In this document: positions 1-63,110 of the stretch, piece after piece
Layout: every line of letters starts with the position of its first letter
How positions within the stretch are numbered: the first letter of the stretch is position 1
Assembly (NCBI GenBank): GCA_022729995.1
Contig: DZBS01000001.1
Span: 46,930 to 110,039 of the forward strand
Length of the DNA stretch: 63,110 nt
Direction: 5' to 3'
Source of the DNA: Draconibacterium orientale
Lineage (GTDB): Bacteria > Bacteroidota > Bacteroidia > Bacteroidales > JAADGE01
Made by a program: the position numbers and the translations under genes
Notes under the pieces: model-generated
What the model was told of the DNA's origin: nothing
Seen by the model: the letters and a program-made list of their open reading frames with translations, nothing else
The model's database searches: none

Positions 1-8
1 TTATTTAT

Positions 9-1259
9 TTATTCATATCTAAGTGCCGTAATAGGATCTAATTTTGATGCTTTTACTGCCGGAATATATCCTGCTAAAAGCCCTACAATAAAACAAATTA
101 ATACTCCGAGCAAAATCCATAACCACGGAATTATAAAATCACTTCCAATAGCTGTAGAAACAAGATTCCCGATTAATATTCCAAGAATTATTCCTAAAAC
201 TCCGCCAATTTGTCCAATAAATACCGATTCGAAAAGAAATTGTTGTTTTATTAATTTTGAAGTTGCTCCAAGAGCTTTTCTTGTTCCAATTTCTCTGGTT
301 CTTTCGGTAACGGAAACCAGCATTATATTCATCAAACCAATTGCCGCACCCATAAGTGTAATTAATCCTATAACCATTGCTGCATAAGTTACATAGCTTA
401 TATTTTCTAAAAGCATATTTGCTAAATTATCGCTTTTTGTAATTGTGAAATCTGAATTTTCTTTTGCATTAAGTTTTCTTATTTTTCTGAAAACACCTTC
501 GGCTTCGCCTGTTGCTATTTCTAAAGTAACATTTGTTGAAGGTAATACATTTATAAGAAATGAAGCATCGGGTCTCGGAAAATTTTGACGAGCATTTGCA
601 ACTGTAACCATCAATATTTTATCATCGCTAAATCCCATACTCGAACCTTTGGATTTTAATACTCCGATAATACGATACCATTTTCCGTTTGCAGAAATTA
701 TTTTTCCTAAAGGATCGGTTTTTTTAAATAATGTTGATGCAAGTTCGCTTCCGATTATTGCGTTGTTACTAACCGAAAATGCTTCTTTTTCGGTAAAATT
801 CCTTCCTTTATCAATTTCAAATCCGGAAGTATAAATAAAATTTTCGTCGATACCGGAAACAGGAATATTTGGATTTGTTTTTTCAGATTTGTATTTTATA
901 GTTGCATTTCCTGTAGACCTTATTGAAACAGAAACTGTTGCCGGAAAATTAAAATCTTTTTTAAAATCTTTAGCTTGATTATATGTTATTCTGACATTTT
1001 TATCTTGGTTGTTGTTTCTGTGTCCGCCTCTTCTCACATTAAAATCATTACTCGTTATACTGAATGTATTTGCACCCATTCGTGTAAATTCGCTTGTAAT
1101 GCTCGATTTTATTGCTTCTGTGGCAGTAATTATTCCTGTTAGAGCCATAATCCCTACTGCAATAATTAATACGGTAAGAACTGTCCGTAAAATATTTGAA
1201 CGAATCGAATAAATTGCAATCTTAAAGTTCTCAATAAATAAACTATCTTTCATTTTCAT
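9..1259 (-). CDS. ABC transporter permease, FtsX/MacB-like
   Basis: 416-aa ORF. It has an N-terminal TM helix ([21 protein letters not shown]), a large extracytoplasmic domain and a C-terminal multi-TM FtsX-type region ([12 protein letters not shown] motif). Confidence 0.8.
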
Positions 1260-1280
1260 ATTCTACGGACAATTAATAAT

Positions 1281-2027
1281 TTAGTTTCTTCCCGAAAGTA
1301 AAGCTACAAGCCTTAACATTTCAAAGTATAACCACACAAGAGTAATCATAATTCCAAAACCCGAATACCATTCCATAAATTTTGGCATTCCTTGTTCTGC
1401 ACCTTTTTCAACACTGTCAAAGTCAAGAATTAAATTCATTGATGCTACTCCAACAATTACAAGTTGAATTAAAACTCCTACAATTCCTAAGTTGAATAAT
1501 GAAATTCCTCCTCCGAAAAGAGAAAAAATCATATTCAAAATATAAAAAAAGAAAACTCCGCCTGTGGCAATTATTACACCTTTTTTAAATTTTGGAGTAG
1601 CTTTTAATACACCGGTTTTGTATAAAACCAGCATTAAAAATAAAACCGATAATGTTAATCCTACAGCCGTGAAAACAATTCCGTCATAAAATTTAGCATA
1701 CATTGCAGAAACTGCACCAACCAAAACACCTTCAACCAAAGCATAAGCAGGAGCAGTATATGGAGCCCATTGAGGTTTGAAAATTGTAGCAAAAGCCAAT
1801 ACAAGTCCTCCAATTACACTAAAGATTAATAAACTTGAAGATGCAGTTCCGGAAACAACTGTATTCCATGACAATACACTCGATGCAATTAATAATGCAA
1901 AAAGAATAAACGTTTTATTTAATGCTCCGTTAACGGTCATAACTTCTGCGGAATCAGTTGCAGTAAAATCTACACTTGCAAATCTTTTTTGACTCAACGC
2001 AGGATTTGTTGATCTTCCTATTCTCAT
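1281..2027 (-). CDS. Bax inhibitor-1/YccA family integral membrane protein
   Basis: 248-aa ORF with about 7 predicted TM helices. The N-terminus (SNPALS...) and overall layout are typical of the BI-1/YccA family. Confidence 0.7.
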   Translation of the reverse strand: MRIGRSTNPALSQKRFASVDFTATDSAEVMTVNGALNKTFILFALLIASSVLSWNTVVSGTASSSLLIFSVIGGLVLAFATIFKPQWAPYTAPAYALVEGVLVGAVSAMYAKFYDGIVFTAVGLTLSVLFLMLVLYKTGVLKATPKFKKGVIIATGGVFFFYILNMIFSLFGGGISLFNLGIVGVLIQLVIVGVASMNLILDFDSVEKGAEQGMPKFMEWYSGFGIMITLVWLYFEMLRLVALLSGRN

Positions 2028-2289
2028 TTATTTTAAAAATTTAATTAACAAAATTGCAAAAAAATATCTGTTTATAAAAATAGAAAAAATCGTGCCCCAA
2101 CAAAATTTATGACTATTTGTCATTTTTTTGAAAAATATTCATAAATTATAATATTTTTGTAGAAGAAAATAATTAGATTAGTCTGAAATTTTTCAGGCAT
2201 TAAATTTGCACATATAAAAAATATACAAAATTTGAATAATATTTCGTTAGTATATTATTAACTCGCTTAAATCGAAATATTGAAAAAAA

Positions 2290-3198
2290 ATGATTATGAA
2301 AAACACTCAAATTTTCAAAACTTTATTAATTGCTACTTTATCAACACTATATGCAGTTACATTAATTGCACAACCAAATAAAATGATTTTTGTTGAAGGC
2401 GGAACATTTATGATGGGAAACCCGAGAACAACCGGTGAATATAAAGGAGATACAGATGAAAAACCTGTTCATAAAGTTACTGTCGGCACATTTTATATTT
2501 GCGAAAATGAAGTAACTGTTAAACAATATAAAGAATATTGTACCGCAACAGGCGTAAAAATGCCTTCTGAACCCGATGAAGAATGGTTAGACTCGCATTT
2601 GGATACAAAAAAACTATACGCTTCTTCCGGAAAAAAATGGTGGGGTTGGAACGATTTATTTCCAATTCATAACGTTAACTGGTTTTCTGCTGTAGAGTAT
2701 TGCAATTGGTTAAGTCACAAAGAAAATTTAGAAAAATGTTACACTAAAAATGCCGACGGCGGTTGGGAACTTGACAGAACAAAAAACGGCTATCGTTTAC
2801 CAACAGAAGCAGAATGGGAGTTTGCTGCAAGAGGAGGGAAAAAAAGTATGAATTATATTTTTAGCGGAAGCAATAGTTTAAATGAAGTTGCTTGGTATGA
2901 TGAAACATCATTATTGTCCGGACCTCAAAAAATTAAAACCAAAAAACCTAATGAATTAGGAATATATGATATGAGCGGTAATGTTTGGGAATGGTGTTCG
3001 GATTATTATAAAGCCGATTATTATTCCGGTTCACCTGAAAAAGACCCTTTTTTCTCTGTATCAATGTCATATAGAGTTATAAGAGGCGGTTCGTGGCATT
3101 ATTCGGGTGATTTAGCAACTACCACCGGAAGAGACGGTCCGGAACCTGCTTATACAAATTTTAATTATGGATTTAGATTAGTAAGGTCAAAAATTTAA
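2290..3198 (+). CDS. Secreted FGE-sulfatase (SUMF1/formylglycine-generating enzyme-like) domain protein
   Basis: Signal peptide followed by FVEGGTFMMG, PVHKVTV, NVNWFSAVEYCNWLS, YRLPTEAEWEFAARGG, YDMSGNVWEWCSDYY and RGGSW motifs. Confidence 0.8.
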   Translation: MIMKNTQIFKTLLIATLSTLYAVTLIAQPNKMIFVEGGTFMMGNPRTTGEYKGDTDEKPVHKVTVGTFYICENEVTVKQYKEYCTATGVKMPSEPDEEWLDSHLDTKKLYASSGKKWWGWNDLFPIHNVNWFSAVEYCNWLSHKENLEKCYTKNADGGWELDRTKNGYRLPTEAEWEFAARGGKKSMNYIFSGSNSLNEVAWYDETSLLSGPQKIKTKKPNELGIYDMSGNVWEWCSDYYKADYYSGSPEKDPFFSVSMSYRVIRGGSWHYSGDLATTTGRDGPEPAYTNFNYGFRLVRSKI

Positions 3199-3213
3199 AA
3201 AAATAATGTGCCG

Positions 3214-3326
3214 ATAAAAACATCTGTGTATATTTTTCGACACATTATGAATTAAATATTTAGGATGTTTCTATACCGAGAAATCGGGAAAAGTTCTGAC
3301 TATTGAAAATTAAAAAATATAAACAC
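3214..3326 (+). repeat. Degenerate copy A of the micro-ORF/hairpin element
   Basis: Collinear with 3327-3404 but ATG is replaced by ATA and there is a +1 frame break. A 21-nt insertion contains the hairpin CCGA-GAAA-UCGG. The copy ends with the same 31-nt tail (attgaaaattaaaaaatataaacacatgaaa, 3302-3332) that recurs at 3393-3423. Confidence 0.6.
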
Positions 3327-3404
3327 ATGAAACATCCATGTAAGTTTCACGACACACAAACGAATGATTATTCAGGATGTTCCTATTTGACCATTGAAAA
3401 TTAA
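3327..3404 (+). CDS. Candidate 25-aa micro-ORF MKHPCKFHDTQTNDYSGCSYLTIEN (alternative reading: conserved RNA hairpin)
   Basis: Intact ATG..TAA that ends 13 nt before the ATG of the next gene. A homologous intact copy lies at 15454-15534, and differences in the conserved blocks are synonymous. This ORF is below the size cutoff of the ORF track. Confidence 0.3.
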   Translation: MKHPCKFHDTQTNDYSGCSYLTIEN

Positions 3405-3417
3405 AAAATATAAACAC

Positions 3418-4206
3418 ATGAAAATAATGTCAAAAATTACCGGTTTTATACTTCTATTTACAATATTTTTTAGTAAAGTGACGGCTCAAACAGAGCCTCA
3501 AATGGTGTTTGTAAAAGGAGGAACTTTTATGATGGGAAGTGAAAAAGGCGACAGCGATGAAACTCCTGTTCATAAAGTAACTCTTAGCAATTATTATATT
3601 AGTATTTATGAAATTACAGTTGCCCAGTATAATGAATATTGCAAAGCCACCGGAAAAGGACTTCCCGCATTTCCTTCCGAAGAATGGTATCAAGAGCATG
3701 ACAAAGCCAAAAAATGGGAGTGGAAAGACAATAACCCGATAACATACCTAACTTGGAAAGATGCATCAGACTATTGCGTTTGGCTTTCTAAATCAACAGG
3801 TAAAAATTATTCGCTTCCCACAGAATCACAATGGGAATTTTCAGCCAGAGGCGGAACACTGTCGAAAAATTTTAAATTTAGCGGAAGCGACAATATTAAT
3901 GAAGTTTCATGGTATGACGAAACAACTTACGAAAGAGGTCCAATGCCTGTGGGACGTTTAAAACCCAACGAGTTAGGAATTTATGACATGAGCGGAAATG
4001 CTTGGGAATGGTGTTCGGATTATTATGCAAAATATAAAGCAGGTGTTTTCAAAGACCCAATTGGTGCACCAAAAGGTTTATACAAAGTTGTTAGAGGCGG
4101 TTCGTGGTATTATGTTGATAAAATGTGCTCTGTTACTTCCAGAGACGGACCATACTCAAATTACACAAATTATAATTATGGTTTTAGGGTTGTAATTAAT
4201 CCGTAA
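3418..4206 (+). CDS. Secreted FGE-sulfatase (SUMF1-like) domain protein, tandem paralogue of 2290..3198
   Basis: Same motif set as the upstream paralogue (FVKGGTFMMG, PVHKVTL, YSLPTESQWEFSARGG, YDMSGNAWEWCSDYY, RGGSW). The start is moved from the track's TTG 3394 to ATG 3418 (MKIMSKITGF...), because 3394-3417 belongs to the repeated element tail. Confidence 0.8.
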   Translation: MKIMSKITGFILLFTIFFSKVTAQTEPQMVFVKGGTFMMGSEKGDSDETPVHKVTLSNYYISIYEITVAQYNEYCKATGKGLPAFPSEEWYQEHDKAKKWEWKDNNPITYLTWKDASDYCVWLSKSTGKNYSLPTESQWEFSARGGTLSKNFKFSGSDNINEVSWYDETTYERGPMPVGRLKPNELGIYDMSGNAWEWCSDYYAKYKAGVFKDPIGAPKGLYKVVRGGSWYYVDKMCSVTSRDGPYSNYTNYNYGFRVVINP

Positions 4207-4218
4207 AAAAAATAATTT

Positions 4219-4249
4219 AAAGCGATTTTTTTTTAAATCGCTTTTTTTA
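4219..4249 (+). terminator. Rho-independent terminator
   Basis: The 8-bp stem aaagcgat/atcgcttt is followed by a T-run, 13 nt after the stop codon. Confidence 0.6.
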
Positions 4250-4416
4250 TTTCAATTTATCAAATTTTTTATTTTAAAAATATAACTATTTGATTTAATT
4301 GGGTTTAAGCTCAATTTAGATTTTGTTTCAATTTTGAAAAAAAATGAATTTCAAAATTTTAATTGATTGTTTCTTTTTTAATAAGCAATTTGAGTTTAAT
4401 TTTGTAAAAAAAAATT

Positions 4417-4908
4417 ATGAATTCTTTTCAAAAAATAAAATTATACATCTCAATATTTTTGTTTATTCCGATATTGTTTAACTCTTGTAAAAACGATGCC
4501 GAAGAAAATGAATTGAGCATTTTATTGGCTTATCTTTCCGAAAACAATATATTAACAGAACCAACTTCATCAGGATTATATTACATTGAATCCGGATTTT
4601 CAACACCCGAATCAATAAATGCCTTAAAACCTGTTTCGGGCGACACGGTTGTTGTAGTTGTAAAAGGCTATCTTCTTACTTCTCCGGAAAATGTGTTTGT
4701 AGAAAAAACATATTTGGAACCCGAAAAATACGTATACAAAAAAGATGATGTTATTAAAGGCTGGGAAGAAGCTATCGGTTATATGCGAAAAGGAGTTTAT
4801 GCAAAAATTATTGTTCCTTCAAATCTTGCATACGGAAAAGATAAAGTAGGATTAATTCCTCCTTATTCAACACTTATTTTCGAAATAAGAGTTTTAGATA
4901 TAAAATAA
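4417..4908 (+). CDS. FKBP-type peptidyl-prolyl cis-trans isomerase, probable lipoprotein
   Basis: Signal peptide with Cys (FNSCKN). C-terminal FKBP signature VIKGWEEAIGYMRKG...IVPSNLAYG...IPPYSTLIFEIRVLDI. Confidence 0.8.
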   Translation: MNSFQKIKLYISIFLFIPILFNSCKNDAEENELSILLAYLSENNILTEPTSSGLYYIESGFSTPESINALKPVSGDTVVVVVKGYLLTSPENVFVEKTYLEPEKYVYKKDDVIKGWEEAIGYMRKGVYAKIIVPSNLAYGKDKVGLIPPYSTLIFEIRVLDIK

Positions 4909-5510
4909 TGCAAGCTTTTATTTCTCTTATTTCAAATTGGTTTTTCTCAAATTACATTGAACTGTTTGCCACAATTTCAGGTTTGCTGTATATATATTTT
5001 TCGGTGAAGCAAAATGTTTTGTTATGGTTTTTTGGAATTATTACATCTGCACTTTATATTTTTGTGTACTACAACTCAAAATTTTATGCAGATATGTCGC
5101 TTCAGTTTTACTATCTGGCAATAAGTTTCTACGGTTGGTATTTTTGGGTCTTTTATAAAAATAAAGAAGAAAAAGAATTTCCGGTTTCAAAAACAAATTT
5201 TAAAGAAGCATTTATATATATAACAATAACAATTTTACTTTTTGCAATTTACAGTGTAATACTTTTACAAACAGATTCAAATATTGTATATTGGGATTCA
5301 TTCACTACAGCTGCCGGAATTACGGCAACTTGGATGCTGGTGAAAAAGAAAATTGAACAATGGATTATTTGGATAATTGTTGATATTGTTTCAATTGTTT
5401 TATATTTAAATAAAGAATTGTATTTAACTGTTATATTGTTTATTGTATATACAATTCTTGCTTTTGTAGGTTATTTTGCTTGGAAAAAAAATTTGGCTGT
5501 TAAAGTATAA
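4908..5510 (+). CDS. pnuC: Nicotinamide riboside transporter PnuC
   Basis: 200-aa multi-TM protein with the PnuC-like W/Y-rich pattern (LYIYFSVKQNVLLWFFGII...FYGWYFW). Its start overlaps the FKBP stop (TAATG). Confidence 0.75.
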   Translation: MQAFISLISNWFFSNYIELFATISGLLYIYFSVKQNVLLWFFGIITSALYIFVYYNSKFYADMSLQFYYLAISFYGWYFWVFYKNKEEKEFPVSKTNFKEAFIYITITILLFAIYSVILLQTDSNIVYWDSFTTAAGITATWMLVKKKIEQWIIWIIVDIVSIVLYLNKELYLTVILFIVYTILAFVGYFAWKKNLAVKV

Positions 5511-5515
5511 TTATT

Positions 5516-6025
5516 TTGAAAAAAATTGTAATTACAGGACCCGAGTCTACCGGAAAATCGGATTTGTCAAAATATTTGGCAAATTATTACAATACTTTTT
5601 TTATTCCTGAATTTGCACGAAAATATATTGAGAATTTAAACAGAAAATATACTTTTAACGATGTTGTTGAAATTGCAAAACAACAAATTATAGATTTTAA
5701 AAAGGAATATTCCGAAGAAAATAAATATATTTTTTTTGATACCGGATTAATAATAACAAAGATTTGGTTTGAAGAAGTTTACGGTAAAATTCCTTCTTTT
5801 TTGGAAGAAGCACTTTTGCAAATCAAAGTAGATTTATACCTTATTTGTTATCCGGATATTGAATGGAAATATGACAAAGTTAGAGAAAACGGAGGCGAAA
5901 AAAGAAATTATCTGTTTAAAAAATATTTGCAAGAAATTGAAAATCAAAATGTAAACTATAAAATTGTAAAAGGCGTTGGACTCGAAAGATACCAAAATGC
6001 CATTGATGCAATATTATCGGCATAA
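5516..6025 (+). CDS. NadR-type ribosylnicotinamide kinase-like ATPase
   Basis: TTG start and Walker A motif GPESTGKS. The size and the context next to pnuC match the RNK domain of NadR. Confidence 0.65.
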   Translation: MKKIVITGPESTGKSDLSKYLANYYNTFFIPEFARKYIENLNRKYTFNDVVEIAKQQIIDFKKEYSEENKYIFFDTGLIITKIWFEEVYGKIPSFLEEALLQIKVDLYLICYPDIEWKYDKVRENGGEKRNYLFKKYLQEIENQNVNYKIVKGVGLERYQNAIDAILSA

Positions 6026-6101
6026 GGTTTGCATAATTATAATGAAACAACATAGTTTTGCGTTATAAAATAAATTTAAAAATTGAAAATTATACAGACT
6101 C

Positions 6102-6692
6102 ATGAAAAATCAAACTAAATTATTCTTTTTAACTTTAATAATAGTTATATCTTCGGTATTCGTTCCCTCTCGCTCATTTAGTCAGGAAGTTACGGGAAAT
6201 GAGAATCTTAGTAATGAAAAAATTGTTTATTGGTTTTATATCAATTTAAAAATTCTGACCGACAGAGAAACCAAAATGCAAAAGTATGATATTAGAAGAT
6301 TAGGCGATCAAATAAGTGCAGGAACAGTAAAGGAATATGATATAAAATTATGGGAAAGCCTAAGCAACGGAAGTAAAATTCCTATCGGACCTTTTTATAA
6401 TTATACTGAAGCAAACCAAGCAAAAAAATTCTATAATATTGGAGTTGAAGAAAAACAAGACTCACTTTTTAGTGCCGATAAAGAAATATTTTGGTTTATT
6501 TTGCGTGTTGCCAGAAGAGAAAGATCTAATTCATATCAGTTAATAAGAATTCCGGGAGCTGTTGCATCAGGACTTCCTTCAGATTTTGAAAATTTCTTGG
6601 AAGTAAACTTAACGTCTTTAGCTTTAACTATTGGTCCTTTTTGGGATAAACCCGAAGCCGAAGAAGCAAAAAGAAGATACAGATTGCATTAA
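6102..6692 (+). CDS. Secreted hypothetical protein with internal two-fold duplication
   Basis: Signal peptide. Two units of about 80 aa end in IGPFYNYTEANQAKKFY and IGPFWDKPEAEEAKRRY. Confidence 0.6.
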   Translation: MKNQTKLFFLTLIIVISSVFVPSRSFSQEVTGNENLSNEKIVYWFYINLKILTDRETKMQKYDIRRLGDQISAGTVKEYDIKLWESLSNGSKIPIGPFYNYTEANQAKKFYNIGVEEKQDSLFSADKEIFWFILRVARRERSNSYQLIRIPGAVASGLPSDFENFLEVNLTSLALTIGPFWDKPEAEEAKRRYRLH

Positions 6693-6704
6693 TATTTTCT
6701 AAAT

Positions 6705-6741
6705 TTAAAAAAAACCGGATTTTTAAAGTTCGGTTTTTTTT
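6705..6741. terminator. Bidirectional terminator between convergent genes
   Basis: A-run, then stem aaaaccgga/ttcggtttt, then T-run. Confidence 0.55.
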
Positions 6742-6751
6742 ATTTAGAAAA

Positions 6752-7378
6752 TTACAAAGTTCCGTTTTCAATTTTCACAACAATTTCTTCAATCCAAACA
6801 TCTTCGCCGGCAGGGTCATATTCATATTTCAAATTTGTGCTAAAAATTCGGGCTACCGATTGCCAAAATATTGCACTTACTCCGCCTTTAAAATGTTCTA
6901 CTAATTCATAAGTAGTGTGTGTTGTTTCTCTGTCAACAAGCTTAATAAGAATTCGTCCTTGAGTGAAAGTCATATCGCGAATGTCGTCTTCAAACTCTTT
7001 TTTTAATTCCTTTTCTTTTATTTTGATATATTTTGTTTTTTCCCTTTCATTGTCCATATTTCGCAATACAAACTCCGATTCGTTAAAAATATTTTTTATT
7101 ATCAGAGAATAAGGATATACTTTTTTGATATTTCTTTCCATTTTGTTATATCGTTTTTTCTCTTTATCGTTTTTAAACTCTCTTTCGGAAAAAATAATTA
7201 TGGGTTTTACTTTTACTGTATAAATTTCTTCGCCGTTTTCATAAGAACCGTATACAATCATACCTTTACCGTCTTTAATCATATTATACATTTCTTGCCC
7301 GCTAAATTCTTTTGTTTGTGATTTAGAAGCCAATGTAAACGTGAACATTACAATAAATATGACCAATAACTTTTTCAT
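6752..7378 (-). CDS. DUF4294-like secreted protein
   Basis: Signal peptide. Conserved-looking segments KKVYPYS and TFTQGRILIKLVDRETTHTTYELV...FWQSVARIF match my recollection of DUF4294. Not verified. Confidence 0.5.
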   Translation of the reverse strand: MKKLLVIFIVMFTFTLASKSQTKEFSGQEMYNMIKDGKGMIVYGSYENGEEIYTVKVKPIIIFSEREFKNDKEKKRYNKMERNIKKVYPYSLIIKNIFNESEFVLRNMDNEREKTKYIKIKEKELKKEFEDDIRDMTFTQGRILIKLVDRETTHTTYELVEHFKGGVSAIFWQSVARIFSTNLKYEYDPAGEDVWIEEIVVKIENGTL

Positions 7379-7464
7379 TTTTTATTTAATTTATTTATTG
7401 TTTTTTGAAATATTTTATTTCAGAAGGAAACTTAATATTCTAACGTACAAAATTACTAAAAATT

Positions 7465-8958
7465 TTATTTATGAATTCTATTTTTTCTCCAATTTGATTC
7501 TTGTTTTTCTATTATTTTTTCTGAAAAAACATACTTTGAGTTGTTATTTAACAATGCGAATGCTGAAAATATTGCTGCAAGTTCTTCTTCCGGAGTTTCT
7601 TTAAAAATTTGTCCGGTATAATTTTTCTTTACAAAATTAGTATCATAATTTCCGCTGACAAAATCATTGTGTTGCATCACAATTTTTCCGAACTGCAATG
7701 TTGTTTTTACTCCCGATATTTTATATTCGTCAATTGCTCTTATCATTCTCGAAATAGCTTCATTTCTGTCTTTGCCGTGAGTTATTAATTTTGAAATCAT
7801 AGGGTCGTAATAAACCGGAATGTCCATTCCTTCTTCAAATCCGTCGTCAACTCTAACTCCGGCACCTTCGGGTTTTCTGTATATTTTTAATTTTCCGATA
7901 TCCGGAACAAAATTATTTTCGGTATCTTCGGCATAAACTCTTAATTCAATGGCGTGTCCCAATATTTTTAAATCTTCTTGTTTGAAACTTATTTCTTTTC
8001 CTTCGGCAATTTTTATTTGTTCTTTCACAAGGTCGGTTCCGGAAATTAGTTCCGTAACCGGATGTTCTACTTGCAATCGCGTGTTCATCTCTAAAAAGTA
8101 ATAATTCATTTTTTCGTCAAGAAGAAATTCTACCGTTCCGGCTCCCAAATAATCGCAAGCTTTTGCAACTTTAACGGCATCTTTTCCCATTCTTTCTCTT
8201 AATTCCGGAGTTAAAACCGACGAAGGTGCTTCTTCAATAACTTTTTGATGTCTTCTCTGTACAGAGCATTCTCTTTCAAAAAGATAAAGCGTGTTTCCGT
8301 GCGAGTCTGCAAGAATTTGAATTTCAATATGTCTGGGTGATGTAACATAACGTTCCATAAAAACAGAACCGTCGCCAAATGCCGATAAAGCTTCACTTAC
8401 GGCAAGTTTTATTTGTTCGTAAAAATCTTCTTCTTTTTCAACAATTCTCATTCCTTTTCCGCCGCCGCCTGCAGCAGCTTTAATCAGAATCGGATATCCG
8501 ATTTCTTTTGCAATCATTATTGCTTCGGAAATATCACGCACCGGCGAATCGGTTCCGGGAACCATGGGAATATTATATTTTTTAACGGCTGCTTTGGCTT
8601 CCAATTTATTTCCCATAACTTTTATGGCTTCTGGTTTGGGTCCTATAAAAATTATTCCGGAATCGGTAACTTTCTTTGCAAATTCTGCATTTTCCGATAA
8701 AAAACCGTAGCCCGGATGAATTGCGTCAACATTTAGTTTTTTGCAAATTTCAATTATCTTATCGCCCAAAAGATATGATTGATTTGACGGCGGAGGTCCA
8801 ATGTTTACGGCTTCGTCGGCATATTTAACGTAAGGCATTGTTCTGTCGGCATCGGAAAATATTGCTACGGTTTTTATTCCCATTTCTTTGGCCGATCGCA
8901 TTATCCTCAATGCTATTTCTCCGCGATTTGCAACCAATATCTTTTTTATTTTTCCCAT
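7465..8958 (-). CDS. accC: Biotin carboxylase (acetyl/acyl-CoA carboxylase subunit)
   Basis: MGKIKKILVANRGEIALRIMR, the ATP-grasp glycine loop AAAGGGGKGMR, and EMNTRLQVEHPVTE. The protein is 497 aa with a C-terminal extension. No accB or carboxyltransferase gene is adjacent. Confidence 0.9.
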   Translation of the reverse strand: MGKIKKILVANRGEIALRIMRSAKEMGIKTVAIFSDADRTMPYVKYADEAVNIGPPPSNQSYLLGDKIIEICKKLNVDAIHPGYGFLSENAEFAKKVTDSGIIFIGPKPEAIKVMGNKLEAKAAVKKYNIPMVPGTDSPVRDISEAIMIAKEIGYPILIKAAAGGGGKGMRIVEKEEDFYEQIKLAVSEALSAFGDGSVFMERYVTSPRHIEIQILADSHGNTLYLFERECSVQRRHQKVIEEAPSSVLTPELRERMGKDAVKVAKACDYLGAGTVEFLLDEKMNYYFLEMNTRLQVEHPVTELISGTDLVKEQIKIAEGKEISFKQEDLKILGHAIELRVYAEDTENNFVPDIGKLKIYRKPEGAGVRVDDGFEEGMDIPVYYDPMISKLITHGKDRNEAISRMIRAIDEYKISGVKTTLQFGKIVMQHNDFVSGNYDTNFVKKNYTGQIFKETPEEELAAIFSAFALLNNNSKYVFSEKIIEKQESNWRKNRIHK

Positions 8959-8980
8959 TATTTATTTTCTGTTTTTACAA

Positions 8981-10039
8981 TTAATTTTTTAATCTGTTTT
9001 TTGCTAAAATTATTGCTTCATTTAATTTTTGTGATAAAAGTTCTATGTTCGGAAGTTTTGTATAATATTCGGCAACTTTAATATGTTCATTTTTGTCGAG
9101 CATTAAATAGTTTATTTGTTCTTTTGATTTTTCGCTGCAAAGAATTAAGCCGATTGGCAAATTTTCTCCTTCTCGCATTTCATTATGTTCGAGCCATCTT
9201 AGGTAAAGTTCCATTTGTCCCTTGTATTCAGCTTTAAATTTACCAATTTTTAATTCTATAGCAATTAAAGATTTCAATCCTCTGTGATAAAAAAGCAAAT
9301 CAATATAAAAATCTTCATTGTCAATTATAATTCTTTTTTGTCTTGCAAGAAAGGCAAAATCTGTTCCTATTTCGGTTATAAAATTTTGTAAATTTTGTAA
9401 AATTGAACTTTCAAGGTCTTTTTCGCTGTAAGTGTCTTGCAAACCTAAGAAATCTAAGAAATACGGATCTCTGAAAGTTAAATCAGGTGATATTTTATTT
9501 TCTGCTTCAAGTAATTTTAAATCATTAATAATTGTATTTTCGGGAGTTTTGCTAATTGCCGTTCTCTCATAAAGCATGCTCGAAATTCTATCTTGCAGTG
9601 TTCTTACGCTCCATCTTTCATAATTGCACAATTGAATGTAGAATTCTCTTTTTAATTCATCAGATATTGATAAAATTGAATAAATATGCGACCAGCTCAA
9701 TTGTGCAGACACTGTCTGCACAATTTCAAAATCCGGAAATAGTTCATAGAATTTAACAAAGTTATGTAAATTTCGTTTACTAAAACCTCTGCCGTATAAA
9801 CTTGTTAATTGAATTCCTAATTCTGTAATTATATTTTTACCGTAGTCGGCTCTGTTATTTTTAAGAATATCTTGATTTATTTGCTTTCCAATTTGCCAAT
9901 ACAAAATAGAAAGTTCCGAATTTATTGTTTGAGCAACTCTTTTTCGGGTTGAATCAATTAGTGATACAATTGAATTTATCAATTCTGATTTATTAATCTC
10001 AAGATTACTCATTTTATTTACATAGATAGATTTCTCCAA
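8981..10039 (-). CDS. YhcG/DUF1016 family PDDEXK nuclease-like protein
   Basis: 352 aa. The C-terminal core IDLLFYHRGLKSLIAIELKIGKFKAEYKGQMELYLRWL is a PD-(D/E)XK-like motif typical of DUF1016. Confidence 0.75.
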   Translation of the reverse strand: MEKSIYVNKMSNLEINKSELINSIVSLIDSTRKRVAQTINSELSILYWQIGKQINQDILKNNRADYGKNIITELGIQLTSLYGRGFSKRNLHNFVKFYELFPDFEIVQTVSAQLSWSHIYSILSISDELKREFYIQLCNYERWSVRTLQDRISSMLYERTAISKTPENTIINDLKLLEAENKISPDLTFRDPYFLDFLGLQDTYSEKDLESSILQNLQNFITEIGTDFAFLARQKRIIIDNEDFYIDLLFYHRGLKSLIAIELKIGKFKAEYKGQMELYLRWLEHNEMREGENLPIGLILCSEKSKEQINYLMLDKNEHIKVAEYYTKLPNIELLSQKLNEAIILAKNRLKN

Positions 10040-10124
10040 AAATATGTATTTTTTGTCGAAATTTAAAAAAAATCAATTTAAGCATTTTAAAAAACAGATT
10101 TACAAACTATAAAATAAACACATC

Positions 10125-10154
10125 AAAAAAGGCTGTCGTAATTAAACAACAGCC
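10125..10154 (-). terminator. Rho-independent terminator of fsa/tal
   Basis: On the - strand, stem ggctgt/acagcc is followed by T6, about 30 nt after the stop. Confidence 0.55.
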
Positions 10155-10184
10155 TTTATATTTATATTGATATTTTATATTTTT

Positions 10185-10844
10185 TTATCCGTTAACTTTT
10201 TTATGGTCGGCCAAAAATTTTGCAAGTCCGATATCTGTAAGCGGATGATTTAATAATCCCATAATTGCATCAAGAGGTGCGGTAATTACATCTGCTCCGG
10301 CTTCGGCACATTGGATAATGTGTTGTGTGCTGCGAATTGATGCTGCAAGAATTTGTGTGTCGAAGGCATAAAAATTATACATTTCAGACATTTTGTGAAT
10401 TAGCTCAACTCCGTCGGAAGAAATATCGTCTAATCGGCCAATGAAAGGCGAAACAAATGTTGCTCCGGCTTTTGCTGCTAAAAGTGCTTGTCCTAATGAA
10501 AATACAAGCGTGCAATTGGTTTTTATTCCTTTATCCGAAAAATATTTTATTGCTTTTATTCCGTCTTTTATCATTGGAATTTTAACAACTATTTGAGGAT
10601 TTAATGCTGCAAGAATTTCTCCTTCTTTTATCATTCCTTCAAAATCTGTTGCAATTACTTCGGCGCTAACTTCGCCGCCTTTGGCAATTTGGCAAATTGT
10701 TTTGTAATGGTTTTTTACGTTTTCATCGCCTTTAATTCCTTCTTTTGCCATTAACGAAGGATTTGTTGTTACTCCGTCTAAAATTCCTAAGTCTTGAGCT
10801 TCTTTAATCTGGTCAAGATTTGCAGTATCTATAAAGAATTTCAT
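10185..10844 (-). CDS. fsa: Fructose-6-phosphate aldolase / short transaldolase
   Basis: 219 aa. Motifs MKFFIDTANLDQIKE..GVTTNPSL, VKIPMT-like VKIPMIKDG and FVSPFIGRLDD. Confidence 0.9.
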   Translation of the reverse strand: MKFFIDTANLDQIKEAQDLGILDGVTTNPSLMAKEGIKGDENVKNHYKTICQIAKGGEVSAEVIATDFEGMIKEGEILAALNPQIVVKIPMIKDGIKAIKYFSDKGIKTNCTLVFSLGQALLAAKAGATFVSPFIGRLDDISSDGVELIHKMSEMYNFYAFDTQILAASIRSTQHIIQCAEAGADVITAPLDAIMGLLNHPLTDIGLAKFLADHKKVNG

Positions 10845-10900
10845 TGTGTATATTTTTTAATTATTGAAGATGTGAAATTTGGATTTTTTTCAAAAAAAAG

Positions 10901-11000
10901 TGGGTAAGCTACTTATATCGCACTGCTCAACTTAATTACCCTTGCTTCGGTCAGGACCTGGGGGAGTTCAAAAGGAGCTAGCCGTATAAGACTTACCCGT
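10901..11000 (-). ncRNA. ffs: SRP (4.5S)-like small RNA hairpin
   Basis: GC-rich island of about 100 nt in an AT-rich spacer. The terminal helix is GGGUAAG/CUUACCC. The - strand reads CCCCCAGGUCCUGACCGAAGCAAGGGUAA, which is close to the SRP helix-8 consensus CAGGUCCGGAAGGAAGCAG, with the AGG/AGCA symmetric-loop bases retained. T8 follows the closing stem directly on the - strand, and TATATTTG lies just upstream. Confidence 0.5.
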
Positions 11001-11003
11001 CGC

Positions 11004-11032
11004 AAATATATAACACTTTTTTACAACCAAAA
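11004..11032 (-). promoter_or_regulatory. Bacteroidota-type promoter for the small RNA
   Basis: On the - strand, TTTG (11029-11032) is followed after 17 nt by TATATTTG (11004-11011), which matches the -33 TTTG / -7 TAnnTTTG consensus. The implied TSS is near the GGGUAAG 5' end. Confidence 0.45.
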
Positions 11033-11159
11033 AAAAAATCAGCATTTTAATAAAAAAAATTCCGAAGCAAAGTTTTTAGGCTGTTAATAACTAAATTCAG
11101 TAAAAAAAAATTATTAATTTATATTTGTAAGATTTTTAAAATTAAAACATAAAGTATAG

Positions 11160-13289
11160 ATGAATAACAAGCATGTTGAAATTATAGCAAGAAGTTTAGG
11201 AATTACGCAAAAACAAGTTTCAAATACAATGTCTCTTTTAGATGAAGGAGCAACAATTCCTTTTATCAGCCGATACAGAAAAGAACTTACCGGAAGTCTT
11301 GACGAAGTGCAAGTTGCATCTGTTCGCGATTTATATGAACAATATACAGAACTCGAAAAACGAAGAGAAAGTATTATAAAATCTATAGAAAAACAAGATA
11401 AACTTACCGATGAACTTCTAAATAAAATTAATGCAACATATAATATTACAGAATTAGAAGATTTATATTTACCATATAAAGTAAAGAAAAAAACAAAAGC
11501 AGTTGTTGCAAAAGAAAAAGGATTGGAACCTTTGGCTTTGGAAATTCTTAAACAAACAAATATTGATGTAGATGATTTTGCATTAAAATTTGTTAACGAT
11601 GCAGTTCCCAATACAGATGAAGCTTTGCAAGGAGCACGCGATATTATTGCAGAAATTATTAATGAAGATACAAAAGCAAGAGATATTGTGCGTTTGGAAT
11701 TTAAACGTTCTGCTCTTGTAAGTTCAAAAGTTGTAAATTCCAAGAAAGAAGAAGCAGCAAAATATGCCGATTATTTTGAGTTCGACGAGCCTTTGGCAAA
11801 AATTCCTTCGCACCGATTAATGGCAATTTTGCGTGCTGAAAGAGAAGGTTTTTTAAGAGTGAAAATTAATCCGGAAGCGGAATTTACTGTTGAAAAACTA
11901 CAACGAATTTATGTGAAAGGAAAAAATTCTGCCTCGAAACAAGTTGGCGAAGCTATTGAAGATTCTTACAAAAGACTTTTGGAGTCTTCAATAGAAACCG
12001 AATACAGGAATTTGGCAAAAGAAAAAGCAGACAAAGAAGCTATTGACGTTTTCTCACAAAATTTACGTCAGCTTTTATTAGCTTCACCTTTGGGCGAAAA
12101 ACGCATTTTGGCTCTCGATCCCGGATTTAGAACAGGTTGTAAAGTTGTTTGTCTCGACAGTCACGGAACGCTTTTACACAACGAAACTATTTACCCGCAT
12201 GCACCTCAAAACGAAACACTTTTGGCTGCAAAAAAAATATCTTCACTCGTAAATGCATATCAAATAGAAGCAATTGCAATAGGAAACGGAACTGCAGGCA
12301 GAGAAACCGAATATTTTATAAGAAGTGTTGTTCGTTACGATAAAGAAATTCAAGTTTTTGTGGTAAGCGAAGACGGAGCTTCGGTTTACTCGGCTTCAAA
12401 AGTTGCCCGCGAAGAATTTCCAGAATATGATGTAACTGTTCGCGGAGCAGTTTCAATCGGACGAAGATTATCTGACCCGTTGGCTGAGCTTGTAAAAATC
12501 GACCCTAAATCTATCGGTGTCGGTCAATATCAGCACGATGTTGACCAAAAAATGTTGCAAAAAAGTTTGGACACAGTTGTTGAAAGTTGCGTAAATACTG
12601 TTGGTGTTGATTTGAATACTGCAGGAAAATATCTTTTAAATTATGTTTCCGGACTTGGTGCACAATTAGCTCAAAATATTGTGGATTATAGAAATGAAGC
12701 AGGTGGATTCAAATCGAGAAGTGAACTGAAAAAAGTAAAAAGATTGGGCGATAAAGCTTTTGAGCAAAGTGCCGGATTTTTAAGAATCAGAAATGCCAAA
12801 AATCCTCTTGACAATACATCTGTTCATCCAGAATCGTATTATATTGTCGAAAAAATGGCGAAATCATGCGGAGCCGGAATTAAAGAATTTATTGAAAAAC
12901 CAGAACTTCGTAAACAAATCAATTTAAATTTATTTATTGATGATAAAATTGGACTTCCAACTCTGAAAGATATTATGACAGAGCTTGATAAACCGGGAAG
13001 AGATCCTCGCGAGCAAATTAAAATATTTGAATTTTCAAAAGATGTTTATAAAATCGACGATTTGAAAACAGGAATGGTTTTGCCCGGGATTATTACAAAC
13101 ATTACTAATTTCGGTGCTTTTGTAGATGTTGGAGTTAAGCAAGACGGACTTGTTCACATTTCTCAATTAGCCGACAAATTTGTTTCAAATCCGAATGACG
13201 TTGTGAAACTGCATCAGCATGTTAAAGTAAGAGTTGTTGAAATTGACACCGAAAGAAAAAGAATTCAATTAACAATGAAAGATATTTAA
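11160..13289 (+). CDS. tex: Tex-like transcription accessory protein with C-terminal S1 domain
   Basis: 709 aa. The N-terminus IPFISRYRKE.TG, a YqgF/RuvX-like centre, HhH motifs, and the C-terminal S1 domain (GIITNITNFGAFVDVGVKQDGLVHISQL) support the call. Confidence 0.9.
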   Translation: MNNKHVEIIARSLGITQKQVSNTMSLLDEGATIPFISRYRKELTGSLDEVQVASVRDLYEQYTELEKRRESIIKSIEKQDKLTDELLNKINATYNITELEDLYLPYKVKKKTKAVVAKEKGLEPLALEILKQTNIDVDDFALKFVNDAVPNTDEALQGARDIIAEIINEDTKARDIVRLEFKRSALVSSKVVNSKKEEAAKYADYFEFDEPLAKIPSHRLMAILRAEREGFLRVKINPEAEFTVEKLQRIYVKGKNSASKQVGEAIEDSYKRLLESSIETEYRNLAKEKADKEAIDVFSQNLRQLLLASPLGEKRILALDPGFRTGCKVVCLDSHGTLLHNETIYPHAPQNETLLAAKKISSLVNAYQIEAIAIGNGTAGRETEYFIRSVVRYDKEIQVFVVSEDGASVYSASKVAREEFPEYDVTVRGAVSIGRRLSDPLAELVKIDPKSIGVGQYQHDVDQKMLQKSLDTVVESCVNTVGVDLNTAGKYLLNYVSGLGAQLAQNIVDYRNEAGGFKSRSELKKVKRLGDKAFEQSAGFLRIRNAKNPLDNTSVHPESYYIVEKMAKSCGAGIKEFIEKPELRKQINLNLFIDDKIGLPTLKDIMTELDKPGRDPREQIKIFEFSKDVYKIDDLKTGMVLPGIITNITNFGAFVDVGVKQDGLVHISQLADKFVSNPNDVVKLHQHVKVRVVEIDTERKRIQLTMKDI

Positions 13290-13291
13290 AA

Positions 13292-13882
13292 ATGTGTATT
13301 GAAATTTTTTATATTGACAAAAAAATAACTCTGAAAAGAAACGAAAATTCGCATGAGAATATTTCTCTTTTAAAAGAAAAAATTTTTGATTTTTTGCTTG
13401 ATAAAGAAAAAGTTGAAATGGAAATTTTTTCAGATAATTCCGATGAATTACTATTGCATATTAAATCTTTTTTCAAATATATTGAAGCCGCCGGCGGAGT
13501 AGTTTTCGATAAAGAACATAAAAACATTCTTCTTCTGGAAAGACTCGGGAAGTGTGATTTGCCGAAAGGTAAAATCGAAAAAAACGAAAAACCCGAAGAA
13601 TCTGCAATTCGCGAAGTTTCGGAAGAGTGCGGAATTTACGGTCAACGAATTTTAAAAGAAATTCAACCCACATATCATATTTATATTCTAAACGAAAAAT
13701 ATTATCTAAAAAAAACATATTGGTTTGAAATGGAATATTATGGAAATGAAAAACCGACACCTCAAATTACCGAAAATATTTCTAAAGTTTACTGGAATAA
13801 AATCTGTGATTTAGAACAATGTTTGGCTAATACATATTCAAATTTATACTCAATATTTGATAATTATCAAAGAATTTTATAA
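13292..13882 (+). CDS. NUDIX hydrolase
   Basis: Nudix box GKIEKNEKPEESAIREVSEECG. The start is 3 nt after the tex stop. Confidence 0.75.
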   Translation: MCIEIFYIDKKITLKRNENSHENISLLKEKIFDFLLDKEKVEMEIFSDNSDELLLHIKSFFKYIEAAGGVVFDKEHKNILLLERLGKCDLPKGKIEKNEKPEESAIREVSEECGIYGQRILKEIQPTYHIYILNEKYYLKKTYWFEMEYYGNEKPTPQITENISKVYWNKICDLEQCLANTYSNLYSIFDNYQRIL

Positions 13883-13983
13883 GGGTTTAAAATATTAATA
13901 TATTTATATTTATAACTTTATTGTTATTTTTATTTACACTAAATAAAGATTTTGTAAAAAAAAAAAAAAAGTATAAAAATAAA

Positions 13984-14013
13984 TTGTCATAGAACAATAT
14001 GTTTATACTTTTG
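13984..14013 (+). promoter_or_regulatory. Candidate Bacteroidota-type promoter of the nqr operon
   Basis: TTG (13984-13986) is followed after 19 nt by TACTTTTG (14006-14013, TAnnTTTG), 30 nt upstream of the nqrA ATG. Confidence 0.35.
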
Positions 14014-14042
14014 GAAAAAAATTAAAATCATTATATTCAATT

Positions 14043-15398
14043 ATGTCAGATTTAATTAGAATAAAAAAAGGTTTAGACATCAATTTAGAAGGAAAAGCCG
14101 AGAGAAATTTGTCGGAAACAAAAACATCGGTATTTTATGCCGTTAAACCAACAGATTTTCACGGATTAACACCCAAAGTTATTGCTAAACCCGGAGATGA
14201 AGTAAAGGCAGGAACGCCGTTATTTTATGACAAATACAAACCAAATGTGCTGTTTACGTCACCGGTAAGCGGAAAAATTAGCGCAATAAACAGAGGTGAA
14301 AGAAGAAAAATTCTCGAATTTGTTGTTGAAGCTGACGGAAAAAATCAAAGCGAAGAATTTGTAAAATCTAACCCAAACGAACTTTCAAGAGAAGTAATTA
14401 AAGAAAATCTTCTTAAAAGCGGTTGTTGGCCTTATATTCTTCAAAGACCGTTTGCAATTATTGCAAATCCGAATGACATTCCGAGAGATATTTTTGTTAC
14501 AACATTCAATTCTGCACCATTAGCTCCGGATTTCGATTTTGTTGTGAAAGATGATTTTGAAAATTTCCAAACAGGTATTAACGCATTAAGAAAATTAACC
14601 GACGGAAAAATTTATTTGGGAATAAAAGCCGGGCAAATATCAAGCCTTTATAAAACAACCGCAAATGCCGAAAAAGTTGAATTCTCGGGCCCGCATCCTG
14701 TCGGAAATGTTGGAACTCAAATAAATAAAATAAAACCTGTTAATAAGGGTGAAATTGTTTGGACTTTAAACGCAACAGAAGTTATAATTATTGGTCGATT
14801 GTTCAACAAAGGAATTTATGACCCGACAAGAATCGTTGCAATTACAGGTTCCGAAGTAATCAGACCAGCTTATCATAAAGCAATTTCAGGAATTCAAATA
14901 GAAAAATTAGTTGAAAATAACATCAAAACAACCGACGGCGAAATAAGATATATTTCAGGAAATGTTTTAACCGGAGAAAAAGTTTCACCAAAAAATTTCT
15001 TAGGATTTTATGATTCTCAACTAACAATAATTCCTGAAGGAAACGAACCTGAATTTTTAGGTTGGGGCGCTCCCGGATTCGGAAAATTCAGTATTTCAAG
15101 AACATTCTTTTCGTGGCTGAATAAGAACAAAGAACTTAAAATTAATACAAATCTTAGAGGCGGAAAAAGACCTTTTATTGTAACAGGCGAGTTCGAAAAA
15201 GTTTTTCCTTTGGATATTTTACCAATGCAATTATTGAAAGCAATTCATGTGAAAGACCTTGATTTGATGGAAGAACTCGGTATTTACGAAGTTGCCGAAG
15301 AAGATTTTGCATTATGCGAAGTAATTAACACATCTAAAATAGAAATTCAAAAACTTGTTAGAGAAGGTTTTGAATTTATGATAAAAGAATTAGGTTAA
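14043..15398 (+). CDS. nqrA: Na+-translocating NADH:quinone oxidoreductase subunit A
   Basis: 451 aa with the NqrA-typical N-terminus (IKKGLDINLEGKA). It is the first gene of the nqrABCDEF order. Confidence 0.9.
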   Translation: MSDLIRIKKGLDINLEGKAERNLSETKTSVFYAVKPTDFHGLTPKVIAKPGDEVKAGTPLFYDKYKPNVLFTSPVSGKISAINRGERRKILEFVVEADGKNQSEEFVKSNPNELSREVIKENLLKSGCWPYILQRPFAIIANPNDIPRDIFVTTFNSAPLAPDFDFVVKDDFENFQTGINALRKLTDGKIYLGIKAGQISSLYKTTANAEKVEFSGPHPVGNVGTQINKIKPVNKGEIVWTLNATEVIIIGRLFNKGIYDPTRIVAITGSEVIRPAYHKAISGIQIEKLVENNIKTTDGEIRYISGNVLTGEKVSPKNFLGFYDSQLTIIPEGNEPEFLGWGAPGFGKFSISRTFFSWLNKNKELKINTNLRGGKRPFIVTGEFEKVFPLDILPMQLLKAIHVKDLDLMEELGIYEVAEEDFALCEVINTSKIEIQKLVREGFEFMIKELG

Positions 15399-15453
15399 TA
15401 TTTGAAAATAGATTTAGATATAAAATCATTTTATGAATACAATTAATATTCCG

Positions 15454-15534
15454 ATGAAACACCCATGCATTTATCTTGATGCTAAAAAAATAAATTATTT
15501 TGGATGTTCCTATCTGACCTTTAAAATTAAATAA
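15454..15534 (+). CDS. Candidate 26-aa micro-ORF MKHPCIYLDAKKINYFGCSYLTFKIK (alternative reading: conserved RNA hairpin) inside the nqrA-nqrB spacer
   Basis: Intact ATG..TAA that ends 9 nt before the nqrB ATG. It is collinear, without indels, with 3327-3404. Confidence 0.3.
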   Translation: MKHPCIYLDAKKINYFGCSYLTFKIK

Positions 15535-15543
15535 ATAAAATAG

Positions 15544-16755
15544 ATGAAAGGATTAAGAAAATATATAGAAAAAATTAAACCAAGATTTGAGAAAGGCGGA
15601 AAATACGAAAATTGGCATTCCGTTTTTGAAAGTTTTGAAACATTTTTGTTTGTTTCGGGTGAAACTGCTCCCAAGAAAGGTGCACATATCAGAGATGCAA
15701 TAGATTCAAAAAGACTGATGAGTGTTGTGGTAATTGCATTAATTCCCGCAATGCTATTTGGAATGTGGAATTCAGGATATCAACATTTTTTATCCTTAGG
15801 ACAAAATGTTGCTTTTTTTCAAGAATTTTGGCACGGATTCATTAAAGTTCTTCCTATTATTCTTGTTTCATACATTGCAGGATTAGGAACAGAATTCGTT
15901 TTTGTTTACATCAAGAAAAAAGAAATTGAAGAAGGATTTTTAGTTTCCGGATTATTGATTCCTTTAATTGTTCCTGTTGATATTCCATTATGGATGGTTG
16001 CTGTTGCAACAATTCTTGCAGTAATTTTTGGAAAAGAAGTTTTTGGCGGAACAGGAATGAATATTGTTAACCCTGCACTTTTAACAAGAGCGATACTATT
16101 TTTCGCTTACCCTTCAAAAATGTCGGGTGATAAAATTTGGATTTCGGGTTTAGAAAAAGGAACAGGAATTGTTGACGGATTTTCCGGTGCAACACCTTTA
16201 GCTCAAGCTGCTTCTACTACACACGAACAATTAACACAACACGGATTTCAATTCTTCGACGGATTTAAAGAAAATGCAATAAATTTCTATGACATGTTTA
16301 TGGGCTGGATTCCGGGTTCGATTGGAGAAACATCAACTTTAATGATACTAATTGGTGCCGCAATTTTGCTGTACACCGGAGTTGCAAGCTGGAAAATTAT
16401 GCTTTCCGGACTTGTCGGTGCAGCTGTTATGGGAATCATGCTAAATACGTTTGCAACACCTACAAATCCATATATGGCTTTACCGTTTTATTATCATTAC
16501 GTAATGGGCGGATTTGCTTTCGGTCTAGTTTTTATGGCTACCGACCCTGTTTCTGCAGCTCAAACAGAACGAGGAAAATGGATTTACGGGTTTTTAATAG
16601 GAGTAATGGCAATTCTTATTAGAGTTTTAAATCCTGCATATCCGGAAGGAATGATGCTTGCAATATTATTGATGAACGTATTTGCTCCGCTGATTGACTA
16701 TTATGTTATAAGAGGAAATGTTAGTAAACGTTTAAAACGTGTTAAAGTAAAATAA
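15544..16755 (+). CDS. nqrB: Na+-NQR subunit B
   Basis: 403-aa polytopic membrane protein. It has an SGATPL flavinylation-type motif (FSGATPLAQ) and similarity to RnfD (57002..58003). Confidence 0.9.
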   Translation: MKGLRKYIEKIKPRFEKGGKYENWHSVFESFETFLFVSGETAPKKGAHIRDAIDSKRLMSVVVIALIPAMLFGMWNSGYQHFLSLGQNVAFFQEFWHGFIKVLPIILVSYIAGLGTEFVFVYIKKKEIEEGFLVSGLLIPLIVPVDIPLWMVAVATILAVIFGKEVFGGTGMNIVNPALLTRAILFFAYPSKMSGDKIWISGLEKGTGIVDGFSGATPLAQAASTTHEQLTQHGFQFFDGFKENAINFYDMFMGWIPGSIGETSTLMILIGAAILLYTGVASWKIMLSGLVGAAVMGIMLNTFATPTNPYMALPFYYHYVMGGFAFGLVFMATDPVSAAQTERGKWIYGFLIGVMAILIRVLNPAYPEGMMLAILLMNVFAPLIDYYVIRGNVSKRLKRVKVK

Positions 16756-16819
16756 TTTTCAATATAGAAATTATATAAAAATATAGATATTTTAAAAATA
16801 AGTTCATAATTTTATACAC

Positions 16820-17542
16820 ATGAAGATAAATACTAACAGCAACTTATACACTTTTATTTACGCATCGGTTATGGTAATTTTGGTTGCTGCCGGATTAGCT
16901 TTCACAGCTTATAAATTACAACCTGCACAAGATAAAAATGTTAGAGTAGAAAAAATGCAAAATATATTACAATCGGTTGGAATTGAATCAACTGTTGATA
17001 ATGCGGAAGAACTTTTCGGAAAATACGTTATAAAACAAATCGTTGTAAACACTAAAGGTGAAGAAATTAAAGGAAGTGCTTTTGATGTTAATTTAAAACA
17101 ACAGTTCAAAGCTAAAGATGAAGAAAAACAACTTCCGATGTACTTTGTAAAATTAGACGACGGCTCCACAAAAACAATTATTCCGCTCACAGGAAAAGGT
17201 TTGTGGGGACCAATTTGGGGTTATTTATCTTTAAACGATGATTTCAACACAATTTACGGCGCTGTATTCGACCATAAAGGAGAAACTCCCGGACTTGGAG
17301 CCGAAATAAACAAAGATTCTTTTGAAGATCAATTAAACGGAAAAAAACTTTTTGAAGGCACTGAATTGGTTTCAATTACAGCTCACAAAGGCGGAAAAGG
17401 TTCTGCATTAAAAGCCGGCGATACTCAACACGGAATTGATGCAATTTCCGGAGGAACAATTACAAGTAAAGGACTTGAAAAAATGCTTAAAGAAGAATGG
17501 CTTTTCGCTTATAAAGCTTTCTTATCGAAAAACTTAAAATAA
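16820..17542 (+). CDS. nqrC: Na+-NQR subunit C
   Basis: 240 aa with a single N-terminal TM helix and the FMN-attachment motif DAISGGTITS. Confidence 0.9.
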   Translation: MKINTNSNLYTFIYASVMVILVAAGLAFTAYKLQPAQDKNVRVEKMQNILQSVGIESTVDNAEELFGKYVIKQIVVNTKGEEIKGSAFDVNLKQQFKAKDEEKQLPMYFVKLDDGSTKTIIPLTGKGLWGPIWGYLSLNDDFNTIYGAVFDHKGETPGLGAEINKDSFEDQLNGKKLFEGTELVSITAHKGGKGSALKAGDTQHGIDAISGGTITSKGLEKMLKEEWLFAYKAFLSKNLK

Positions 17543-17583
17543 TTAATATAAATGATATTCATTAAAAATTAAAATATAATACG

Positions 17584-18222
17584 ATGGGTAAAAATATGAA
17601 ACTTGTTACAAATCCTTTAAATCTGAATAATCCAATTTTGGTTCAGATATTAGGTATTTGTTCAGCTTTGGCGGTTACGGTTAAACTTGAACCTGCAATA
17701 GTTATGGCTGTTTCGGTTACTTTAGTTGTAGCATTTGCAAACGTAATAATTTCTTTGCTCAGAAATACAATTCCTTCAAGAATTAGAATTATTGTTCAAT
17801 TAGTTGTTATTGCAGCTTTGGTAATTGTTGTAGACCAAATTCTTAAAGCATATTCCTACACTGTGAGTAAACAACTTTCGGTTTTCGTAGGTTTAATTAT
17901 AACAAACTGCATTCTTATGGGACGTTTGGAAGCATTTGCTTTGGGAAATAAACCATGGCAATCTTTTCTCGACGGAGTAGGAAACGGAGGCGGTTATTCG
18001 CTTATTCTTATTATTGTTGCTTTTGTTAGAGAATTACTCGGTAGCGGAACTTTAACATTACCTTCAGTTGGAGAAATACAAATTATCCCTCAAAGTTTTT
18101 ATGATGCAGGATATCAAAATAACGGATTAGTTATTTTACCGCCTGCAGCATTAATTATTGTTGGTGTTATTATTTGGGTTCAACGATCATATACACGCGA
18201 ACTAATTGACGAAAAGGAATAG
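17584..18222 (+). CDS. nqrD: Na+-NQR subunit D
   Basis: 212-aa membrane protein ([11 protein letters not shown]), homologous to RnfE. Confidence 0.9.
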
Positions 18223-18269
18223 TTCAAAAACAAAACTTATTATAGTAAATAATATTAAATTTATATAAA

Positions 18270-18890
18270 ATGCAAGACTTAATAAATATTTTCGTAAAGT
18301 CTATTTTTATCGACAACATGATTTTTGCTTACTTTCTCGGAATGTGTTCATACCTTGCAGTATCAAAAACTGTTAAAACTGCCACAGGACTTGGAATAGC
18401 CGTGATTTTTGTTTTAATAATTACTGTTCCGGTAAACTGGCTTTTGGAAAATTATATTCTTAAAAAAGGCGCATTAGAGTGGTTACTCGGCGGAAAAGCC
18501 TTAGATATTGATTTAAGTTTCCTTAGTTTCATAATGTATATTGCTGTAATTGCTTCGATGGTTCAACTCGTAGAAATGATAGTTGAAAAATATGCTCCTG
18601 CTTTATATTCTCAACTTGGAATTTTTCTTCCTTTAATTGCTGTTAATTGCGCAATTTTAGGAGCTGCACTTTTTATGCAAGAACGAGAATATGAAACAAT
18701 AGGCGAAGCCACAGTTTTTGCTCTCGGTTCCGGAGTCGGTTGGTTTTTGGCAATTGTAGGCATTGCAGCAATTCGCGAAAAAATGAAATATTCCGACGTT
18801 CCGGCACCGCTCAGAGGTATTGGAATTACATTCATCACAACCGGAATTATGGCAATTGCATTTATGTCGTTTATGGGAATTAAATTGTAA
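18270..18890 (+). CDS. nqrE: Na+-NQR subunit E
   Basis: 206-aa membrane protein ([11 protein letters not shown]), homologous to RnfA. Confidence 0.9.
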
Positions 18891-18954
18891 TAGCAATATA
18901 GTTAAAATGCCGGTTTAAAGGCAAATTTTTATATCAATAATAATCTAAAATACA

Positions 18955-20220
18955 ATGACTCTATTAGAAATTTCTATATCAAGTGTAATGACAATCAGCA
19001 TTATAGCATTCCTTTTGTTGACTTTATTATTGGTTGCAGTTTTGTTGGTTGCTAAAGCAAAACTTTTACCTTCGGGAGAAGTTACTGTTACAATTAACAA
19101 CGACAGCGAAAATAAATTAACCGTTTCGCCCGGCAGCACATTATTATCTACTCTTCAAAACAATAAAATATTATTGCCTTCGGCTTGTGGAGGCGGCGGT
19201 TCATGCGGAATGTGCGAATGTGAAGTTCATGAAGGAGGCGGTGAAATTCTTCCTACCGAAAAACCTTTTTTCACCAGAAATGAAATAAAATTGAACAAGC
19301 GACTTGCTTGTCAAGTGAAAGTTAAAGAAGACATGAAAATTGAAATTCCGCAAGAAATTATGGGAATAAAAAAGTGGGAATGCGAAGTAATTTCAAATTA
19401 CAACGTTGCAACATTTATTAAAGAATTTGTTGTTAAACTGCCCGAAGGCGAATCTCTCGATTTTAGAAGCGGCGGTTATATTCAAATTGATGTTCCAAAG
19501 ATTGAAGTGAATTTTAAAGATTTTATTGTTGAAGAAGAATATAGAGGCGATTGGGATAAATCAAAAATATGGGATTTGACAATGAAAAATCCTGAAGAAA
19601 CATACAGAGCATATTCTATGGCCAACCATCCTGCAGAAGGAAATATTGTAATGCTTAATATTCGTATTGCAACTCCGCCGTGGGACAGAGCGAAAAATGC
19701 TTTTATGAATGTAAATCCCGGAATTTGTTCTTCATACATTTTCTCTCGCAAACCCGGCGATAAAGTTTCTGTTTCAGGACCTTACGGCGAATTTTTCATA
19801 AAAGATACTCAAAACGAAATGATGTTTATTGGCGGAGGAGCCGGAATGGCACCAATGCGTTCGCATATTTTTGACCAATTCCAAACTCAAAAAACAAAAA
19901 GAAAAGCTACTTTCTGGTATGGAGCACGCTCGTTAAGAGAAGTTTTTTATCAAGACCATTTTGATAAAATTGCTGCCGAAAATCCAAATTTTACTTGGAA
20001 TTTAGCTCTTTCAGAACCATTACCCGAAGATAATTGGACAGGACCTACAGGATTTATTCATCAAGTTATTTACGATTTGTATCTTAAAAATCATGAAGAA
20101 CCCGAAGATATTGAATATTATCTTTGCGGACCGCCAATGATGAATGCTGCCGTAGAAAAAATGTTATACGATTTGGGAGTTCCTAAAGAAAATGTAATGT
20201 TCGACGATTTTGGAGGTTAA
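18955..20220 (+). CDS. nqrF: Na+-NQR subunit F
   Basis: N-terminal TM helix, 2Fe-2S ferredoxin motif ([12 protein letters not shown]...C), and FAD/NADH domains ([18 protein letters not shown]). Confidence 0.92.
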
Positions 20221-20277
20221 TTTATTTAATATCCTAACAAAAAATAATAAACAATCTTTCATTTTATAATTCCGGCT

Positions 20278-20321
20278 TGCAGTCTTCAGTTGGCAGTATT
20301 TAAAATTTACTGAAGACTGCA
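20278..20321. terminator. 13-bp perfect inverted repeat between convergent genes (probable bidirectional terminator)
   Basis: tgcagtcttcagt (20278-20290) pairs with actgaagactgca (20309-20321) across an 18-nt loop. No strong T-run follows. It shares the 12-mer actgaagactgc with the 37.4 kb repeat array. Confidence 0.4.
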
Positions 20322-20358
20322 AACTGAATACTGTTGACTTTTATGTATATTGAAAATA

Positions 20359-20886
20359 TCATTTGAACTTTTTCATTTTCTTCTTCGAAATTAAATAACT
20401 TCCGTCATGGTTATTTTTAAAATCTGATAAATTTCCAAGATTAAAATAAAAATTTCCTTTTTTGAATGTAACGGCTTCAACTTTAAAAGCATAATGAGCC
20501 GGCACGTTATAGAAACCAATTTTCATTGTATCTTTCTTTAATATAAGTGTTTCCAGAATAAGATAATATCCGCAAAAGCCGTGAAATTCAACAACGGAAT
20601 CTTTTTCCGAAATCCATGAATGCAGTGAATTATTGTCAATTTTAAAAATATTTGAGTCCGAAAAAACTTCTGTAAAAGGAATAATTTCTTCATTTAACTT
20701 GTAATATTCACCTGCTTTTTTGATGTTAAAGTATTCTGTTTTTTTTGATATATTTTTGCAAATATTTTCATTTGAAATAGAATCTATAATCTCAAATTTT
20801 ATAGTTCCGCAACAAGTTTGGGAAAATGATTTATTTCCAAAAAAAAATATCGAAAATAAAATTAAGAATGAAAGATTTCGTTTCAT
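20359..20886 (-). CDS. Secreted hypothetical protein
   Basis: 175-aa ORF with a signal peptide. No recognised motif. Confidence 0.55.
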   Translation of the reverse strand: MKRNLSFLILFSIFFFGNKSFSQTCCGTIKFEIIDSISNENICKNISKKTEYFNIKKAGEYYKLNEEIIPFTEVFSDSNIFKIDNNSLHSWISEKDSVVEFHGFCGYYLILETLILKKDTMKIGFYNVPAHYAFKVEAVTFKKGNFYFNLGNLSDFKNNHDGSYLISKKKMKKFK

Positions 20887-21008
20887 AAATCATATTTTTG
20901 TTTTGATATAAATTTAATGATATTTTTTAAATTTTAATTCAAATTGTTTTACTTTTAATTTTTTGAAAAATTATTTTACAAAGTACTAACATTAATTACC
21001 TTTTAATT

Positions 21009-22454
21009 ATGAAAAATTTATTTACTGTTTTCTTTATAACGTTTTCTTTTAATGTAATATTCTCTCAAAACGCTTATGACATAAAAGTTGTGAGCGGAAC
21101 TTTTTTGGGAAACGAACAACGAAATTATTACGGTAACGAAGCTCCCGACAGACTCGATATTATTTGGAAACTTGATTTGGGCGAAGGTGTAAGTCCTGCA
21201 TACGGTTACGACAAAGTTTGGAAAGGAGCGGGCTGGACAGGTCAACCGCTTTTTATTCGCGAAAACGGAAAAGGATTTCTAATTCTTGGTGCTTTCGATT
21301 ACAATCTTAAGAAAATTGACGCTCAAACCGGTAAAATTGTTTGGGAATATAAATTTGATGATATTCTCAAAGGAACTGCAACTTTTTGGGAAAACAAAAA
21401 CGAAACAGACCTCGAAAAAAGATATATAATTATGCAAGGAAGCAGATTTGGCGTGAAAAATAAAATTACCGACGAATTTATTCCTTCATTTAGAGCAATT
21501 TCATATCTCACCGGAAAAGAACTTTGGCGATTGAATTCCAAAAAAACCGATTGTTACAGTCGCGATGTCGACGGCTCGGCGGTTGTTGTTAACGATACTG
21601 CATATCTTTGTTTAGAGAACGGGATTTTTACCGTTTTCAATCCAAATCCAGACAGCGTGCGAATGAAAGACGGAATGTTACAACCGCAGATTTATAAAGA
21701 AATTCAATATTATAATGCCGAAGATTTGAAAACTCACGGCGATGACGTTGTTTCAGAATCGTCGCCAACATATTTCAACGGAATTGTATACACTACTTCG
21801 GGTTCAGGTCATGTTTACGGACACGGAATTAGTGCCGATACAACCGTTTTTGATTTTTTCACGGGAACAGATATAAACGGCTCGGCTCCCGTAACAGACG
21901 ATTCGTGTTTGATTCTTCCGATAGAAAAACAATACACGGCAGGGCAGGGCGGTGTTATGAAAATTAATCCGCAAAAAACCGGAAACGATGCTGTTGTTTG
22001 GTATTATCCCACAGAAAATAAAACTTGGTATCATTGGGAAGGCGGAATTATCGGTTCGGCGTCGGTTAATGATGCTTATGTTGAAGGTGATTCTGTGAAA
22101 GTTGCCGTTTTTATTGATGTAACAGGACATTTGGTTGTTGTGGAACACAATAAAATTGATTCCGAAGATTTTTCAATAGGTACGGACGGAAAATCTGTAT
22201 TTCGCAAACCAAAAGTGCTTTTCGATTATCTTTTGCGAGGCACAATTTCAACTCCAATTATTGTAAAAGATAAAATAATTGCTGCAACCGATGCCGGAGT
22301 TTATCTTTTTAAAATCGATTTAAAGAAAAAAACTCTTGTTCTTTTAGATTCTGCCGTTAAGGATTCCGATTTTGACGCAACGCCTATTGCTGTTGACGGA
22401 AGAATTTATCTTGCCGGAAGAAACGGATATTTGTATTGTTTCGGAAAAAAATAA
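21009..22454 (+). CDS. Secreted PQQ-like/BamB-like beta-propeller repeat protein
   Basis: Signal peptide. Repeated G.VY/DG.IY blades and a C-terminal DGRIYLAGRNGYLYCFG. It is a paralogue of 42135..43664. Confidence 0.7.
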   Translation: MKNLFTVFFITFSFNVIFSQNAYDIKVVSGTFLGNEQRNYYGNEAPDRLDIIWKLDLGEGVSPAYGYDKVWKGAGWTGQPLFIRENGKGFLILGAFDYNLKKIDAQTGKIVWEYKFDDILKGTATFWENKNETDLEKRYIIMQGSRFGVKNKITDEFIPSFRAISYLTGKELWRLNSKKTDCYSRDVDGSAVVVNDTAYLCLENGIFTVFNPNPDSVRMKDGMLQPQIYKEIQYYNAEDLKTHGDDVVSESSPTYFNGIVYTTSGSGHVYGHGISADTTVFDFFTGTDINGSAPVTDDSCLILPIEKQYTAGQGGVMKINPQKTGNDAVVWYYPTENKTWYHWEGGIIGSASVNDAYVEGDSVKVAVFIDVTGHLVVVEHNKIDSEDFSIGTDGKSVFRKPKVLFDYLLRGTISTPIIVKDKIIAATDAGVYLFKIDLKKKTLVLLDSAVKDSDFDATPIAVDGRIYLAGRNGYLYCFGKK

Positions 22455-22455
22455 A

Positions 22456-22575
22456 GTTGGTGTGTTGATGTGATAATGTGATAATTTGGTGATGTGCTAA
22501 TGTGATAATTTGATGATGTGGAAATTTGAAAATTTGAAAATGTGAAAATGTGGAAATGTAGAAATTTGAAAATCC
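22456..22575. repeat. Octanucleotide tandem array, 15 units (consensus G-R-W-R-A-T-K-T)
   Basis: The units, read directly, are gttggtgt gttgatgt gataatgt gataattt ggtgatgt gctaatgt gataattt gatgatgt ggaaattt gaaaattt gaaaatgt gaaaatgt ggaaatgt agaaattt gaaaatcc. The array starts 2 nt after the stop codon at 22454. Confidence 0.85.
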
Positions 22576-22765
22576 CGAAAACGAAACGAGTTGTGTTAAT
22601 TTGAAAATCTACAAAAATCATAATAAGTAGTTTTAATCAAGTATTTTGTTTTTTTTATTCGTGCATTCGTGGCAAAAAATCTATTACTTATTACTTCATA
22701 CTAAATACTAAAAAGAAAAAGACCCGAAAAATTTATGTTTCTCAGGTCTTTTTTTGTTATAAATA

Positions 22766-23599
22766 TTATTTTTGCGATATTATTTTACGCACAATTTTAT
22801 TATCACTTTTATAAATTATTTGACCCGAAATCAAAGGAATTTTTGTGTCGTTAAGGTTTGTAAGCTTATATTTTACAGTATAAATACTTTTTGGAGGAAT
22901 ATTTAAAACTGTAAATTGAGCAATTTCGTTTGCAAAAGATGATTGAACTTTTTCATTGTTAACTACTTCAAAATTATAACCTTGCGGAATGCTTTCAAAT
23001 ATTTTCACTTCATTAATATCGGTATTGTTAATAATTAAATTTACATTGAAATTTCCGTAATTATCTGTAATAATTTCTCTTGTGCAACTAAATTCCGTAC
23101 TTACTGAAACCGGATTAAGATTGTTGTATGTAACAATTTTAGTATCATTATTTCCTATATTGTTCTGCGAATTTATCGGTTTATTTATAGTTAAAGTTAC
23201 AGGTTTTGTGGTTATTACGCCACGCATATTTTTTGTGAGATATGTAAATTTTCCGTTCAAAACGAATTTTCCTGTTATTTTTTTATCGGGTTGAATTTCA
23301 ACGCTTACAAAAAAATGTTCGTCGGCCGGAAGTCTCAGCCATGTTAAAGTAAGTTCATTATTTTTAACCGAAAATTCGGCTTCTCCGCTGTTTTTTTCCA
23401 CAATTTTAAAACCTTGCGGAAATTCTTGAGTGTATGAAGCGTAATTTCTCAGACTTTTTGGTTTTTCAAAAGTAATGTTGATAATAAATGTTTCGCCTTG
23501 ATTAATTATTTCGGGCATTATTGTAGTTACCGAAACATCATTTTGTGAGAATGAAAACAGTGAATTAAGAACAATTAGTGTTATGATAATATATCGCAT
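22766..23599 (-). CDS. Secreted hypothetical protein with two related beta-sandwich-like halves
   Basis: Signal peptide. The halves share FPQGFKIVEKN...F.V...L.L.WL.LP and IPQGYNFEVVN...FTVLNIPP patterns. Confidence 0.55.
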   Translation of the reverse strand: MRYIIITLIVLNSLFSFSQNDVSVTTIMPEIINQGETFIINITFEKPKSLRNYASYTQEFPQGFKIVEKNSGEAEFSVKNNELTLTWLRLPADEHFFVSVEIQPDKKITGKFVLNGKFTYLTKNMRGVITTKPVTLTINKPINSQNNIGNNDTKIVTYNNLNPVSVSTEFSCTREIITDNYGNFNVNLIINNTDINEVKIFESIPQGYNFEVVNNEKVQSSFANEIAQFTVLNIPPKSIYTVKYKLTNLNDTKIPLISGQIIYKSDNKIVRKIISQK

Positions 23600-23673
23600 A
23601 ATAAGTTTTTATTAGATTTTGTTGCAAAATTATTAATTAATTCAAATTTAATAAATAAAATACTTATAATGAT

Positions 23674-24396
23674 TTATAAATTTGATAAATATTTGTAATT
23701 ATCGTAAACAATTACCCATTTATCTTTCAAGAAAAATACTTTGTCGATTGTTACAGTTTGTTGTCCCAAATTTTTTAATCCGTTAACTAAATCTTCAGGA
23801 ATATTTTGAAAAATCATACCTTTTTCGGCATATAAAATTACCCAACCGGTTGATCCTACAAATGAAACATGTTTAATATTTTGATCTCTGTTTTGCAATG
23901 CTCTCAATCGTGTAATCAACGTTTCCGGAGCACTTTTTTCGTAAAAAGAATTTTTTCCGTATAAAAATATTTCTTTGTTTTCTGTAATATCGGCACATTT
24001 AAACATTACACCTTTTTCATTGGTTGTCTTAAGGATTTCGCGAAATGTTGAAGGCACAGAATCTGCATAATAACCGTTTTCTTGAAAAAGTATCATACAT
24101 GAATTATTACTAAAAAAATCTATATCTTTTAATATTAATTGGTTTGTTGCCAATGTATCTAAAATTGCTGAAACTTCTTTTGATGTTGAAATGTATGAAT
24201 ATCCGATATCGCCGTATAAAATCACCCAATTTCCGTCTTTGTCGGTTGTAATGCTGTTAATGTTATACCGGTTTGCCGAAATTGTGTCAAGTTCGCTTTT
24301 TAAAAGTTCAGGTTTTATAATTTGAGCGGATTGTGCAAAAATATTTCCGGAAATTAACATTAACATTAATACGATTGTTGAAATTTTTGTGTTCAT
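23674..24396 (-). CDS. Secreted hypothetical repeat protein (about 4 units with a WVILY/WVIVY core)
   Basis: Signal peptide. Repeats are DGNWVILYGDIGYSY, CMILFQENGYYA, TGWVILYAEKGMIF and DKWVIVYDNYKY. Confidence 0.55.
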   Translation of the reverse strand: MNTKISTIVLMLMLISGNIFAQSAQIIKPELLKSELDTISANRYNINSITTDKDGNWVILYGDIGYSYISTSKEVSAILDTLATNQLILKDIDFFSNNSCMILFQENGYYADSVPSTFREILKTTNEKGVMFKCADITENKEIFLYGKNSFYEKSAPETLITRLRALQNRDQNIKHVSFVGSTGWVILYAEKGMIFQNIPEDLVNGLKNLGQQTVTIDKVFFLKDKWVIVYDNYKYLSNL

Positions 24397-24402
24397 ATTA
24401 TT

Positions 24403-24744
24403 TTAGTTTGATTGTTTATTTTGAATCCAAGTTCTGTTCGCATTTTCTTTGTCTTTATCTCTAAATGCTTTTTCTAAATCAATATTAAAACAGTTTGCCA
24501 AATCCAGCAAATAGTTTAAAACATCGGCAAATTCGCCTTCCATTTTATTTGGTTCAAGCTTTTTGGCTTCTTCGGCATATAAACCTGTGTAATTTCTTAT
24601 TTCTTTGGCCAATTCACCTATTTCTTCAGAAAACAAAAGAAATATTTCCAGATGATTATTTTTGTCCCAACCTCTTTCTATTCCGGTTTCTTTGATGTAT
24701 TTCTGTAAATCTGCCAAAGTTGGTTTTTCATTCAATAAGGCCAT
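24403..24744 (-). CDS. MazG-like nucleotide pyrophosphohydrolase domain protein
   Basis: 113 aa. EEIGELAKE and EGEFADVLNYLLDLAN are EExxE/ExxD metal-binding helix motifs of the all-alpha NTP-PPase fold. Confidence 0.7.
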   Translation of the reverse strand: MALLNEKPTLADLQKYIKETGIERGWDKNNHLEIFLLFSEEIGELAKEIRNYTGLYAEEAKKLEPNKMEGEFADVLNYLLDLANCFNIDLEKAFRDKDKENANRTWIQNKQSN

Positions 24745-24763
24745 TAATTTATTTTTTTGATTT

Positions 24764-24802
24764 AAAAAAAAAGATGCTTTTGTAAAAATACAAATAGCAT
24801 CT
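24764..24802 (-). terminator. Rho-independent terminator downstream of the TlpA-like gene
   Basis: The stem of about 13 bp, agatgcttttgta/tacaaatagcatct (one bulge), is followed on the - strand by T8. Confidence 0.6.
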
Positions 24803-24844
24803 AATATATGAAATTTTTTTAAATGAATATGTTCGGCAAACGTT

Positions 24845-25843
24845 TTATTCGCTAAAAATTTCTGTTAATTTTTTTTCTAAATCATCGCCTCTTAATCCTT
24901 TTGCAATTATTTTACCTTCTTTATCCAACAAAACTGTATACGGAATTCCGTGAACATTATAGGCTTTTCCGGCTGCCGAGTTCCAATATTTTAAATCACT
25001 CACGTGAGTCCAACGACCTAATTTGTCGTCGCTTATTGCTTTTAGCCAAGCATCTTTTGTTTGGTCGAGTGAAACACTGTAAATTTCAAATCCTTTGGGG
25101 TTAAATTTATCATACATTTTAATCATATTGGGGCTTTCCATTCTGCACGGACGGCACCAAGCTGCCCAAAAATCTATTAAAACATAATTTCCTTTTAACG
25201 ATGAAAGTTTAACAACTTGACCTTCCGGATTTTCCAATTCAATTTCCGGAGCTTGATTTCCAATTGCCAAATTCGATTCGTTTTTTACTTGGTCTTGAAA
25301 AGCTGAAACATAAGTATTTTCTTTGTATTCCGACAAACCTTCGGATAGTTTTTTGTATAAATCCATGTTTTCACTCATTTCAAGACTTTCGATAAAAAGA
25401 AGGCTTACAAGTGAATTCGGGTTTTCGTTTATTGTGTTAATTATTAATTCATTTTTTGCGGTTTCACCTTCAAGTTCGGTAAATTTGATGCTTGTTGAAT
25501 AGTAAAGTAGTGTTTGTTTTGAATTTTTTATTTCCGGATTTTTTAAATTATTGATATCAATATTGATAACAGCTTTTTCGCCCGGTTCGGGAATATATAA
25601 AACATATTTTTCTTTGCTGAAAGATATTTTATAATAATCCGAAATACCTATTTCTGTTTCAAAATAGTATTTTCCGTCTTTAATTTCCGATGTTGCAACT
25701 GTTGTTCCTGCCAGAATGTTTTCTAACGAAACTTTTGTATACTCGGAATTATTTGTGATTAATCCGTTTATAGTAATTTTTTGGCTTGCATTTGCCAAAA
25801 AAATGTTTAATACGATAATTAAACTTAATGTTATTTTTTTCAT
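24845..25843 (-). CDS. TlpA/ResA-like thiol:disulfide oxidoreductase with an N-terminal extra domain
   Basis: Signal peptide. C-terminal thioredoxin fold with FWAAWCRPC. Confidence 0.8.
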   Translation of the reverse strand: MKKITLSLIIVLNIFLANASQKITINGLITNNSEYTKVSLENILAGTTVATSEIKDGKYYFETEIGISDYYKISFSKEKYVLYIPEPGEKAVINIDINNLKNPEIKNSKQTLLYYSTSIKFTELEGETAKNELIINTINENPNSLVSLLFIESLEMSENMDLYKKLSEGLSEYKENTYVSAFQDQVKNESNLAIGNQAPEIELENPEGQVVKLSSLKGNYVLIDFWAAWCRPCRMESPNMIKMYDKFNPKGFEIYSVSLDQTKDAWLKAISDDKLGRWTHVSDLKYWNSAAGKAYNVHGIPYTVLLDKEGKIIAKGLRGDDLEKKLTEIFSE

Positions 25844-25931
25844 GAAATTGATTTTTATTGATACAATTTTAAAACGATATTGCGTTTAAATTATTTCGGT
25901 TCGTAATTATAAATTAAAAAACAAATGTAAT

Positions 25932-26825
25932 ATGAAAACTTTTTCAAAGCAAAAATTTGTATTTTTTTTAGGTTTAATAACAATTTTTTATTCTTTTTCA
26001 CTTTTCAGGTATTCATTTAAAGATAAGTATATTTCTGTGGAAGAAGCAATTAAAGCCGGAATTGTAGATGCTCAAATTACCGGAAAAGGCGGATATCAAG
26101 AAAATTGTATTAAACTTACAATGAAAAACATTGGCAACAATGATACATTAATAAGAGTTGAACCGGGACGAAGATTAGTTTCCGACGATACCACAATTCA
26201 AAATATTCTTATTATTAAAGAACTTCTGCTTTTTCTTAAAAAAGGCGAAAGTATAACAACCGATGTTTACGGGTTTTGCTGTCAGGCTCATAAAGGAGCA
26301 CCTTATTCAAAATCTAAATACAATGTTGGGTTTATGGAAGACAGTTCAATGATAAAGTTGGCTGAATTTTTTAATAAAAATGAATATCCTGTTTCTATTA
26401 TGCAAAATTCGGTTTGGTGTTTGAGCGACGGAAATTCTATGAATTCCATTTATAGTGGCGATGTTAAAGATATTGATAAAATGAAAAAGCTTTATAAGTT
26501 TATAGCCAATTTAAAAGGCGAAGTTTACGAGTTTCCTTGGTACACTTTAACATATTTACCTTCTCCCGAAAGAGTTTTTTCGGGCAATGCCGACAAATTG
26601 CACGGCGAAATTAATTATACGCTAAGTAATTATGCAACTGTTGATATTACAATTAGAGACGAAAAAAATATTTTTGTTGAAAATATTGTTGAAGATTCTC
26701 ATCAAGACAGAGAAGCTTATACTTATAAATTTGTTTTGAATGTGAAAAATTATAAAAAAGGGAAATATTTTTTAAGAGTTTTTGCCGATAATCAACAGAT
26801 TTTAATTAAGGAATTTAAGATTTAA
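25932..26825 (+). CDS. Hypothetical exported protein
   Basis: 297 aa with an N-terminal hydrophobic helix. The C-terminal beta-rich tail (GKYFLRVFADNQQILIKEFKI) is reminiscent of sorting-type beta-sandwich domains, but this is not diagnostic. Confidence 0.5.
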   Translation: MKTFSKQKFVFFLGLITIFYSFSLFRYSFKDKYISVEEAIKAGIVDAQITGKGGYQENCIKLTMKNIGNNDTLIRVEPGRRLVSDDTTIQNILIIKELLLFLKKGESITTDVYGFCCQAHKGAPYSKSKYNVGFMEDSSMIKLAEFFNKNEYPVSIMQNSVWCLSDGNSMNSIYSGDVKDIDKMKKLYKFIANLKGEVYEFPWYTLTYLPSPERVFSGNADKLHGEINYTLSNYATVDITIRDEKNIFVENIVEDSHQDREAYTYKFVLNVKNYKKGKYFLRVFADNQQILIKEFKI

Positions 26826-28698
26826 TTTCATCGAAAATAATTATAAAATCTGAGCCTTTTCCTTCAATGCTTTTAACAATAATTTCGGCTTTGTTTTGGA
26901 GAACAAATTCATAAGTAAGAATTAATCCCAAACCGGTTCCGGATTCATCATTTGTTCCTCGTTGTGAGTTGGTTTGATCTATTTTGAAAAGTTTTTCTAT
27001 TGTTGCTTGAGACATACCAACTCCTGTATCTGAAACATGTAATTCAATTTTTCCGGTTTCGGTTTTTGAAGCAAAAACATTGATTTTACCGTCTATTGGT
27101 GTGAATTTTATTGCATTATTTACAATATTTCCAATAACGGTTGAAATTGTATTTCTATCGGCAAAAATTAATATGTTTTTGTCAATATTTGTTGATATTT
27201 CAATATTTTTATTTGTAGCATTTCTTGCATAAGGATTTATTGCATTTTCAGTTATTTCCAATAAATTAATATTCTCCATATTAACTTTTATTTCGTTTCT
27301 CTGCGACATTGCCCATGTAAGAAGATTTTGCAACATTTTATAAGTGATTTGTGCAGAATTGTTTATTTCTTGAATGAAATATTTTCTTTTTTCGTCGGTA
27401 TATCCGTCATAGTTTGAATTAATTAACTCTGAAAAGCCTAAAATTGCATTAAAAGGGTTTTTTAAATCGTGTGAAATAATCGAAAAGAATTTATCTTTTG
27501 TTGCATTTGCTTTACTTAAATTATCAGCTTGAATTTGAATCAGTCTTTTTTGCTCTTCAAGATGATTATTTATTTTTTTCTTTTCGTGTAAGCTTTTATA
27601 TGTAATAGTTAGTAATCCTACGATAAATAAACTTAAAGCAATGAAAAAATTTCTTACGTTTCTTTGTTTTTCTATTGCAAGTTTTTGTATTTGATTATTT
27701 GCGAGAAGTTCAAAATTTTCATTTTCTCTTTTTTCGAGTTCATATTTATCTTGTAATTCCTCGATATTTTGAGCACTCTCATTTTTCGATAAGCTATCGC
27801 TTAGTTGAATGAAAATTTTCATATATTTTAATGAAGATTTGTAATCTCTCAAACTATCGTATACAGCGGTTAGATTTTCATATGCTTTTACTTCAATAAA
27901 AAGTGCCTCTGTTTCTTTTGCGTAATTAATTGATAATGTAGCATATTTAATTACATCAGAATATTTTTTTTGTAATAGTCTCAAACCGGAAATATTTCCA
28001 TTTACTAATGCCATACCATACGGAGATTTTAAATCGGTATATAATTTTAAAGCTAAATCGTAATATTGACTTGCAAAGTCCGGTTGGTTTTTATACATGA
28101 ATATGGTTCCAATATTCATATAATTCAGAGCCATTCCTTCTTTATTGTTAAGTTTGGAATAGATTTCCAACGATTTTGTATTAAATTTTAATGCTTCATC
28201 ATATTTGTATAATGCTATTAACGCAAATCCCACATTGCAACTTGATGATGCTATACCATTCTCTAAATTAGATTTTTCAAAAAAAAACAAAGCTTTTTTA
28301 TAATAACCCAATGATTTTTGATATTCATTTTGGTTATAATAAACGTTTCCAATATTATGTAAACATGCTGCTTCTAAAACTTTATTATCAATTTCTTCTG
28401 ATATTTTGAGAGCATTTAAATAATATTCGAGAGCTTTATCGTTTTTCCCGGTTAACCAATATAGTGAACCTATATTTTTAAAGCTTTCTGAAATAAACTT
28501 TTTAGAATTAATTTTTTTTGAAAGATTTAGTGCTGAATTGAAGTAAAACAATGCCGTATCCGGCTTATTGTTAATGTATGAATTGCCGTTTTCCAGTAAT
28601 TTTTTTATTTTGAGTGTATCTGTTGTAATATTATTATTTTGAGCAAGAGTAATATTTATAAATAATACACTCGCAAGAAACAGAGATATAATTTTCAT
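26815..28698 (-). CDS. TPR-repeat sensor histidine kinase (no receiver domain)
   Basis: Signal peptide, about 7 TPR-like repeats, a TM helix (FFIALSLFIVGLLTITY), a coiled coil, the H-box FFSIISHDLKNP, and ATPase boxes NNAIKFT, DTGVGM and GTGLGL. Confidence 0.85.
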   Translation of the reverse strand: MKIISLFLASVLFINITLAQNNNITTDTLKIKKLLENGNSYINNKPDTALFYFNSALNLSKKINSKKFISESFKNIGSLYWLTGKNDKALEYYLNALKISEEIDNKVLEAACLHNIGNVYYNQNEYQKSLGYYKKALFFFEKSNLENGIASSSCNVGFALIALYKYDEALKFNTKSLEIYSKLNNKEGMALNYMNIGTIFMYKNQPDFASQYYDLALKLYTDLKSPYGMALVNGNISGLRLLQKKYSDVIKYATLSINYAKETEALFIEVKAYENLTAVYDSLRDYKSSLKYMKIFIQLSDSLSKNESAQNIEELQDKYELEKRENENFELLANNQIQKLAIEKQRNVRNFFIALSLFIVGLLTITYKSLHEKKKINNHLEEQKRLIQIQADNLSKANATKDKFFSIISHDLKNPFNAILGFSELINSNYDGYTDEKRKYFIQEINNSAQITYKMLQNLLTWAMSQRNEIKVNMENINLLEITENAINPYARNATNKNIEISTNIDKNILIFADRNTISTVIGNIVNNAIKFTPIDGKINVFASKTETGKIELHVSDTGVGMSQATIEKLFKIDQTNSQRGTNDESGTGLGLILTYEFVLQNKAEIIVKSIEGKGSDFIIIFDEIKS

Positions 28699-28813
28699 AA
28701 CGGATTACATTATTTTATTATAGTTGATGTTTTTTGTAGGAGTATACTCTTTTTCTAGTAAAATGTTTCTTATTTAGACGAAAAATAGTAACTGTTTTAG
28801 TAATCATTTTTTC

Positions 28814-31800
28814 CTAAAGTTTAAAACCTATTAAAATTATGTCGTCGGTTTGAGTTGTGGTACTCATCCAATCCATAATTGTGTCATCTAGAATTTTATA
28901 TTGTTCGTCGGCCGATTTTGTATGAATTTCAAAAAGCAATTCTTTTAATCTTTTTATCATAAATTTACGGTTGTCTTTTCCGCCAAATTGATCTTGATAT
29001 CCGTCGGAAAAAATGTAAAACCATGACGGGCTTTGGTAATTTATAATATGTTTTTCATAACTTCCGTCGCCTTTTTGAGATCCTCCAATTGCTTGTCGGT
29101 CGCCTTTTATATAATGTAAATTTCCGTTTTCAATATAAACCATTGGATTTTTAGCTCCCGAAAATTCAAGTGTTTTTTTCTTTTTATCAATAACGCAAAG
29201 TCCCAAATCCATTCCGTCTTGGTTTGATGTAGCATCTTGTTTTAAAGCGGTAATTACATATTTATTCATTTTCTGAAGAATCTCGGCAGCATCTGTAACT
29301 TTTTGGTTTACAATTGTTGTAAGAATTTCACTTCCAATCATGCTCATAAAAGCTCCCGGAACTCCGTGTCCGGTGCAATCAACGGCCGAAATAATAATTT
29401 TATCTTCTTTTTCGGCAAACCAATAAAAGTCGCCGCTTACTATATCTCTGGGTTTTAGCAAAATGAAGTATTCATCGAGTGCCGAAGAAATGTTTTCTTT
29501 TAAAGGCAACATTGCTTCTTGAATTCTTTTTGCATAAACTAAACTTGATGTAATATCTTTGTTTTTATGGTCAATTTCTTCATTTTTAGCAAATAGCGAA
29601 TCTCTTTGTGCAAGAATTTCTACGTTTTGCATTTCTATTTCTGCTGTTCTTTCTTTAACAATTCTTTCCAAATTTTCTTTTTGAAGTTTTACTCTTCTAA
29701 TACTCAACTGAACAATTCCCCAAATGAAAAATGCCAATAAAAATAAGTAGCTTATAAATGCTATTACAGATCTGTACCAAGGCGGTAAAATTTCAAATTT
29801 GTATTCGGCAACATTACTTTCTATTCCGTAAATATTTTTGGCTTTTACTTTAAATGTATAAACTCCGGGTTGTAAATTTGAATATTCCTTTGTTGTTTCG
29901 TATTTCCAATCGGACCAAGTAGCTTCGTCGCCTTCGAGCATAAATTTATACTGAGTGTTTTCGGGTTCTTCAAAGAAAATTGCAGAGAAATTGAATCTCA
30001 AAGCATTATATTCATAAGAAATTTGCAGAAATTTTTTTGTGTCTTGAGAAAGAACTGCAACGCCTGCTGTATCTGAAAAAGCTCCGTCGAATATCAACGA
30101 ATCATTTTTAATTATTTCAATTTTACGAATTGCTGTATTGAATTTTGAATTAAAATCTTTTTTAAATTTCAAATCGTAATGAACAAATCCTTTTTCGTTG
30201 CCGATAATAAGGTCGTTATCGGAAATCATATTTATTGTGTAAATATTGTCTCTGACTTTTAAAAACGGTGTTTTTTCAATTTTGTCGGAATCGCCAAACT
30301 CGTTTATTTTACCGAGAAGCCAATGTTTTTTGTTCTTATTTTTTGTGTCTTCAAGTTCTTCTTTAAACCAAATTGTTCCGTTTTTACCGCGATGAAGCAT
30401 TGTTATTTTGATATCGTAATCAAATATTTTTGCAAATTTTTCATCTGCCACAAACGTATTTTTATTTTTATCAAATCTAAAAATTCCTTTTTCTGTGGTA
30501 AATACAATTCTGTTGCTGAGTTTAAAAATATAGTTGTTTTTGTTTGAAGGCAATCCTTGTTCTTGTTTAAAAAGTTTGTTTTCTATTACAGAATCAAGAT
30601 TTGTATTTAATTTTAGTCGATAAAGTCCTTCTGTTCTGTCCGAAAGCCATATTGAACCGTCGTTATCTTCAACAATTTGTCGGAAATCGGCTGCAAAGTT
30701 TTTTATATCATTTTTAAATTTCCAAGTATTATTTTTGAATTCAAAAATTGACAAACCGTTTCCTCCGCCTGCCAACACGATATTTGGGTTTTCTTTTAAT
30801 TGAATAAAGGTTCTATAACTGATATTTTCTCTTAAGAAAATTGCAGAATCATTTCTAATCATGAAAAAACCTCCTGAACCGGCTCCAAGCAATTTATTGT
30901 CGATTGTGTCGATTTGCCAAATTTGAAAAGCTCCTGCTTTATTTTTTATCGGAACAAAATTGTCATCGTCAAGAGGATTTGCATTTGTCCAATTTTTATG
31001 GAAAACGCCTGTGGAACTTCCAATATATAATTTTCCTTCAAACAACATTGATGTGTATGTTGTTCCTGTTAGTCCGTAATTTTCAGTGTAAACAGAATAT
31101 GGTGAATTAGAGTATATTACTGAAATTCCGTTTGCCAAGCCCAACCAAATATTGTTTTCAATATCTTTCAAAATTGAATAAACTTGATTGTTTTGTAATC
31201 CGTTTTTTGTTGATATTTTCTTAACCGGTTTTAGGTTTAAATCGGTATAAACTACGCCTTTTGAATACATTCCAAGAGCATAATTATTTTCGCCTATTTT
31301 TGAATAGCAATATAATCCGTAAAGTAAACTGTCGTTTTCAAGCGGCTCGATTAATCCGTCTTTATATTTGAATGTGCCTGAATTCCATGTTACTATTGAT
31401 TCCGAATTTCCTTTATACGGAAACATTCCGGTTACCCAATTTTCGGCAAATTGTTCGGGTGTTCCTTTAAGTATTTTTAGTGAATCTCTTGTGTATTCTA
31501 ATATTCCGCGTCCTTTTTCTTGAATATAAAGTTTTTCGCCAACAGGAAACGGTAACACAAATCTGTTGCTTTCTGTTTTTACTTTTATTACTCTAAATTT
31601 ATTGTCTTTATATATGAGTAATGAAATTGGAGTAATAAAAATTACTTCATCTTTATAAATTACTATATTCCTGACTCTTGTAAATTCTTTTTCGCTTTCG
31701 GGAACTATTTTTGAAAGTGAAACATATTTCATGTCTCCTTTTGTGTCTACTTTTAAATATCCTAATTCTCCGTTACTTGCGCCAATATATATTCTGCCTC

Positions 31801-32089
31801 TTTGGTCTTTTGCCATTGAGTAGATTGTGGATTCTTCCGGTAAAAAAATTTGTCGCCAATTTCTTCCGTCGAATTCTAATATTACTGTTTGGTTTGCAAA
31901 ATAGAGTATTCCTCTGTTATCTTGAACAATGGCAAAATTTTGATTATTAGCCTTGTATTCTACATGAGAGTAATTTCTAATGAAAGGAATACCTACTTCT
32001 TTAATTTGCGAAATTCCGTTAAAGAATATTAATGTAAATATTAATAATGCAATGATTCTTCTTACCATGAAATTTTGAATAATATACAA
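28814..32089 (-). CDS. Two-component-regulator propeller/Y_Y_Y sensor fused to a PP2C (SpoIIE-type) phosphatase
   Basis: A long extracytoplasmic beta-propeller region, then a Y_Y_Y-like segment (YKFMLEGDEATWSDW...GVYTFKVKAKN), a TM helix and a coiled coil. PP2C motifs are SGDFYWF, VDCTGHGVPGAFMS and SDGYQDQFGG. The true start may be the internal Met (MVRRII). Confidence 0.85.
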   Translation of the reverse strand: MYIIQNFMVRRIIALLIFTLIFFNGISQIKEVGIPFIRNYSHVEYKANNQNFAIVQDNRGILYFANQTVILEFDGRNWRQIFLPEESTIYSMAKDQRGRIYIGASNGELGYLKVDTKGDMKYVSLSKIVPESEKEFTRVRNIVIYKDEVIFITPISLLIYKDNKFRVIKVKTESNRFVLPFPVGEKLYIQEKGRGILEYTRDSLKILKGTPEQFAENWVTGMFPYKGNSESIVTWNSGTFKYKDGLIEPLENDSLLYGLYCYSKIGENNYALGMYSKGVVYTDLNLKPVKKISTKNGLQNNQVYSILKDIENNIWLGLANGISVIYSNSPYSVYTENYGLTGTTYTSMLFEGKLYIGSSTGVFHKNWTNANPLDDDNFVPIKNKAGAFQIWQIDTIDNKLLGAGSGGFFMIRNDSAIFLRENISYRTFIQLKENPNIVLAGGGNGLSIFEFKNNTWKFKNDIKNFAADFRQIVEDNDGSIWLSDRTEGLYRLKLNTNLDSVIENKLFKQEQGLPSNKNNYIFKLSNRIVFTTEKGIFRFDKNKNTFVADEKFAKIFDYDIKITMLHRGKNGTIWFKEELEDTKNKNKKHWLLGKINEFGDSDKIEKTPFLKVRDNIYTINMISDNDLIIGNEKGFVHYDLKFKKDFNSKFNTAIRKIEIIKNDSLIFDGAFSDTAGVAVLSQDTKKFLQISYEYNALRFNFSAIFFEEPENTQYKFMLEGDEATWSDWKYETTKEYSNLQPGVYTFKVKAKNIYGIESNVAEYKFEILPPWYRSVIAFISYLFLLAFFIWGIVQLSIRRVKLQKENLERIVKERTAEIEMQNVEILAQRDSLFAKNEEIDHKNKDITSSLVYAKRIQEAMLPLKENISSALDEYFILLKPRDIVSGDFYWFAEKEDKIIISAVDCTGHGVPGAFMSMIGSEILTTIVNQKVTDAAEILQKMNKYVITALKQDATSNQDGMDLGLCVIDKKKKTLEFSGAKNPMVYIENGNLHYIKGDRQAIGGSQKGDGSYEKHIINYQSPSWFYIFSDGYQDQFGGKDNRKFMIKRLKELLFEIHTKSADEQYKILDDTIMDWMSTTTQTDDIILIGFKL

Positions 32090-32138
32090 TACAAATATAT
32101 CATTTTTTTTTATAATAAATTGCTAAATTCTTAACTCA

Positions 32139-34340
32139 TTAATCATGCCGGTTATTGAATATTTCGTTTCCTTTCTCATCTATAATTGAATAGAATGGTT
32201 TTTGTTTCATTTTTTGTTGAGATGTTAATTTTTGTAATATTGAATTACAACCAATTATATTTATTGTTTTACTGTTTATTTTTATTGCTTTTATTCCAAA
32301 AAAAGGTGTGTCGGAAAGATAATTTTTTTGTTCTGTAATTTTTCCGGTTTCATCTAAAATGCTCAGAAAAATATTTGTTGCATTTTCTTGAATTGTTTTT
32401 ATTGTTTTTCCTTTTATATCTGTGTAATCATTAAAATTATTAAATATAAAAATGTTTTTTTCAACTTTTATCAATCCAAAAAATTCACCTTTTAAATTAA
32501 TTTCGGTTTTGTAATTTATAGTGTTGTCGTTCAAATTTATTGAATAAATAATTTGCTTATTTTCTTCGTTTAAGTTTAATTTATTTATATTTTGTTCAAA
32601 TACAATAATCATAGAATTCGCAATATCATCGTATTGTGCATATTTTGGTGTTAGATTGATATTTATTTTTTGTTCGGAAATCAATATTCCTTTTAAATCT
32701 GTTTTTGTTAAAATATTTGTCAGGTTTTTGTCACTTTGCGATGTTTGTAAAATATAAAATCCGGTTTCAATTGGCAATATAAGCATTCCGTTAACGTTTG
32801 ATGTGTCTGATTTTGAAAGCTTTGTAAGAAATTCGTTTTTCCCGTTTTCGTTTGCTTTTCCGAAAAACGATTGCATTTTTTCGTTTGTGTTTTTGTAGAA
32901 TCCTGTATATAAAATGTTGTTTTTGTCGGTTTTTAAATAATTTGTTACGTAAAAGTTGTTTGTTTTTATTTCTTCCGGAAACGGATTGTTGAAATTTATA
33001 TTGATATTTTTTAAGCTGTCGAAGGTAATTTTTTCTTTGTCGAAGTATGATTGACTAACAATTTTTTTCAAATAGTTTGAAAAAGCTTTTTCAATTTCGG
33101 TGTTTAAAAATAATTCTTGTTGAAATGAAAATTGTTTTAAACCGGTCATTCCTTCAAAATATGTAAGATAAAAATTTTGATATTTTCTAATTTGTTCGGG
33201 TTTTATTTCTGTTTCAAATTCCTTATTAAGGCTGTCGGCAAATTGTTTTTGATCAAGAATTGATTTATAAAATTGTGCTATTTTTTTATCGTTAACAAAA
33301 GTTTTGTCCAAAGGATTATTTATTGTTTTTCGTTCCAAAATCATTAAATTAACTTTTGCTTCAAAATAATTAAAAAGTCTGACTAATAATGAGTTATTAT
33401 CGTATTTTCCGATTTTGTATATTATTTTTTTATCAACGGTAAATACCGGTATTTCGTCTGAATATTTTTCTTCGGTAAATTGGTCAATTTTATTTTTTAT
33501 GTCTGAATATGTTTTATCAATATCTGTTTTATTTGCTCTAATTGTTGTATTCATTGTTTGTTTAACTTCTTTCACCCAAGTTTTGTAGTCCCACAAATTA
33601 ATATCGTTTTCCAAAAAATTTGCACTTGTAAGCCCGTCGAGTCTGTATGTTACAATTTTTCTTAGTTTATATTCCTGATGATAATTTCCTATCGGATATT
33701 CTTTTAAAGCAATTTTATATTTATCGAAATAAATTAAAGTAGAATCGTAATATATTTCAAGAGCATCAATTTTGTCAATAAAATCTTTATTTTCATTAAG
33801 ATATATATTTTTAATAATAGCAAATTCGCTGTTTATTTCTTTGAAAATAGCAATACATTTATTGTAACTTTCAACAGTTTTATTATACGAATTTATTATT
33901 TTGTTTATATGAATTTCAAAATTTGCGGTTTCTGCTACTTTTTTATCAATAAAATTGTTAATATCTGTGTCTGCAAGTTTTCCTTTTGCAGGAATTATTC
34001 CGGCATTTTCGTAATATTTGTAGTTCGATTTGGATTCTTCCTGCATTGTATGTCTGGCCAAATTAAAATATAGTTTTGTGTTGTAAATAAACAGTTTAAC
34101 AAAATAATAATCTGTAAATGGGTTATATGATTTTTGCCAATCCATTGTAATTAAGCCCATTTGAAAATATGTATTTGCAAAATTCGGGTCTTGTTTTTGA
34201 TAAGCCAAAAGCATTGTGTATGATTTTTCTTTGTCGCCGGAAAGTACAAGGTCATACACATCTTTATATTTTATTTCCTGCGATTTTGAGGAAAATGTTA
34301 TTGAGAATGATATTATTAAAAGTATAATGAGCTTCTTCAT
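32139..34340 (-). CDS. Large secreted hypothetical protein
   Basis: 733 aa with a signal peptide and low-complexity N/K/I-rich composition. No motif recognised. Confidence 0.6.
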   Translation of the reverse strand: MKKLIILLIISFSITFSSKSQEIKYKDVYDLVLSGDKEKSYTMLLAYQKQDPNFANTYFQMGLITMDWQKSYNPFTDYYFVKLFIYNTKLYFNLARHTMQEESKSNYKYYENAGIIPAKGKLADTDINNFIDKKVAETANFEIHINKIINSYNKTVESYNKCIAIFKEINSEFAIIKNIYLNENKDFIDKIDALEIYYDSTLIYFDKYKIALKEYPIGNYHQEYKLRKIVTYRLDGLTSANFLENDINLWDYKTWVKEVKQTMNTTIRANKTDIDKTYSDIKNKIDQFTEEKYSDEIPVFTVDKKIIYKIGKYDNNSLLVRLFNYFEAKVNLMILERKTINNPLDKTFVNDKKIAQFYKSILDQKQFADSLNKEFETEIKPEQIRKYQNFYLTYFEGMTGLKQFSFQQELFLNTEIEKAFSNYLKKIVSQSYFDKEKITFDSLKNININFNNPFPEEIKTNNFYVTNYLKTDKNNILYTGFYKNTNEKMQSFFGKANENGKNEFLTKLSKSDTSNVNGMLILPIETGFYILQTSQSDKNLTNILTKTDLKGILISEQKININLTPKYAQYDDIANSMIIVFEQNINKLNLNEENKQIIYSINLNDNTINYKTEINLKGEFFGLIKVEKNIFIFNNFNDYTDIKGKTIKTIQENATNIFLSILDETGKITEQKNYLSDTPFFGIKAIKINSKTINIIGCNSILQKLTSQQKMKQKPFYSIIDEKGNEIFNNRHD

Positions 34341-34403
34341 TTTTTTAAATTTTAATATTCAAATTAAGGTTTTTGAACCTGTTTTTTTGTTTTAAATTGA
34401 TTT

Positions 34404-36470
34404 TTATAGTTCAATAATTTTCATTTCCACTCTTCTGTTTTTTGCTCTGTTTTCTTCGGAATCAACCGGGAAATATGCAGGTTTTCTTTTTCCGTAGCCT
34501 TTTGCAATTAATTTTTCCTTTGAAATATTTTTTTCAATAAGATATTGAACTACAGATTGAGCTCTTTTGTCGGATAATTTTAAATTGTAAATATCTGAAC
34601 CAACATCGTCTGTATGCGCCGAAATTTCTATTTTTATATTCGGATTTTTTTCAAGCAATTTAGTAACTCTGTCGAGTTCAACAAACGAACTTTCGTTTAA
34701 AACTGCCGAGTTAAACTCAAAATTTATGTCGCTAAGTTCAATTTTTGTTTCCTTTTTTAAAGGTTGAAGTTTTATTTCCGATTTTGTTTCCGGAAATTCG
34801 TCAATTAAATCAACTGTTGCGTTTGCAAAACCGTAACCGTTTGGAGTAACGCTTATTTCATATCTGTTTCCGTCGCGAAGAGAAAGTTTTAATTTTCCGT
34901 TTTCGTCGGTTGTTGCGGTAATTATTGTTCTTTCGTTTGTTGTAAGATTTGTTATTTCAACTGTTGTTGTAACACCTGCACCTGTTTCGCTGTCGGAAAG
35001 CGAAAGTTCGTATTCTATTTTATTTATTTGAAGTTCAATATCTTTCTCAAATTCGCTAAATTGAACAACATCTGTGAGAGCAAGTTCAAAATTGTTTGTA
35101 ATATAATGTTTTTTTGAAACTTCAATTTTATAGTTTTTACCAATATTTAATTTAAGAGAATATCTTCCTTTGTCGGTTTCTGTTGGTTTAACATCTTGAA
35201 TTTCACCTGTTTTTGTGTCAATTATTTTTATTGTTCCTTCAAGCGGTTCATAAATTTCGTTGTCAAAAACATTAAGAATTATGTTAACTGAGTTATAAAG
35301 TTTTATATCTCTTTTGATTTTTGTTTCAGGTGAAATTTTTGGGTCAAAATTTGAAAAACTGTGAGAATAATTTTCGTTGTAAATATCAATTTTATATGTT
35401 CTGTCTATTCCCAAAATATATGAATATTCGCCTGTTTCCGAGTTATTTGTAATGCTGTAAAGAATTATTGATGAATACGGGTCTATAATATCAATTTTTG
35501 CCGGAATTGGTAAATTTGTATTCAAATCTGTAATAATTCCGCTAACAATCACAGTTTTTTCGGGTTTAAATTCGAGCGAAACCGGTGCATAATAAATTCT
35601 TTCCAATTCCGTTTTTTTGTCGCTCGAAATTCTTGAAAAATACATATTTTGATTATCGGCGTCATAGCAAGGTGAAAATTCATCGAATAAAGTGTTAAAA
35701 AGTGTGTCGCGAACAGGCGTAATCCAAGCGTTTTTTGTTATAAGTTTGGTGTAAAATATATCGGAATTTTTGTTTTCAATATTTCTTAACGAACTAAAAT
35801 ACAGCGACTTTCCGTCGGCTGCAATTCGAGGATTTCTGTCGCAACCGGAATTTACAGGCGCAGGAAGTTCAGCAGGATTTGACCATTTTCCGTCATATAA
35901 ATGACTAACATACATCGTTTTGCATTCAAATTTCTTGAGACTCTCATTCACAAAATCTCTTACAAAATAAAATGTTTTTCCGTCTGGCGAAATGCAAGGG
36001 TCGCTTTCGTTTGCTCCGGAATTTATCGGAGCCGGCATTTTTATTGGTTTCGACCAATTATTATTTATCTTTTTTGTGTACCAAATATTAAAAACCGAGT
36101 CTTTATTATCGTTTCTTTTTGCAAAATATATTTCGGAAGCATTTTGGTTATACGACGGCGATTCGATATAAAAAATACCGGAATCCATATAGTTTATTGC
36201 ATCAATATATTTTGGCTTTTTCCAATTTCCGTTTAAATCTTTTTTCGATTCGGCAACAAAATCTTTTTTTTGAGTTTTAACTATAAAAACAATTGAATTT
36301 CCGTCGTAACTTATGTAAGGCGAATTTACGTTTGTATCGGTTTTGTTGATATTTGTAGGTAATAAATTTACTTCCTGAGCTTGAGAATTTACTGTTTGAC
36401 TTATTAATATTACAAACAGTAATTTGAAAAATAAACGTTTTGGCATGGTTCTTTTTTTTCGGTAATACAT
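34404..36470 (-). CDS. OmpA-family protein with TolB/PD40-like propeller repeats and CarboxypepD_reg-like domains
   Basis: Repeated SP..S.DG..(I/L)YF units, Ig-like middle repeats, and a C-terminal OmpA_C domain (SAHTDDVGSDIYNLKLSDKRAQSV...NRRVE). Confidence 0.85.
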   Translation of the reverse strand: MYYRKKRTMPKRLFFKLLFVILISQTVNSQAQEVNLLPTNINKTDTNVNSPYISYDGNSIVFIVKTQKKDFVAESKKDLNGNWKKPKYIDAINYMDSGIFYIESPSYNQNASEIYFAKRNDNKDSVFNIWYTKKINNNWSKPIKMPAPINSGANESDPCISPDGKTFYFVRDFVNESLKKFECKTMYVSHLYDGKWSNPAELPAPVNSGCDRNPRIAADGKSLYFSSLRNIENKNSDIFYTKLITKNAWITPVRDTLFNTLFDEFSPCYDADNQNMYFSRISSDKKTELERIYYAPVSLEFKPEKTVIVSGIITDLNTNLPIPAKIDIIDPYSSIILYSITNNSETGEYSYILGIDRTYKIDIYNENYSHSFSNFDPKISPETKIKRDIKLYNSVNIILNVFDNEIYEPLEGTIKIIDTKTGEIQDVKPTETDKGRYSLKLNIGKNYKIEVSKKHYITNNFELALTDVVQFSEFEKDIELQINKIEYELSLSDSETGAGVTTTVEITNLTTNERTIITATTDENGKLKLSLRDGNRYEISVTPNGYGFANATVDLIDEFPETKSEIKLQPLKKETKIELSDINFEFNSAVLNESSFVELDRVTKLLEKNPNIKIEISAHTDDVGSDIYNLKLSDKRAQSVVQYLIEKNISKEKLIAKGYGKRKPAYFPVDSEENRAKNRRVEMKIIEL

Positions 36471-36659
36471 TTTTAATTACTTATCAAATTTAAATTATAA
36501 ATTTAAAATATAATTTTTTTTTTGATATTAGTTTTAAAAAATTTTGTTAAAATGATTTTTCCTCGATTTTTCTATCAAATTATAATTTTTGCTGTTAATA
36601 ATTAGTATTAATTTTGGAGGGATTATTTTATTATTATTTTCAATTTAAAAAACAAAAAA

Positions 36660-37346
36660 ATGCCCGAAGTATTATTTGAAGACAATCATTTTATTATAGT
36701 AAATAAAAAATGCGGCGATATTGTTCAGGGCGATAAAACCGGCGACAAAACTCTTGCCGACCATGTTAAAGAATACATTAAAACTAAATATAATAAACCC
36801 GGCAAAGTTTTTTTGGGAGTTACTCACCGGCTCGACAGACCCACAAGCGGAATTGTCATTTTTGCTCGCACAAGCAAGGCTTTAACGCGAATGAATAATA
36901 TTTTTAAAGAAAAAAAAATAATCAAACATTATCTTGCAGTTGTTAACAAAATGCCTCCAAAACAAAGCGATTTTTTAAATGATTTTTTGGTGCGAAACGA
37001 AAAGCAAAATAAATCTTATGCTTTTGATATTGAACAAAAAAACTCAAAAAGTGCCGAACTTTTTTATGAATTTATTTCAAAGTCGGATAAGTTTTTCTTG
37101 TTGAAAATTAAATTGATAACAGGTCGTCATCATCAAATTAGAGCGCAATTGGCTAAAATCGGTTGTTTTATTAAAGGCGATTTGAAATACGGTTTTCCTC
37201 GTTCAAATCCCGACGGCGGAATTCATTTGCATTCATACACAGCCGAGTTTGAACATCCTGTAACTAAAGAAACGGTTAAAATTAAAGCTCTTCCGCCAAA
37301 AGATTCTGTTTGGGATTTCTTTAAAAGTCAGAACTTATTTGTATAG
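36660..37346 (+). CDS. RluA-family pseudouridine synthase (no S4 domain)
   Basis: Catalytic motif VTHRLDRPTSGIVIFA and C-terminal GRHHQIRAQL. Confidence 0.85.
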   Translation: MPEVLFEDNHFIIVNKKCGDIVQGDKTGDKTLADHVKEYIKTKYNKPGKVFLGVTHRLDRPTSGIVIFARTSKALTRMNNIFKEKKIIKHYLAVVNKMPPKQSDFLNDFLVRNEKQNKSYAFDIEQKNSKSAELFYEFISKSDKFFLLKIKLITGRHHQIRAQLAKIGCFIKGDLKYGFPRSNPDGGIHLHSYTAEFEHPVTKETVKIKALPPKDSVWDFFKSQNLFV

Positions 37347-37350
37347 TTCA

Positions 37351-37437
37351 GTTCACAGTCTACAGTTCACAGTCTACAGTATATAAAAGACTGCCTACTG
37401 AAGACTGCCTACTGAAGACTGCCTACTGAAGACTGAA
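37351..37437. repeat. Two 14-bp tandem arrays in mutually inverted orientation that fill a convergent spacer
   Basis: gttcacagtctaca x2 (37351-37378) and gactgcctactgaa x3.5 (37389-37437). The reverse complement of the second unit matches the first array, in the register ttcagttcacagtc, at 11/14 positions, so the arrays can form a long imperfect hairpin. Confidence 0.85.
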
Positions 37438-37440
37438 AAC

Positions 37441-37866
37441 TTATTTATCTTTTCCGGAAACAAGAACAAGTTTGTAATATTCATAAAGTTCTCTTTGGTC
37501 GTCGGCTTCAGTTGTTCCAAATTTATGACCAACTGCACGACCCATTTTTCCTGCTTCTTTTCCAAATTCACCTTTCAATTCAACTTTATAGATTATATCT
37601 GTTTGCATTTTAATTGTAATTTTCTTTGTATAATCGGCAATTGTGTCCGAATTAAAAGAAACAATTAATTCATATTTTCCCGGATATAAATCTTCAATCA
37701 AAACCTCGTCGTTAAACATTGCATCTTGCGGTTCTCCGTTCAAATATACTTTTATGAATGATGTTTCGTCTTCCATATCGGTATAAATTTTAATTGATGA
37801 AGTTTGAGCTGATATTGAAATGCTCAAAAACATCAATAAAATCAAGCTTAAGTTTAATTTTTTCAT
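37441..37866 (-). CDS. Small secreted hypothetical protein
   Basis: 141 aa with a signal peptide. No motif recognised. Confidence 0.55.
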   Translation of the reverse strand: MKKLNLSLILLMFLSISISAQTSSIKIYTDMEDETSFIKVYLNGEPQDAMFNDEVLIEDLYPGKYELIVSFNSDTIADYTKKITIKMQTDIIYKVELKGEFGKEAGKMGRAVGHKFGTTEADDQRELYEYYKLVLVSGKDK

Positions 37867-37890
37867 GTGTTTATATTTTTTAATTAATCA

Positions 37891-40506
37891 TTAAATAAAT
37901 TTCTCGGCATTTTTTAATGCGTTTTCAATTCCTTCGGGTTTTGAACCGCCTGCGCTCGCAAAATTTGCTTGTCCGCCGCCGCCGCCGTTTATTTCTCTTG
38001 ATATTTCTCTAATTATTTGTCCTGCATTCAGGTTTTTTCCATTTATAATATTATCCGAAATCATTACAGAAACGTTTGCTTTTCCGTCTATTTCAGCTCC
38101 AATAACGGCAAACATATTTCCTGTTTCGTTGTTAATTTGGAAAAGCAAATCTCTAATATATCCTGCATTTTTAATTTCAATTTTTTCAATCAAAACATTC
38201 ATTCCGTTTTTTGAATATATTTTAGAAATTAAAGTATTTTTTAGGTCTTTAAGCTTTTCTTTTTCAAGATTTTCAATTTCTTTTTTAAGATTTTTGTTTT
38301 CGTCTTGTAGTTTTAAAACTGATTCTTTAAGGTTTTTAGTATTTTTGAAGATAGATTTAATTTCGTTTACTGTGTGAATTTGTTCGTTAACAAAATTTTC
38401 GGCTCCCATAGAAGTAAATGCTTCAATTCTTCTAATTCCGGCTGCAATTGCACTTTCCGAAATTATTTTAAAAAGACCTATTTTTCCGGTTGCCGAAACG
38501 TGTGTTCCGCCGCAAAGTTCTATCGAATCGCCAAATTTTATTACTCTCACCAAATCTCCGTATTTTTCGCCAAATAAAGCCATTGCGCCTTTTTCAACAG
38601 CTTCGCTCATTGGCACGGCTCTGTTTTCTTCAAGTAAATTATTTTCGCGAATTTCTTTGTTTACATATTTTTCTACTGCAGCAATTTCTTCATCGCTAAG
38701 TTTTTGAAAATGAGAAAAGTCAAATCTCAAATGTTCCGAATCAACCAATGAACCTTTTTGCTCAACATGCGTTCCCAAAATATCTCTCAAAGCTTTGTGC
38801 ATAAGATGTGTGGCCGAATGGTTTGCCATTGTAAGTTCTCTTTTTTCACGGTCAACAACTGCTTTGAAAGTATAATGTAAATTTTTAGGTAATTTTTCCG
38901 AAATATGAATAATTACATTGTGTTCTTTTTGTGTGTCGAGTATTTGAATTTTTTCGTCGTCGTTTTCAATATATCCGCTGTCGCCGACTTGTCCGCCGCT
39001 TTCGGCGTAAAATGGTGTGTAATTAAAAACTAAATGATAAAATGTGTTCTTTTTATCCTGAACTTTTCTGTATTTTGTAATTTTAAGTGTTGTTTCAAAG
39101 TGGTCGTATCCTATAAATTCTTCTTTTTCTCCTTCCAAAATAATTGTCCAATCGTCTTTTTCTTCAACAGCTGCGTCTTTTGATCTCAATTTTTGTTGGC
39201 TCATTGCAGCTTCAAAATCATTTTTATCTACCAAAAAGTTATTCTCTCTTAAAATTAATTCTGTTAAATCGAATGGAAAACCGAAAGTGTCGTATAAAAC
39301 AAATGCATCGTTTCCCTTTATTTCTTTTGAATTAATTTTTTTTGCATCGGCCATTAATTTGTCTAAAAGTTTTATTCCGGTTTCAAGAGTCCTTAAAAAG
39401 GAATTTTCTTCTTCCATTATAACTTTTTCGATAATATTTTTTTGCGATATAAGTTCGGGATACGATTTTCCCATTACATCAATCAATGTATCAATAAGTT
39501 TATAAATAAAAGGCTCGTTCATGTTCAAAAACGTATAACCGTATCTTACGGCACGACGCAAAATTCTGCGAATAACATAACCTGCTCCTGTGTTCGACGG
39601 CAATTGACCGTCGGTTATAGAAAACGAAACTGTTCTTAAATGGTCGGCAATTACTCTCATTGCAATATCGTTTTGCATTTTTTTGCCGTATTCTGTTTTT
39701 GCAATTTCAGCAATTTTTTTTATTATAGATTGAAAAACATCTGTGTCGTAATTCGATTTTTTATTTTGAACAACCATACAAAGTCTTTCAAATCCCATTC
39801 CTGTGTCGACATGTTTTGCAGGAAGATTTTCAAGTTCGCCCGATTTTTTTCTGTTATATTGAATAAATACCAAATTCCAAATTTCAATAACAAGCGGATT
39901 ATCTTTATTTACAAAATCTCTTCCGGGAATTTTTGCAATTTCGTCGTCTTCTCTCAAATCAATATGAATCTCGGAACATGGTCCGCAAGGTCCTGTTTCT
40001 CCCATTTCCCAAAAATTATCTTTTTTGTTTCCCAACAAAATTCTTTCTTCGGGCAAATATTTTTTCCATAAAGTTTTTGCTTCTTCGTCGGCTTCTGTTC
40101 CATCGTCTTTTGAGCCTTCAAAAATTGTGGCATAAAGTTTTGTTTTATCAATTTTAAGAACTCCGGTTAAATATTCCCAAGCCCAATCAATTGCTTCAGA
40201 TTTAAAATAATCGCCAAACGACCAATTTCCAAGCATTTCAAACATTGTGTGGTGATAAGTGTCGTGGCCCACTTCTTCCAAATCGTTATGTTTTCCGGAA
40301 ACTCTCAAGCATTTTTGCGAATCGGCAATTCTTGAAATATCAGTTTTTTTATTTCCGAGAAATATATCTTTGAATTGGTTCATTCCGGCGTTTGTGAACA
40401 TTAATGTCGGGTCATCTTTCACAACCATTGGTGCAGAAGGAACTATTTTATGGTTTTTTGATTCAAAAAAATCTAAAAATGATTTTCTAATTTCTGTTGA
40501 TTTCAT
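37891..40506 (-). CDS. alaS: Alanine--tRNA ligase
   Basis: [32 protein letters not shown], the HxxxH editing-domain motif (HSATHLMH) and the C-terminal DHHA1 GGGG motif. The start is set at the internal ATG 40506 rather than the ORF-track 40566. Confidence 0.92.
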
Positions 40507-41091
40507 ATTAATATTTTGCAATTGATTATTGTGTATATTTTGCTTTTTTTTATTTATAAATAGCACTTTATGCTAACAATCTTTTTTTGAATTGCAAAAA
40601 TAGAAAAATTTTGTCAAACACTATCAGCACAGAAAATAATTCTTTTTAACAATATTTATGTTAAGGATTTGTTAATATTTATGAAATTTCTAAGTTCAAC
40701 AGAAAAACTATTTAATATATATGTATATTTGCAAAATATAATTTTTGGTTTTTAATTAAATGTTATAAAAAATAATTAATGTTTAATAGACTGAAATTAA
40801 GGATAATGAATCCGGTTCAGTTTTTGTAACCTTAATTGTTAATAACTTTTTAAAAATAAATTTGTAAAGTAATAAGGACTTTCAGGTTTTTCAACCCGCT
40901 GAAAGTCAGATTGATGTAGTTTTTGTGAAACTTTTTTAAAAAAAAATCGTAAGAGTTTGGGTTCAAACAGTGAGCAAAAAACTTGTTTTTTTAATATAAA
41001 TTTTTACATTTGCATAGCATTAATCAAATAATCAAATTTTAATTGTTTTTTAAAATATTGATTATTTGGGTTCTAACTAAAAAAAATAATT

Positions 41092-42066
41092 ATGGGTAAG
41101 TTTATTTATCAATTTAATCATGCAACTTTAATGTATGAAAAAATTGAAAAAAAATTTTCGACAACATTTGTGAGAGAGATTCTCCCGCAAATTGTTCTTT
41201 CAATTGTTTTTGGAATATCTCTTTTTTATTTTTCATCAAGATATTTCTCATCTCCGGAAGAAAAAGCTCTTTTAGATAAAAGCAGAGACATCAAATTGAA
41301 ATTTGAATTACTTAATAAAGATATTGATAAATCGGCTTATTTACTCAACACTCTTGAAAAAAGAGACGACAATGTATATCGAATGGTTTTTGAAGCCGAT
41401 CCTTTATCGGAAGATCAAAGAAGAGCCGGTTTTGGAGGTTCCGACAGATATGCATATTTAAGCTACTATGAAAATTCCGAATTACTTATAAACACAACCA
41501 AAAAAGTAGATATTCTCTCCAAAAGAATGTTGATTCAATCTGAATCATACAAAGACGTGATGAACATGGTTAATAACAAAGAAGAAATGGCTGCTTGCAT
41601 TCCTGCAATTCAACCAATTGCTTTAGATAAATTAACTCGTTTCGGTTCTCCGTTTGGAAGAAGATTACATCCGATTTTGCATATTTGGAAAATGCATACC
41701 GGAATTGACCTTACAGCACCTACAGGAACAGAAATTCATGCTGCCGGAGACGGTATTGTTTTCAAAGCCGGATATTCAGGCGGATACGGAAATTGCATAA
41801 GATTAAATCACGGATTCGGATATGTTACTGTTTACGGGCATTTAAGCAAAATTCTTGTTCGTCCCGGACAAAAAATTAAAAGAGGCGATGTTATCGGCTT
41901 AGTTGGAAGCACAGGTTTGTCAACATCACCGCACCTTCATTACGAAGTTCGTGTAAACGGCGAATTTGTTGACCCTATTAATTTTTATTATAACGACATG
42001 ACCGACGAAGAATATCAAAAAATGCTTGAATCTTCTTCAACTTCAGATACTCATATTTATGAATAA
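41092..42066 (+). CDS. M23 (LytM) family metallopeptidase
   Basis: N-terminal TM helix. Motifs HTGIDLTAPTGTEIHAAGDG and GSTGLSTSPHLHYEV. Confidence 0.85.
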   Translation: MGKFIYQFNHATLMYEKIEKKFSTTFVREILPQIVLSIVFGISLFYFSSRYFSSPEEKALLDKSRDIKLKFELLNKDIDKSAYLLNTLEKRDDNVYRMVFEADPLSEDQRRAGFGGSDRYAYLSYYENSELLINTTKKVDILSKRMLIQSESYKDVMNMVNNKEEMAACIPAIQPIALDKLTRFGSPFGRRLHPILHIWKMHTGIDLTAPTGTEIHAAGDGIVFKAGYSGGYGNCIRLNHGFGYVTVYGHLSKILVRPGQKIKRGDVIGLVGSTGLSTSPHLHYEVRVNGEFVDPINFYYNDMTDEEYQKMLESSSTSDTHIYE

Positions 42067-42091
42067 AGAAAATTATTGTAATATTTTAATG

Positions 42092-42124
42092 AAGCTCTTC
42101 GGTAATATCGAAGAGCTTTTTTTC
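42092..42124 (+). terminator. Rho-independent terminator
   Basis: The 10-bp stem aagctcttcg/cgaagagctt has a 7-nt loop and is followed by T7. Confidence 0.7.
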
Positions 42125-42134
42125 TTGAAACTAA

Positions 42135-43664
42135 ATGTTTAATTTTAAGATGTTTATGAAAACGCCATTTTTTTTGACTGTTATTACCGTTTTAATAGCA
42201 ACTTCTTGTAATTTTTCTCAATCCAAAGAAAATTCTTCAAATTATAAAAATGAAGATTCTATAAAAATTGAAATAGATTCTTTTTTAATCAAAAATAAAA
42301 TTATCAACCAAACTTATTTGGGAAACGAAAAAAGAAATTATTACGGAGATATTGCTCCGGATACTTTACAAATTATTTGGAAACTTGCGTTGGGAACCGG
42401 ACAAACAAGAGTGGGAAGCAAAATTTTAACTTGGTCGGGTGCCGGTTGGACCGGACAACCGTTAATTGTTAAAGAAGACAGCATAACATATCTTATTCAA
42501 GGAACTTACAACCACAACATGTTGAAAATCAGAGAGAAAGATGCAAAAATAATTTGGGCTAAAGATTTTGGCGACGTTATCAAAGGAACCGGAACAATTT
42601 TTTACAACAAAAATGCCGAAGATGAAAACAATAAACTCGTTATTCTGCAAGGAAGCAGACAAGGCTTTAACACAAGTTTTCGACAAAATATTATTACAAG
42701 CTACCGTGCAATTTCCTATTTTACAGGAAAAGAACTTTGGTCTTTAAACAGCAAACTTACAGAAAGTTACAGTAGAGATGTTGACGGTTCTTCTTTAATT
42801 ATTAACGATACAGCTTATATTGGATTAGAAAATGCAATTTTTACTGTTTTTAATCCAAATCCAAAATTTTCGTCACTGAAAGACGGAATTATTCAGCCAA
42901 AAGTATACGAAGAACATTCGTTGTACGAAGAAAACGATATTAAACTTCACGGAGGAAATCTTGTTACAGAATCATCGCCTTCACATCTTTTAAATCATAT
43001 TTATATTACATCGGGTTCTGGCCATGTTTACGGCTATAATTTAAAAACACGAAAAATAGATTGGTCATTTTTTACGGGTTCCGATATGGACGGTTCGCCA
43101 ACTGTTACCGACGATAATTGTATACTAATTTCTCTCGAAAAACAATATATTCCCGGTCCCGGAGGAGTTTTTAAATTAGACCCTTCGCAAAGTTCTGATT
43201 CTTGCGTAAAATGGTTTTTTCCGGTTCAAAGCATTCATTTTGCTTTTTGGGACGGCGGAATTATCGGTTCTGTTTCTGTTAACGACAGTTACAGAAAAAA
43301 TGATGATGAAATTCCAAACTTAGCAGCTTTTTCAGCAATCGACGGAAATCTTTATGTTGTGAACACAAAAAAAATTACCGGCAAAAAAGTTATAGGGCCC
43401 GATAATAAAACACTTTATGATACGCCCGAATTGGTTTTTAAATACAAAATTACAGAATCAATTTCAACACCAATAATTGTTGGAAATAAGATTATTGCTG
43501 CATCATATTCCGGAATTTATTTGTTTGAATTTGATAAAAATCTGAATTTTAAATTAATTTCGCATATTGATATTGGCTCAACAGAAGCAACGCCGATTGT
43601 GAATAACGGACGAATTTATGTTGCTACAAAAACAGGATATTTATATTGTTTGGGAAGAAAATAA
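42135..43664 (+). CDS. Secreted/lipoprotein PQQ-like beta-propeller repeat protein, paralogue of 21009..22454
   Basis: About 50% identity by eye across the full length with the 21-kb copy (YLGNEKRNYYG, IIWKL, GAGWTGQPL, AISYFTGKELW, YSRDVDGS, FTVFNPNP, TSGSGHVYG, GRIYVATKTGYLYCLG). Confidence 0.7.
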   Translation: MFNFKMFMKTPFFLTVITVLIATSCNFSQSKENSSNYKNEDSIKIEIDSFLIKNKIINQTYLGNEKRNYYGDIAPDTLQIIWKLALGTGQTRVGSKILTWSGAGWTGQPLIVKEDSITYLIQGTYNHNMLKIREKDAKIIWAKDFGDVIKGTGTIFYNKNAEDENNKLVILQGSRQGFNTSFRQNIITSYRAISYFTGKELWSLNSKLTESYSRDVDGSSLIINDTAYIGLENAIFTVFNPNPKFSSLKDGIIQPKVYEEHSLYEENDIKLHGGNLVTESSPSHLLNHIYITSGSGHVYGYNLKTRKIDWSFFTGSDMDGSPTVTDDNCILISLEKQYIPGPGGVFKLDPSQSSDSCVKWFFPVQSIHFAFWDGGIIGSVSVNDSYRKNDDEIPNLAAFSAIDGNLYVVNTKKITGKKVIGPDNKTLYDTPELVFKYKITESISTPIIVGNKIIAASYSGIYLFEFDKNLNFKLISHIDIGSTEATPIVNNGRIYVATKTGYLYCLGRK

Positions 43665-43673
43665 TTTTTTATT

Positions 43674-44045
43674 GTGAAAAATAAAATTATCATAATAGCT
43701 ATAATATTTTTTGTTTCGTGTAAACAAACTCAAATTGTTTTTCCGTTGGAAGCCGGAAAATTAACTAAAGAATATCTCGAAAAACCGGCAAAATCAGACA
43801 GAAAATATAAAAATAATATTTTAATTATTGAAGGAAGGATTTCGCAAGTTTATACAAATAAAAATAATCAATCGATTTTGATTTTGGCAAATGTTAAAGA
43901 TAAATACGGAGTATCGTGTACTTTGAAAATGACAGAGAAAATTTCTGAACCTTTCAGACAATATCAACTTGTTGAGATTAAGGGACTTTGCACCGGATTT
44001 AAAGAAAATGTAATAATGGAAAATTGTGTAATTCTGTATAAGTAA
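43674..44045 (+). CDS. Small OB-fold (tRNA_anti-like) putative lipoprotein
   Basis: GTG start and a signal peptide with Cys (FFVSCKQ). The pattern YKNNILIIEGRISQV...VEIKGLCTGF resembles the tRNA_anti-like family. Recollection only. Confidence 0.4.
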   Translation: MKNKIIIIAIIFFVSCKQTQIVFPLEAGKLTKEYLEKPAKSDRKYKNNILIIEGRISQVYTNKNNQSILILANVKDKYGVSCTLKMTEKISEPFRQYQLVEIKGLCTGFKENVIMENCVILYK

Positions 44046-44143
44046 AAAAATTATTAAAAAAAGTAAAATTTGTTTGAAATTTTTCTTGAAAAAAACAATG
44101 TTAATGCTACCTTTGCAAATCTTTATTTAATTGGTTGTTAAAG

Positions 44144-44233
44144 ATGAAATATCCGTTTATATCTCTCTAAATAAAAAAGAATGATTATAAAGGATATTCC
44201 TATCAGACCTTTGAAGTTTTAAAATACAAACTG
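44144..44233 (+). repeat. Decayed copy D of the micro-ORF/hairpin element upstream of purH
   Basis: It reads ATG AAA TAT CCG TTT ATA TCT CTC TAA ... AAT GAT TAT AAA GGA TAT TCC TAT CAG ACC. It is collinear with the intact copies but has an in-frame TAA at codon 9, and both Cys codons are replaced. The frame then runs without a stop into the purH ATG. Confidence 0.55.
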
Positions 44234-45718
44234 ATGAAAAAGAAAATAAAATCAGCACTAATTTCAGTTTACAAAAAAGAAGGTTTAGATAATATTGTTT
44301 CTGAACTAAAACGCTTAGGAATAGTTATTTATTCAACAGGCGGAACTCTCGAGTATTTGAATCAAAAAGGAATTGAAGCAACCGCAGTTGAAGAACTCAC
44401 AAAATATCCTTCAATTTTGGGAGGAAGAGTTAAAACACTTCATCCTAAAGTATTTGGAGGAATATTGGCAAGAAGAGATAATGAAAACGACAAATTGCAA
44501 CTTGCAGAATATCAAATTCCGGAAATAGATTTGATAATTGTTGATTTATATCCGTTTAAAGAAACTTTAGAAGCGCAAAAAAGCGAACAAGAAATAATAG
44601 AAAAAATAGATATTGGCGGAATTTCACTAATAAGAGCAGGAGCGAAAAATTTTAGTGATGTATTAATAATTTCATCTTCAATTCAATACAAAGAATTATT
44701 TCAAATATTGAATAATAATAACGGAGAAACAACAATTGAAACAAGAAAAAAGTTTGCCGGCGAAGCATTTACAGTTTCATCGGAATACGACAAAGAAATA
44801 AATTCGTTTTTTATCGGGGAAAGCAAAATATTAAAATACGGCGAAAATCCGCATCAAAAAGCGAAATTTATCGGCGATTTTGATAAAATATTTGAGCAAA
44901 TTCACGGAAAAGAAATTTCATATAATAATCTTTTGGATATTGATGCAGCCATCGGAATTATATCAGAATTTAACGAAACAACTTTCGCTGTTTTAAAACA
45001 CAATAATCCTTGCGGATTAGCATCACGAAATACACTTTTGGAAGCTTGGAAAGATGCATTGGCAGGCGACCCTGTTTCTGCATTTGGAGGTGTAATTGTT
45101 ACAAATAAAACCGTTGACGACCAAACGGCAGAAGAAATAAATAAAATATTTTTTGAAGTGATAATTGCTCCCGGATATTCCGAAAAAGCATTAGAATTTC
45201 TTAAACAAAAGAAAAACAGAATTATTTTAATTCAGAAAGAGCAAGTTGAAAATCAAAAGTTAGTAAGAACAGCTTTAAACGGTTATCTCGAACAAGATAA
45301 AGATTTAAAAACAGTTACTGAAGCCGATTTAAATTTTATTACAAATACAAAACCGACAAAAGAACAAATTTACGAATTGATTTTTGCAAATAAAATTGTG
45401 AAACACACAAAATCAAACGCAATTATTCTTACAAAAAACAAACAGCTAATTGCAGGCGGAGTTGGGCAAACATCACGAGTTGATGCACTAAAACAAGCAA
45501 TTGACAAAGCACATAATTTTAGTTTCAATTTAGAAGGAGCAATTATGGCATCAGATGCATTTTTTCCTTTTTCCGATTCGGTTGAAATTGCTCACAAAGC
45601 AGGAATAAATGCAATAATTCAGCCCGGAGGCTCAATTAGAGATAACGACACAATAGACTATTGCAACCAAAATAATTTGGTTATGGTCTTCACAGGAATC
45701 AGACATTTTAAACACTAA
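44234..45718 (+). CDS. purH: Bifunctional AICAR transformylase / IMP cyclohydrolase
   Basis: ALISVYKKEGL, STGGT, GGRVKTLHPKV, YGENPHQ, LKHNNPCG and the C-terminal RHFKH. Confidence 0.92.
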   Translation: MKKKIKSALISVYKKEGLDNIVSELKRLGIVIYSTGGTLEYLNQKGIEATAVEELTKYPSILGGRVKTLHPKVFGGILARRDNENDKLQLAEYQIPEIDLIIVDLYPFKETLEAQKSEQEIIEKIDIGGISLIRAGAKNFSDVLIISSSIQYKELFQILNNNNGETTIETRKKFAGEAFTVSSEYDKEINSFFIGESKILKYGENPHQKAKFIGDFDKIFEQIHGKEISYNNLLDIDAAIGIISEFNETTFAVLKHNNPCGLASRNTLLEAWKDALAGDPVSAFGGVIVTNKTVDDQTAEEINKIFFEVIIAPGYSEKALEFLKQKKNRIILIQKEQVENQKLVRTALNGYLEQDKDLKTVTEADLNFITNTKPTKEQIYELIFANKIVKHTKSNAIILTKNKQLIAGGVGQTSRVDALKQAIDKAHNFSFNLEGAIMASDAFFPFSDSVEIAHKAGINAIIQPGGSIRDNDTIDYCNQNNLVMVFTGIRHFKH

Positions 45719-45741
45719 TAAAACAGATATAGCAACAAAAA

Positions 45742-46767
45742 ATGGGATTATTTGATTTTTTAAGCAAAGAGATTGCTATCGATTTGGGAACTGCAAACAC
45801 AATAATCATCGAAAACGATAAAATTGTAGTAGACGAACCTTCAATAGTTGCAATTGATGACTCAACGGGAAAACTCGTTGCCATTGGTCATAAAGCACAA
45901 CAAATGCACGGAAAAACTCACGAGAGTATCAGAACAATCAGACCGCTGAGAGACGGTGTAATTGCCGATTTTAAGGCAGCTGAACTGATGATGAAAGAAA
46001 TGATTAAAATGGGAACTTCAAAATCTCGTTTTTTCACTCCTTCAATCAGAATGGTTGTTTGTATTCCGTCAGGAAGTACAGAAGTTGAAGTAAGAGCTGT
46101 TAGAGATTCTTCAGAACATGCAGGAGGAAGAGAAGTTTACATGATTTATGAACCGATGGCTGCTGCACTTGGTATTGGAGTTGATGTTGAAGCACCCGAA
46201 GGAAACATGGTTGTAGACATTGGAGGCGGAACAACAGAAATTGCAGTAATTTCTCTTGGAGGAATCGTTAGTAATCGTTCAATCAGAATTGCGGGAGACG
46301 ATTTTACTCAAGATATTCAAGAATATATGCGTCATCAACATAACATAAAAATTGGCGAAAGAACCGCAGAATCTATCAAAATAAATGTTGGCTCGGCATT
46401 ACCCGAATTAGATAATCCGCCTGCAGATTTTATCGTTAGAGGTCCTCATCAAATGACAGCTCTTCCGGTTGAAATTCCTGTTTCATACCAAGAAATTGCT
46501 CATTGTTTAGATAAATCTTTGGCTAAAGTAGAATCGGCAATTTTAAATGTTTTAGAAAGAACTCCACCGGAATTATATGCCGATATTTACAAAAACGGAA
46601 TTTATTTAGCCGGCGGCGGTGCTTTATTAAGAGGTTTAGATAAAAGATTAATGGATAAAACAGATATTCCTGTTCATATTGCAGAAGATCCTTTACATGC
46701 AGTTGCAAGAGGAACCGGAATTGCACTAAAAAATATTCACAGATTTAATTTCTTAAGAAGAGAATAA
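45742..46767 (+). CDS. mreB: Rod shape-determining protein MreB
   Basis: IAIDLGTANT, the actin-fold phosphate loops, and DIGGGTTEIAVISLGG. Confidence 0.95.
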   Translation: MGLFDFLSKEIAIDLGTANTIIIENDKIVVDEPSIVAIDDSTGKLVAIGHKAQQMHGKTHESIRTIRPLRDGVIADFKAAELMMKEMIKMGTSKSRFFTPSIRMVVCIPSGSTEVEVRAVRDSSEHAGGREVYMIYEPMAAALGIGVDVEAPEGNMVVDIGGGTTEIAVISLGGIVSNRSIRIAGDDFTQDIQEYMRHQHNIKIGERTAESIKINVGSALPELDNPPADFIVRGPHQMTALPVEIPVSYQEIAHCLDKSLAKVESAILNVLERTPPELYADIYKNGIYLAGGGALLRGLDKRLMDKTDIPVHIAEDPLHAVARGTGIALKNIHRFNFLRRE

Positions 46768-46885
46768 GTAATAAGACAAAATTATTTGTGTAATGCAAAT
46801 AATTTAATTGCAAGATATTTTGAATTTTACTTTTTCTAATGTCTAAATACTTATGTCTAATTACTTAATATAACAAACCGCGAAA

Positions 46886-47713
46886 ATGAGGAATTTGCTG
46901 AGGTTAATAATAACTTATAATTTTTTTATTGTTTTTTTGATTTTTGAATTCATTTCGGTTTCATTAACAATTAATAACAGTAGATCAAAATTGGGAGTTT
47001 TTATGAGTTCGGCAAATTCGCTTTCCGGATTTTTTCAAGAAAAAACAACAGGAATTTCCAAATATTTTAATCTGAGAAAAGATAACAGATTATTAATTAA
47101 AGAAAATCAATCTTTAAATAACAAAATTGCATATTACGGAAATATTGTAGAATCTGAATCCGAAAGGGTTAACGATGAGAGTTTTACATATATGACTGCC
47201 GAAGTTGTAAAAAATTCTGTTTTCAATACTTATAATATTTTAACAATAAATAAAGGAAGCGAAGACGGAGTAGCTCCAGACATGGCTATAGTTTCTTCTG
47301 CCGGAATTGTAGGCATAACCGCAAAAACCGGCAAACATTACACTACTGTTGTTTCTGTTTTAAATTCAAAACTTGGAATAAGCGCCAAGTTGAAAAAAAG
47401 CGATTTCTTCGGGTCTGTTAGTTGGGATGCCGACGATTACAGATATGTTTATTTAACAGAAATTCCGGATCACGCTTTGGTAAAAAAAGGCGATACTGTT
47501 GTTACCAGCGGATTTTCTTCCATTTTACCAAAAAATATTATTATTGGTTTTGTTGAAAAAATTGAAAAGGTTTCCGAAAACAATTTTTTCAAAATAAAAG
47601 TGAAACTAAGCCAAGATTTTAAATCATTACGCTATGTTTATATTATTGATATTAAGAACAAAACCGAAAAAGACAGTCTTGAAAACGAAACAAAAGAACA
47701 GTTTCAGTTTTAG
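46886..47713 (+). CDS. mreC: Rod shape-determining protein MreC
   Basis: N-terminal TM helix, a coiled-coil region and a beta-barrel domain (VVTSGFSSILPKNIIIG). It is positioned directly after mreB. Confidence 0.8.
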   Translation: MRNLLRLIITYNFFIVFLIFEFISVSLTINNSRSKLGVFMSSANSLSGFFQEKTTGISKYFNLRKDNRLLIKENQSLNNKIAYYGNIVESESERVNDESFTYMTAEVVKNSVFNTYNILTINKGSEDGVAPDMAIVSSAGIVGITAKTGKHYTTVVSVLNSKLGISAKLKKSDFFGSVSWDADDYRYVYLTEIPDHALVKKGDTVVTSGFSSILPKNIIIGFVEKIEKVSENNFFKIKVKLSQDFKSLRYVYIIDIKNKTEKDSLENETKEQFQF

Positions 47714-47716
47714 ATT

Positions 47717-48028
47717 TTACAAATTTTTACTACAATTATCAAGAAATTTATTTGCGTTTTCGCGAATTGTTTTCTCAATCATTCCTCCAAAAATCTTAAA
47801 TGCTAAAGGCAGTTTACTCTTAATTTCAATTTGATTATCTAAAACTGTTAATTCTCCTTCTATTTTAAAACCTTTTGCAGATACAGAAAATGTTGAAATA
47901 TATCCGTTCCAAGTATGAACCAAATTTGAAAGTTCATTTTTGTGTTTTTCTTTGAGAATTTCCAAATTACTTTTTACGCAGTTTAGAGCTTGTTCTCGTG
48001 TTAATTTATGGTCGATTATTATTATCAT
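47717..48028 (-). CDS. Small hypothetical protein, possibly of the polyhydroxyalkanoic-acid-system (PHA_gran_rgn) family
   Basis: 103 aa. The size and the W.G...F.....G.KI.G.L.V.D..IEI...LP pattern match my recollection of that family. Unverified. Confidence 0.35.
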   Translation of the reverse strand: MIIIIDHKLTREQALNCVKSNLEILKEKHKNELSNLVHTWNGYISTFSVSAKGFKIEGELTVLDNQIEIKSKLPLAFKIFGGMIEKTIRENANKFLDNCSKNL

Positions 48029-48075
48029 TTTTTTTCGTCAAATTTAAATAAATATACTTAATGCAATAAATAATA

Positions 48076-49014
48076 TTATAACAGATTTATTTCAAAATTA
48101 TCCGAATCGAAAAACGCATTTTTTCCAAAAGGAATTATAGCCTGATTATCAATATGTCCGAATGAAAATCCGTAAGAAACCGGAACATTTATTTTATCGG
48201 AAAAATCGTTTATTACCTTTGAAATTGACAATGAATTTTCTTTATTCATATTAAAACTGTCGAAATTACATTTATTAAAAACACCGAAAATTATTCCTGC
48301 CGAATTTGAAATATTTGTAGATAATAACAGTTGATTTAACATTCTGTCAACTTTATAAGGAGCTTCGTTAATTTCTTCAATAAATAAAAGTTTATCTTTA
48401 AAATCGATAAAATAATTTGTTCCGATTAACGAAACTATTAAAGATAAATTTCCTCCGATTAATTTGCCGCTTTTTTCAAACTTTCTTAATGTATATTGCA
48501 AAAATTCTTCATTTTCCGAAATATATTTTAGAGATTTTATTTTCTTATTTTTATCTTCTTCTACAAATAAATTATTGAATATTAAACTTGTATACTCGCC
48601 AAAATCCGAAACTCCGGCAACTCCGTGATATGTAATCAAATTTGAATGTTTGTATATTGCAAAATTCAGAGCCGTAATATCACTATAACCGACAAAAATT
48701 TTGGGATTGTTTCTGATATTCCTGTAATCAATAAGATTTAATATTCTTGTTGAACCGTAACCGCCTCGAATACACATTATTGCTTTAACACTTTTGTTTG
48801 AAAACATTCGGTTTAATTCAAATGCACGGTCGAAATCTTTTCCTGCCAAATATCCGTTTTTATCCAAAATACTATTTTCGTAAAACGGTTCAAAGCCCAA
48901 TAATTCGATGTTTTTTACTGCTTTATGAAGTTTTTCTTCGTTAACAAAACCGGCAGGACTAATGAGTGCTATTTTGTCTCCTTTTTTTAAAAGCTTTGGT
49001 TCAATAATTTTCAT
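48076..49014 (-). CDS. LD-carboxypeptidase (peptidase S66, LdcA/MccF-like)
   Basis: LKKGDKIALISPAG, IRGGYGS and GYSDITAL (nucleophile Ser motif), plus a C-terminal FGH. Confidence 0.8.
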   Translation of the reverse strand: MKIIEPKLLKKGDKIALISPAGFVNEEKLHKAVKNIELLGFEPFYENSILDKNGYLAGKDFDRAFELNRMFSNKSVKAIMCIRGGYGSTRILNLIDYRNIRNNPKIFVGYSDITALNFAIYKHSNLITYHGVAGVSDFGEYTSLIFNNLFVEEDKNKKIKSLKYISENEEFLQYTLRKFEKSGKLIGGNLSLIVSLIGTNYFIDFKDKLLFIEEINEAPYKVDRMLNQLLLSTNISNSAGIIFGVFNKCNFDSFNMNKENSLSISKVINDFSDKINVPVSYGFSFGHIDNQAIIPFGKNAFFDSDNFEINLL

Positions 49015-49188
49015 TTTTCATTTATTAGTTTTGATATTTTATTGATTTTTATTCATTTATGAAGTGTTAATAATTAATTTATAAAAATAAAATTTATTTA
49101 TTAATTTTGTAAACTTACAAATAAGAATTTATTTTGTATATTTTTAAAAATTGTGATAAAACAATATTAATCAAAACCACAAAACATT

Positions 49189-49623
49189 ATGTCAGTAAAC
49201 AAAGTAATTTTAATCGGAAACGTTGGCAAAGATCCTGAAGTTCAATATGTTCAAGAGAATGTGCCGGTTGCAAAATTTAGTTTGGCAACAAGTGAAACAT
49301 ATAAAAACAAAGAAGGTGTGAAAGTAACAAATACCGAATGGCATAATATTGTTGTTTGGCGCGGACTTGCAAAAGTAGTGGAGCAATATGTTAAAAAAGG
49401 AGCAAAATTATATATAGAAGGAAAAATTACAAATCGTCAGTACGAAAAAGACGGAGTTACAAAATATTTTACCGAAATTATAGCTCGCGAATTAACAATG
49501 TTGGACAGAGTTCAAGGAGAATCAAGCGATAATCATTCAACACCCGCACCACAAAACGAAACACCCGATTATTCAAAAGATTTTAGTGAAAATGCAGAAG
49601 CAGATGATGATTTGCCGTTTTAA
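49189..49623 (+). CDS. ssb: Single-stranded DNA-binding protein
   Basis: MSVNKVILIGNVGKDPE, TEWHNIVVW and the acidic tail DDDLPF. Confidence 0.95.
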   Translation: MSVNKVILIGNVGKDPEVQYVQENVPVAKFSLATSETYKNKEGVKVTNTEWHNIVVWRGLAKVVEQYVKKGAKLYIEGKITNRQYEKDGVTKYFTEIIARELTMLDRVQGESSDNHSTPAPQNETPDYSKDFSENAEADDDLPF

Positions 49624-49683
49624 AACCTTTTAAATTTTCAAATAATTATAAAAGGAATTTATTATTAACTTAAAATTTTAGTT

Positions 49684-51003
49684 TTGGACCCCGAGCCTTA
49701 TCAAATTGGTATTATAATAGAACAAATAATTATAAAACCTTTCTCTGCCGATATTCTAATAGGTTTATCCGCAATAATCGTTCTACTTTTTTTATCGGCA
49801 CTAATGTCAGGTTCCGAAGTTGCATTTTTTTCTTTATCAATAGAAAAAATTCGTGAAATTAAAAAAGAGAATAGTCCCAAAAATAGATTTTTAATTAAAC
49901 TGTTAAATAACAAAGAAAAATTATTGGCAACAATATTGGTTGCCAATAATTTTGTTAATGTCGGTATTGTAATTTTATCATCTTGGTTAACAGATATTTC
50001 TGTTGATTTTTCGGCAAATCCCGGATTGGAATTTTTGTTTCAGGTAGTAATTATTACATTTTTGATTTTATTTTTTGGTGAAATTTTACCAAAAGTTTAT
50101 GCAACAACAACTTCAATATCGTTTGCCCGAAAAACATCATATCCTATATTTGTTACATATAGAATGTTTAGTCCTGTTACAAATTTCCTTTTAAAATCCA
50201 CAACAATTGTAAATAAATATCTTGTAAGAAAAGAAAATGCAATTTCAATAAAAGATGTTTCGCAAGCCTACGAACTTACAGAATCAAACATAAAAGAAGA
50301 CAAAGAAATACTTGAAGGCATTATAAACTTTACAAATATCGAAGTAAGAGAAATAATGAAACCTCGAATCGACATAGTTGCTGCCGATTTGGAATACGAT
50401 TTCAATAAATTAAAATCCATGATTCTTGAATCCGGATATTCGCGAATTCCCGTATATGAAGGAACTCACGATACAGTGAAAGGAATTCTGTTTATTAAAG
50501 ATTTATTACCGCATATTAACGAAAAAGAAAATTTTAAGTGGCAAGAAATTTTGAGGGAACCTTATTTTGTTCCAGAAACAATGAAAATTCATGATTTGCT
50601 CGAAGAATTTCAAATAAAGAAAATTCATATTGCTATTGTAACAGATGAATACGGCGGAGTTAAGGGAATTGCAACAATGGAAGATATTATTGAAGAAATT
50701 ATCGGCGAAATTTCCGACGAAGACGACAACGATGACGAATTATTTATCAAAATTGATGACTATAATTATGTTTTTGAAGGGAAAATTTTATTAAACGATT
50801 TTTATAAAGTTCTTTCTATAAAAGAAGATATTTTTGAAAAAGAAAGAGGCGATGCCGATTCATTAGCCGGAATGATACTTGAACTAAAAGGAGAAATTCC
50901 GGTTAAAGGAACCGTAATTCCAATAAAAAACTTTACTTTTGTAATTGATTCTTCCGATAACAGAAAAATAAAAAAAATAAAACTCAACCTTAAAAATGAA
51001 TAA
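49684..51003 (+). CDS. gldE: CNNM/CorC-type membrane protein (DUF21-CBS pair-CorC_HlyC), GldE-like
   Basis: TTG start. The architecture is TM DUF21, two CBS domains and a C-terminal transporter-associated domain. It lies immediately upstream of, and overlaps, a gldD-like gene, as in Flavobacterium. Confidence 0.65.
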   Translation: MDPEPYQIGIIIEQIIIKPFSADILIGLSAIIVLLFLSALMSGSEVAFFSLSIEKIREIKKENSPKNRFLIKLLNNKEKLLATILVANNFVNVGIVILSSWLTDISVDFSANPGLEFLFQVVIITFLILFFGEILPKVYATTTSISFARKTSYPIFVTYRMFSPVTNFLLKSTTIVNKYLVRKENAISIKDVSQAYELTESNIKEDKEILEGIINFTNIEVREIMKPRIDIVAADLEYDFNKLKSMILESGYSRIPVYEGTHDTVKGILFIKDLLPHINEKENFKWQEILREPYFVPETMKIHDLLEEFQIKKIHIAIVTDEYGGVKGIATMEDIIEEIIGEISDEDDNDDELFIKIDDYNYVFEGKILLNDFYKVLSIKEDIFEKERGDADSLAGMILELKGEIPVKGTVIPIKNFTFVIDSSDNRKIKKIKLNLKNE

Positions 51004-51580
51004 ATATTCAATAATTTATATTCCTTTTTTTATTATATTAATTTTCTTGAGTTCATGTGGCGACGTAAGTATTCCAAAACCTCACGGATACATTAGAACC
51101 GATTATCCGGAGAAAAAATATCAAACTTTTGATACAAATTATCCTTACAAATTCAAATATCCTGTTTATTCAAAAATAGAAAATGACAGTACGCCAAATG
51201 CCGAAAAATATTGGGCAAATATTATATTTCCTTCGTTTAATGCAAAAATTTATATAAGTTACAAAAAAATTAACGGAAATCTTTCCAATTTTGAAGAAGA
51301 TACACGAAAACTCGCCTACAAACATTCGATAAAAGCAGATGCAATAAATTCTCAAGTTTGGAATAATCCGGAAAAAAAAGTTTACGGTGTTTTATATGAA
51401 ATTAAAGGTGATGTTGCTTCTCAAATTCAATTTTATCTGACCGACAGTACCACAAACTTTATTAGAGCAGCATTTTATTTTAATGCAATTCCTAACAAAG
51501 ATTCACTTGCTCCGGCTCTCGAATTTATTCGTAAAGACATTGATGTGATGATTGAATCATTTGAATGGAAAAATAATTAA
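50996..51580 (+). CDS. gldD: Gliding motility lipoprotein GldD
   Basis: Lipobox (LSSCGD). The PKPHGYIRTDYPEKKY, AKIYISYK, KLAYKHSIKADAI, KKVYGVLYEIKG and QFYLTDS pattern matches my memory of GldD. It overlaps gldE by 8 nt. Confidence 0.75.
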   Translation: MNKYSIIYIPFFIILIFLSSCGDVSIPKPHGYIRTDYPEKKYQTFDTNYPYKFKYPVYSKIENDSTPNAEKYWANIIFPSFNAKIYISYKKINGNLSNFEEDTRKLAYKHSIKADAINSQVWNNPEKKVYGVLYEIKGDVASQIQFYLTDSTTNFIRAAFYFNAIPNKDSLAPALEFIRKDIDVMIESFEWKNN

Positions 51581-51600
51581 TTTCTCGAAATCAAAATATA

Positions 51601-52620
51601 ATGATTGATATCTTATCCAAAGAGCAAAAAAGAATTGCGGTTCTGGGCGGCGGCAGTTGGGGAACAGCTCTGATGAAACTTATAACCGACAGTTCAAAAA
51701 AAGACAGTCAAATAAGTTGGTTTCTCAGAAACGAACAAGACGCAGAAGAATTCAAGCAAACAGGCAGAAATCCCAAATATCTTCAATCTGTAGATTTTTC
51801 AAACAAAAATATTTTTTTTTCGTCCAATATAAATGAAATTGTTGAAATATCTGATATTCTTATATTGGCAATTCCATCAGCTTTTGTTCATGAAACTTTG
51901 AAAAATATTAATATCGATATAAAAAATAAAATTATAATTTCGGCAGTAAAAGGATTAATTCCAAACGAAAATCTTATAATGGCCGAATATTTTGGCAAAT
52001 ATTTTAAACTCAGCTTACGAAATTTTGTTGTTATAACCGGACCTTGCCATGCCGAAGAAATTGCCTTAGAAAGATTATCTTATCTCACAATTGCTTCGGA
52101 AAACTTAAATTTGGCAGGAGAAATTGCTCAATATGTCGACAATCATTATTTAAAGACCGAAATTTCCGACGATATTTACGGAACAGAATATTCTGCTGCT
52201 CTAAAAAATGTATTCGCATTAGCTTCCGGAATTGCACATGGTTTGGGTTACGGCGATAATTTTCAGGCAGTTCTTATTTCAAACGCAATTCGCGAAATAA
52301 AAAGATTTGTTGATGTTGTTCATCCAATAGGAAGAGATATTAAAAGTTCTGCTTATCTTGGCGATTTACTTGTAACAGCATATTCGCGGTTTAGCCGAAA
52401 TCATATTTTTGGTACTATGATTGGGAAAGGATATTCGGTAAAAACTGCTAAAATTGAAATGAATATGGTTGCCGAAGGATATTACGGCGTTAAAAGTTTG
52501 TATGAAATAAATAAGCAATTCAATATTTTTATGCCTATAACAGAGGCAGTTTTCAATATTTTGTATACAAACAAACCGCCGGCTTACGAAATTAAACTAC
52601 TAACGGATAAAATCAGATAA
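51601..52620 (+). CDS. gpsA: NAD(P)H-dependent glycerol-3-phosphate dehydrogenase
   Basis: IAVLGGGSWGTAL Rossmann motif, GPCHAEE, KNVFA and AEGY. Confidence 0.9.
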   Translation: MIDILSKEQKRIAVLGGGSWGTALMKLITDSSKKDSQISWFLRNEQDAEEFKQTGRNPKYLQSVDFSNKNIFFSSNINEIVEISDILILAIPSAFVHETLKNINIDIKNKIIISAVKGLIPNENLIMAEYFGKYFKLSLRNFVVITGPCHAEEIALERLSYLTIASENLNLAGEIAQYVDNHYLKTEISDDIYGTEYSAALKNVFALASGIAHGLGYGDNFQAVLISNAIREIKRFVDVVHPIGRDIKSSAYLGDLLVTAYSRFSRNHIFGTMIGKGYSVKTAKIEMNMVAEGYYGVKSLYEINKQFNIFMPITEAVFNILYTNKPPAYEIKLLTDKIR

Positions 52621-52626
52621 TTTTTA

Positions 52627-52986
52627 ATGATAAGAATAATATTAATTATTTTAGGCTCAATCTCATTAGTAATGGGAATTATAGGTATTTTTTTACCTGT
52701 TTTGCCAACAACACCTTTTTTACTTTTAACAGCCGGATTGTATGCCAAAAGTTCGCCGGTTCTTAATAAAAGACTTTCCGAGCATAAAGTTTTAGGCGAA
52801 TATATTATCGGATTTAAGCAAGGTATGCGAACAAAAGCAAAAGTTAAGGCTATTTCATTAATGTGGATTATGATTTTGATTTCGGCTTTCGTTTTTGTTT
52901 CAAATATATATTTAAGAATATTTTTAATACTCGTTGCAATATCAGTAACAATTTACATTTCGCGTTTACCCGGAAGGCAAGAATAA
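52627..52986 (+). CDS. YbaN family (DUF454) inner membrane protein
   Basis: 119 aa with GIIGIFLPVLPTTPFLLLTA, typical of DUF454. Confidence 0.75.
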   Translation: MIRIILIILGSISLVMGIIGIFLPVLPTTPFLLLTAGLYAKSSPVLNKRLSEHKVLGEYIIGFKQGMRTKAKVKAISLMWIMILISAFVFVSNIYLRIFLILVAISVTIYISRLPGRQE

Positions 52987-53016
52987 AAAAAGAGGCTTAG
53001 AAAAGCCCCTTTTTTA
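52986..53016. terminator. Candidate bidirectional terminator
   Basis: A-run, then stem gaggctt/aagcccc (one mismatch) with loop agaa, then T5. Confidence 0.4.
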
Positions 53017-53054
53017 TAATTAAATTTTAAAATTTATTTAGTTTATATTTTTGC

Positions 53055-54944
53055 TTATTCAACTACAATTTTTTCGGTAATATTTATATTTTCGTTTGAA
53101 ATTCTTATAAAATAAACACCATTTGCAAAATAAGAAGTATTAAATTCTTCAGTTTGTTTTGTTGAATTGATATTTAAAATTTCTTTTCCTGTAACATTGG
53201 TAATTTTGATATTTACGAATGAATTATTTGCAGGTAATTCAATTTTAAAATAATCTTTAGCAGGGTTTGGGAAAATTTTTACTGAATTTGAAATTTCTTT
53301 AATTTGAGCAGCACCAAATCCTAAAACTGCATTTTCGCTTTTAATGCTTCCGTAAAATTCATCGGTAACAATACAAGAATAAATTCCTTGGTCAGTTTCT
53401 GAAACTCCTGTTATTGTGAGCGTATTTGTAGTAACTCCGGAATTAAATTTTATTAAATCGTCGTATAAATCAACACCGTTTTTTTGCCATCTGTAAGTTA
53501 AAGTTCCTTCGCCAACAGCTTCAACAGTAAAAGTTTGATCTGTTCCTGCGATAATACTATATAAGCTTTCGGGTTGAGTTGTAATGTTCAAAATAGTTGC
53601 ATGCCAAGGTTCGTAACCGTTAATTGCATCATACGCTTCAAAAAATAAATCGTTTCCCGAAAGACAAAATTCTTGAGGATATGAATCAGATGTGCCTGCA
53701 TTTAAGTCTTTTACAAGAACAGTTCCTCTTTCGGTTCCGTCAGTTCTCCAGAATTCACTTCCGTAATCGAGTGAATATGCACTAAAAAATAATTTATCTT
53801 TTATTATGATAAATCCCCAAGGAGATGAACTGCTTGAACCGGAATATATATCTTTTAACATGTATGTTCCTTCAGAGGTTCCGTCGGAAACCCAAAGTTC
53901 GGTTCCGTTAATGCCGTCATTGGCTTGGAAATAAAGTTTATCGCCAAATATAATGAAATCCTCAAGTCCTGACCCTGAACTGCCTTCATAAATATCTTTA
54001 ATCATAACGGTTCCTTGCTCGGTGCCGTCAGTTTTCCACAATTCTTTTCCAAAATTTGCACCTGCATCACCTGCTTTGAAATACATTGTCCAAACATTTG
54101 GAGTATAATATGAAGGACCGGAATTGTCTGTTCCTGCAGCAATATTTTTAAGAATGTGAGTTCCGTCAGCGGTTCCGTCTGTAATCCATGTTTCAATTCC
54201 GTAATCGTCGGATTCTGATGTAAAAACTAATTTATCTCCCCAAACGGTAAATTTGGGTTCGCTCGGTTCGCCGTTATCTGATGCTGAAATATCTTTAAGC
54301 ATAACAGTTCCTTCGAGCGTTCCGTCTGTAACCCAAGGTTCAAGACCGGTTGTTCCGTCGTTAGCAACAAAATATACTTTTCCGTTGAAAAGTGTTGTTC
54401 CGGCAATTAGTGAACCAATATCCGTAGGATTAATTTCTTTCAATAATGCAGTTCCGTCAGTAGTTCCGTTACTAACCCATAATTCATGGTTTCCGTTTGT
54501 TACTCCGTCAACTCCGCCGTTTTGAGCACGAAATACGAATTTTCCGTTTACCTCTTTAAAATAAGCTGTTGCCGAACTATTTCCGGGATAAATTTCTTTT
54601 ACTAAAACAGTTCCGTCTGTTGTTCCGTCGCTTTTCCAAAGTTGGCGGTCTAAAACTCCGTCATCGCCGTTGAAATATATCATATCGTTGAATATGATGT
54701 ATCCAATTTCGTCTGATGCAAAATCAACTTCTTTAACCATTACAGTTCCGTCTGTTGTTCCGTCTGTTGACCAAAATTGGTTATTTGCTCCAAAAAAAAC
54801 CTTTCCTTTATATTCAAAAAATACGGAAGGATAGCTGCTTCCTGTTCCGGGAATAATATCTTTTAATAGAGTTTGTGAATATCCTGCATTGGAAATTAAT
54901 ATTAATGCCAAGGCTAAAATAAATTTTTTGTAGATTCTTTTCAT
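53055..54944 (-). CDS. ELWxxDGT-repeat protein with an Ig-like domain and a T9SS C-terminal sorting domain
   Basis: About 9 repeats of (E)LW.(S/T)DGT..GT.(L/M)(V/L)KDI. An Ig-like segment (GIYSCIVTD) follows, and the C-terminus KIFPNPAKDYFKIEL...NGVYFIRI is typical of Por/T9SS tails. Confidence 0.85.
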   Translation of the reverse strand: MKRIYKKFILALALILISNAGYSQTLLKDIIPGTGSSYPSVFFEYKGKVFFGANNQFWSTDGTTDGTVMVKEVDFASDEIGYIIFNDMIYFNGDDGVLDRQLWKSDGTTDGTVLVKEIYPGNSSATAYFKEVNGKFVFRAQNGGVDGVTNGNHELWVSNGTTDGTALLKEINPTDIGSLIAGTTLFNGKVYFVANDGTTGLEPWVTDGTLEGTVMLKDISASDNGEPSEPKFTVWGDKLVFTSESDDYGIETWITDGTADGTHILKNIAAGTDNSGPSYYTPNVWTMYFKAGDAGANFGKELWKTDGTEQGTVMIKDIYEGSSGSGLEDFIIFGDKLYFQANDGINGTELWVSDGTSEGTYMLKDIYSGSSSSSPWGFIIIKDKLFFSAYSLDYGSEFWRTDGTERGTVLVKDLNAGTSDSYPQEFCLSGNDLFFEAYDAINGYEPWHATILNITTQPESLYSIIAGTDQTFTVEAVGEGTLTYRWQKNGVDLYDDLIKFNSGVTTNTLTITGVSETDQGIYSCIVTDEFYGSIKSENAVLGFGAAQIKEISNSVKIFPNPAKDYFKIELPANNSFVNIKITNVTGKEILNINSTKQTEEFNTSYFANGVYFIRISNENINITEKIVVE

Positions 54945-55064
54945 AATAAAAATTTTTAGTTTATAAATATTAATAATTATTATTGCTAATACAATAAGGC
55001 ACTAATTTACAATAATAAATTTAAATGTCTTTAAGCCTTTATCAACAGAATATACATTTTTATC

Positions 55065-55100
55065 AAAAAAAAAGAAGCATTAATTTTAATGCCTCTTTTT
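55065..55100 (-). terminator. Rho-independent terminator of the rnf operon
   Basis: On the - strand, a 9-bp stem (gaggcatta/taatgcttc, with G-U) is followed by T9, 25 nt after the rnfA stop. Confidence 0.65.
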
Positions 55101-55119
55101 ATATTTTTTTTTGGAAAAA

Positions 55120-55695
55120 TTATGCAATACCCGAAAATCCCATAAAAGCCAATGCAAGTAAACCCGCAGTAATAAAGGAAATAGGAACACCTTTCATTCC
55201 TTCCGGAATATCGGATAAATCCAACTGTTCTCTAATTCCCGCAAATATTGTTAAAGCAAGTGCAAAGCCTATTGATGTTGCAATTGCGTAAACTGTGCTT
55301 TTTATTAAATCAAAACCTTCGGTGCTGACAGCTAAAATTGCAACTCCCAAAACTGCACAGTTTGTTGTAATTAACGGTAAATATATTCCGAGTGCTTGAT
55401 AAAGCGAAGGACCGGTTTTTTTCAGAATTATTTCAACCAACTGAACAAGTGCTGCAATTACCAAAATGAATGTAATTGTTTGCATGTATTGTATCGAAAA
55501 TTCCTCAAGTATATATCTTTGAATAAGATAAGTTACAATTGTTGCAATTGTAATTACAAAAACAACTGCACCGCCCATGCCTAAAGCAGTTTCTATTTTT
55601 TTTGATACTCCGAAAAACGGACAAACTCCCAAAAATTTTGCTAAAACTACGTTATTAACAAAAATTGCCGATATAATAATTAAAATGTATTCCAT
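55120..55695 (-). CDS. rnfA: Rnf electron transport complex subunit A
   Basis: 191 aa. The N-terminus reads VNNVVLAKFLGVCPFFGVS, and the protein is homologous to NqrE. Confidence 0.9.
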   Translation of the reverse strand: MEYILIIISAIFVNNVVLAKFLGVCPFFGVSKKIETALGMGGAVVFVITIATIVTYLIQRYILEEFSIQYMQTITFILVIAALVQLVEIILKKTGPSLYQALGIYLPLITTNCAVLGVAILAVSTEGFDLIKSTVYAIATSIGFALALTIFAGIREQLDLSDIPEGMKGVPISFITAGLLALAFMGFSGIA

Positions 55696-55715
55696 CTATC
55701 TGTTTTTAATGAAGT

Positions 55716-56312
55716 TTATATTTTTTGTGCCGATTTTTTATTTAATCTGTTTACAATTGCAATTAAATATCCCAAAACAATGAAAGCGCCGGGTGCTAAT
55801 ACGAATACAAGAGATCCGTCGCCTTTATATATTGATATGTTAAACATTGAGCCGCTTCCTAAAATTTCTCTTATTGCACCCAAGATTGTAAGTGCAAGCG
55901 AAAATCCGAGACCCATTCCGGCTCCGTCGATAATTGAATCTAAAACATTATTTTTTGATGCATAAGCTTCTGCTCGTCCTAAAATAATACAGTTCACAAC
56001 AATTAGAGGAATGTATAAACCCAAAATTGCAAATAAGTCAGGAACATAAGCCTGCATTGTTAATTCAACAATTGTTACAAATGAAGCAATAATTACAATA
56101 AATGAAGGAATTCTTACTTTATCTGGAATCAAATTTTTTACCATCGAAACAACGGCATTCGACATTATCAAAACAAATGTTGTAGCCAATCCCATTGCAA
56201 GTCCGTTAATTGCAGATGTTGTTGTTCCAAGTGTTGGGCAAAGTCCCAAAAGCATTACAAACACTGCGTTTTCTTTGAAAAAACCTTTTGTGAAATTATT
56301 CAGTTTGCTCAT
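55716..56312 (-). CDS. rnfE: Rnf complex subunit E
   Basis: 198 aa. The motif [12 protein letters not shown] is present, and the protein is homologous to NqrD. Confidence 0.9.
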
Positions 56313-56368
56313 ATTTTTTGTTTTTTGACAGATAAATTTCTGTAATTTTTTAATCGAATTAAAAACTT

Positions 56369-56968
56369 TTATTTTTTTATTTTACTGAAAGCAATTGATG
56401 CTCTGTTTATTGCATCGCAAAAAGCACGAGAGCTAATTGTTGATGCTGTAATTGCATCAATTTGTCCACCGTCTTTTTTTACTTTTATATTTTTCGGACT
56501 GTTATCGGAATTAAAAATCGGAATTATTCCGTTGAATTGGTTGCTCCAATCTGATTTTGATTTTTGCATTTTATCGCCAAGTCCGGGAGTTTCTTTATGA
56601 TCCAAAACAGAAGTGTTTTTTATGCTTCCGTCAGGCTTAAAACCAACCATAACCCAAACTTCGCCGCTAAAACCTTTTTTTGAATAAGATTTTATTGCAA
56701 TTCCAACTATATTACTTCCTTTTTTTGCCGGAAAACATTCAAGTGAATCATTTTGAGCAATTTCAATCATTATTTTTTCTTCAATAGGATTATTATCAAA
56801 ATCGGCGACTACTTCTTTTATTGCATTTTTCTGTTTTTCGAGTTTTGCTTTTTCTATCGGTCCTTTTGTAGCTTGATAAACAAATGCCAATGCTGTTGAT
56901 GCAATTGCCGATATTATAAATAATACGACAAGCATATTTTTAAATGTTGATTCGGTTTTTGATGCCAT
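56369..56968 (-). CDS. rnfG: Rnf complex subunit G (FMN-binding)
   Basis: Single TM helix, with ETPGLG and [10 protein letters not shown] flavinylation-type motifs. Confidence 0.88.
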
Positions 56969-57001
56969 TTTTCTATTTATAAAAAATGTTGTTAAATAGA
57001 T

Positions 57002-58003
57002 TTATATTTTTTGTTTTTCTCCAAAACGTTTTGGTTTCAAATATGTGTTAATCATTGGAGTAAGTCCGTTCATAATTAAAATTGCAAAAGAAACTCCTTC
57101 AGGAAATGCTCCGAATGCTCTTATTATTACCGTTAACATTCCAATTCCGATACCGTAGATTATCATTCCTTTTTTGCTCATTGGCGATGTAACATAATCC
57201 GTTGCCATAAATATTGCTCCCAATAAAACTCCTCCTGTGAGAATATTAAATATTGGTCCGGTAAATCTTTCGGGATTTCCTAATGAAAGTATTTCTGTAA
57301 ATATTGCAATTGTAACTATAATTGAAACAGGAATGTGCCAAGTTATTATTTTTCGGAAAAGCATATATGCAAATCCTATTAATAAAGCAATTGCAGATAT
57401 TTCTCCTAACGAACCGCTCATGTTTCCCAAAAACATTTGTAATTGGTCGGGCAATCCTTGTATTTCGCTAATTTTAACCCCGTTTCTTATTGCTTCTTTT
57501 ACAATTCCAAGTGGTGTTGCTCCTGTAGTTACGTCCATATACGGAAGAAGTTTTTCGGTAATTGCACTTGGTTTTGGCCAGCTTGTCATTTGAACCGGAA
57601 ACGAAATTAACATGAAAATACGTGCTGCAATTGCCGGATTAAAAATATTGTTTCCTAAACCGCCAAATGATAATTTTGAAACTGCAATTGCAAAAAATGA
57701 GCCTACAATTATTATCCACACAGGCAAATTGCTCGGGACGTTAAATGCTAACAGTAAACCTGTTATTGCGGCAGAACCGTCAAGTATTGTATTTTCTTTT
57801 TTTAGAATATATTTTGTTATAAGATATTCAAAAACTATTGCTGAAACAACCGAACTTGTTGTTAATATTAGTGCTCCAAGTCCGAAAAAATATATTGAAA
57901 CAAGTAATGTAGGAATTAATGCAATTAAAACACCGTACATAAGTTTTTTAACTGTTTCTTTTCCGTAAATGTGCGGTGAGGGTGATACAAATAATTTGTT
58001 CAT
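57002..58003 (-). CDS. rnfD: Rnf complex subunit D
   Basis: 333-aa polytopic protein with VSPSPH, TGATPL and MATDYVTSP motifs. Confidence 0.9.
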   Translation of the reverse strand: MNKLFVSPSPHIYGKETVKKLMYGVLIALIPTLLVSIYFFGLGALILTTSSVVSAIVFEYLITKYILKKENTILDGSAAITGLLLAFNVPSNLPVWIIIVGSFFAIAVSKLSFGGLGNNIFNPAIAARIFMLISFPVQMTSWPKPSAITEKLLPYMDVTTGATPLGIVKEAIRNGVKISEIQGLPDQLQMFLGNMSGSLGEISAIALLIGFAYMLFRKIITWHIPVSIIVTIAIFTEILSLGNPERFTGPIFNILTGGVLLGAIFMATDYVTSPMSKKGMIIYGIGIGMLTVIIRAFGAFPEGVSFAILIMNGLTPMINTYLKPKRFGEKQKI

Positions 58004-58035
58004 ATCTTTTTATATTTATTTCTTTTAAAAATATT

Positions 58036-59367
58036 TTAATTTCTTCTTGCTCTGATTAATTTTCCTACTTCAAATTTTCCAAGTCTGATATAATCGAGTA
58101 TAGCTCGTTCCGACGGGCATGTGTAACTGCATGAGCCGCATTCTATACAATCCATTATTTTTTCTTTCTCATTTCTTGCGTATTCTTTTTTTACTGCTAA
58201 AGTCATTAACAGAAAAGGTTCAAGACCCATCGGGCAAACTGAAACGCATTTTGAACATCTTATGCAAGGCTGTGTTTTTTTTCTTGCAGATTCTTCTTCT
58301 CCTATAACAAGAATTCCCGATGTTCCTTTTGTTATGGGAATATCTGTATTTAAAATTGCTTTTCCCATCATTGGACCGCCGTTAATTATTTTTCCGGTAT
58401 TTTCAGGAAGTCCGCCGGCTGCTTCAATAAGATTTGCAATTGGAGTTCCTATTCTTACTTTGAAATTTGACGGTTTTGACAAGAATTTTCCGGTAACAGT
58501 TACAATTCTTTCAAAAAGCGGTTTGTTTTTTTGAATTGCTTCATAAACGGCAAAAGCTGTTCCTACATTTTGAACTACAGTTTGAACGTCAATAGGTAAT
58601 CCGCCTGAAGGAACTTCTCTTTTTAAAACAGCTTTTATTAATTGTTTTTCTCCGCCTTGCGGATATTTTACTTTTAATGCTATAATTTCTATTCCTTCGT
58701 GTTTTGTTGATAATTCTGTTAAATAAGATATTGCATCTTTTTTATTATTTTCAATTCCGATAAATGCTTTTTCAACTTTAAGAGCTTTCATAAGAATTTT
58801 TGTTCCAATAAGTATTTCTTCGCCGTGTTCGAGCATAAGTCTGTGGTCGGATGTTAAAAAAGGTTCGCATTCAACACCGTTTATTAAAAGCACTTCGGCC
58901 GTTTTTCCTTTTGGAAGAGTTAGTTTTACTTGTGTCGGGAATGTTGCTCCGCCAAGTCCTACAATTCCGGATTCGGAAATTTTCTTTATTATTTCTTCTC
59001 CCGATAATTTTATTTCTGTAATAATTTCGGAACTTCTGTCAATTGTTTCAATCCATTCGTCGTTTTCTACGGCAATCAAAACTGCTTCTTTTTTGTATCC
59101 GCTTGTATCGCTAATACTTTCGATTTTTGTAATTTTTCCCGAAACGGGTGAATGTATGTTTGATGAAACAAAACCTCCGCTCACGGCAATAATTTGTCCA
59201 ACTTTAACTTGGTCGCCTTTGTTAACGATAACCTTCGCGGGAGCACCGATATGTTGTGAAATTGGCACTGAAATATTTGCCGGAATTTGCAATGTTTCAA
59301 TTTTTTTGTCTGCCGTAATTTTATTTTCCGGAGGATGAACTCCGCCTTTTGAAAATGTTTTTAACAT
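58036..59367 (-). CDS. rnfC: Rnf complex subunit C
   Basis: FSKGGVHPPENK, GLGGATFPT and two 4Fe-4S motifs (CIRCSKCVSVCP, CIECGSCSYTCP). Confidence 0.92.
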   Translation of the reverse strand: MLKTFSKGGVHPPENKITADKKIETLQIPANISVPISQHIGAPAKVIVNKGDQVKVGQIIAVSGGFVSSNIHSPVSGKITKIESISDTSGYKKEAVLIAVENDEWIETIDRSSEIITEIKLSGEEIIKKISESGIVGLGGATFPTQVKLTLPKGKTAEVLLINGVECEPFLTSDHRLMLEHGEEILIGTKILMKALKVEKAFIGIENNKKDAISYLTELSTKHEGIEIIALKVKYPQGGEKQLIKAVLKREVPSGGLPIDVQTVVQNVGTAFAVYEAIQKNKPLFERIVTVTGKFLSKPSNFKVRIGTPIANLIEAAGGLPENTGKIINGGPMMGKAILNTDIPITKGTSGILVIGEEESARKKTQPCIRCSKCVSVCPMGLEPFLLMTLAVKKEYARNEKEKIMDCIECGSCSYTCPSERAILDYIRLGKFEVGKLIRARRN

Positions 59368-59426
59368 ATTATTCTGTTTGAACTTTTGTTAATATTTTTA
59401 TATCCAAAATGGATTTATTTAGTATT

Positions 59427-60302
59427 TTACTGTTCCACACTTGTTTCTGCTTCCGATTTTTCTTTTGGAACTGAAATTTTTCTTGCAGGAAAATTTAATT
59501 CCAAAATTGAATTTGTCGGGCATTCAGTAACACATTTCCTGCATAATTTACAAGCAATCGGGTCGATATAAGCAAGGAAATTATTTATTACAATTGCATC
59601 GTGCGGACAAACTTTAACACATTTTCCGCAACCGATACAAGCTACCACGCATGCTTTTTTTGCAGGTGCTCCTTTGTCTTCATTCAAACACGAAACATAA
59701 ATTCTTTTCCCTTTTGGTCCGAGAGGTCGTAATTCGAGAAGATTTTTTGGACAAACTTCTACGCATTTGTTGCATGCAGTGCATTTATCGTCGATAATTT
59801 CCGGAAGCAATGTTACAGGATTCATAAATATTGCTTCAAAATTGCAAACTTCAACACATTCACCGAGTCCCAAACATCCGTATTGACAATCGGTGTCGCC
59901 GGAATAAAGATTTGAAATAATTGTACAGTTTTGTGCTCCGTCGTAAATGTTTGTTCGGTTCCTGTTTGCAGGCGAACCGTTGCATCTTAATACAGCAATT
60001 TTTTTAACTTTTTCTGTAGAAGTTCTGCCAAGAATTTCGGCAACTTTTTTCATTGTTTCGTTTCCCCCAACCGGACAAAAAAGTTTGTCGAGACTTTCGG
60101 AGTTTACGCAAGCTTCGGCAAAATTTCTACATCCTGCATAACCGCAACCGCCGCAATTTGATGCAGGTAAAGATTCTTCAACTTGGTCTATTCGCGGGTC
60201 TTCGAATACTTTAAATTTTTGTGATGCCCAATAAAGAATTATTGCGGAAACAATTCCCACCGAGCTTATTGTAATTATTGTTGCTGTTACTATTTCGTTC
60301 AT
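59427..60302 (-). CDS. rnfB: Rnf complex subunit B (polyferredoxin)
   Basis: N-terminal TM helix, CGGCGYAGC, and several CxxCxxCxxxCP clusters. Confidence 0.9.
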   Translation of the reverse strand: MNEIVTATIITISSVGIVSAIILYWASQKFKVFEDPRIDQVEESLPASNCGGCGYAGCRNFAEACVNSESLDKLFCPVGGNETMKKVAEILGRTSTEKVKKIAVLRCNGSPANRNRTNIYDGAQNCTIISNLYSGDTDCQYGCLGLGECVEVCNFEAIFMNPVTLLPEIIDDKCTACNKCVEVCPKNLLELRPLGPKGKRIYVSCLNEDKGAPAKKACVVACIGCGKCVKVCPHDAIVINNFLAYIDPIACKLCRKCVTECPTNSILELNFPARKISVPKEKSEAETSVEQ

Positions 60303-60346
60303 ATATTTTTTCTTTTTTTAAAGATAAAACATCTATTTTTTGAATT

Positions 60347-60772
60347 TTAAAATCTTTTTTTTACCGAAAATGCAAATGTTTTTTTTATTTTATCTCTTTT
60401 CATATATAAGATTAAATAATAAGGAATTAATATTCCTAAAGAAATTAAACCCGAAATTAATTCATTTTTTGTGATTGAAATTAATGTTATAAGCGTAAAA
60501 ATTACAAATAAGAAGGGCAATAAATATCCTAATAATAATGCTCTAAAACCCAATGATTGGCTATAAAAAACATCTACTTCTTCATTAATAATATAATCCG
60601 AGTAGTTTTCGGTATTGATTTCTATAATTTTTTCTTCGACATCGGAAATATTGCATGCACTTTTTAGAGTGCAAGATAAACAAGCAGCTTTTGAAATAAT
60701 GCTGACAAAAATCCTGTTTTCATGTATTTCTTTTATAAATCCTTGATGTTCTATTTGATTTGACTCATACAT
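60347..60772 (-). CDS. RseC/MucC (SoxR-reducing system) family protein, first gene of the rnf operon
   Basis: 141 aa with an N-terminal Cys motif (AACLSCTLKSAC) followed by two TM helices. Its position upstream of rnfB is as in other Bacteroidales. Confidence 0.7.
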   Translation of the reverse strand: MYESNQIEHQGFIKEIHENRIFVSIISKAACLSCTLKSACNISDVEEKIIEINTENYSDYIINEEVDVFYSQSLGFRALLLGYLLPFLFVIFTLITLISITKNELISGLISLGILIPYYLILYMKRDKIKKTFAFSVKKRF

Positions 60773-60948
60773 TGGTCGGTAATTTTGAGATGCAAATTAA
60801 GTTAATGCGAATTATATTATTTATGTTTTTAAGCAGTTAAAACTTATTTGTATTGATTTTAAATAGATTTTTTTTTAATACAAACCAATTTGCAAATATT
60901 TTTTTTAACTAAATTTGTAATTATAATGTTAAACACATTCATAATACT

Positions 60949-61485
60949 ATGATAAGAAAAGAGATAATAATTCCGGTTGCAATAATATTGCTTACTGTAA
61001 TTTTTGCATCTGTTTCTGCTTTTGTTTTTTTTTCAAAAGGGAAATCGAAGTTTTGGGTTTCACAAAAAATGAAAATAGGAGCAGTTCTGTTAACATTATG
61101 CGTAATAACAGTTCAACCTTCGTGTAAACAGCAAGTTACTTGCTATGATGTTGCAAGAACAAATAATTTTGTTGTAGAAACAGATTCCGCAGGAAAAATA
61201 AATTTGGATATTTCTGAAAACAATAAAATTACCGGAAAGATTTATTTAAGAGATGTTTCCAATTATTCTTTTAAAATTGCAAACACAGGTTCAATCGAAA
61301 AAAATTTATTTAAAGGTGCTGTAATGCCTTCCGACGGTGTTTTTAATTCTACTCAAGAAAACTTTTTCGTTGAAATTGATAAATCAATAAAACCGGGTGA
61401 ATACAGTATTTCATTTTTTCCTGTAAGTATTGAATTACAAGGAGAATACGGCAATTGGGATTCATTTATTTTGAATATTAAATAA
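60949..61485 (+). CDS. 178-aa membrane-anchored/lipoprotein-like protein, tandem paralogue 1 (radical-SAM-associated)
   Basis: N-terminal TM helix, then a second signal-like segment that ends in VQPSC. A conserved VTCYD follows, and the rest is a beta-rich domain. Confidence 0.65.
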   Translation: MIRKEIIIPVAIILLTVIFASVSAFVFFSKGKSKFWVSQKMKIGAVLLTLCVITVQPSCKQQVTCYDVARTNNFVVETDSAGKINLDISENNKITGKIYLRDVSNYSFKIANTGSIEKNLFKGAVMPSDGVFNSTQENFFVEIDKSIKPGEYSISFFPVSIELQGEYGNWDSFILNIK

Positions 61486-61641
61486 ACAGTAGAAATTGTA
61501 TTTATTAAATTGAATAGCTTTTTTCCAAAAATTTAAAATTAAAATTAAAATTAAAATAATTTTTTACTTACAATCGTTTATTAAAAAAGATATATTTGAA
61601 TTAAATTTGGAAAATAAACTTTAGTAACAAAATTAAAATTA

Positions 61642-62178
61642 ATGATAAGAAAAGAAATATTAATTCCTGTTGCAATTATTTCGCTTACAGTTGTTTTTGC
61701 GTCAGTTTCCGTTTTTGTATTTTTCTCAAAAGGAAAATCAAAATTTTGGATTTCTAAAAAAATAAAAATCGGTGCGGTGTTGTTAACTTTAAGTGCAATT
61801 AGTGTTCAACCTTCTTGCCGACCTTTTGTTACTTGTTATGATCCTGTAATGCCCAATCAATTTGTGTTGGATAACGACTCGTTAAATAATATTAACCTTG
61901 ATATTTCCGAAACCAATAAATTAACCGGAATTATTTATAGCAGAGAAGGAACCGAATTTTCTTATAACATTTCCGATACAAGTTCAACTGCAAATGTATT
62001 GTTTAAAGGTGAAGTTTTCCCGACCGACGGAGTTTTTGATTCTTCGCAAGAAAACTTCTTTGTTGAAATTGACACTTCAATTAATCCGGGTCAATATCGA
62101 ATTTCTTTTTTCAATAAAAGTGTTGAACTTCAAGATGAATACAGCGGTTGGGGAATTTATCTCTTGAATATTAAATAA
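61642..62178 (+). CDS. 178-aa membrane-anchored/lipoprotein-like protein, tandem paralogue 2
   Basis: Same length as paralogue 1. The first 67 residues are about 80% identical (13 differences counted), and overall identity is about 55-60% by eye. Confidence 0.65.
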   Translation: MIRKEILIPVAIISLTVVFASVSVFVFFSKGKSKFWISKKIKIGAVLLTLSAISVQPSCRPFVTCYDPVMPNQFVLDNDSLNNINLDISETNKLTGIIYSREGTEFSYNISDTSSTANVLFKGEVFPTDGVFDSSQENFFVEIDTSINPGQYRISFFNKSVELQDEYSGWGIYLLNIK

Positions 62179-62179
62179 A

Positions 62180-63110
62180 TTGAAAAAGTTAAAACTACCT
62201 CATATTTCAATCGAGCTTACTTCTGTATGTAATTTAAACTGCAGATATTGCTACAATTATTGGAAATCACCTTTTTATCAAGAAAAAAAAGTTTTTAATT
62301 CTTATAAAAAAGCTAAATCAACCCTAAAACAACTTTTTAAAATTGCCGACGTTGAATTTGTTACTTTTACAGGCGGCGAACCGTTTCTTTCCGAGCGATT
62401 TGCCGAAATTGTTTTGTTAACTCGTCTTAAAAATAAATCGGTTACAATTATTACAAACGGAAATTCCGCATCAAATGCCGATTACGATTTAATGAAAAAA
62501 TTTGGAGTCGGATTGTTTGAATTGCCTTTGCATTCCGCCAAGCCTGAAATCCACGATTTTCTTACAGAAATTAATGGTTCGTGGCAAAAATCGCTTAATT
62601 CTATAAAATATTTATTGTCGATAAATGTTGATGTTGTTGCAGTTATTGTTATTACAAAACAAAATTATAGAGAAATTGGAGAAACTTTAAAATTTATTAA
62701 ATCGTTGGGAATTAATCGTATAATGTTAAATCGTTTTAATATCGGAGGAAAAGGAATTTCTGAAAATGATAATTTGGAATTAACAAAAGAAGAAATTAAT
62801 TTTTGTTTTAAAGAAGCTTCAAAAATAGGGAAGGAGTTGAAACTTTCGTTAAGTTCAAATGTTTGCAGTCCTTTGTGTATCGTAAATCCGAAGGAATATA
62901 CAAATATATATTTTACAAAATGCTCGCCCGAAGTTGAAAAACGACCTTTAACAATTGATATTGACGGGAATTTACGATTTTGCAACCATTCTCCTACAGT
63001 TTTGGGAAATATTTTTACCGATAAATTGAATGAAATGTTTGAATCGGAAAATGCAAAACAATGGAAAAATGTTGTTCCGGATTATTGCAGTTCTTGCGAT
63101 TTGTTTTCAA
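62180..63110 (+). CDS. Radical SAM/SPASM-domain protein (3' end truncated by the window edge)
   Basis: Not in the ORF track. The frame is open from TTG 62180 to the window end (LKKLKLPHISIELTSVCNLNCRYCYNYW...). Motifs are CX3CX2C at residues 17-24, TFTGGEPFL, and C-terminal Cys motifs (CSPLC, KCSP, DGNLRFCNHSP, DYCSSCD) typical of a SPASM/twitch auxiliary cluster domain. Confidence 0.85.
   Translation, partial: MKKLKLPHISIELTSVCNLNCRYCYNYWKSPFYQEKKVFNSYKKAKSTLKQLFKIADVEFVTFTGGEPFLSERFAEIVLLTRLKNKSVTIITNGNSASNADYDLMKKFGVGLFELPLHSAKPEIHDFLTEINGSWQKSLNSIKYLLSINVDVVAVIVITKQNYREIGETLKFIKSLGINRIMLNRFNIGGKGISENDNLELTKEEINFCFKEASKIGKELKLSLSSNVCSPLCIVNPKEYTNIYFTKCSPEVEKRPLTIDIDGNLRFCNHSPTVLGNIFTDKLNEMFESENAKQWKNVVPDYCSSCDLFS

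Follow-up and report, generated by a model that had tools for sequence, protein, structure and literature searches.

A ~90-bp Bacteroidales element upstream of unrelated genes is probably mobile DNA that rebuilds the start codons it interrupts

Introduction

A short element recurs in a 63,110-nt stretch of DNA from Draconibacterium orientale (assembly GCA_022729995.1, contig DZBS01000001.1), which is referred to as the window in the following. The preliminary description, made from the letters of the window, presented it as a Cys-containing micro-ORF of 25-26 aa (MKHPC...GCSYLT) just upstream of several genes, and pointed out that its two conserved blocks can pair. The locus thus raises the question of whether such an element is a gene for a small peptide, a regulatory RNA leader, or a piece of mobile DNA. 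The window comes from a Bacteroidales genome with 31% GC, as shown by a small SRP RNA of Bacteroidales type and by the neighbors of its proteins.

Results

Copies in the window

Four collinear copies (A-D) were found at three loci on the + strand, at the positions first given for them, and none would be expected by chance. The two-block pattern GAAAYAYCY-N30-45-GGATRTTYCTAT matched copies B, C, and D and no other site, and had 0 matches in 100 shuffles. The 12-mer GGATRTTCCTAT, allowing at most one mismatch, matched exactly the four copies. The features discussed below are the following:

3214..3326, + strand: copy A, a degenerate, older copy (nhmmer match to the 3' block at 3259-3336, E 3.5e-6)
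3275..3295, + strand: 21-nt GC-rich hairpin CCGA-GAAA-UCGG (ACCGAGAAATCGGG...) inside copy A, a single occurrence in the window
3327..3423, + strand: copy B, short form; upstream ATGAAA 3327-3332, downstream ATGAAA 3418-3423
3418..4206, + strand: FGE-sulfatase family gene, the second of a pair, 3' of copies A and B; its start is the element's 3' ATG
15454..15549, + strand: copy C, short form, in the nqrB start; ancestral ATGAAA 15454-15459, new ATGAAA 15544-15549
15544..16755, + strand: nqrB, 3' of copy C; its start is the element's 3' ATG
44108..44115, + strand: -7 box of the purH promoter, TACCTTTG, conserved in relatives (consensus TAnnTTTG)
44144..44239, + strand: copy D, short form, in the purH start; ancestral ATGAAA 44144-44149, new ATGAAA 44234-44239
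44234..45718, + strand: purH, 3' of copy D; its start is the element's 3' ATG

The micro-ORFs span 3327-3404 in copy B (translation MKHPCKFHDTQTNDYSGCSYLTIEN) and 15454-15534 in copy C (translation MKHPCIYLDAKKINYFGCSYLTFKIK), and the corresponding span of copy D, 44144-44233, is interrupted by a TAA at codon 9. These readings were reproduced, as were the distances of 13 nt (B) and 9 nt (C) from the stop codon to the next ATG and the hairpin insertion in copy A. The similarity among the copies extends past the stop codon and takes in an A-rich tail, reaching as far as the ATGAAA with which the downstream gene begins. In copy A the old start is mutated from ATG to ATA (GATAAAAAC); its arms are AAAACATCT at 3217-3225 and GGATGTTTC at 3263-3271, and its 3' tail is identical to that of copy B. 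Copy C is housed in the nqr operon.

Empty sites in relatives

Relatives with 70-83% protein identity to the window revealed sites lacking the element. In the five nearest NqrB relatives (77-83% identical), nqrB begins 30-58 nt after nqrA, and the site reads ...TTCCGATGAAA|GGATTA... or equivalent, compared to ...TTCCGATGAAA[90 bp]GGATTA... in the window. One relative, for example, has ...TACAATATTAATTCCGATGAAA|GGATTACTAAAATAC, where the window has ...TACAATTAATATTCCGATGAAA[CACCC ... 90 bp ... AATAGATGAAA]GGATTAAGAAAATAT. An identical copy C is present in four other contigs of the same species. Presence/absence polymorphism within the species was sought, but copy C or D was present on each of the seven contigs from this species.

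Two relatives have a single purH start codon where the window has the element. The purH promoter region, including the -7 box (TAnnTTTG being the Bacteroidetes consensus), is shared with relatives, and the box lies ~30 nt from the start; this distance is the same to the upstream ATG of the window as to the purH start of the relatives. In the relative L024 the promoter is followed by ATGAAAAAAATT, and in the window by ATGAAA[element]AAGAAAATA; at the start itself, L024 reads ATGAAAAAAATTAAATCT and the window ATGAAA, the element, and then ATGAAAAAGAAAATAAAATCA. At the third site, the spacer of the FGE-sulfatase pair measures 13 nt in the syntenic relative L035 (start ATGAAT) versus 219 nt in the window, where it contains copies A and B. 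A further relative, L034, has a 235-nt spacer consisting of a decayed long-form copy.

As the relatives have one ATGAAA or ATGAAT where the window has ATGAAA, ~90 bp, and a second ATGAAA, the ATG of the supposed micro-ORF is the ancestral start codon of the gene. The comparison shows that the insert's 3' ATG now serves as the predicted start of nqrB, purH, and the second FGE-sulfatase gene. The initial preference for a mobile or modular translation-initiation cassette over a riboswitch was in essence borne out by these ~90-bp insertions at three start codons.

Distribution and decay of the family

Copies beyond the window were sought with an exact 24-nt pattern taken from the 3' block alone (GGATRTTCCTATNNGACCNTTRAA). 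It occurred at 2 loci among 185,579 species-representative genomes, both in Bacteroidales MAGs, and at 10 loci in the metagenome collection, of which 6 were true copies and 4 (L009, L011, L013, and L015) proved on inspection to be chance matches. A scan of viral contigs gave three matches, all by chance, in which the flanking motif was missing, and BLAST against plasmid and phage collections returned no relevant similarity. In total 13 copies are known, the four in the window and nine on other Bacteroidales contigs, from at least 6 different contig sets; as they came via the exact 3'-block pattern, their retrieval is biased to that block.

By the distance between old and new ATG the copies fall into a short class (87-91 nt) and a long class (127-130 nt), the latter with a longer loop. 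The internal motif GAATGAYTATT(GC) is common to both. The 5' block ATGAAAYAYCC was found in every copy, although it lies outside the search pattern. The insert is laid out as AAAYAYCC - variable loop - GGATRTTCC-TATNTG-ACCWTTRAAAAT - A-rich tail - CAN'ATG, and ATG(AAA) borders the inserted DNA at both sides. A long ORF starts exactly on the 3' ATG in 8 of 11 copies. Two of the remaining copies, L006 and L012, are intergenic, and the contig of L010 ends too soon after the copy to judge.

Neither nhmmer profiles nor a covariance model (R1) detected additional or diverged copies, be it in the window or among the relatives. In the relatives, ~126 kb of DNA around nqr and purH held no copy by nhmmer, and the covariance model found none in most of the same loci. 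With 4 copies in the 63-kb window versus 0 in these ~126 kb, the family is lineage-restricted, as mobile repeats are.

Several copies are decaying. Copy A has lost its ATG and has arm mismatches and the 21-nt foreign hairpin; L014 has ACG for ATG and one arm mismatch; in L012 the new ATG has become ATA, and no gene follows it. The long-form copy at the FGE site of L034 has both arms of its first helix (P1, see below) eroded and ~75 nt of extra sequence, and it retains the A-rich tail together with the ATG on which the gene depends. Single insertions are therefore not kept intact by selection, and decay with retention of the 3' end points to a selfish element with a domesticated 3' end rather than to a conserved riboregulator. 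Tandem arrangements were found twice, as copies A-B in the window and as a remnant plus an intact copy in L008. They fit re-insertion into the fresh ATGAAA that each copy makes.

Coding capacity

The headline of the preliminary description did not survive the additional copies. Of the 11 intact copies, only B and C encode MKHPC...GCSYLT, and the frame is not conserved elsewhere. Other copies open with short readings such as MKHP*, MKYP*, MKHPV*, MKHPL*, and MKYPFISL*. The upstream ORFs comprise 25 and 26 codons in B and C, and 4, 4, 5, 5, 5, 8, 15, 20, and 36 codons in the other nine. The GGATGTTCC block sits in frame 0, 1, or 2 relative to the upstream ATG, in-frame readings with Cys codons occur in 2 of 11 copies, and the upstream ATG itself is lost in three (ATA in A and L034, ACG in L014). 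Since the nucleotides are conserved and their frame shifts from copy to copy, a conserved micro-protein or leader peptide is ruled out.

A conserved micro-protein or leader peptide with a Cys residue, which would regulate the downstream gene or accompany it, is accordingly most improbable. What speaks for it is confined to B and C, with intact frames of 25-26 codons, synonymous differences in the conserved blocks, and stops 9-13 nt ahead of the next ATG. Against this, nine of 11 copies do not encode the peptide, the insert length (87-91 or 127-130 nt) is no fixed multiple of 3, and the ATG of the peptide was originally the start codon of the gene that the element interrupts. The leader-peptide reading is already refuted at the level of the whole family. 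The "conserved micro-ORF" is an annotation trap, namely the old start codon of a gene running into an insert.

Conserved pairings

The complementarity of the two blocks (GAAACAUCC/GGAUGUUCC) was recovered by RNAalifold as helix P1. A second helix, P2, was predicted to join UAUNUG, directly 3' of P1, to CAN'AUG, the segment with the new start codon. The paired segments of the intact window copies are the following:

Copy B: P1 arms 3329-3337 and 3375-3383; guide TATTTG 3384-3389 and partner CACATG 3415-3420, with one U.C mismatch
Copy C: P1 arms 15456-15464 and 15502-15510; guide TATCTG 15511-15516 and partner TAGATG 15541-15546
Copy D: P1 arms 44146-44154 and 44192-44200, with a compensatory U-A; guide TATCAG 44201-44206 and partner CTGATG 44231-44236, with a compensatory A-U

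In the alignment of 11 copies, 97.4% of the P1 and P2 cells are paired. The covariation score was 0.194, compared to a shuffle mean of 0.086 (0 of 500 shuffles reached the observed value) and at most 0.083 for slid controls. For N/N', 4 copies have C-G, 4 have G-C, 2 have A-U, and 1 has a mismatch; L007 and L012, which have a common loop subfamily, have opposite N/N' pairs. The paired C-to-U and G-to-A change reported for copy D is real and keeps the pairing, and at that position of P1 U-A occurs in 2 copies and U.G in 1. In P2, copy D has an additional swap from U-A to A-U. The covariation is not circular, because the 5' arm and CAN'ATG are absent from the retrieval pattern. A partner for TATNTG in the sequence that flanks the old ATG on its 5' side was rejected, as this alternative was paired at 77% and shuffles did equally well.

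As free RNA, the two helices differ. P1 was predicted in most copies, with a probability of at least 0.96 in 4 of them; the predicted probability of P2 was 0-0.28 in 9 of 10 copies. Whole-copy fold energies showed no significant gain over shuffles (z -1.9 to +0.6), and no conserved hairpin was found in the 25-nt tail. In IS608 and ISDra2, a short internal guide pairs and covaries with the cleavage site, although the helix is thermodynamically negligible. P2, which covaries yet is thermodynamically negligible, resembles these guide/cleavage-site contacts of IS200/IS605 elements. Its covariation could equally reflect a role at the RNA level.

The replacement start site

Bacteroidota start translation on A-rich, unstructured leaders that are devoid of a Shine-Dalgarno sequence. 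The 25 nt ahead of the new ATG contain 55% A and 5% G, and the same positions of native window genes 53% A and 6% G, compared to 33% A in the whole window. With a tail composed like native leaders, the element brings a native-like initiation region together with ATG(AAA). The tail also contains GACCTTTG/A, one mismatch off the TAnnTTTG -7 box.

Stops in the 3' block close two of the three entering frames, by the TGA of TGACC in 10 of 11 copies and the TRA of WTTRAA in all 11. Copy D reads CAGACC, and its stop comes 13-16 nt later. In 9 of 11 copies, the third frame either ends at a stop or continues in frame into the new ATG. The placement of these stops is weak evidence, as it may reflect design or AT-richness alone.

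In partition-function folds, the mean unpaired probability was 0.09-0.56 around the old ATG in 9 of 10 copies and 0.41-0.64 around the new ATG. Less certainly, these models suggest that P1 in the mRNA may mask the region just 3' of the old ATG and that the new ATG would be mostly open.

An alternative is that the element is mainly a cis-regulatory 5'-leader RNA, in which P1 and P2 would sequester both AUGs and set the translation rate, dispersal being secondary; a thermosensor or a protein-binding site would be examples. The pairings are conserved and covary, G.U cells included, the start codon of the downstream gene is part of P2, and P1 is predicted in most copies. In addition, copies D and L004 lie 25-35 nt 3' of TAnnTTTG promoter boxes and would therefore be part of the transcribed leader. 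We nevertheless consider this explanation unlikely. The unrelatedness of the downstream genes was borne out and extended (FGE-sulfatase, nqrB, purH, an RND pump, lipoproteins, and a peptidase), and the element is missing at nqrB, purH, and the second FGE gene of close relatives. The probability of P2 (0-0.28) and fold energies no better than those of shuffles also argue against it, as does the copy at the FGE site of L034, which lost both P1 arms while the gene start was retained. There is no Rfam match either: for the window and one long-form copy, searched at gathering and permissive thresholds, the element gave chance-level matches only. The lack of a common pathway and of vertical conservation at orthologous genes likewise speaks against a riboswitch.

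Target site and survivorship

ATGAAA, in one case decayed to ATAAAA, follows 10 of 11 copies, versus 16 of 55 window genes (29%) that start with ATGAAA. Two targets deviate: L034 has ATGAAT, and L005, in which the stop codon of the preceding gene was overlapped by the old ATG, has ATGACC. The common target core is therefore ATGA, ATGAAA being strongly preferred. Every copy is found 3' of the ATG, in a single orientation. The flanking direct repeat is always ATG(A), with a length of 4 to 9 nt (ATGA, ATGAAA, GATGAAA, ACATGAAA, and ATGAAACAT). A target-site duplication including the -1 base was discarded, since this base matches in just 4 of 9 non-tandem copies; N' is thus part of the element and lies outside the direct repeat.

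The window has 124 ATGAAA sites, 96 of them in coding sequence, 16 at gene starts, and 12 intergenic, and three of the intergenic sites are the elements' own. Insertion at any ATGAAA followed by the loss of gene-disrupting copies suffices to explain the distribution, so that sensing of start codons is unnecessary.

Discussion

Proposed mechanism

Taken together, we regard it as probable, from comparison of the DNA of the copies and their empty sites, that the element is non-autonomous, orientation-specific mobile DNA that targets ATGAAA and survives at gene starts by rebuilding them. It would integrate in one orientation into ATGAAA, or minimally ATGA. The old ATG opens a short dead-end frame, and the gene now starts at the new ATG. 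Insertions into ATGAAA within coding sequence would be lost through gene disruption, and those at gene starts would be tolerated because the element restores the start, so that survivors would gather just upstream of unrelated genes. For its mobilization, the strand GGATRTTCC-TATNTG is proposed to pair with the left end AAACATCC (P1) and with the right end CAN'ATG (P2). As GGATGTTCC-TATNTG pairs with both ends, both ATG|AAA junctions would adjoin in the folded single strand, and we infer from this pairing that the fold is the mobilization substrate. Less certainly, a trans-acting enzyme might recognize the folded strand.

Neither the window nor any copy locus yielded a transposase, a recombinase, or a full-length parent element, and Pfam scans of 20 of the ~55 window ORFs revealed no transposase, integrase, or reverse transcriptase. 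The mobility is hence deduced from comparative data alone. Because the element has no terminal inverted repeats and a direct repeat of 4-9 nt, no characterized transposition chemistry fits.

An alternative is spread without a dedicated transposase, by microhomology-mediated template switching or by gene conversion among A-rich gene starts with ATGAAA in common, or else the loss of an old leader in the relatives through deletion between its two ATGAAA repeats. The variable length of the direct repeat is more like microhomology than a fixed staggered cut, and the tandem copies (A-B and L008) and the missing transposase would fit as well. Still, repeated copying to unrelated loci in several genomes on 6 nt of homology is improbable. 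The arms and the guide/partner pair covary though the loops have diverged strongly, which argues for selection on a transposition-competent or functional form. With all five outgroups empty at nqrB, independent precise deletions are unparsimonious. We rate this explanation as slightly less probable still than a cis-regulatory RNA.

Beyond the mobile element as such, a more speculative possibility, which we put forward tentatively, is a new class of guide-directed, start-codon-homing mobile DNA, which an enzyme would insert precisely between the start codon and codon 2, so that the insertion would be phenotypically silent. In the folded single strand, the internal 15-nt segment GGATGTTCC-TATNTG would line up the two ends, and it might also pick ATG-AAA targets by pairing (TAT/ATG, TT/AA). 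In a still bolder variant, ribosomes from the old AUG might be transferred or coupled to the new AUG, held adjacent by the fold. If the guide-like pairing directs cleavage or target choice, it points to an uncharacterized sequence-specific transposition system.

As mobile DNA, the element would spare the host because the start codons on which it lands are regenerated along with a native-like leader lacking a Shine-Dalgarno sequence, and would represent a natural, portable translation-initiation cassette for Bacteroidetes. It is relevant to the annotation of gene starts and small ORFs in Bacteroidota metagenomes and bears on the tolerance of essential operons (nqr) and genes (purH) to insertions.

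Comparison with known systems

We found no description of this Bacteroidales element in the literature, nor of any repeat demonstrated to separate a start codon from the second codon. Several identities were examined and rejected. A diversity-generating retroelement (DGR) acting on the FGE-sulfatase pair was dismissed, as there is no reverse transcriptase and copies C and D lie in unrelated contexts. The arms GAAACATCC and GGATGTTCC fit neither integron attC core (RYYYAAC / GTTRRRY), there is no ORF inside, and the copies are scattered among housekeeping genes. An invertible promoter and a self-cleaving ribozyme were excluded on sequence, size, and the missing Rfam match.

With classical bacterial MITEs (such as Correia/NEMIS, RUP, ERIC, and MITEAba12), the element has in common a length of ~100 bp, non-coding character, multiple copies, restriction to a lineage, fold-back, and decay in place. 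It is 87-130 bp long, has no conserved ORF and no transposase of its own, and is known in 13 copies. Classical MITEs can alter the expression of neighboring genes. Unlike in MITEs, the right arm GGATGTTCC lies 38-43 nt inside the right end, so that only the left arm is terminal, and there is no complementarity between the extreme ends (AAACATCC... and ...AAACAN'ATG). Moreover, MITEs duplicate an arbitrary target at a fixed length, whereas the direct repeat of the element is a specific sequence of variable length, and the orientation of the element to its target is strict. Without terminal inverted repeats and with no apparent fixed-length duplication, it is not a classical MITE.

IS200/IS605-derived PATEs and the REP/REPIN-RAYT system likewise lack terminal inverted repeats and a conventional target duplication, insert in one orientation beside a short specific sequence, and form hairpins in their DNA. 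The covarying, guide-like TATNTG/CAN'ATG pairing is a further likeness to IS200/IS605, if its putative role at the cleavage site holds. IS200/IS605 elements have a subterminal hairpin at each end; the element has a single foldback between its left end and an internal block. Its right flank (AAA) is also constrained, unlike in IS200/IS605. The window ORFs scanned and the copy loci contained no TnpA or RAYT gene.

Mycobacterial MIRUs and Rickettsia palindromic elements are small repeats that are tolerated in operons or genes through preserved frames or start-stop overlap. MIRUs form tandem minisatellites, and the small ORFs of their units overlap the neighboring stop and start; Rickettsia palindromic elements are inserted in frame and translated. 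Copy C, in an operon between nqrA and nqrB, is MIRU-like in this respect, as MIRUs are intergenic in operons and have one orientation. Unlike Rickettsia palindromic elements, the element is apparently not translated within a protein and would supply a new start instead.

The closest documented functional analogues, although from other phyla and likened by description, appear to be REP2 of Neisseria, upstream of contact-regulated genes, and the IR sequences of Borrelia plasmids; given the distance between the phyla, homology in sequence is improbable. Both are presented in the passages of Delihas (2011, PMC3184786) used here as dispersed repeats without terminal inverted repeats, which have internal stem-loops, lie directly upstream of many unrelated ORFs, and carry a ribosome-binding site and ATG. 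Similarly, our element is free of terminal inverted repeats, has P1 conserved, and carries the ATG of the ORF in 8 of 11 copies. According to the same passages, REP2 has a promoter and a Shine-Dalgarno site; the element has an A-rich leader without the latter. Its insertion can be placed at the start codon itself, and the old ATG persists upstream of the insert, a feature that these passages do not describe for REP2. We classify the element among the small, non-autonomous dispersed repeats that carry start signals, with an unusually precise insertion logic.

Stop codons in the conserved 3′ block

Two of the reading frames through the element are closed by stop codons in its conserved 3′ block (window 3375-3404 and the equivalent region of all copies). 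The first stop is the TGA inside TGACC, found in 10 of 11 copies; the exception, copy D at the purH start, reads CAGACC. The second, a TRA inside WTTRAA, is present in all 11, and either G/A variant remains a stop. The third frame mostly stops or runs in frame into the new ATG, the start codon at the element's 3′ end.

Separately, the PurH homologue P0124 (602 aa) carries an internal direct duplication of ~95 aa, with TTLEDRKWFAKEAF...DFTETT present twice, probably an assembly artefact of its ENA contig.

Position between tandem paralogues

At three of about 10 loci, the element is flanked by tandem paralogues. These insertions, together with other features discussed here, are as follows.

Window 2290-3198 and 3418-4206: tandem FGE-sulfatase (PF03781) paralogues
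Window 3198-3418: element between the FGE-sulfatase paralogues
L014 310-447, minus strand: element between two small lipoproteins (tandem paralogues)
L005 5906-5999: element between two RND-type pumps (tandem paralogues)
Window 3275-3295: GC-rich hairpin ACCGAGAAATCGGG, inserted in copy A
L008 1375-1425: GC-rich hairpins CCCGAGACTTCGGG and CCGCTGGAAGCGG, inserted in an element remnant
L034 9766-10000: decayed long-form element copy, FGE1-FGE2 spacer
Window 10898-11005, minus strand: Bacteroidales small SRP RNA (Rfam RF04183, 93 bits, full length)

At the L005 locus, the gene upstream ends in a stop codon that overlapped the old ATG (the ancestral start upstream of the element), in the sequence ATGA. 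The position between tandem paralogues could be coincidental or could reflect a link with tandem duplication.

The gene order around the FGE-sulfatase pair, MacB/FtsX - BaxI - FGE1 - FGE2 - FKBP - NMN transporter - AAA_28, is kept in two relatives, L034 and L035. The two paralogues of the window give no sign of being DGR targets, as their surroundings showed no reverse transcriptase. The small SRP RNA (RF04183) confirms that the window belongs to Bacteroidales.

Decayed copies and small hairpins

In L034, whose FGE2 is 72% identical to that of the window, the old ATG of the decayed copy has become ATA, the same change as in window copy A. The P1 arms (the paired blocks of the element) are eroded and ~75 nt of extra sequence is present; the A-rich tail and ATG are still intact. 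This insertion is either orthologous to copy A or an independent event.

An intergenic region of L008 also contains a ~42-nt direct repeat, GAACCCYGARTTGCGGAGCAATCGCCGAAGGCAASGGCTCAA, occurring twice (1034-1075 and 1222-1262), which differs from the start-codon element and is unrelated to it.

The copy A hairpin ACCGAGAAATCGGG occurs once in the window. Such GC-rich hairpins in old element copies may represent a second, even smaller hairpin insert.

Follow-up and report, generated by a model that had tools for sequence, protein, structure and literature searches.

The spacer between nqrA and nqrB described here most probably (probability about 0.8) represents one copy of a small, non-coding dispersed repeat of ~87–130 nt, which inserted 3′ of the ATGA start of nqrB and in doing so restored both the start codon and the reading frame, perhaps leaving the gene that follows translationally coupled to it. 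The spacer is part of a 63,110-nt stretch of DNA, hereafter the window, and the host of the repeat is an uncultured Bacteroidales lineage. A small SRP RNA of the Bacteroidales type (10898–11005, minus strand; Rfam RF04183, 93 bits), the sole above-threshold Rfam match in the window, places the organism in this order. The nearest NqrB among 5.8 billion proteins is just 83% identical (locus L186), and that of locus L047 is 82% identical; the lineage is therefore one without close sequenced relatives.

The nqrA–nqrB spacer and its relatives

Pfam matches confirm all six genes of the operon, NqrA to NqrF, with nqrA at 14043–15398 and nqrB at 15544–16755. The spacer between them (15399–15543) is 145 nt long, while the other junctions measure 64 nt (nqrB–C), 41 nt (C–D), 47 nt (D–E), and 64 nt (E–F). 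An earlier, sequence-only reading of this DNA had rightly singled out the spacer as an outlier against neighbors of 41–64 nt. Its companion premise, that nqrA and nqrB normally abut, does not hold in this clade, where the spacers of 13 relatives span 27–70 nt, although at 145 nt the present spacer is still well apart from them. In the comparison of spacers across relatives that the same reading had called for, not one of these 13 nqrA–nqrB junctions (L186, L047, L187, and ten others) carries the element. Also borne out is the presence of a 26-codon open reading frame (ORF) at 15454–15534, stop codon included, which ends 9 nt 5′ of the nqrB ATG; the ORF listing gives it as 33 aa, owing to an earlier in-frame ATG at 15433.

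The two nearest relatives reveal how the spacer is composed. The 49-nt spacer of L186 aligns with window positions 15399–15453 (score 28, versus 12.6 ± 2.4 and a maximum of 20.5 for shuffled sequences), and the 58-nt spacer of L047 aligns with the same segment. Both end in ...AATTCCG, followed immediately by ATGAAAGGATTA, the beginning of nqrB. Written out, the junction reads ...ATTCCG-ATGAAA-GGATTA in these two relatives and ...ATTCCG-ATGAAA-[84 nt]-ATGAAA-GGATTA in the window, which thus possesses 90 extra nucleotides between ATGAAA and GGATTA. In all relatives, nqrB begins with ATGAA(A/G) straight after the homologous leader, and the NqrB of the window aligns to its relatives from residue 1 (MKGL...). 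Judged by these alignments, the spacer is a composite of 55 nt of ancestral DNA (15399–15453, plus strand), corresponding to the original leader of nqrB, and a 90-nt insertion.

Since the leaders of L186 and L047 run straight into the nqrB ATG and the window has 90 nt more, the ATG of the 26-codon ORF is, on the alignment evidence, demonstrably the former start codon of nqrB. The ATGAAA at 15454–15459 (plus strand) accordingly comprises the ancestral start and codon 2, as judged from the nqrB starts of the relatives; it now opens the 26-codon ORF and forms the left copy of a direct repeat. Counted 3′ of ATGA, the inserted 90-nt element (AACACCC...ATAG-ATGA) occupies 15458–15547 (plus strand), which is equivalent to 15454–15543; it scores 96 bits with a covariance model of the repeat and is absent from the relatives. 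Its last bases rebuild ATGAAA in frame with the remainder of nqrB, providing at 15544–15549 (plus strand) both the working start codon, from which NqrB aligns at residue 1, and the right copy of the direct repeat. The direct repeat flanking the insertion reads gATGAAA in full.

An inserted element tolerated within the operon was among the possibilities raised by the sequence-only reading, and it is this one that prevails, given the uninterrupted site in two outgroups and the occurrence of the same element before unrelated genes. The second ATGA, by restoring the start codon and the reading frame, accounts for the toleration of an insertion inside an essential respiratory operon. Within the species, four contigs encoding the same NqrB carry the element without a single difference, and no presence/absence polymorphism was found: contigs with identical NqrB, PurH, FGE-sulfatase, and flanking proteins (4–5) all carry the identical element. 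The case for mobility is therefore built on filled and empty sites between species only.

Copies of the repeat

Seven copies were found in total, five of them in the organism of the window, within about 75 kb, and two in other Bacteroidales. Those in the organism precede an FGE-sulfatase gene (two copies in tandem), nqrB, purH, and an acyltransferase gene, and the remaining two precede an RND gene (L030) and a TolC-like gene (L070). Every copy lies directly 5′ of a gene and shares the orientation of that gene (7/7), and the function of the gene varies from locus to locus; all copies within the window are on the plus strand, each directly before the ATG of a plus-strand gene. Copy 0 (3213–3326, plus strand) is decayed, with its old ATG now ATA and an extra small hairpin (CCGAGAAATCGG) inserted, and is arranged in tandem with copy 1 (3327–3421, plus strand). 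The latter is situated directly 5′ of the second FGE-sulfatase gene (ATG at 3418) and bears an ORF of 25 codons whose stop lies 13 nt before the new ATG. The FGE-sulfatase genes are themselves tandem paralogues, at 2290–3198 and 3418–4206. Beyond the nqrB copy (copy 2), copy 3 (44144–44237, plus strand) is located directly 5′ of purH (ATG at 44234), with an ORF of only 8 codons. Copy 7, 5′ of a gene for a 600-aa acyltransferase, lies just past the right end of the window (L188, 13783–13873, minus strand). The L030 copy separates two RND transporter genes in a Bacteroidales MAG, and the L070 copy occurs 5′ of its TolC-like gene on a metagenome contig.

The scans that recovered these copies were anchored on the conserved 3′ core and did not presuppose a 5′ boundary. 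Exact-core scans returned 45 and 20 matches in genomes and 17 in metagenome data, nearly all of them chance matches in coding DNA, with L030 and L070 the only real copies. A covariance model was built on six copies, and the seventh, copy 7, was then found with it; since the core of copy 7 has diverged, exact-core scans undercount the family. The repeat is clearly set apart from chance, with 0 matches expected in shuffled sequences and covariance-model scores of 69–100 bits. The element, ~90 nt in length, has a G+C content of 24–32%, and the DNA of the window 31%.

All six intact copies exhibit the same termini. They begin with ATGA(AA) and end with ...AC(A/C)(G/C)-ATGA(AA), and in each the final ATG serves the gene as its working start. 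Old and new ATG are 87–91 nt apart, or 130 nt in L070. The strict flanking direct repeat is ATGA, which lengthens to ATGAAA or gATGAAA where the second codon of the gene permits. A second empty site is available for L030, where the stop/start overlap (ATGA) of the two RND genes has been interrupted by the element. This overlap is intact in the 82%-identical relatives L196 and L197, and such a filled-versus-empty comparison confirms the insertion at this locus as well. At purH, a Bacteroidetes −7 promoter box, TAccTTTG, precedes the 5′ ATG by 28 nt and the working ATG by 118 nt; in 54 of the 57 relatives that possess such a box, it precedes the purH ATG by 15–54 nt. The acyltransferase gene likewise has a TAnnTTTG box 37 nt before the 5′ ATG. 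Together, the empty site of L030 and these box spacings show that the 5′ ATGA is an old start codon elsewhere, too.

Tandem copies 0 and 1 have 31-nt tails (3302–3332 and 3393–3423) that are 100% identical, while their bodies are ~70% alike, a pattern suggestive of gene conversion or of a duplication in place. It is exactly within this tail repeat that a Logan contig (L194) breaks off. Elsewhere in the window, a lone exact copy of the copy 1 tail plus ATGAAA(A), 25–26 nt in length and devoid of the hairpin, is present at 37861–37885 (minus strand; 0 matches expected by chance), where it constitutes the entire leader between the stop codon of alaS and a gene for a 141-aa signal-peptide protein. 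This lone tail may be a remnant of an element, as an excision or deletion footprint, or may be the source of the tail.

Structure, small ORF, and rival readings

On the basis of RNAalifold and pair counts, a hairpin termed P1 is predicted within the element. Its 7 bp (AAYAYCC...GGATRTT) are formed in the nqrB copy by a 5′ arm, AACACCC (15458–15464, plus strand), which starts one base past the old ATG, and a 3′ arm, GGATGTT (15502–15508, plus strand), with one C•A mismatch in this copy. The arms are ~37 nt apart and accommodate a small, variable inner hairpin between them. In this first helix 98% of the alignment cells are paired, and two copies bear C–G to U–A changes on both sides. Located 3′ of P1 is a conserved block, CCTATCTGACC, whose UAUCUG is complementary to CAGAUG, that is, to the new start codon and the three bases preceding it. 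In the nqrB copy, this “anti-start” segment (TATCTG, 15511–15516, plus strand) would pair with TAGATG at 15541–15546. This second helix shows two-sided changes in copy 3 (to A–U) and copy 7 (to G–C), evidence that is suggestive only, and copy 7 has a divergent version of the conserved block CTATCTGACC. The copy alignments further delineate an A-rich tail of ~24 nt (ACC TTTAAAATTAAATAAATAAAATAG; 15517–15543, plus strand), which contains no Shine–Dalgarno sequence and serves as the new leader of nqrB. Bacteroidetes do not depend on Shine–Dalgarno pairing.

Taken across the seven sequences, 94.5% of the cells in the proposed pairing are standard pairs, compared to 29–42% when the partners are slid. 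Three pairs have changed on both sides, and covariation as high as that observed arises in 8–13 of 500 column shuffles. With just seven copies, among which copies 0, 1, and 7 are close relatives, both the covariation and the ORF statistics are weak, and the conserved structure predicted for the element is suggestive, not proof. The individual hairpins are thermodynamically weak, with single-copy z-scores of −0.6 to +0.6 on the plus strand, and the minus strand folds more stably in copies 2 and 3. An RNA transcribed from the minus strand was considered and rejected, since U•G wobbles in L030, copy 0, copy 7, and helix 2 favor the plus strand and the orientation follows the downstream gene. A resemblance to a C/D-box snoRNA (GAUGA...CUGA) was similarly discarded, being at chance level and not kept in copies 0 and 1. 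Rfam 15 contains no relevant family for the whole window at the gathering threshold, and the spacer at E < 10 recovers only unrelated snoRNA and miRNA models, with E > 1. No terminator-like site was detected in the spacer.

IS200/IS605 elements have a hairpin at each end, rely on a Y1 HUH transposase, and integrate beside a fixed tetranucleotide, on its 3′ side. The 4-nt ATGA repeat, the lack of terminal inverted repeats, and the presence of a hairpin beside a junction-complementary segment would be compatible with two modes of movement of the present element: the action of a transposase supplied in trans that duplicates a 4-bp target, or single-strand insertion 3′ of ATGA in the manner of IS200/IS605. 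The traits that may be shared with that family are a hairpin near an end, insertion at a fixed tetranucleotide, and the lack of inverted terminal repeats; by analogy, the complementarity between the junction and the segment by the hairpin foot recalls the pairing of a guide with its cleavage site. The element differs in having only one nested hairpin evident, and no transposase was found in the available DNA: neither a transposase nor an integrase turned up among the 50 of 55 ORFs in the window that were scanned against Pfam. The sole nuclease-like gene seen in the window, a YhcG/DUF1016 PDDEXK-nuclease gene at 8981–10012 (minus strand), presents no evidence of a tie to the element.

As to the target, 64% of the genes here start with ATGA, and start codons make up ~47% of the ATGA sites at which an insertion would be tolerable. 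Six insertions out of six at start codons then have a P of only ~0.01 under a model of an ATGA target plus selection. Active recognition of start codons is not claimed; an ATGA target combined with purifying selection suffices. One may go further and propose an undescribed class of mobile DNA, aimed at translation starts (ATGA) by an internal guide (TATCTG, beside the hairpin foot) that pairs with the junction (CAGATG/A), and made harmless by the portable Bacteroidetes-style leader and start that it carries. This proposal is rather unlikely to be correct. If true, it would describe a programmable “start-codon hopper” capable of rewiring gene 5′ ends, and possibly operon stoichiometry, genome-wide, and the guide pairing would make the element of interest as a targeting mechanism.

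A competing account of the spacer centers on the 26-codon ORF itself (MKHPCIYLDAKKINYFGCSYLTFKIK, then stop), in which the sequence-only reading had seen a possible NQR subunit or assembly factor. In its general form, this account takes the ORF to be the gene of a genuine small protein, for instance a Cys-containing NQR subunit, an assembly factor, or a metal-binding peptide, and holds that this gene was copied to several loci. The two cysteines noted earlier, Cys5 and Cys18, are indeed common to the ORFs at 3327 and 15454; copies 1, 2, and 7 all keep an open ORF of 25–26 codons with the shared residues MKH.C...D.....Y.GCS; an ORF that extensive arises in just ~5% of shuffles; and copies 1 and 2 differ by four synonymous codon changes. 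However, none of the 13 relatives examined has the element in its nqr operon, and the element lies 5′ of unrelated FGE-sulfatase, purH, acyltransferase, RND, and TolC-like genes. Measured from the old ATG, the ORF comprises 25, 26, and 25 codons in copies 1, 2, and 7, but only 8 in copy 3 and 4 in L070, while that of L030 has 20 codons with the 3′ block in another frame and copy 0 has no ATG at all, so that four of the seven copies are broken, frame-shifted, or ATG-less. The three pairwise comparisons of intact ORFs show no coding signature: differences are flat across codon positions 1/2/3 (6/7/9, 5/6/4, and 6/7/12), without third-position bias, and non-synonymous codon changes (12, 10, and 13) far exceed synonymous ones (4, 2, and 5, respectively). 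The conserved residues map to hairpin-arm nucleotides that are conserved in non-coding copies too. In particular, the shared Cys codons sit in conserved nucleotides of the hairpin region, CCATGY beside the 5′ arm and, within the 3′ arm, GGATGTTCC; the nucleotides of these codons are altered or out of frame in copies 3, L030, and L070. The ATG of the ORF, moreover, is nqrB's own former start codon. Given an ORF broken in four of seven copies, flat codon positions, and absence from other nqr operons, a genuine peptide is highly improbable; these comparisons mark the ORF as a by-product left by the insertion rather than a respiratory subunit, and the false lead of a “new 3-kDa NQR subunit” is thereby removed.

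Two regulatory accounts also have to be weighed. The element could be first and foremost a cis-regulatory RNA, for example a riboswitch, a thermosensor, or an attenuator-like leader, that these genes took over for translational control, with the start codon sequestered through pairing of UAUCUG with CAGAUG. Such a function would sit well with the compensatory changes in the conserved hairpin, with a second helix that spans −3 to +3 of the working start and has two changes on both sides, with the U•G wobbles of helix 2 on the plus strand in most copies, and with an orientation that matches the regulated gene in 7/7 copies. It is nevertheless unlikely: the downstream genes share no common pathway or ligand logic, no relevant Rfam family is matched even at E < 10, the plus strand folds no more stably than shuffled sequences, and the anti-start block, divergent in copy 7, is split by the inserted hairpin in copy 0. 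Nor would the exact ATGA-to-ATGA signature of insertion be expected of a leader that evolved in place. A portable promoter-plus-leader cassette, in the manner of Neisseria REP2, would provide nqrB–F and the other downstream genes with a transcription start of their own, and the conserved GACCWTTGAAAA does resemble TAnnTTTG, the Bacteroidetes −7 box, from which it departs at one or two positions, and is overlapped by a weak sigma-70-like match at 15514–15541. Yet the exact TAnnTTTG box occurs in none of the copies, the sigma-70 hits are near the shuffle background (6 versus 2.6 ± 1.5) in a scan not designed for Bacteroidetes promoters, and at purH and the acyltransferase gene a proper box is already in place at a normal distance from the old ATG. 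The chances of this cassette account appear slim.

For the preferred reading, a dispersed repeat that inserted at the nqrB start and rebuilt it, the question arises of how ribosomes would reach the new start codon. Translation through the element, and not the product of that translation, may be what is kept. Every reading frame from the old ATG encounters a stop before the new ATG. In three of the six intact copies, the ORF remains open until 9, 12, or 13 nt before the new ATG, and in the other three its stop is 24–115 nt away; shuffles of the interior place the end of the ORF at 9–13 nt in ~5% of cases. This excess suggests that translation through the element may feed the downstream gene, and renders plausible the earlier suggestion of an upstream ORF that couples nqrB translation. 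The predicted cost of opening in the nqrB copy is 3.0 kcal/mol for the old AUG versus 4.0 kcal/mol for the new one. Since the prediction makes the old AUG no less accessible than the new, the ORF in this copy is probably translated, which would carry ribosomes through the segment able to pair with the nqrB start. A general rule by which the hairpin silences the old start codon was examined and abandoned, because the predicted opening costs differ in direction across copies, that of the old AUG being the higher in copy 3, L030, and copy 1, and the lower in copy 2 and L070. The ORF is also broken in copies 3, L030, and L070, and is thus not required for the element to persist.

We infer the following relay for nqrB. 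Ribosomes would still initiate at the old ATG on the old nqrB leader, traverse the hairpin and the block capable of pairing with the new start while translating a short junk ORF, and stop 9 nt 5′ of the new ATG, whereupon they might re-initiate or just leave the new start unfolded. The expression of nqrB would in this way remain tied to its original initiation signals, with coupling either by re-initiation or by RNA unfolding. Such elements also constitute a natural test bed for both modes of coupling in Bacteroidetes, a group whose initiation rules are still poorly known. That translation itself, and not its product, may be kept accords with the account of short “delivery” ORFs and MIRUs in a review of translational coupling (PMC12548453).

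Known elements and other features of the window

By analogy, the closest known kind of element is the mycobacterial MIRU, followed by Neisseria REP2. MIRUs, as summarized in two reviews, are 40–100-bp units within operons and are flanked by 4-nt direct repeats (PMC12548453, PMC3184786); in the same summaries they “insert themselves at start codons,” by which the gene that follows becomes coupled to an internal ORF (PMC12548453, citing Supply et al. 1997; PMC3184786). The present repeats are likewise short, dispersed, found in operons with several copies per genome, co-oriented with genes, and inserted at start codons, as judged by empty and filled sites, with tetranucleotide direct repeats. 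They share, in addition, a small by-product ORF, downstream expression that would be preserved, and occasional tandems, here copies 0 and 1. Several differences stand against these likenesses. The ORF of a MIRU overlaps the downstream start with a −4 spacing, whereas that of the present element stops 9–13 nt before the start or, in half of the copies, is broken; no −4-nt overlap was found in the six intact copies, the stops of which lie 9–115 nt before the new ATG. The element also carries its own ~24-nt, A-rich, non-Shine–Dalgarno leader with a new ATGA, along with the conserved hairpin and the segment complementary to the new start. It belongs to another phylum (Bacteroidota, 31% G+C) and has no known sequence relationship to MIRUs, to which it is likened by description; for a Bacteroidales host (as marked by its SRP RNA type and its T9SS and Gld genes) with 31% G+C, sequence homology to MIRUs is not expected. 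The element shows the MIRU strategy, in which a repeat lands on a start codon and the gene stays expressed, to exist independently in a second, unrelated phylum, in a form suited to initiation that does not use Shine–Dalgarno pairing.

The resemblance to REP2 lies in what is delivered to the gene. REP2 elements are outlined as 120–150 bp long and inclusive of a promoter and a Shine–Dalgarno site, and REP2 as well as the Borrelia IR-A/IR-B repeats are portrayed as lacking terminal inverted repeats, containing internal stem-loops, and supplying a 5′ UTR and ATG (PMC3184786). The present element, too, is directly upstream of genes, has an internal stem-loop and ends that form no inverted repeat, and provides leader and ATG, its tail plus ATGA being the working start in 6/6 intact copies. 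It departs from REP2 in having no detected promoter, as assessed by the absence of an exact TAnnTTTG box and by a sigma-70 scan ill-suited to Bacteroidetes, and insertion at a pre-existing start with retention of the old ATG does not figure in the passages on REP2 in that source (PMC3184786).

Miniature inverted-repeat elements (MITEs), exemplified by Correia elements, RUP, and Nezha, are characterized in the same source as small, non-autonomous, dispersed, and often co-transcribed (PMC3184786). Hairpin folding, short flanking direct repeats, and empty and filled sites between relatives recall this class. In contrast to MITEs, the element is strictly oriented to the downstream gene and rebuilds its start codon, and it lacks terminal inverted repeats: its ends, AAYAYCC... 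and ...ACAGATGA, are not complementary, and the inverted repeat of P1 is internal. Nor does it conform to a REP or BIME unit, a G+C-rich palindrome of ~35 nt with a GTAG-type head that is located after genes, since it is ~90 nt long, has 24–32% G+C, and always precedes a start codon. In practical terms, such elements create upstream ORFs and long structured leaders before essential genes; they can mislead gene callers, as with the 33-aa ORF here, and break assemblies, as with the contig that ends exactly in the repeated tail.

The remainder of the window contains several other features. At a distance of 35 kb from the nqr operon is an entire Rnf-type operon (RnfA/E, G, D, C, and B-like; 55120–60302, minus strand), accompanied by an RseC/MucC-like gene at 60347–60772; the organism therefore encodes both NQR and RNF. 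Two PQQ/β-propeller-like paralogues, at 21009–22454 and 42135–43664, lie 21 kb apart and share DNA blocks of 74–75% identity. Just past the stop codon of the former, at 22466–22573, is an array in which a unit of 8 nt (consensus ATGTGAAA; 78% matches) recurs in tandem ~13 times, with a super-period of 24 nt. A minus-strand gene at 53055–54944 encodes a 629-aa protein with a T9SS C-terminal sorting domain, Ig-like domains, and eight repeats of ~144–150 nt (~48 aa). Finally, two tandem paralogous genes for 178-aa proteins (60949–61485 and 61642–62178), which have no Pfam match and are 73% identical in DNA over 300 nt, are directly followed by a gene for a radical-SAM/SPASM enzyme (in the continuing contig L188, 10264–11286), an arrangement that may constitute a precursor-plus-maturase pair.

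Follow-up and report, generated by a model that had tools for sequence, protein, structure and literature searches.

A radical SAM/SPASM enzyme gene and tandem genes for lipoprotein-like Cys-Tyr-motif proteins as a candidate maturase-substrate cassette in Bacteroidota

Described systems closest to the locus

To our knowledge, radical SAM/SPASM enzymes are known mostly for peptide natural products and cofactors, and very few cases are documented in which their targets are full-size exported proteins, for example sulfatases and QhpC. Maturation of Ser-type sulfatases by the cytosolic AtsB needs the signal peptide of the substrate. QhpD is a radical SAM/SPASM enzyme that crosslinks Cys residues of the small protein QhpC in the cytoplasm; QhpC, which carries Cys-Asp/Glu thioethers and is served by a dedicated protease and exporter, then works in the periplasm. 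SuiB is a C-C crosslinking RiPP enzyme. A further pair, TIGR04133 (rSAM_w_lipo) and TIGR04134 (lipo_with_rSAM), occurs in Bacteroidetes and consists of a radical SAM/SPASM gene beside a small putative lipoprotein, its function being uncharacterised. One paper uses the number TIGR04134 for the type B T9SS C-terminal domain; NCBIfam lists the lipoprotein family there.

The locus described here closes the stretch of Draconibacterium orientale DNA that we analysed (63,110 nt, hereafter the window) and consists of two tandem genes for small lipoprotein-like proteins followed by a radical SAM/SPASM enzyme gene, a layout like that of the TIGRFAMs pair. The enzyme resembles the anSME/AtsB/ChuR group in being a single-polypeptide radical SAM/SPASM protein (about 340-370 aa) with no RRE, in having an anSME structure (4k39) as its best Foldseek match and in offering eight Cys for two auxiliary clusters. 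The predicted target Cys likewise belongs to a short motif close to the N-terminus in a protein with a signal peptide, and would be modified in the cytoplasm before export. However, the enzyme is only 17% identical to anSME in sequence, misses the cut-off of TIGR03942, lacks the last canonical SPASM Cys and has two extra Cys upstream. The motif also differs, being [VI]-[TSM]-C-Y-[DE] in the cassette and C/S-x-P/A-x-R in sulfatases, and whereas anSME acts on sulfatases, the presumed substrates in the cassette are small, lipoprotein-like and variable in their domains, and are encoded in tandem immediately upstream of the enzyme. The likeness to QhpD-QhpC is that the target would be a small protein and not a released peptide; unlike that system, the cassette lacks accessory genes of this kind, and Tyr is the invariant partner residue. 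SuiB, SkfB and PqqE have the core and SPASM fold in common with the cassette enzyme (SkfB at E = 5.8e-18, PqqE aligned over residues 10-334) but use an RRE or PqqD element, which the cassette enzyme is without. The presumed substrates also differ from those of RiPP maturases in bearing signal-peptide and lipobox features and folded domains.

The three genes in the window and the enzyme

Paralogue 1 (60949..61485, plus strand) and paralogue 2 (61642..62178, plus strand) are ORFs that each encode a 178-aa Cys-Tyr-motif lipoprotein-like protein of the same architecture. The two proteins are identical at 117/178 positions (66%) in a gap-free alignment (E = 2e-75). Their N-terminal 57 aa are 82% identical, and the codon differences there (22 synonymous, 10 non-synonymous) indicate purifying selection. 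The lipobox-like Cys59 (VQPS-C in paralogue 1) is encoded at 61123..61125 in paralogue 1 and at 61816..61818 in paralogue 2, and the invariant Cys65-Tyr66 (VTCYD), the predicted modification site, at 61141..61146 and 61834..61839, respectively, all on the plus strand; the peptide around this site in paralogue 2 reads ...SCRPFVTCYDPVMPNQF.... The stop codon of paralogue 2 (TAA, 62176-62178) is followed by one base and then by TTG 62180, which opens the enzyme frame (62180..63110, plus strand, with 310 of 340 codons inside the window). The sequence-only reading of this DNA had described the paralogue pair, the VQPSC and VTCYD motifs in both proteins and a frame missing from the ORF list that runs from TTG 62180 to the window end, and all of these were recovered at the coordinates given here. 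A search for an exact 44-mer had no match among species-representative genomes, and the SerRS from the same contig shares no more than 69% identity with Bacteroidales MAGs.

A possible Bacteroidetes-type -7 promoter element, TAAATTTG, is located at 60910..60917 (plus strand), 31 nt upstream of paralogue 1, and paralogue 2 has an equivalent element 32 nt upstream, at 61602-61609. The element is not enriched in the window (20 matches vs 21.8 expected) and is weak evidence for a promoter. A sigma-70 promoter and terminator scan was likewise uninformative, giving 10 promoter-like sites vs 9.2 expected and no terminators. Divergent from the cassette, as had been noted from the sequence, is an rnf operon, which starts with an RseC/MucC-like gene (60347..60772, minus strand). 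The further suggestion that this neighbourhood might be meaningful was dropped, since the adjacency is not conserved: a Rnf, RseC or LysE homologue was found in 0 of the 82 related loci.

In order to extend the enzyme past the window end, we took its full-length sequence from a near-identical contig (L001:10264-11286, 99.8% identical), which gives a protein of 340 aa encoded by the last gene of the cassette. The TTG start aligns with the Met of orthologues. The protein carries the CX3CX2C motif as CNLNCRYC (C17, C21 and C24 in residues 17-24; 62228-62251, plus strand, from the translation) and GGEPFL. It matches Pfam Radical_SAM (PF04055) at 9e-26 (91 bits vs a cut-off of 29.5) and Pfam SPASM (PF13186) at 3.4e-7 (30.0-30.9 bits vs 21.5), both above threshold, which supports the assignment of the unlisted gene to the radical SAM/SPASM enzymes.

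The canonical SPASM pattern (PF13186/TIGR04085) has seven Cys, CX9-15GX4C ... CX2CX5CX3C ... C, for two auxiliary 4Fe-4S clusters. The enzyme holds six of the seven, as CX14GX4C and CX2CX5CX3C with no Cys afterwards, and has two extra Cys upstream of the pattern (C229 and C233). Cys229 to Cys306 are encoded at 62864-63097 (plus strand), and Cys312 and Cys316 lie past the window end. Across 68 orthologues, all eight of these C-terminal Cys show little or no variation. Thus the seven-Cys pattern expected by the sequence-only reading is absent in its strict form, while the domain does pass the Pfam threshold. Eight Cys could serve two auxiliary clusters; full ligation of both is an assumption on our part.

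The AlphaFold2 model of the enzyme is confident (pLDDT 95.2) and matches radical SAM structures in Foldseek, among them anSMEcpe with bound substrate peptide (4k39; E = 1.2e-14, TM 0.70) and SuiB (TM 0.74). Its first strand begins at residue 4 and its cluster motif at residue 17, which leaves no space for an RRE or PqqD domain; a Pfam match to PqqD is also absent, and the enzyme does not classify as an RRE-dependent RiPP maturase. The enzyme class and fold are established. Its family is another matter: neither the enzyme nor the small proteins reach any specific NCBIfam cut-off, and the enzyme scores far below the cut-off of every family there, the best match being GeoRSP (TIGR04303) with 89.8 bits vs 400. 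A reading as a prokaryotic viperin in defence was considered and rejected. The similarity is confined to the generic core (64 bits to pVip in PADLOC; 55.6 bits to NF038283 vs a cut-off of 180), the enzyme has a SPASM domain, and the small proteins have no match.

Small proteins and gene pairing across genomes

In each window paralogue, a Lys-rich turn connects helix 1 (aa 3-28) to an h-region (aa 34-54). The lipobox-like Cys59 comes next, then a linker and the invariant Cys65-Tyr66, and aa 73-177 form an Ig-like beta sandwich. This layout was obtained from the AlphaFold2 model of paralogue 2 (mean pLDDT 93.4), which shows a helical hairpin (3-28 and 34-54), a lower-confidence linker and an eight-strand beta domain, and was transferred to paralogue 1, which matches the family HMM at 2.6e-55. 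Foldseek of the beta domain of paralogue 2 returned only generic Ig-like folds, the best being TapA (E = 2e-4, TM 0.33), so no function can be deduced from the fold.

The sequence-only reading had taken the beta-rich domain to be the conserved shared feature. It marks a subfamily only. What is common to the family is the N-terminal module, which comprises a helix, a Lys-rich turn, a signal-peptide-like segment, usually a lipobox-like Cys, and [VI]-[TSM]-C-Y-[DE]; F19, K40 and G44 are conserved in at least 98% of the representatives of 50% identity clusters. The C-terminal part varies from the Ig-like sandwich of the window proteins to TonB_C, a periplasmic domain or CarboxypepD_reg in relatives, or is missing, and some members have just 67-125 aa with one to three CY motifs and no folded domain. 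The N-terminal module has nothing above threshold in Pfam or NCBIfam, where relatives match only at their C-terminal TonB_C or CarboxypepD_reg. Current annotation names the proteins by these C-terminal domains, as 'energy transducer TonB' or 'carboxypeptidase-like regulatory domain protein', or as 'hypothetical protein'.

The Cys-Tyr motif is both invariant and repeated. Among representatives clustered at 50% identity, the Cys is present in 103/104 and the Tyr in 104/104. Of the 148 members derived from the related loci, 147 have at least one CY motif (0.13 expected per protein) and 65 hold two to seven, the later copies keeping the flanks of the first; nearly half of all Cys in these members (243/498) directly precede Tyr. 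The lipobox-like Cys is present in 85 of the 104 representatives and missing in 19. Residue -1 of this earlier Cys is S, G or A in 205 of 214 family members (96%), which supports the description of the small proteins as lipoprotein-like. As would suit SPase II substrates, the n-region is rich in Lys, the h-region spans about 13 residues and a Cys stands at +1; on the other hand, -3 is Gln in the window proteins and an extra helix precedes the signal, so that they are only putative lipoproteins.

In order to evaluate co-occurrence of the genes across genomes, which had been set beforehand as the test that could refute the pairing, we collected 82 related loci with an alignment-based search and located arrays by HMM on their six-frame ORFs; 74 had enough upstream DNA for the pairing count. 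A single-sequence word-index search with paralogue 2 had given just five relatives, and the impression of a tiny family that it left was an artefact of sensitivity: with a profile search the family grew to 557 clusters at 50% identity. One to five same-strand relatives of the small proteins adjoin the enzyme in at least 70 of the 74 loci. By the script criteria, 66/74 have an upstream same-strand array of one to five copies. Inspection beyond these criteria added a directly abutting copy in L079 and a copy about 1.2 kb upstream of the enzyme in L081. The copy is downstream only in 4/74, and in two loci (L022 and L073) the enzyme has no adjacent small protein. The median gap from small protein to enzyme start is -2.5 nt. 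Pairing at this frequency far exceeds chance, and it makes the paralogues, which the sequence-only reading had offered as substrates or partners, the best candidates for substrates; the distant Cys-containing micro-ORFs that it had also named as conceivable substrates are unnecessary.

The pairing spans phyla. In Clostridia loci, where the enzyme is only 40% identical, tandem upstream ORFs carry PTCYSTAP, and these small proteins keep the motif while their remaining sequence is unrelated. No other gene is conserved: no further gene family occurs in more than 6 of the 82 loci, and thus there is no dedicated protease, transporter, ABC transporter or PqqD. The cassette was found in many anaerobic Bacteroidota, including cultivable hosts such as Dysgonomonas gadei ATCC BAA-286, where two TonB_C proteins are encoded upstream of the enzyme (locus L089). 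It is not represented in the Pfam and NCBIfam libraries that we searched, and full-text literature searches returned no description of the pairing.

Proposed maturation before export and alternative explanations

Our preferred reading, which we consider rather probable, is that the three genes are a maturase-substrate cassette complete in itself, whose enzyme modifies exported lipoprotein-type proteins before Sec export. The enzyme, cytoplasmic, lacking an RRE and anSME-like in layout, would act on the two 178-aa proteins prior to their export. Helix 1, the h-region and the Gly/Lys turn that contains the invariant Lys40 make up their N-terminal module, which would double as export signal and docking element, and the unfolded linker directly past the lipobox Cys would insert into the enzyme barrel. 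There, the 5'-deoxyadenosyl radical would take a hydrogen inside the [VI]-[TSM]-Cys-Tyr-[DE] motif, and the electron would pass to the pair of auxiliary clusters that the eight Cys could bind. The exported product would be cut at the lipobox, leaving some 3-13 residues between the lipid anchor and the modified residue, which would lie at the foot of the variable periplasmic domain. The invariance and repetition of the motif, and its place in proteins that so regularly adjoin the enzyme, suggest that the small proteins are the substrates and that Cys-Tyr is the probable site of a modification that would precede export. As to the chemistry, we would favour an intramolecular Cys-Tyr crosslink (-2 Da) since the Tyr is as invariant as the Cys, and would rank formylglycine (-18 Da), made from Cys by an anSME-like oxidation, next and another oxidation or crosslink last.

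Several observations count against this reading. The Cys-Tyr site is only about 10-20 residues past the h-region, so that a cytoplasmic enzyme could not reach it if insertion were co-translational. Helix 1 of the window proteins is hydrophobic enough for a true transmembrane helix, so the hairpin may be a stable, uncleaved anchor and not a leader. We also counted against it the 19/104 representatives that lack the lipobox Cys, the missing last SPASM Cys and the lone enzymes of L022 and L073. The weak sequence similarity to anSME and the equally good match to SuiB were counted against the anSME-like reading as well.

The genes could instead form a classical RiPP cluster, the small proteins being precursors with a leader and a Cys-Tyr core that is released as a small bioactive peptide. 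Tandem, fast-diverging genes of variable copy number immediately upstream of a SPASM maturase would be expected of such a cluster, as would a conserved N-terminus followed by a short repeated motif; the members of 67-125 aa without a folded domain fit it, and SuiB and SkfB rank near the top in the structural and sequence comparisons. However, the 82 loci revealed neither RRE nor PqqD, be it as a domain or as a gene, and a protease or ABC transporter was not conserved among them; the supposed leader is shaped like a signal peptide with a lipobox, and in most members folded periplasmic domains follow the motif (Ig-like sandwich at pLDDT 93, TonB_C, CarboxypepD_reg). We therefore regard release of a peptide as unlikely. 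A role of the small proteins as partners of the enzyme seems improbable to us too. They would then be membrane anchors or scaffolds that bring it to the membrane for another target (lipid, cofactor or protein), and the Cys-Tyr motif would serve the partner's own function, e.g. metal binding or a disulfide. The confidently predicted helical hairpin does hold the invariant F19, K40 and G44, the enzyme stands alone at two loci, and some SPASM/twitch enzymes use non-peptide substrates, BtrN and PqqE-unrelated families being among the matches. Yet one would not expect a scaffold to exist in one to five divergent copies with interchangeable C-terminal domains, or to carry as many as seven repeats of one seven-residue motif in its unstructured tails, and the motif is retained in Clostridia proteins that are otherwise unrelated in sequence.

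It is very improbable that the cassette is the catalogued TIGR04133/TIGR04134 pair, as the sequence-only reading had thought possible, or an anSME with a sulfatase-like target. General layout and phylum agree with the TIGRFAMs pair, and anSME is the top structural match. Against this, TIGR04133 gives 50.7 bits for the window fragment and 62.9 for the full-length Dysgonomonas orthologue vs a cut-off of 425, and the window paralogues have no TIGR04134 match at E <= 0.1 (cut-off 39.8 bits). A TIGR04134 scan over 40 diverse family members gave one match, in the distant member L088 (21.5 bits); it falls in a CarboxypepD_reg-like part outside the Cys-Tyr module and is under the cut-off. For anSME, TIGR03942 gives 55.5 bits vs 349, and the neighbouring proteins show C-Y-[DE]-P in place of the absent sulfatase motif. 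By these profile scores the claim of membership can be taken as refuted, and the cassette appears to be a family pair separate from TIGR04133/TIGR04134.

Returning to the maturase-substrate reading, we tentatively propose a novel modification on exported proteins, and not on released peptides, in the form of a Cys-Tyr crosslink or a Cys-derived aldehyde a few residues from the lipid anchor of a periplasmic lipoprotein family to which TonB-C-terminal-domain proteins of anaerobic Bacteroidota belong; the enzyme would recognise them by the signal peptide and the conserved pre-signal helix. The cassette is a new and well-delimited case, with a two-residue invariant site, no accessory genes and a presumed substrate family of 557 clusters. 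If the Cys-Tyr site is modified, this would add a new modification to those defined for the bacterial cell envelope, would explain many mis-described 'TonB' paralogues of gut and sediment Bacteroidota, and would open a new radical SAM reaction to study in a simple two-gene expression system.

The cassette and its surroundings

The two tandem 178-aa paralogues pointed out in the sequence-only reading are ORFs of the forward strand at 60949..61485 and 61642..62178, with 66% identity in an ungapped pairwise alignment (E = 2e-75). The unlisted radical SAM/SPASM gene described after them was likewise confirmed. A gap of one base separates the TAA of paralogue 2 (62176-62178) from TTG 62180, from which a frame stays open on the same strand to the window end; its translation carries CNLNCRYC and GGEPFL and matches the Pfam families Radical_SAM (9e-26) and SPASM (30.9 bits against a cut-off of 21.5). 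By sequence look-up, paralogue 2 is present on nine contigs, of which the longest, L001 (GCA_973840995.1), is 99.8% identical over the cassette region and provided the extension that the same reading had proposed. On this contig the full-length enzyme has 340 aa and is followed by a convergent LysE gene, and the cassette therefore consists of exactly three genes.

The octamer TAAATTTG, a putative -7 element, lies at 60910-60917 and 61602-61609, 31 and 32 nt before the start codons of the paralogues. It matches TAnnTTTG, the Bacteroidetes -7 promoter consensus, and its two copies suggest that each paralogue may have a separate promoter; the window as a whole has no excess of this motif (20 matches vs 21.8 expected). 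The 156-nt spacer between the paralogues is AT-rich, with 4-5 tandem AAAATT/TAAAAT hexamers at 61531-61558, and no terminator-like hairpin was found in it.

On the reverse strand, an RseC/MucC-family gene (60347-60772; PF04246, 4.2e-22) is the first gene of a divergent rnfBCDGEA-like operon. Such a gene order is unremarkable and has no link with the cassette elsewhere: Rnf, RseC and LysE homologues are absent from all 82 related loci. The adjacency, once considered as possibly meaningful, is incidental. Just past the operon, 53055-54944 of the reverse strand encodes a protein of 629 aa in which Ig-like domains are combined with Por_Secre_tail, a C-terminal domain for T9SS sorting; this supports a Bacteroidota origin of the window. 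The window is AT-rich (GC 30.8%) and belongs to an uncultured Bacteroidota lineage; the SerRS from the same contig has at most 69% identity to any species representative.

The enzyme and its pairing with small proteins

Enzyme orthologues numbered 487 at E <= 1e-10, the top 120 having 50-70% identity, and most belonged to MAGs of Bacteroidales or Bacteroidota. Across two orthologue alignments (38 and 68 sequences), the radical SAM motif cysteines C17, C21 and C24 and the C-terminal C229, C233, C248, C268, C303, C306, C312 and C316 were invariant or at least 90% conserved. Profile alignment to PqqE assigned C248...G263-x4-C268 to the CX9-15GX4C hairpin and C303-x2-C306-x5-C312-x3-C316 to a CX2CX5CX3C pattern in which C312 aligns with a non-Cys residue of PqqE; the canonical last SPASM Cys is missing, and C229 and C233 are extra relative to the canonical pattern. 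Thus eight C-terminal cysteines would be available for two putative clusters. In the AlphaFold2 model (pLDDT 95.2, pTM 0.92) the first strand begins at residue 4, leaving no space for an RRE domain, and the top Foldseek matches in the PDB were anSMEcpe with bound substrate peptide (4k39, E = 1.2e-14) and SuiB (TM 0.74), followed by SkfB, viperins, ChlB and PqqE. Viperin identity was rejected, PADLOC showing generic viperin-core similarity alone.

With one genome taken per species, an alignment-based scan gave 80 enzyme-encoding loci, including those of Dysgonomonas gadei, D. hofstadii, D. termitidis and Carboxylicivirga fragile, of MAGs assigned to Paludibacter, Prevotella and Draconibacterium, and of a few labelled Spirochaetes or other phyla. 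We iterated an HMM built from five relatives of the small proteins on six-frame ORFs of these loci and counted pairing among the 74 whose upstream sequence extends over 700 bp or more. The co-occurrence that the sequence-only reading had put forward as a check was found in other genomes: in 66 of the 74 a contiguous same-strand array of 1-5 members ends at the enzyme start (median gap -2.5 nt), and in four a member occurs downstream only. The remaining four scored as having none; on inspection, one (L079) has an abutting copy masked by an over-long ORF call and in another (L081) a copy lies some 1.2 kb before the enzyme. The last two (L022 and L073) have no ORF with the module in 600-2000 bp upstream in any forward frame, and their substrates may be elsewhere in the genome or lost. 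Of 82 loci, at most 6 share any other gene family. The pairing of the enzyme with the small proteins is real and self-contained.

Most telling are two Clostridia MAG loci. There the related enzyme is only 40% identical, and the one or two ORFs upstream of it (109-153 aa) begin with a hydrophobic segment, contain 'PTCYSTAP' in one or two copies and end in a membrane anchor. Therefore, the Cys-Tyr motif stays with the enzyme across phyla while the remaining protein changes. Also in two Clostridia MAGs (L010:873-1902 and L011:2477-3506), the reading frame of the related radical SAM gene is broken at an identical position, the GGEP motif, giving two ORFs that overlap; a frameshift common to both, pseudogene formation or faulty assembly could account for this.

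The Cys-Tyr module

A word-index search with the small protein returned five relatives only; a profile search reading every sequence returned 557 clusters (50% identity), of which 365 had E <= 1e-10. The beta-rich domain noted in the two paralogues is not what the family shares: the common element is the N-terminal 60-75 residues. These comprise helix 1 (hydrophobic and 23 residues long in the window proteins, amphipathic of the 'YNLLFRIFSYLSDKTNG' type in Dysgonomonas and Paludibacter), a Gly/Lys turn, an h-region 'K-x-K-[IL]-x-x-G-x-L-L-L', usually a Cys about 13 residues past the Gly, and, typically 3-13 residues further on, [VI]-[TSM]-C-Y-[DE]-[PV]-[AVI]-x-P. With S/G/A at position -1 in 205/214 members, the first Cys resembles that of a lipobox. 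Among 104 representatives K40 and Y66 are conserved in all, C65 in 103 (one Ser), G44 in 103, F19 in 102 and the lipobox-like C59 in 85. The Ser variant, P0268 (TSYD), has no other CY motif and is reminiscent of anSME's sulfatase substrates, which come in Cys and Ser types.

At least one CY is present in 147 of 148 non-redundant members (0.13 expected per protein from composition), and Tyr follows 243 of all their 498 Cys. Two to seven CY motifs occur in 65 of these members, and the later copies favour the same flanking residues as the first. The motif Tyr was never replaced by Phe, Trp or His, either among the 104 representatives or among the 147 locus-derived members with the motif. The AlphaFold2 model of paralogue 2 (pLDDT 93.4) consists of a helical hairpin (residues 3-28 and 34-54), a lower-confidence linker carrying C59 and C65-Y66, and an eight-strand beta sandwich with generic Ig-like fold matches only. 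Residues 1-57 of the window paralogues are 82% identical with 22 synonymous vs 10 non-synonymous codon differences, compared to 58% identity in the beta domain, which indicates purifying selection on the N-terminal module and not recent gene conversion.

The C-terminal parts vary from the Ig-like sandwich of the window proteins and fused repeats of it to TonB_C (12/40 sampled members), CarboxypepD_reg (3/40) and, in members of 67-125 aa, no domain at all. One module precedes two or three Ig-like domains in L029:775-1728, L047:67-1032, P0208 (445 aa) and P0257 (397 aa). A 392-aa Prevotella-MAG member (L088:3823-5001) joins the module to two CarboxypepD_reg/SusC-N-terminal-like domains and TonB_C; its residues 190-229, in a CarboxypepD_reg/PorE-like segment, give the sole, sub-threshold TIGR04134 match in the family. 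Public names ('energy transducer TonB', 'carboxypeptidase-like regulatory domain-containing protein', 'hypothetical protein') mirror C-terminal domains only.

Function and predicted chemistry

Membership in the TIGR04133/TIGR04134 pair, named in the sequence-only reading, or in anSME is very improbable, being refuted by the curated cut-offs. The enzyme passed no NCBIfam family model, scoring 89.8 bits for GeoRSP (TIGR04303; cut-off 400), 50.7 for TIGR04133 (425) and 55.5 for anSME (TIGR03942; 349); a Dysgonomonas orthologue likewise passed none, and the paralogues had no Pfam or NCBIfam match above threshold. The L088 match to TIGR04134 (21.5 bits) falls outside the module. A classical RiPP cluster, to which tandem variable precursors and very short members would be suited, is unlikely: folded cargo domains and the lipobox-like Cys speak against it, as does the lack of accessory genes. 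That the small proteins are a membrane scaffold or partner agrees with the confidently predicted hairpin; we consider this equally doubtful, as their copy number varies, the motif is repeated and the Clostridia proteins keep the motif while the rest changes.

An anSME-type maturase-substrate cassette fits the evidence better than a classical RiPP cluster, because the enzyme is a soluble protein that resembles anSME and has no RRE, because the putative substrates come with an export signal of their own and with folded cargo for the periplasm, and because no conserved protease, transporter or PqqD-like gene is nearby. A precedent exists in Klebsiella, where formylglycine formation by cytosolic AtsB needs the sulfatase signal peptide. 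In the proposed mechanism, the enzyme would bind the pre-export substrate with the conserved helix and turn as docking element, take a hydrogen atom from the Cys-Tyr motif in the unfolded linker and hand the electron on to its auxiliary clusters; the product would then be exported, and lipidated and cleaved where a lipobox is present. The small proteins are probably substrates modified at Cys-Tyr, and any one chemistry is at best tentative. A Cys-Tyr crosslink (-2 Da) is ranked first among the candidate outcomes because the Tyr is as invariant as the Cys (104/104) and has no Phe/Trp/His replacements, with Cys-to-formylglycine oxidation (-18 Da) a close second because of the anSME-like architecture, the eight Cys and the single Ser-for-Cys variant.

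Pfam (2025 copy) and NCBIfam 20.0 contain no model specific to the enzyme clade or the module, and a full-text literature search found no description of their pairing. A radical SAM/SPASM maturase encoded beside its protein or peptide substrate is a known kind of system; what is new here is the enzyme clade, the Cys-Tyr N-terminal module and the pairing of both.
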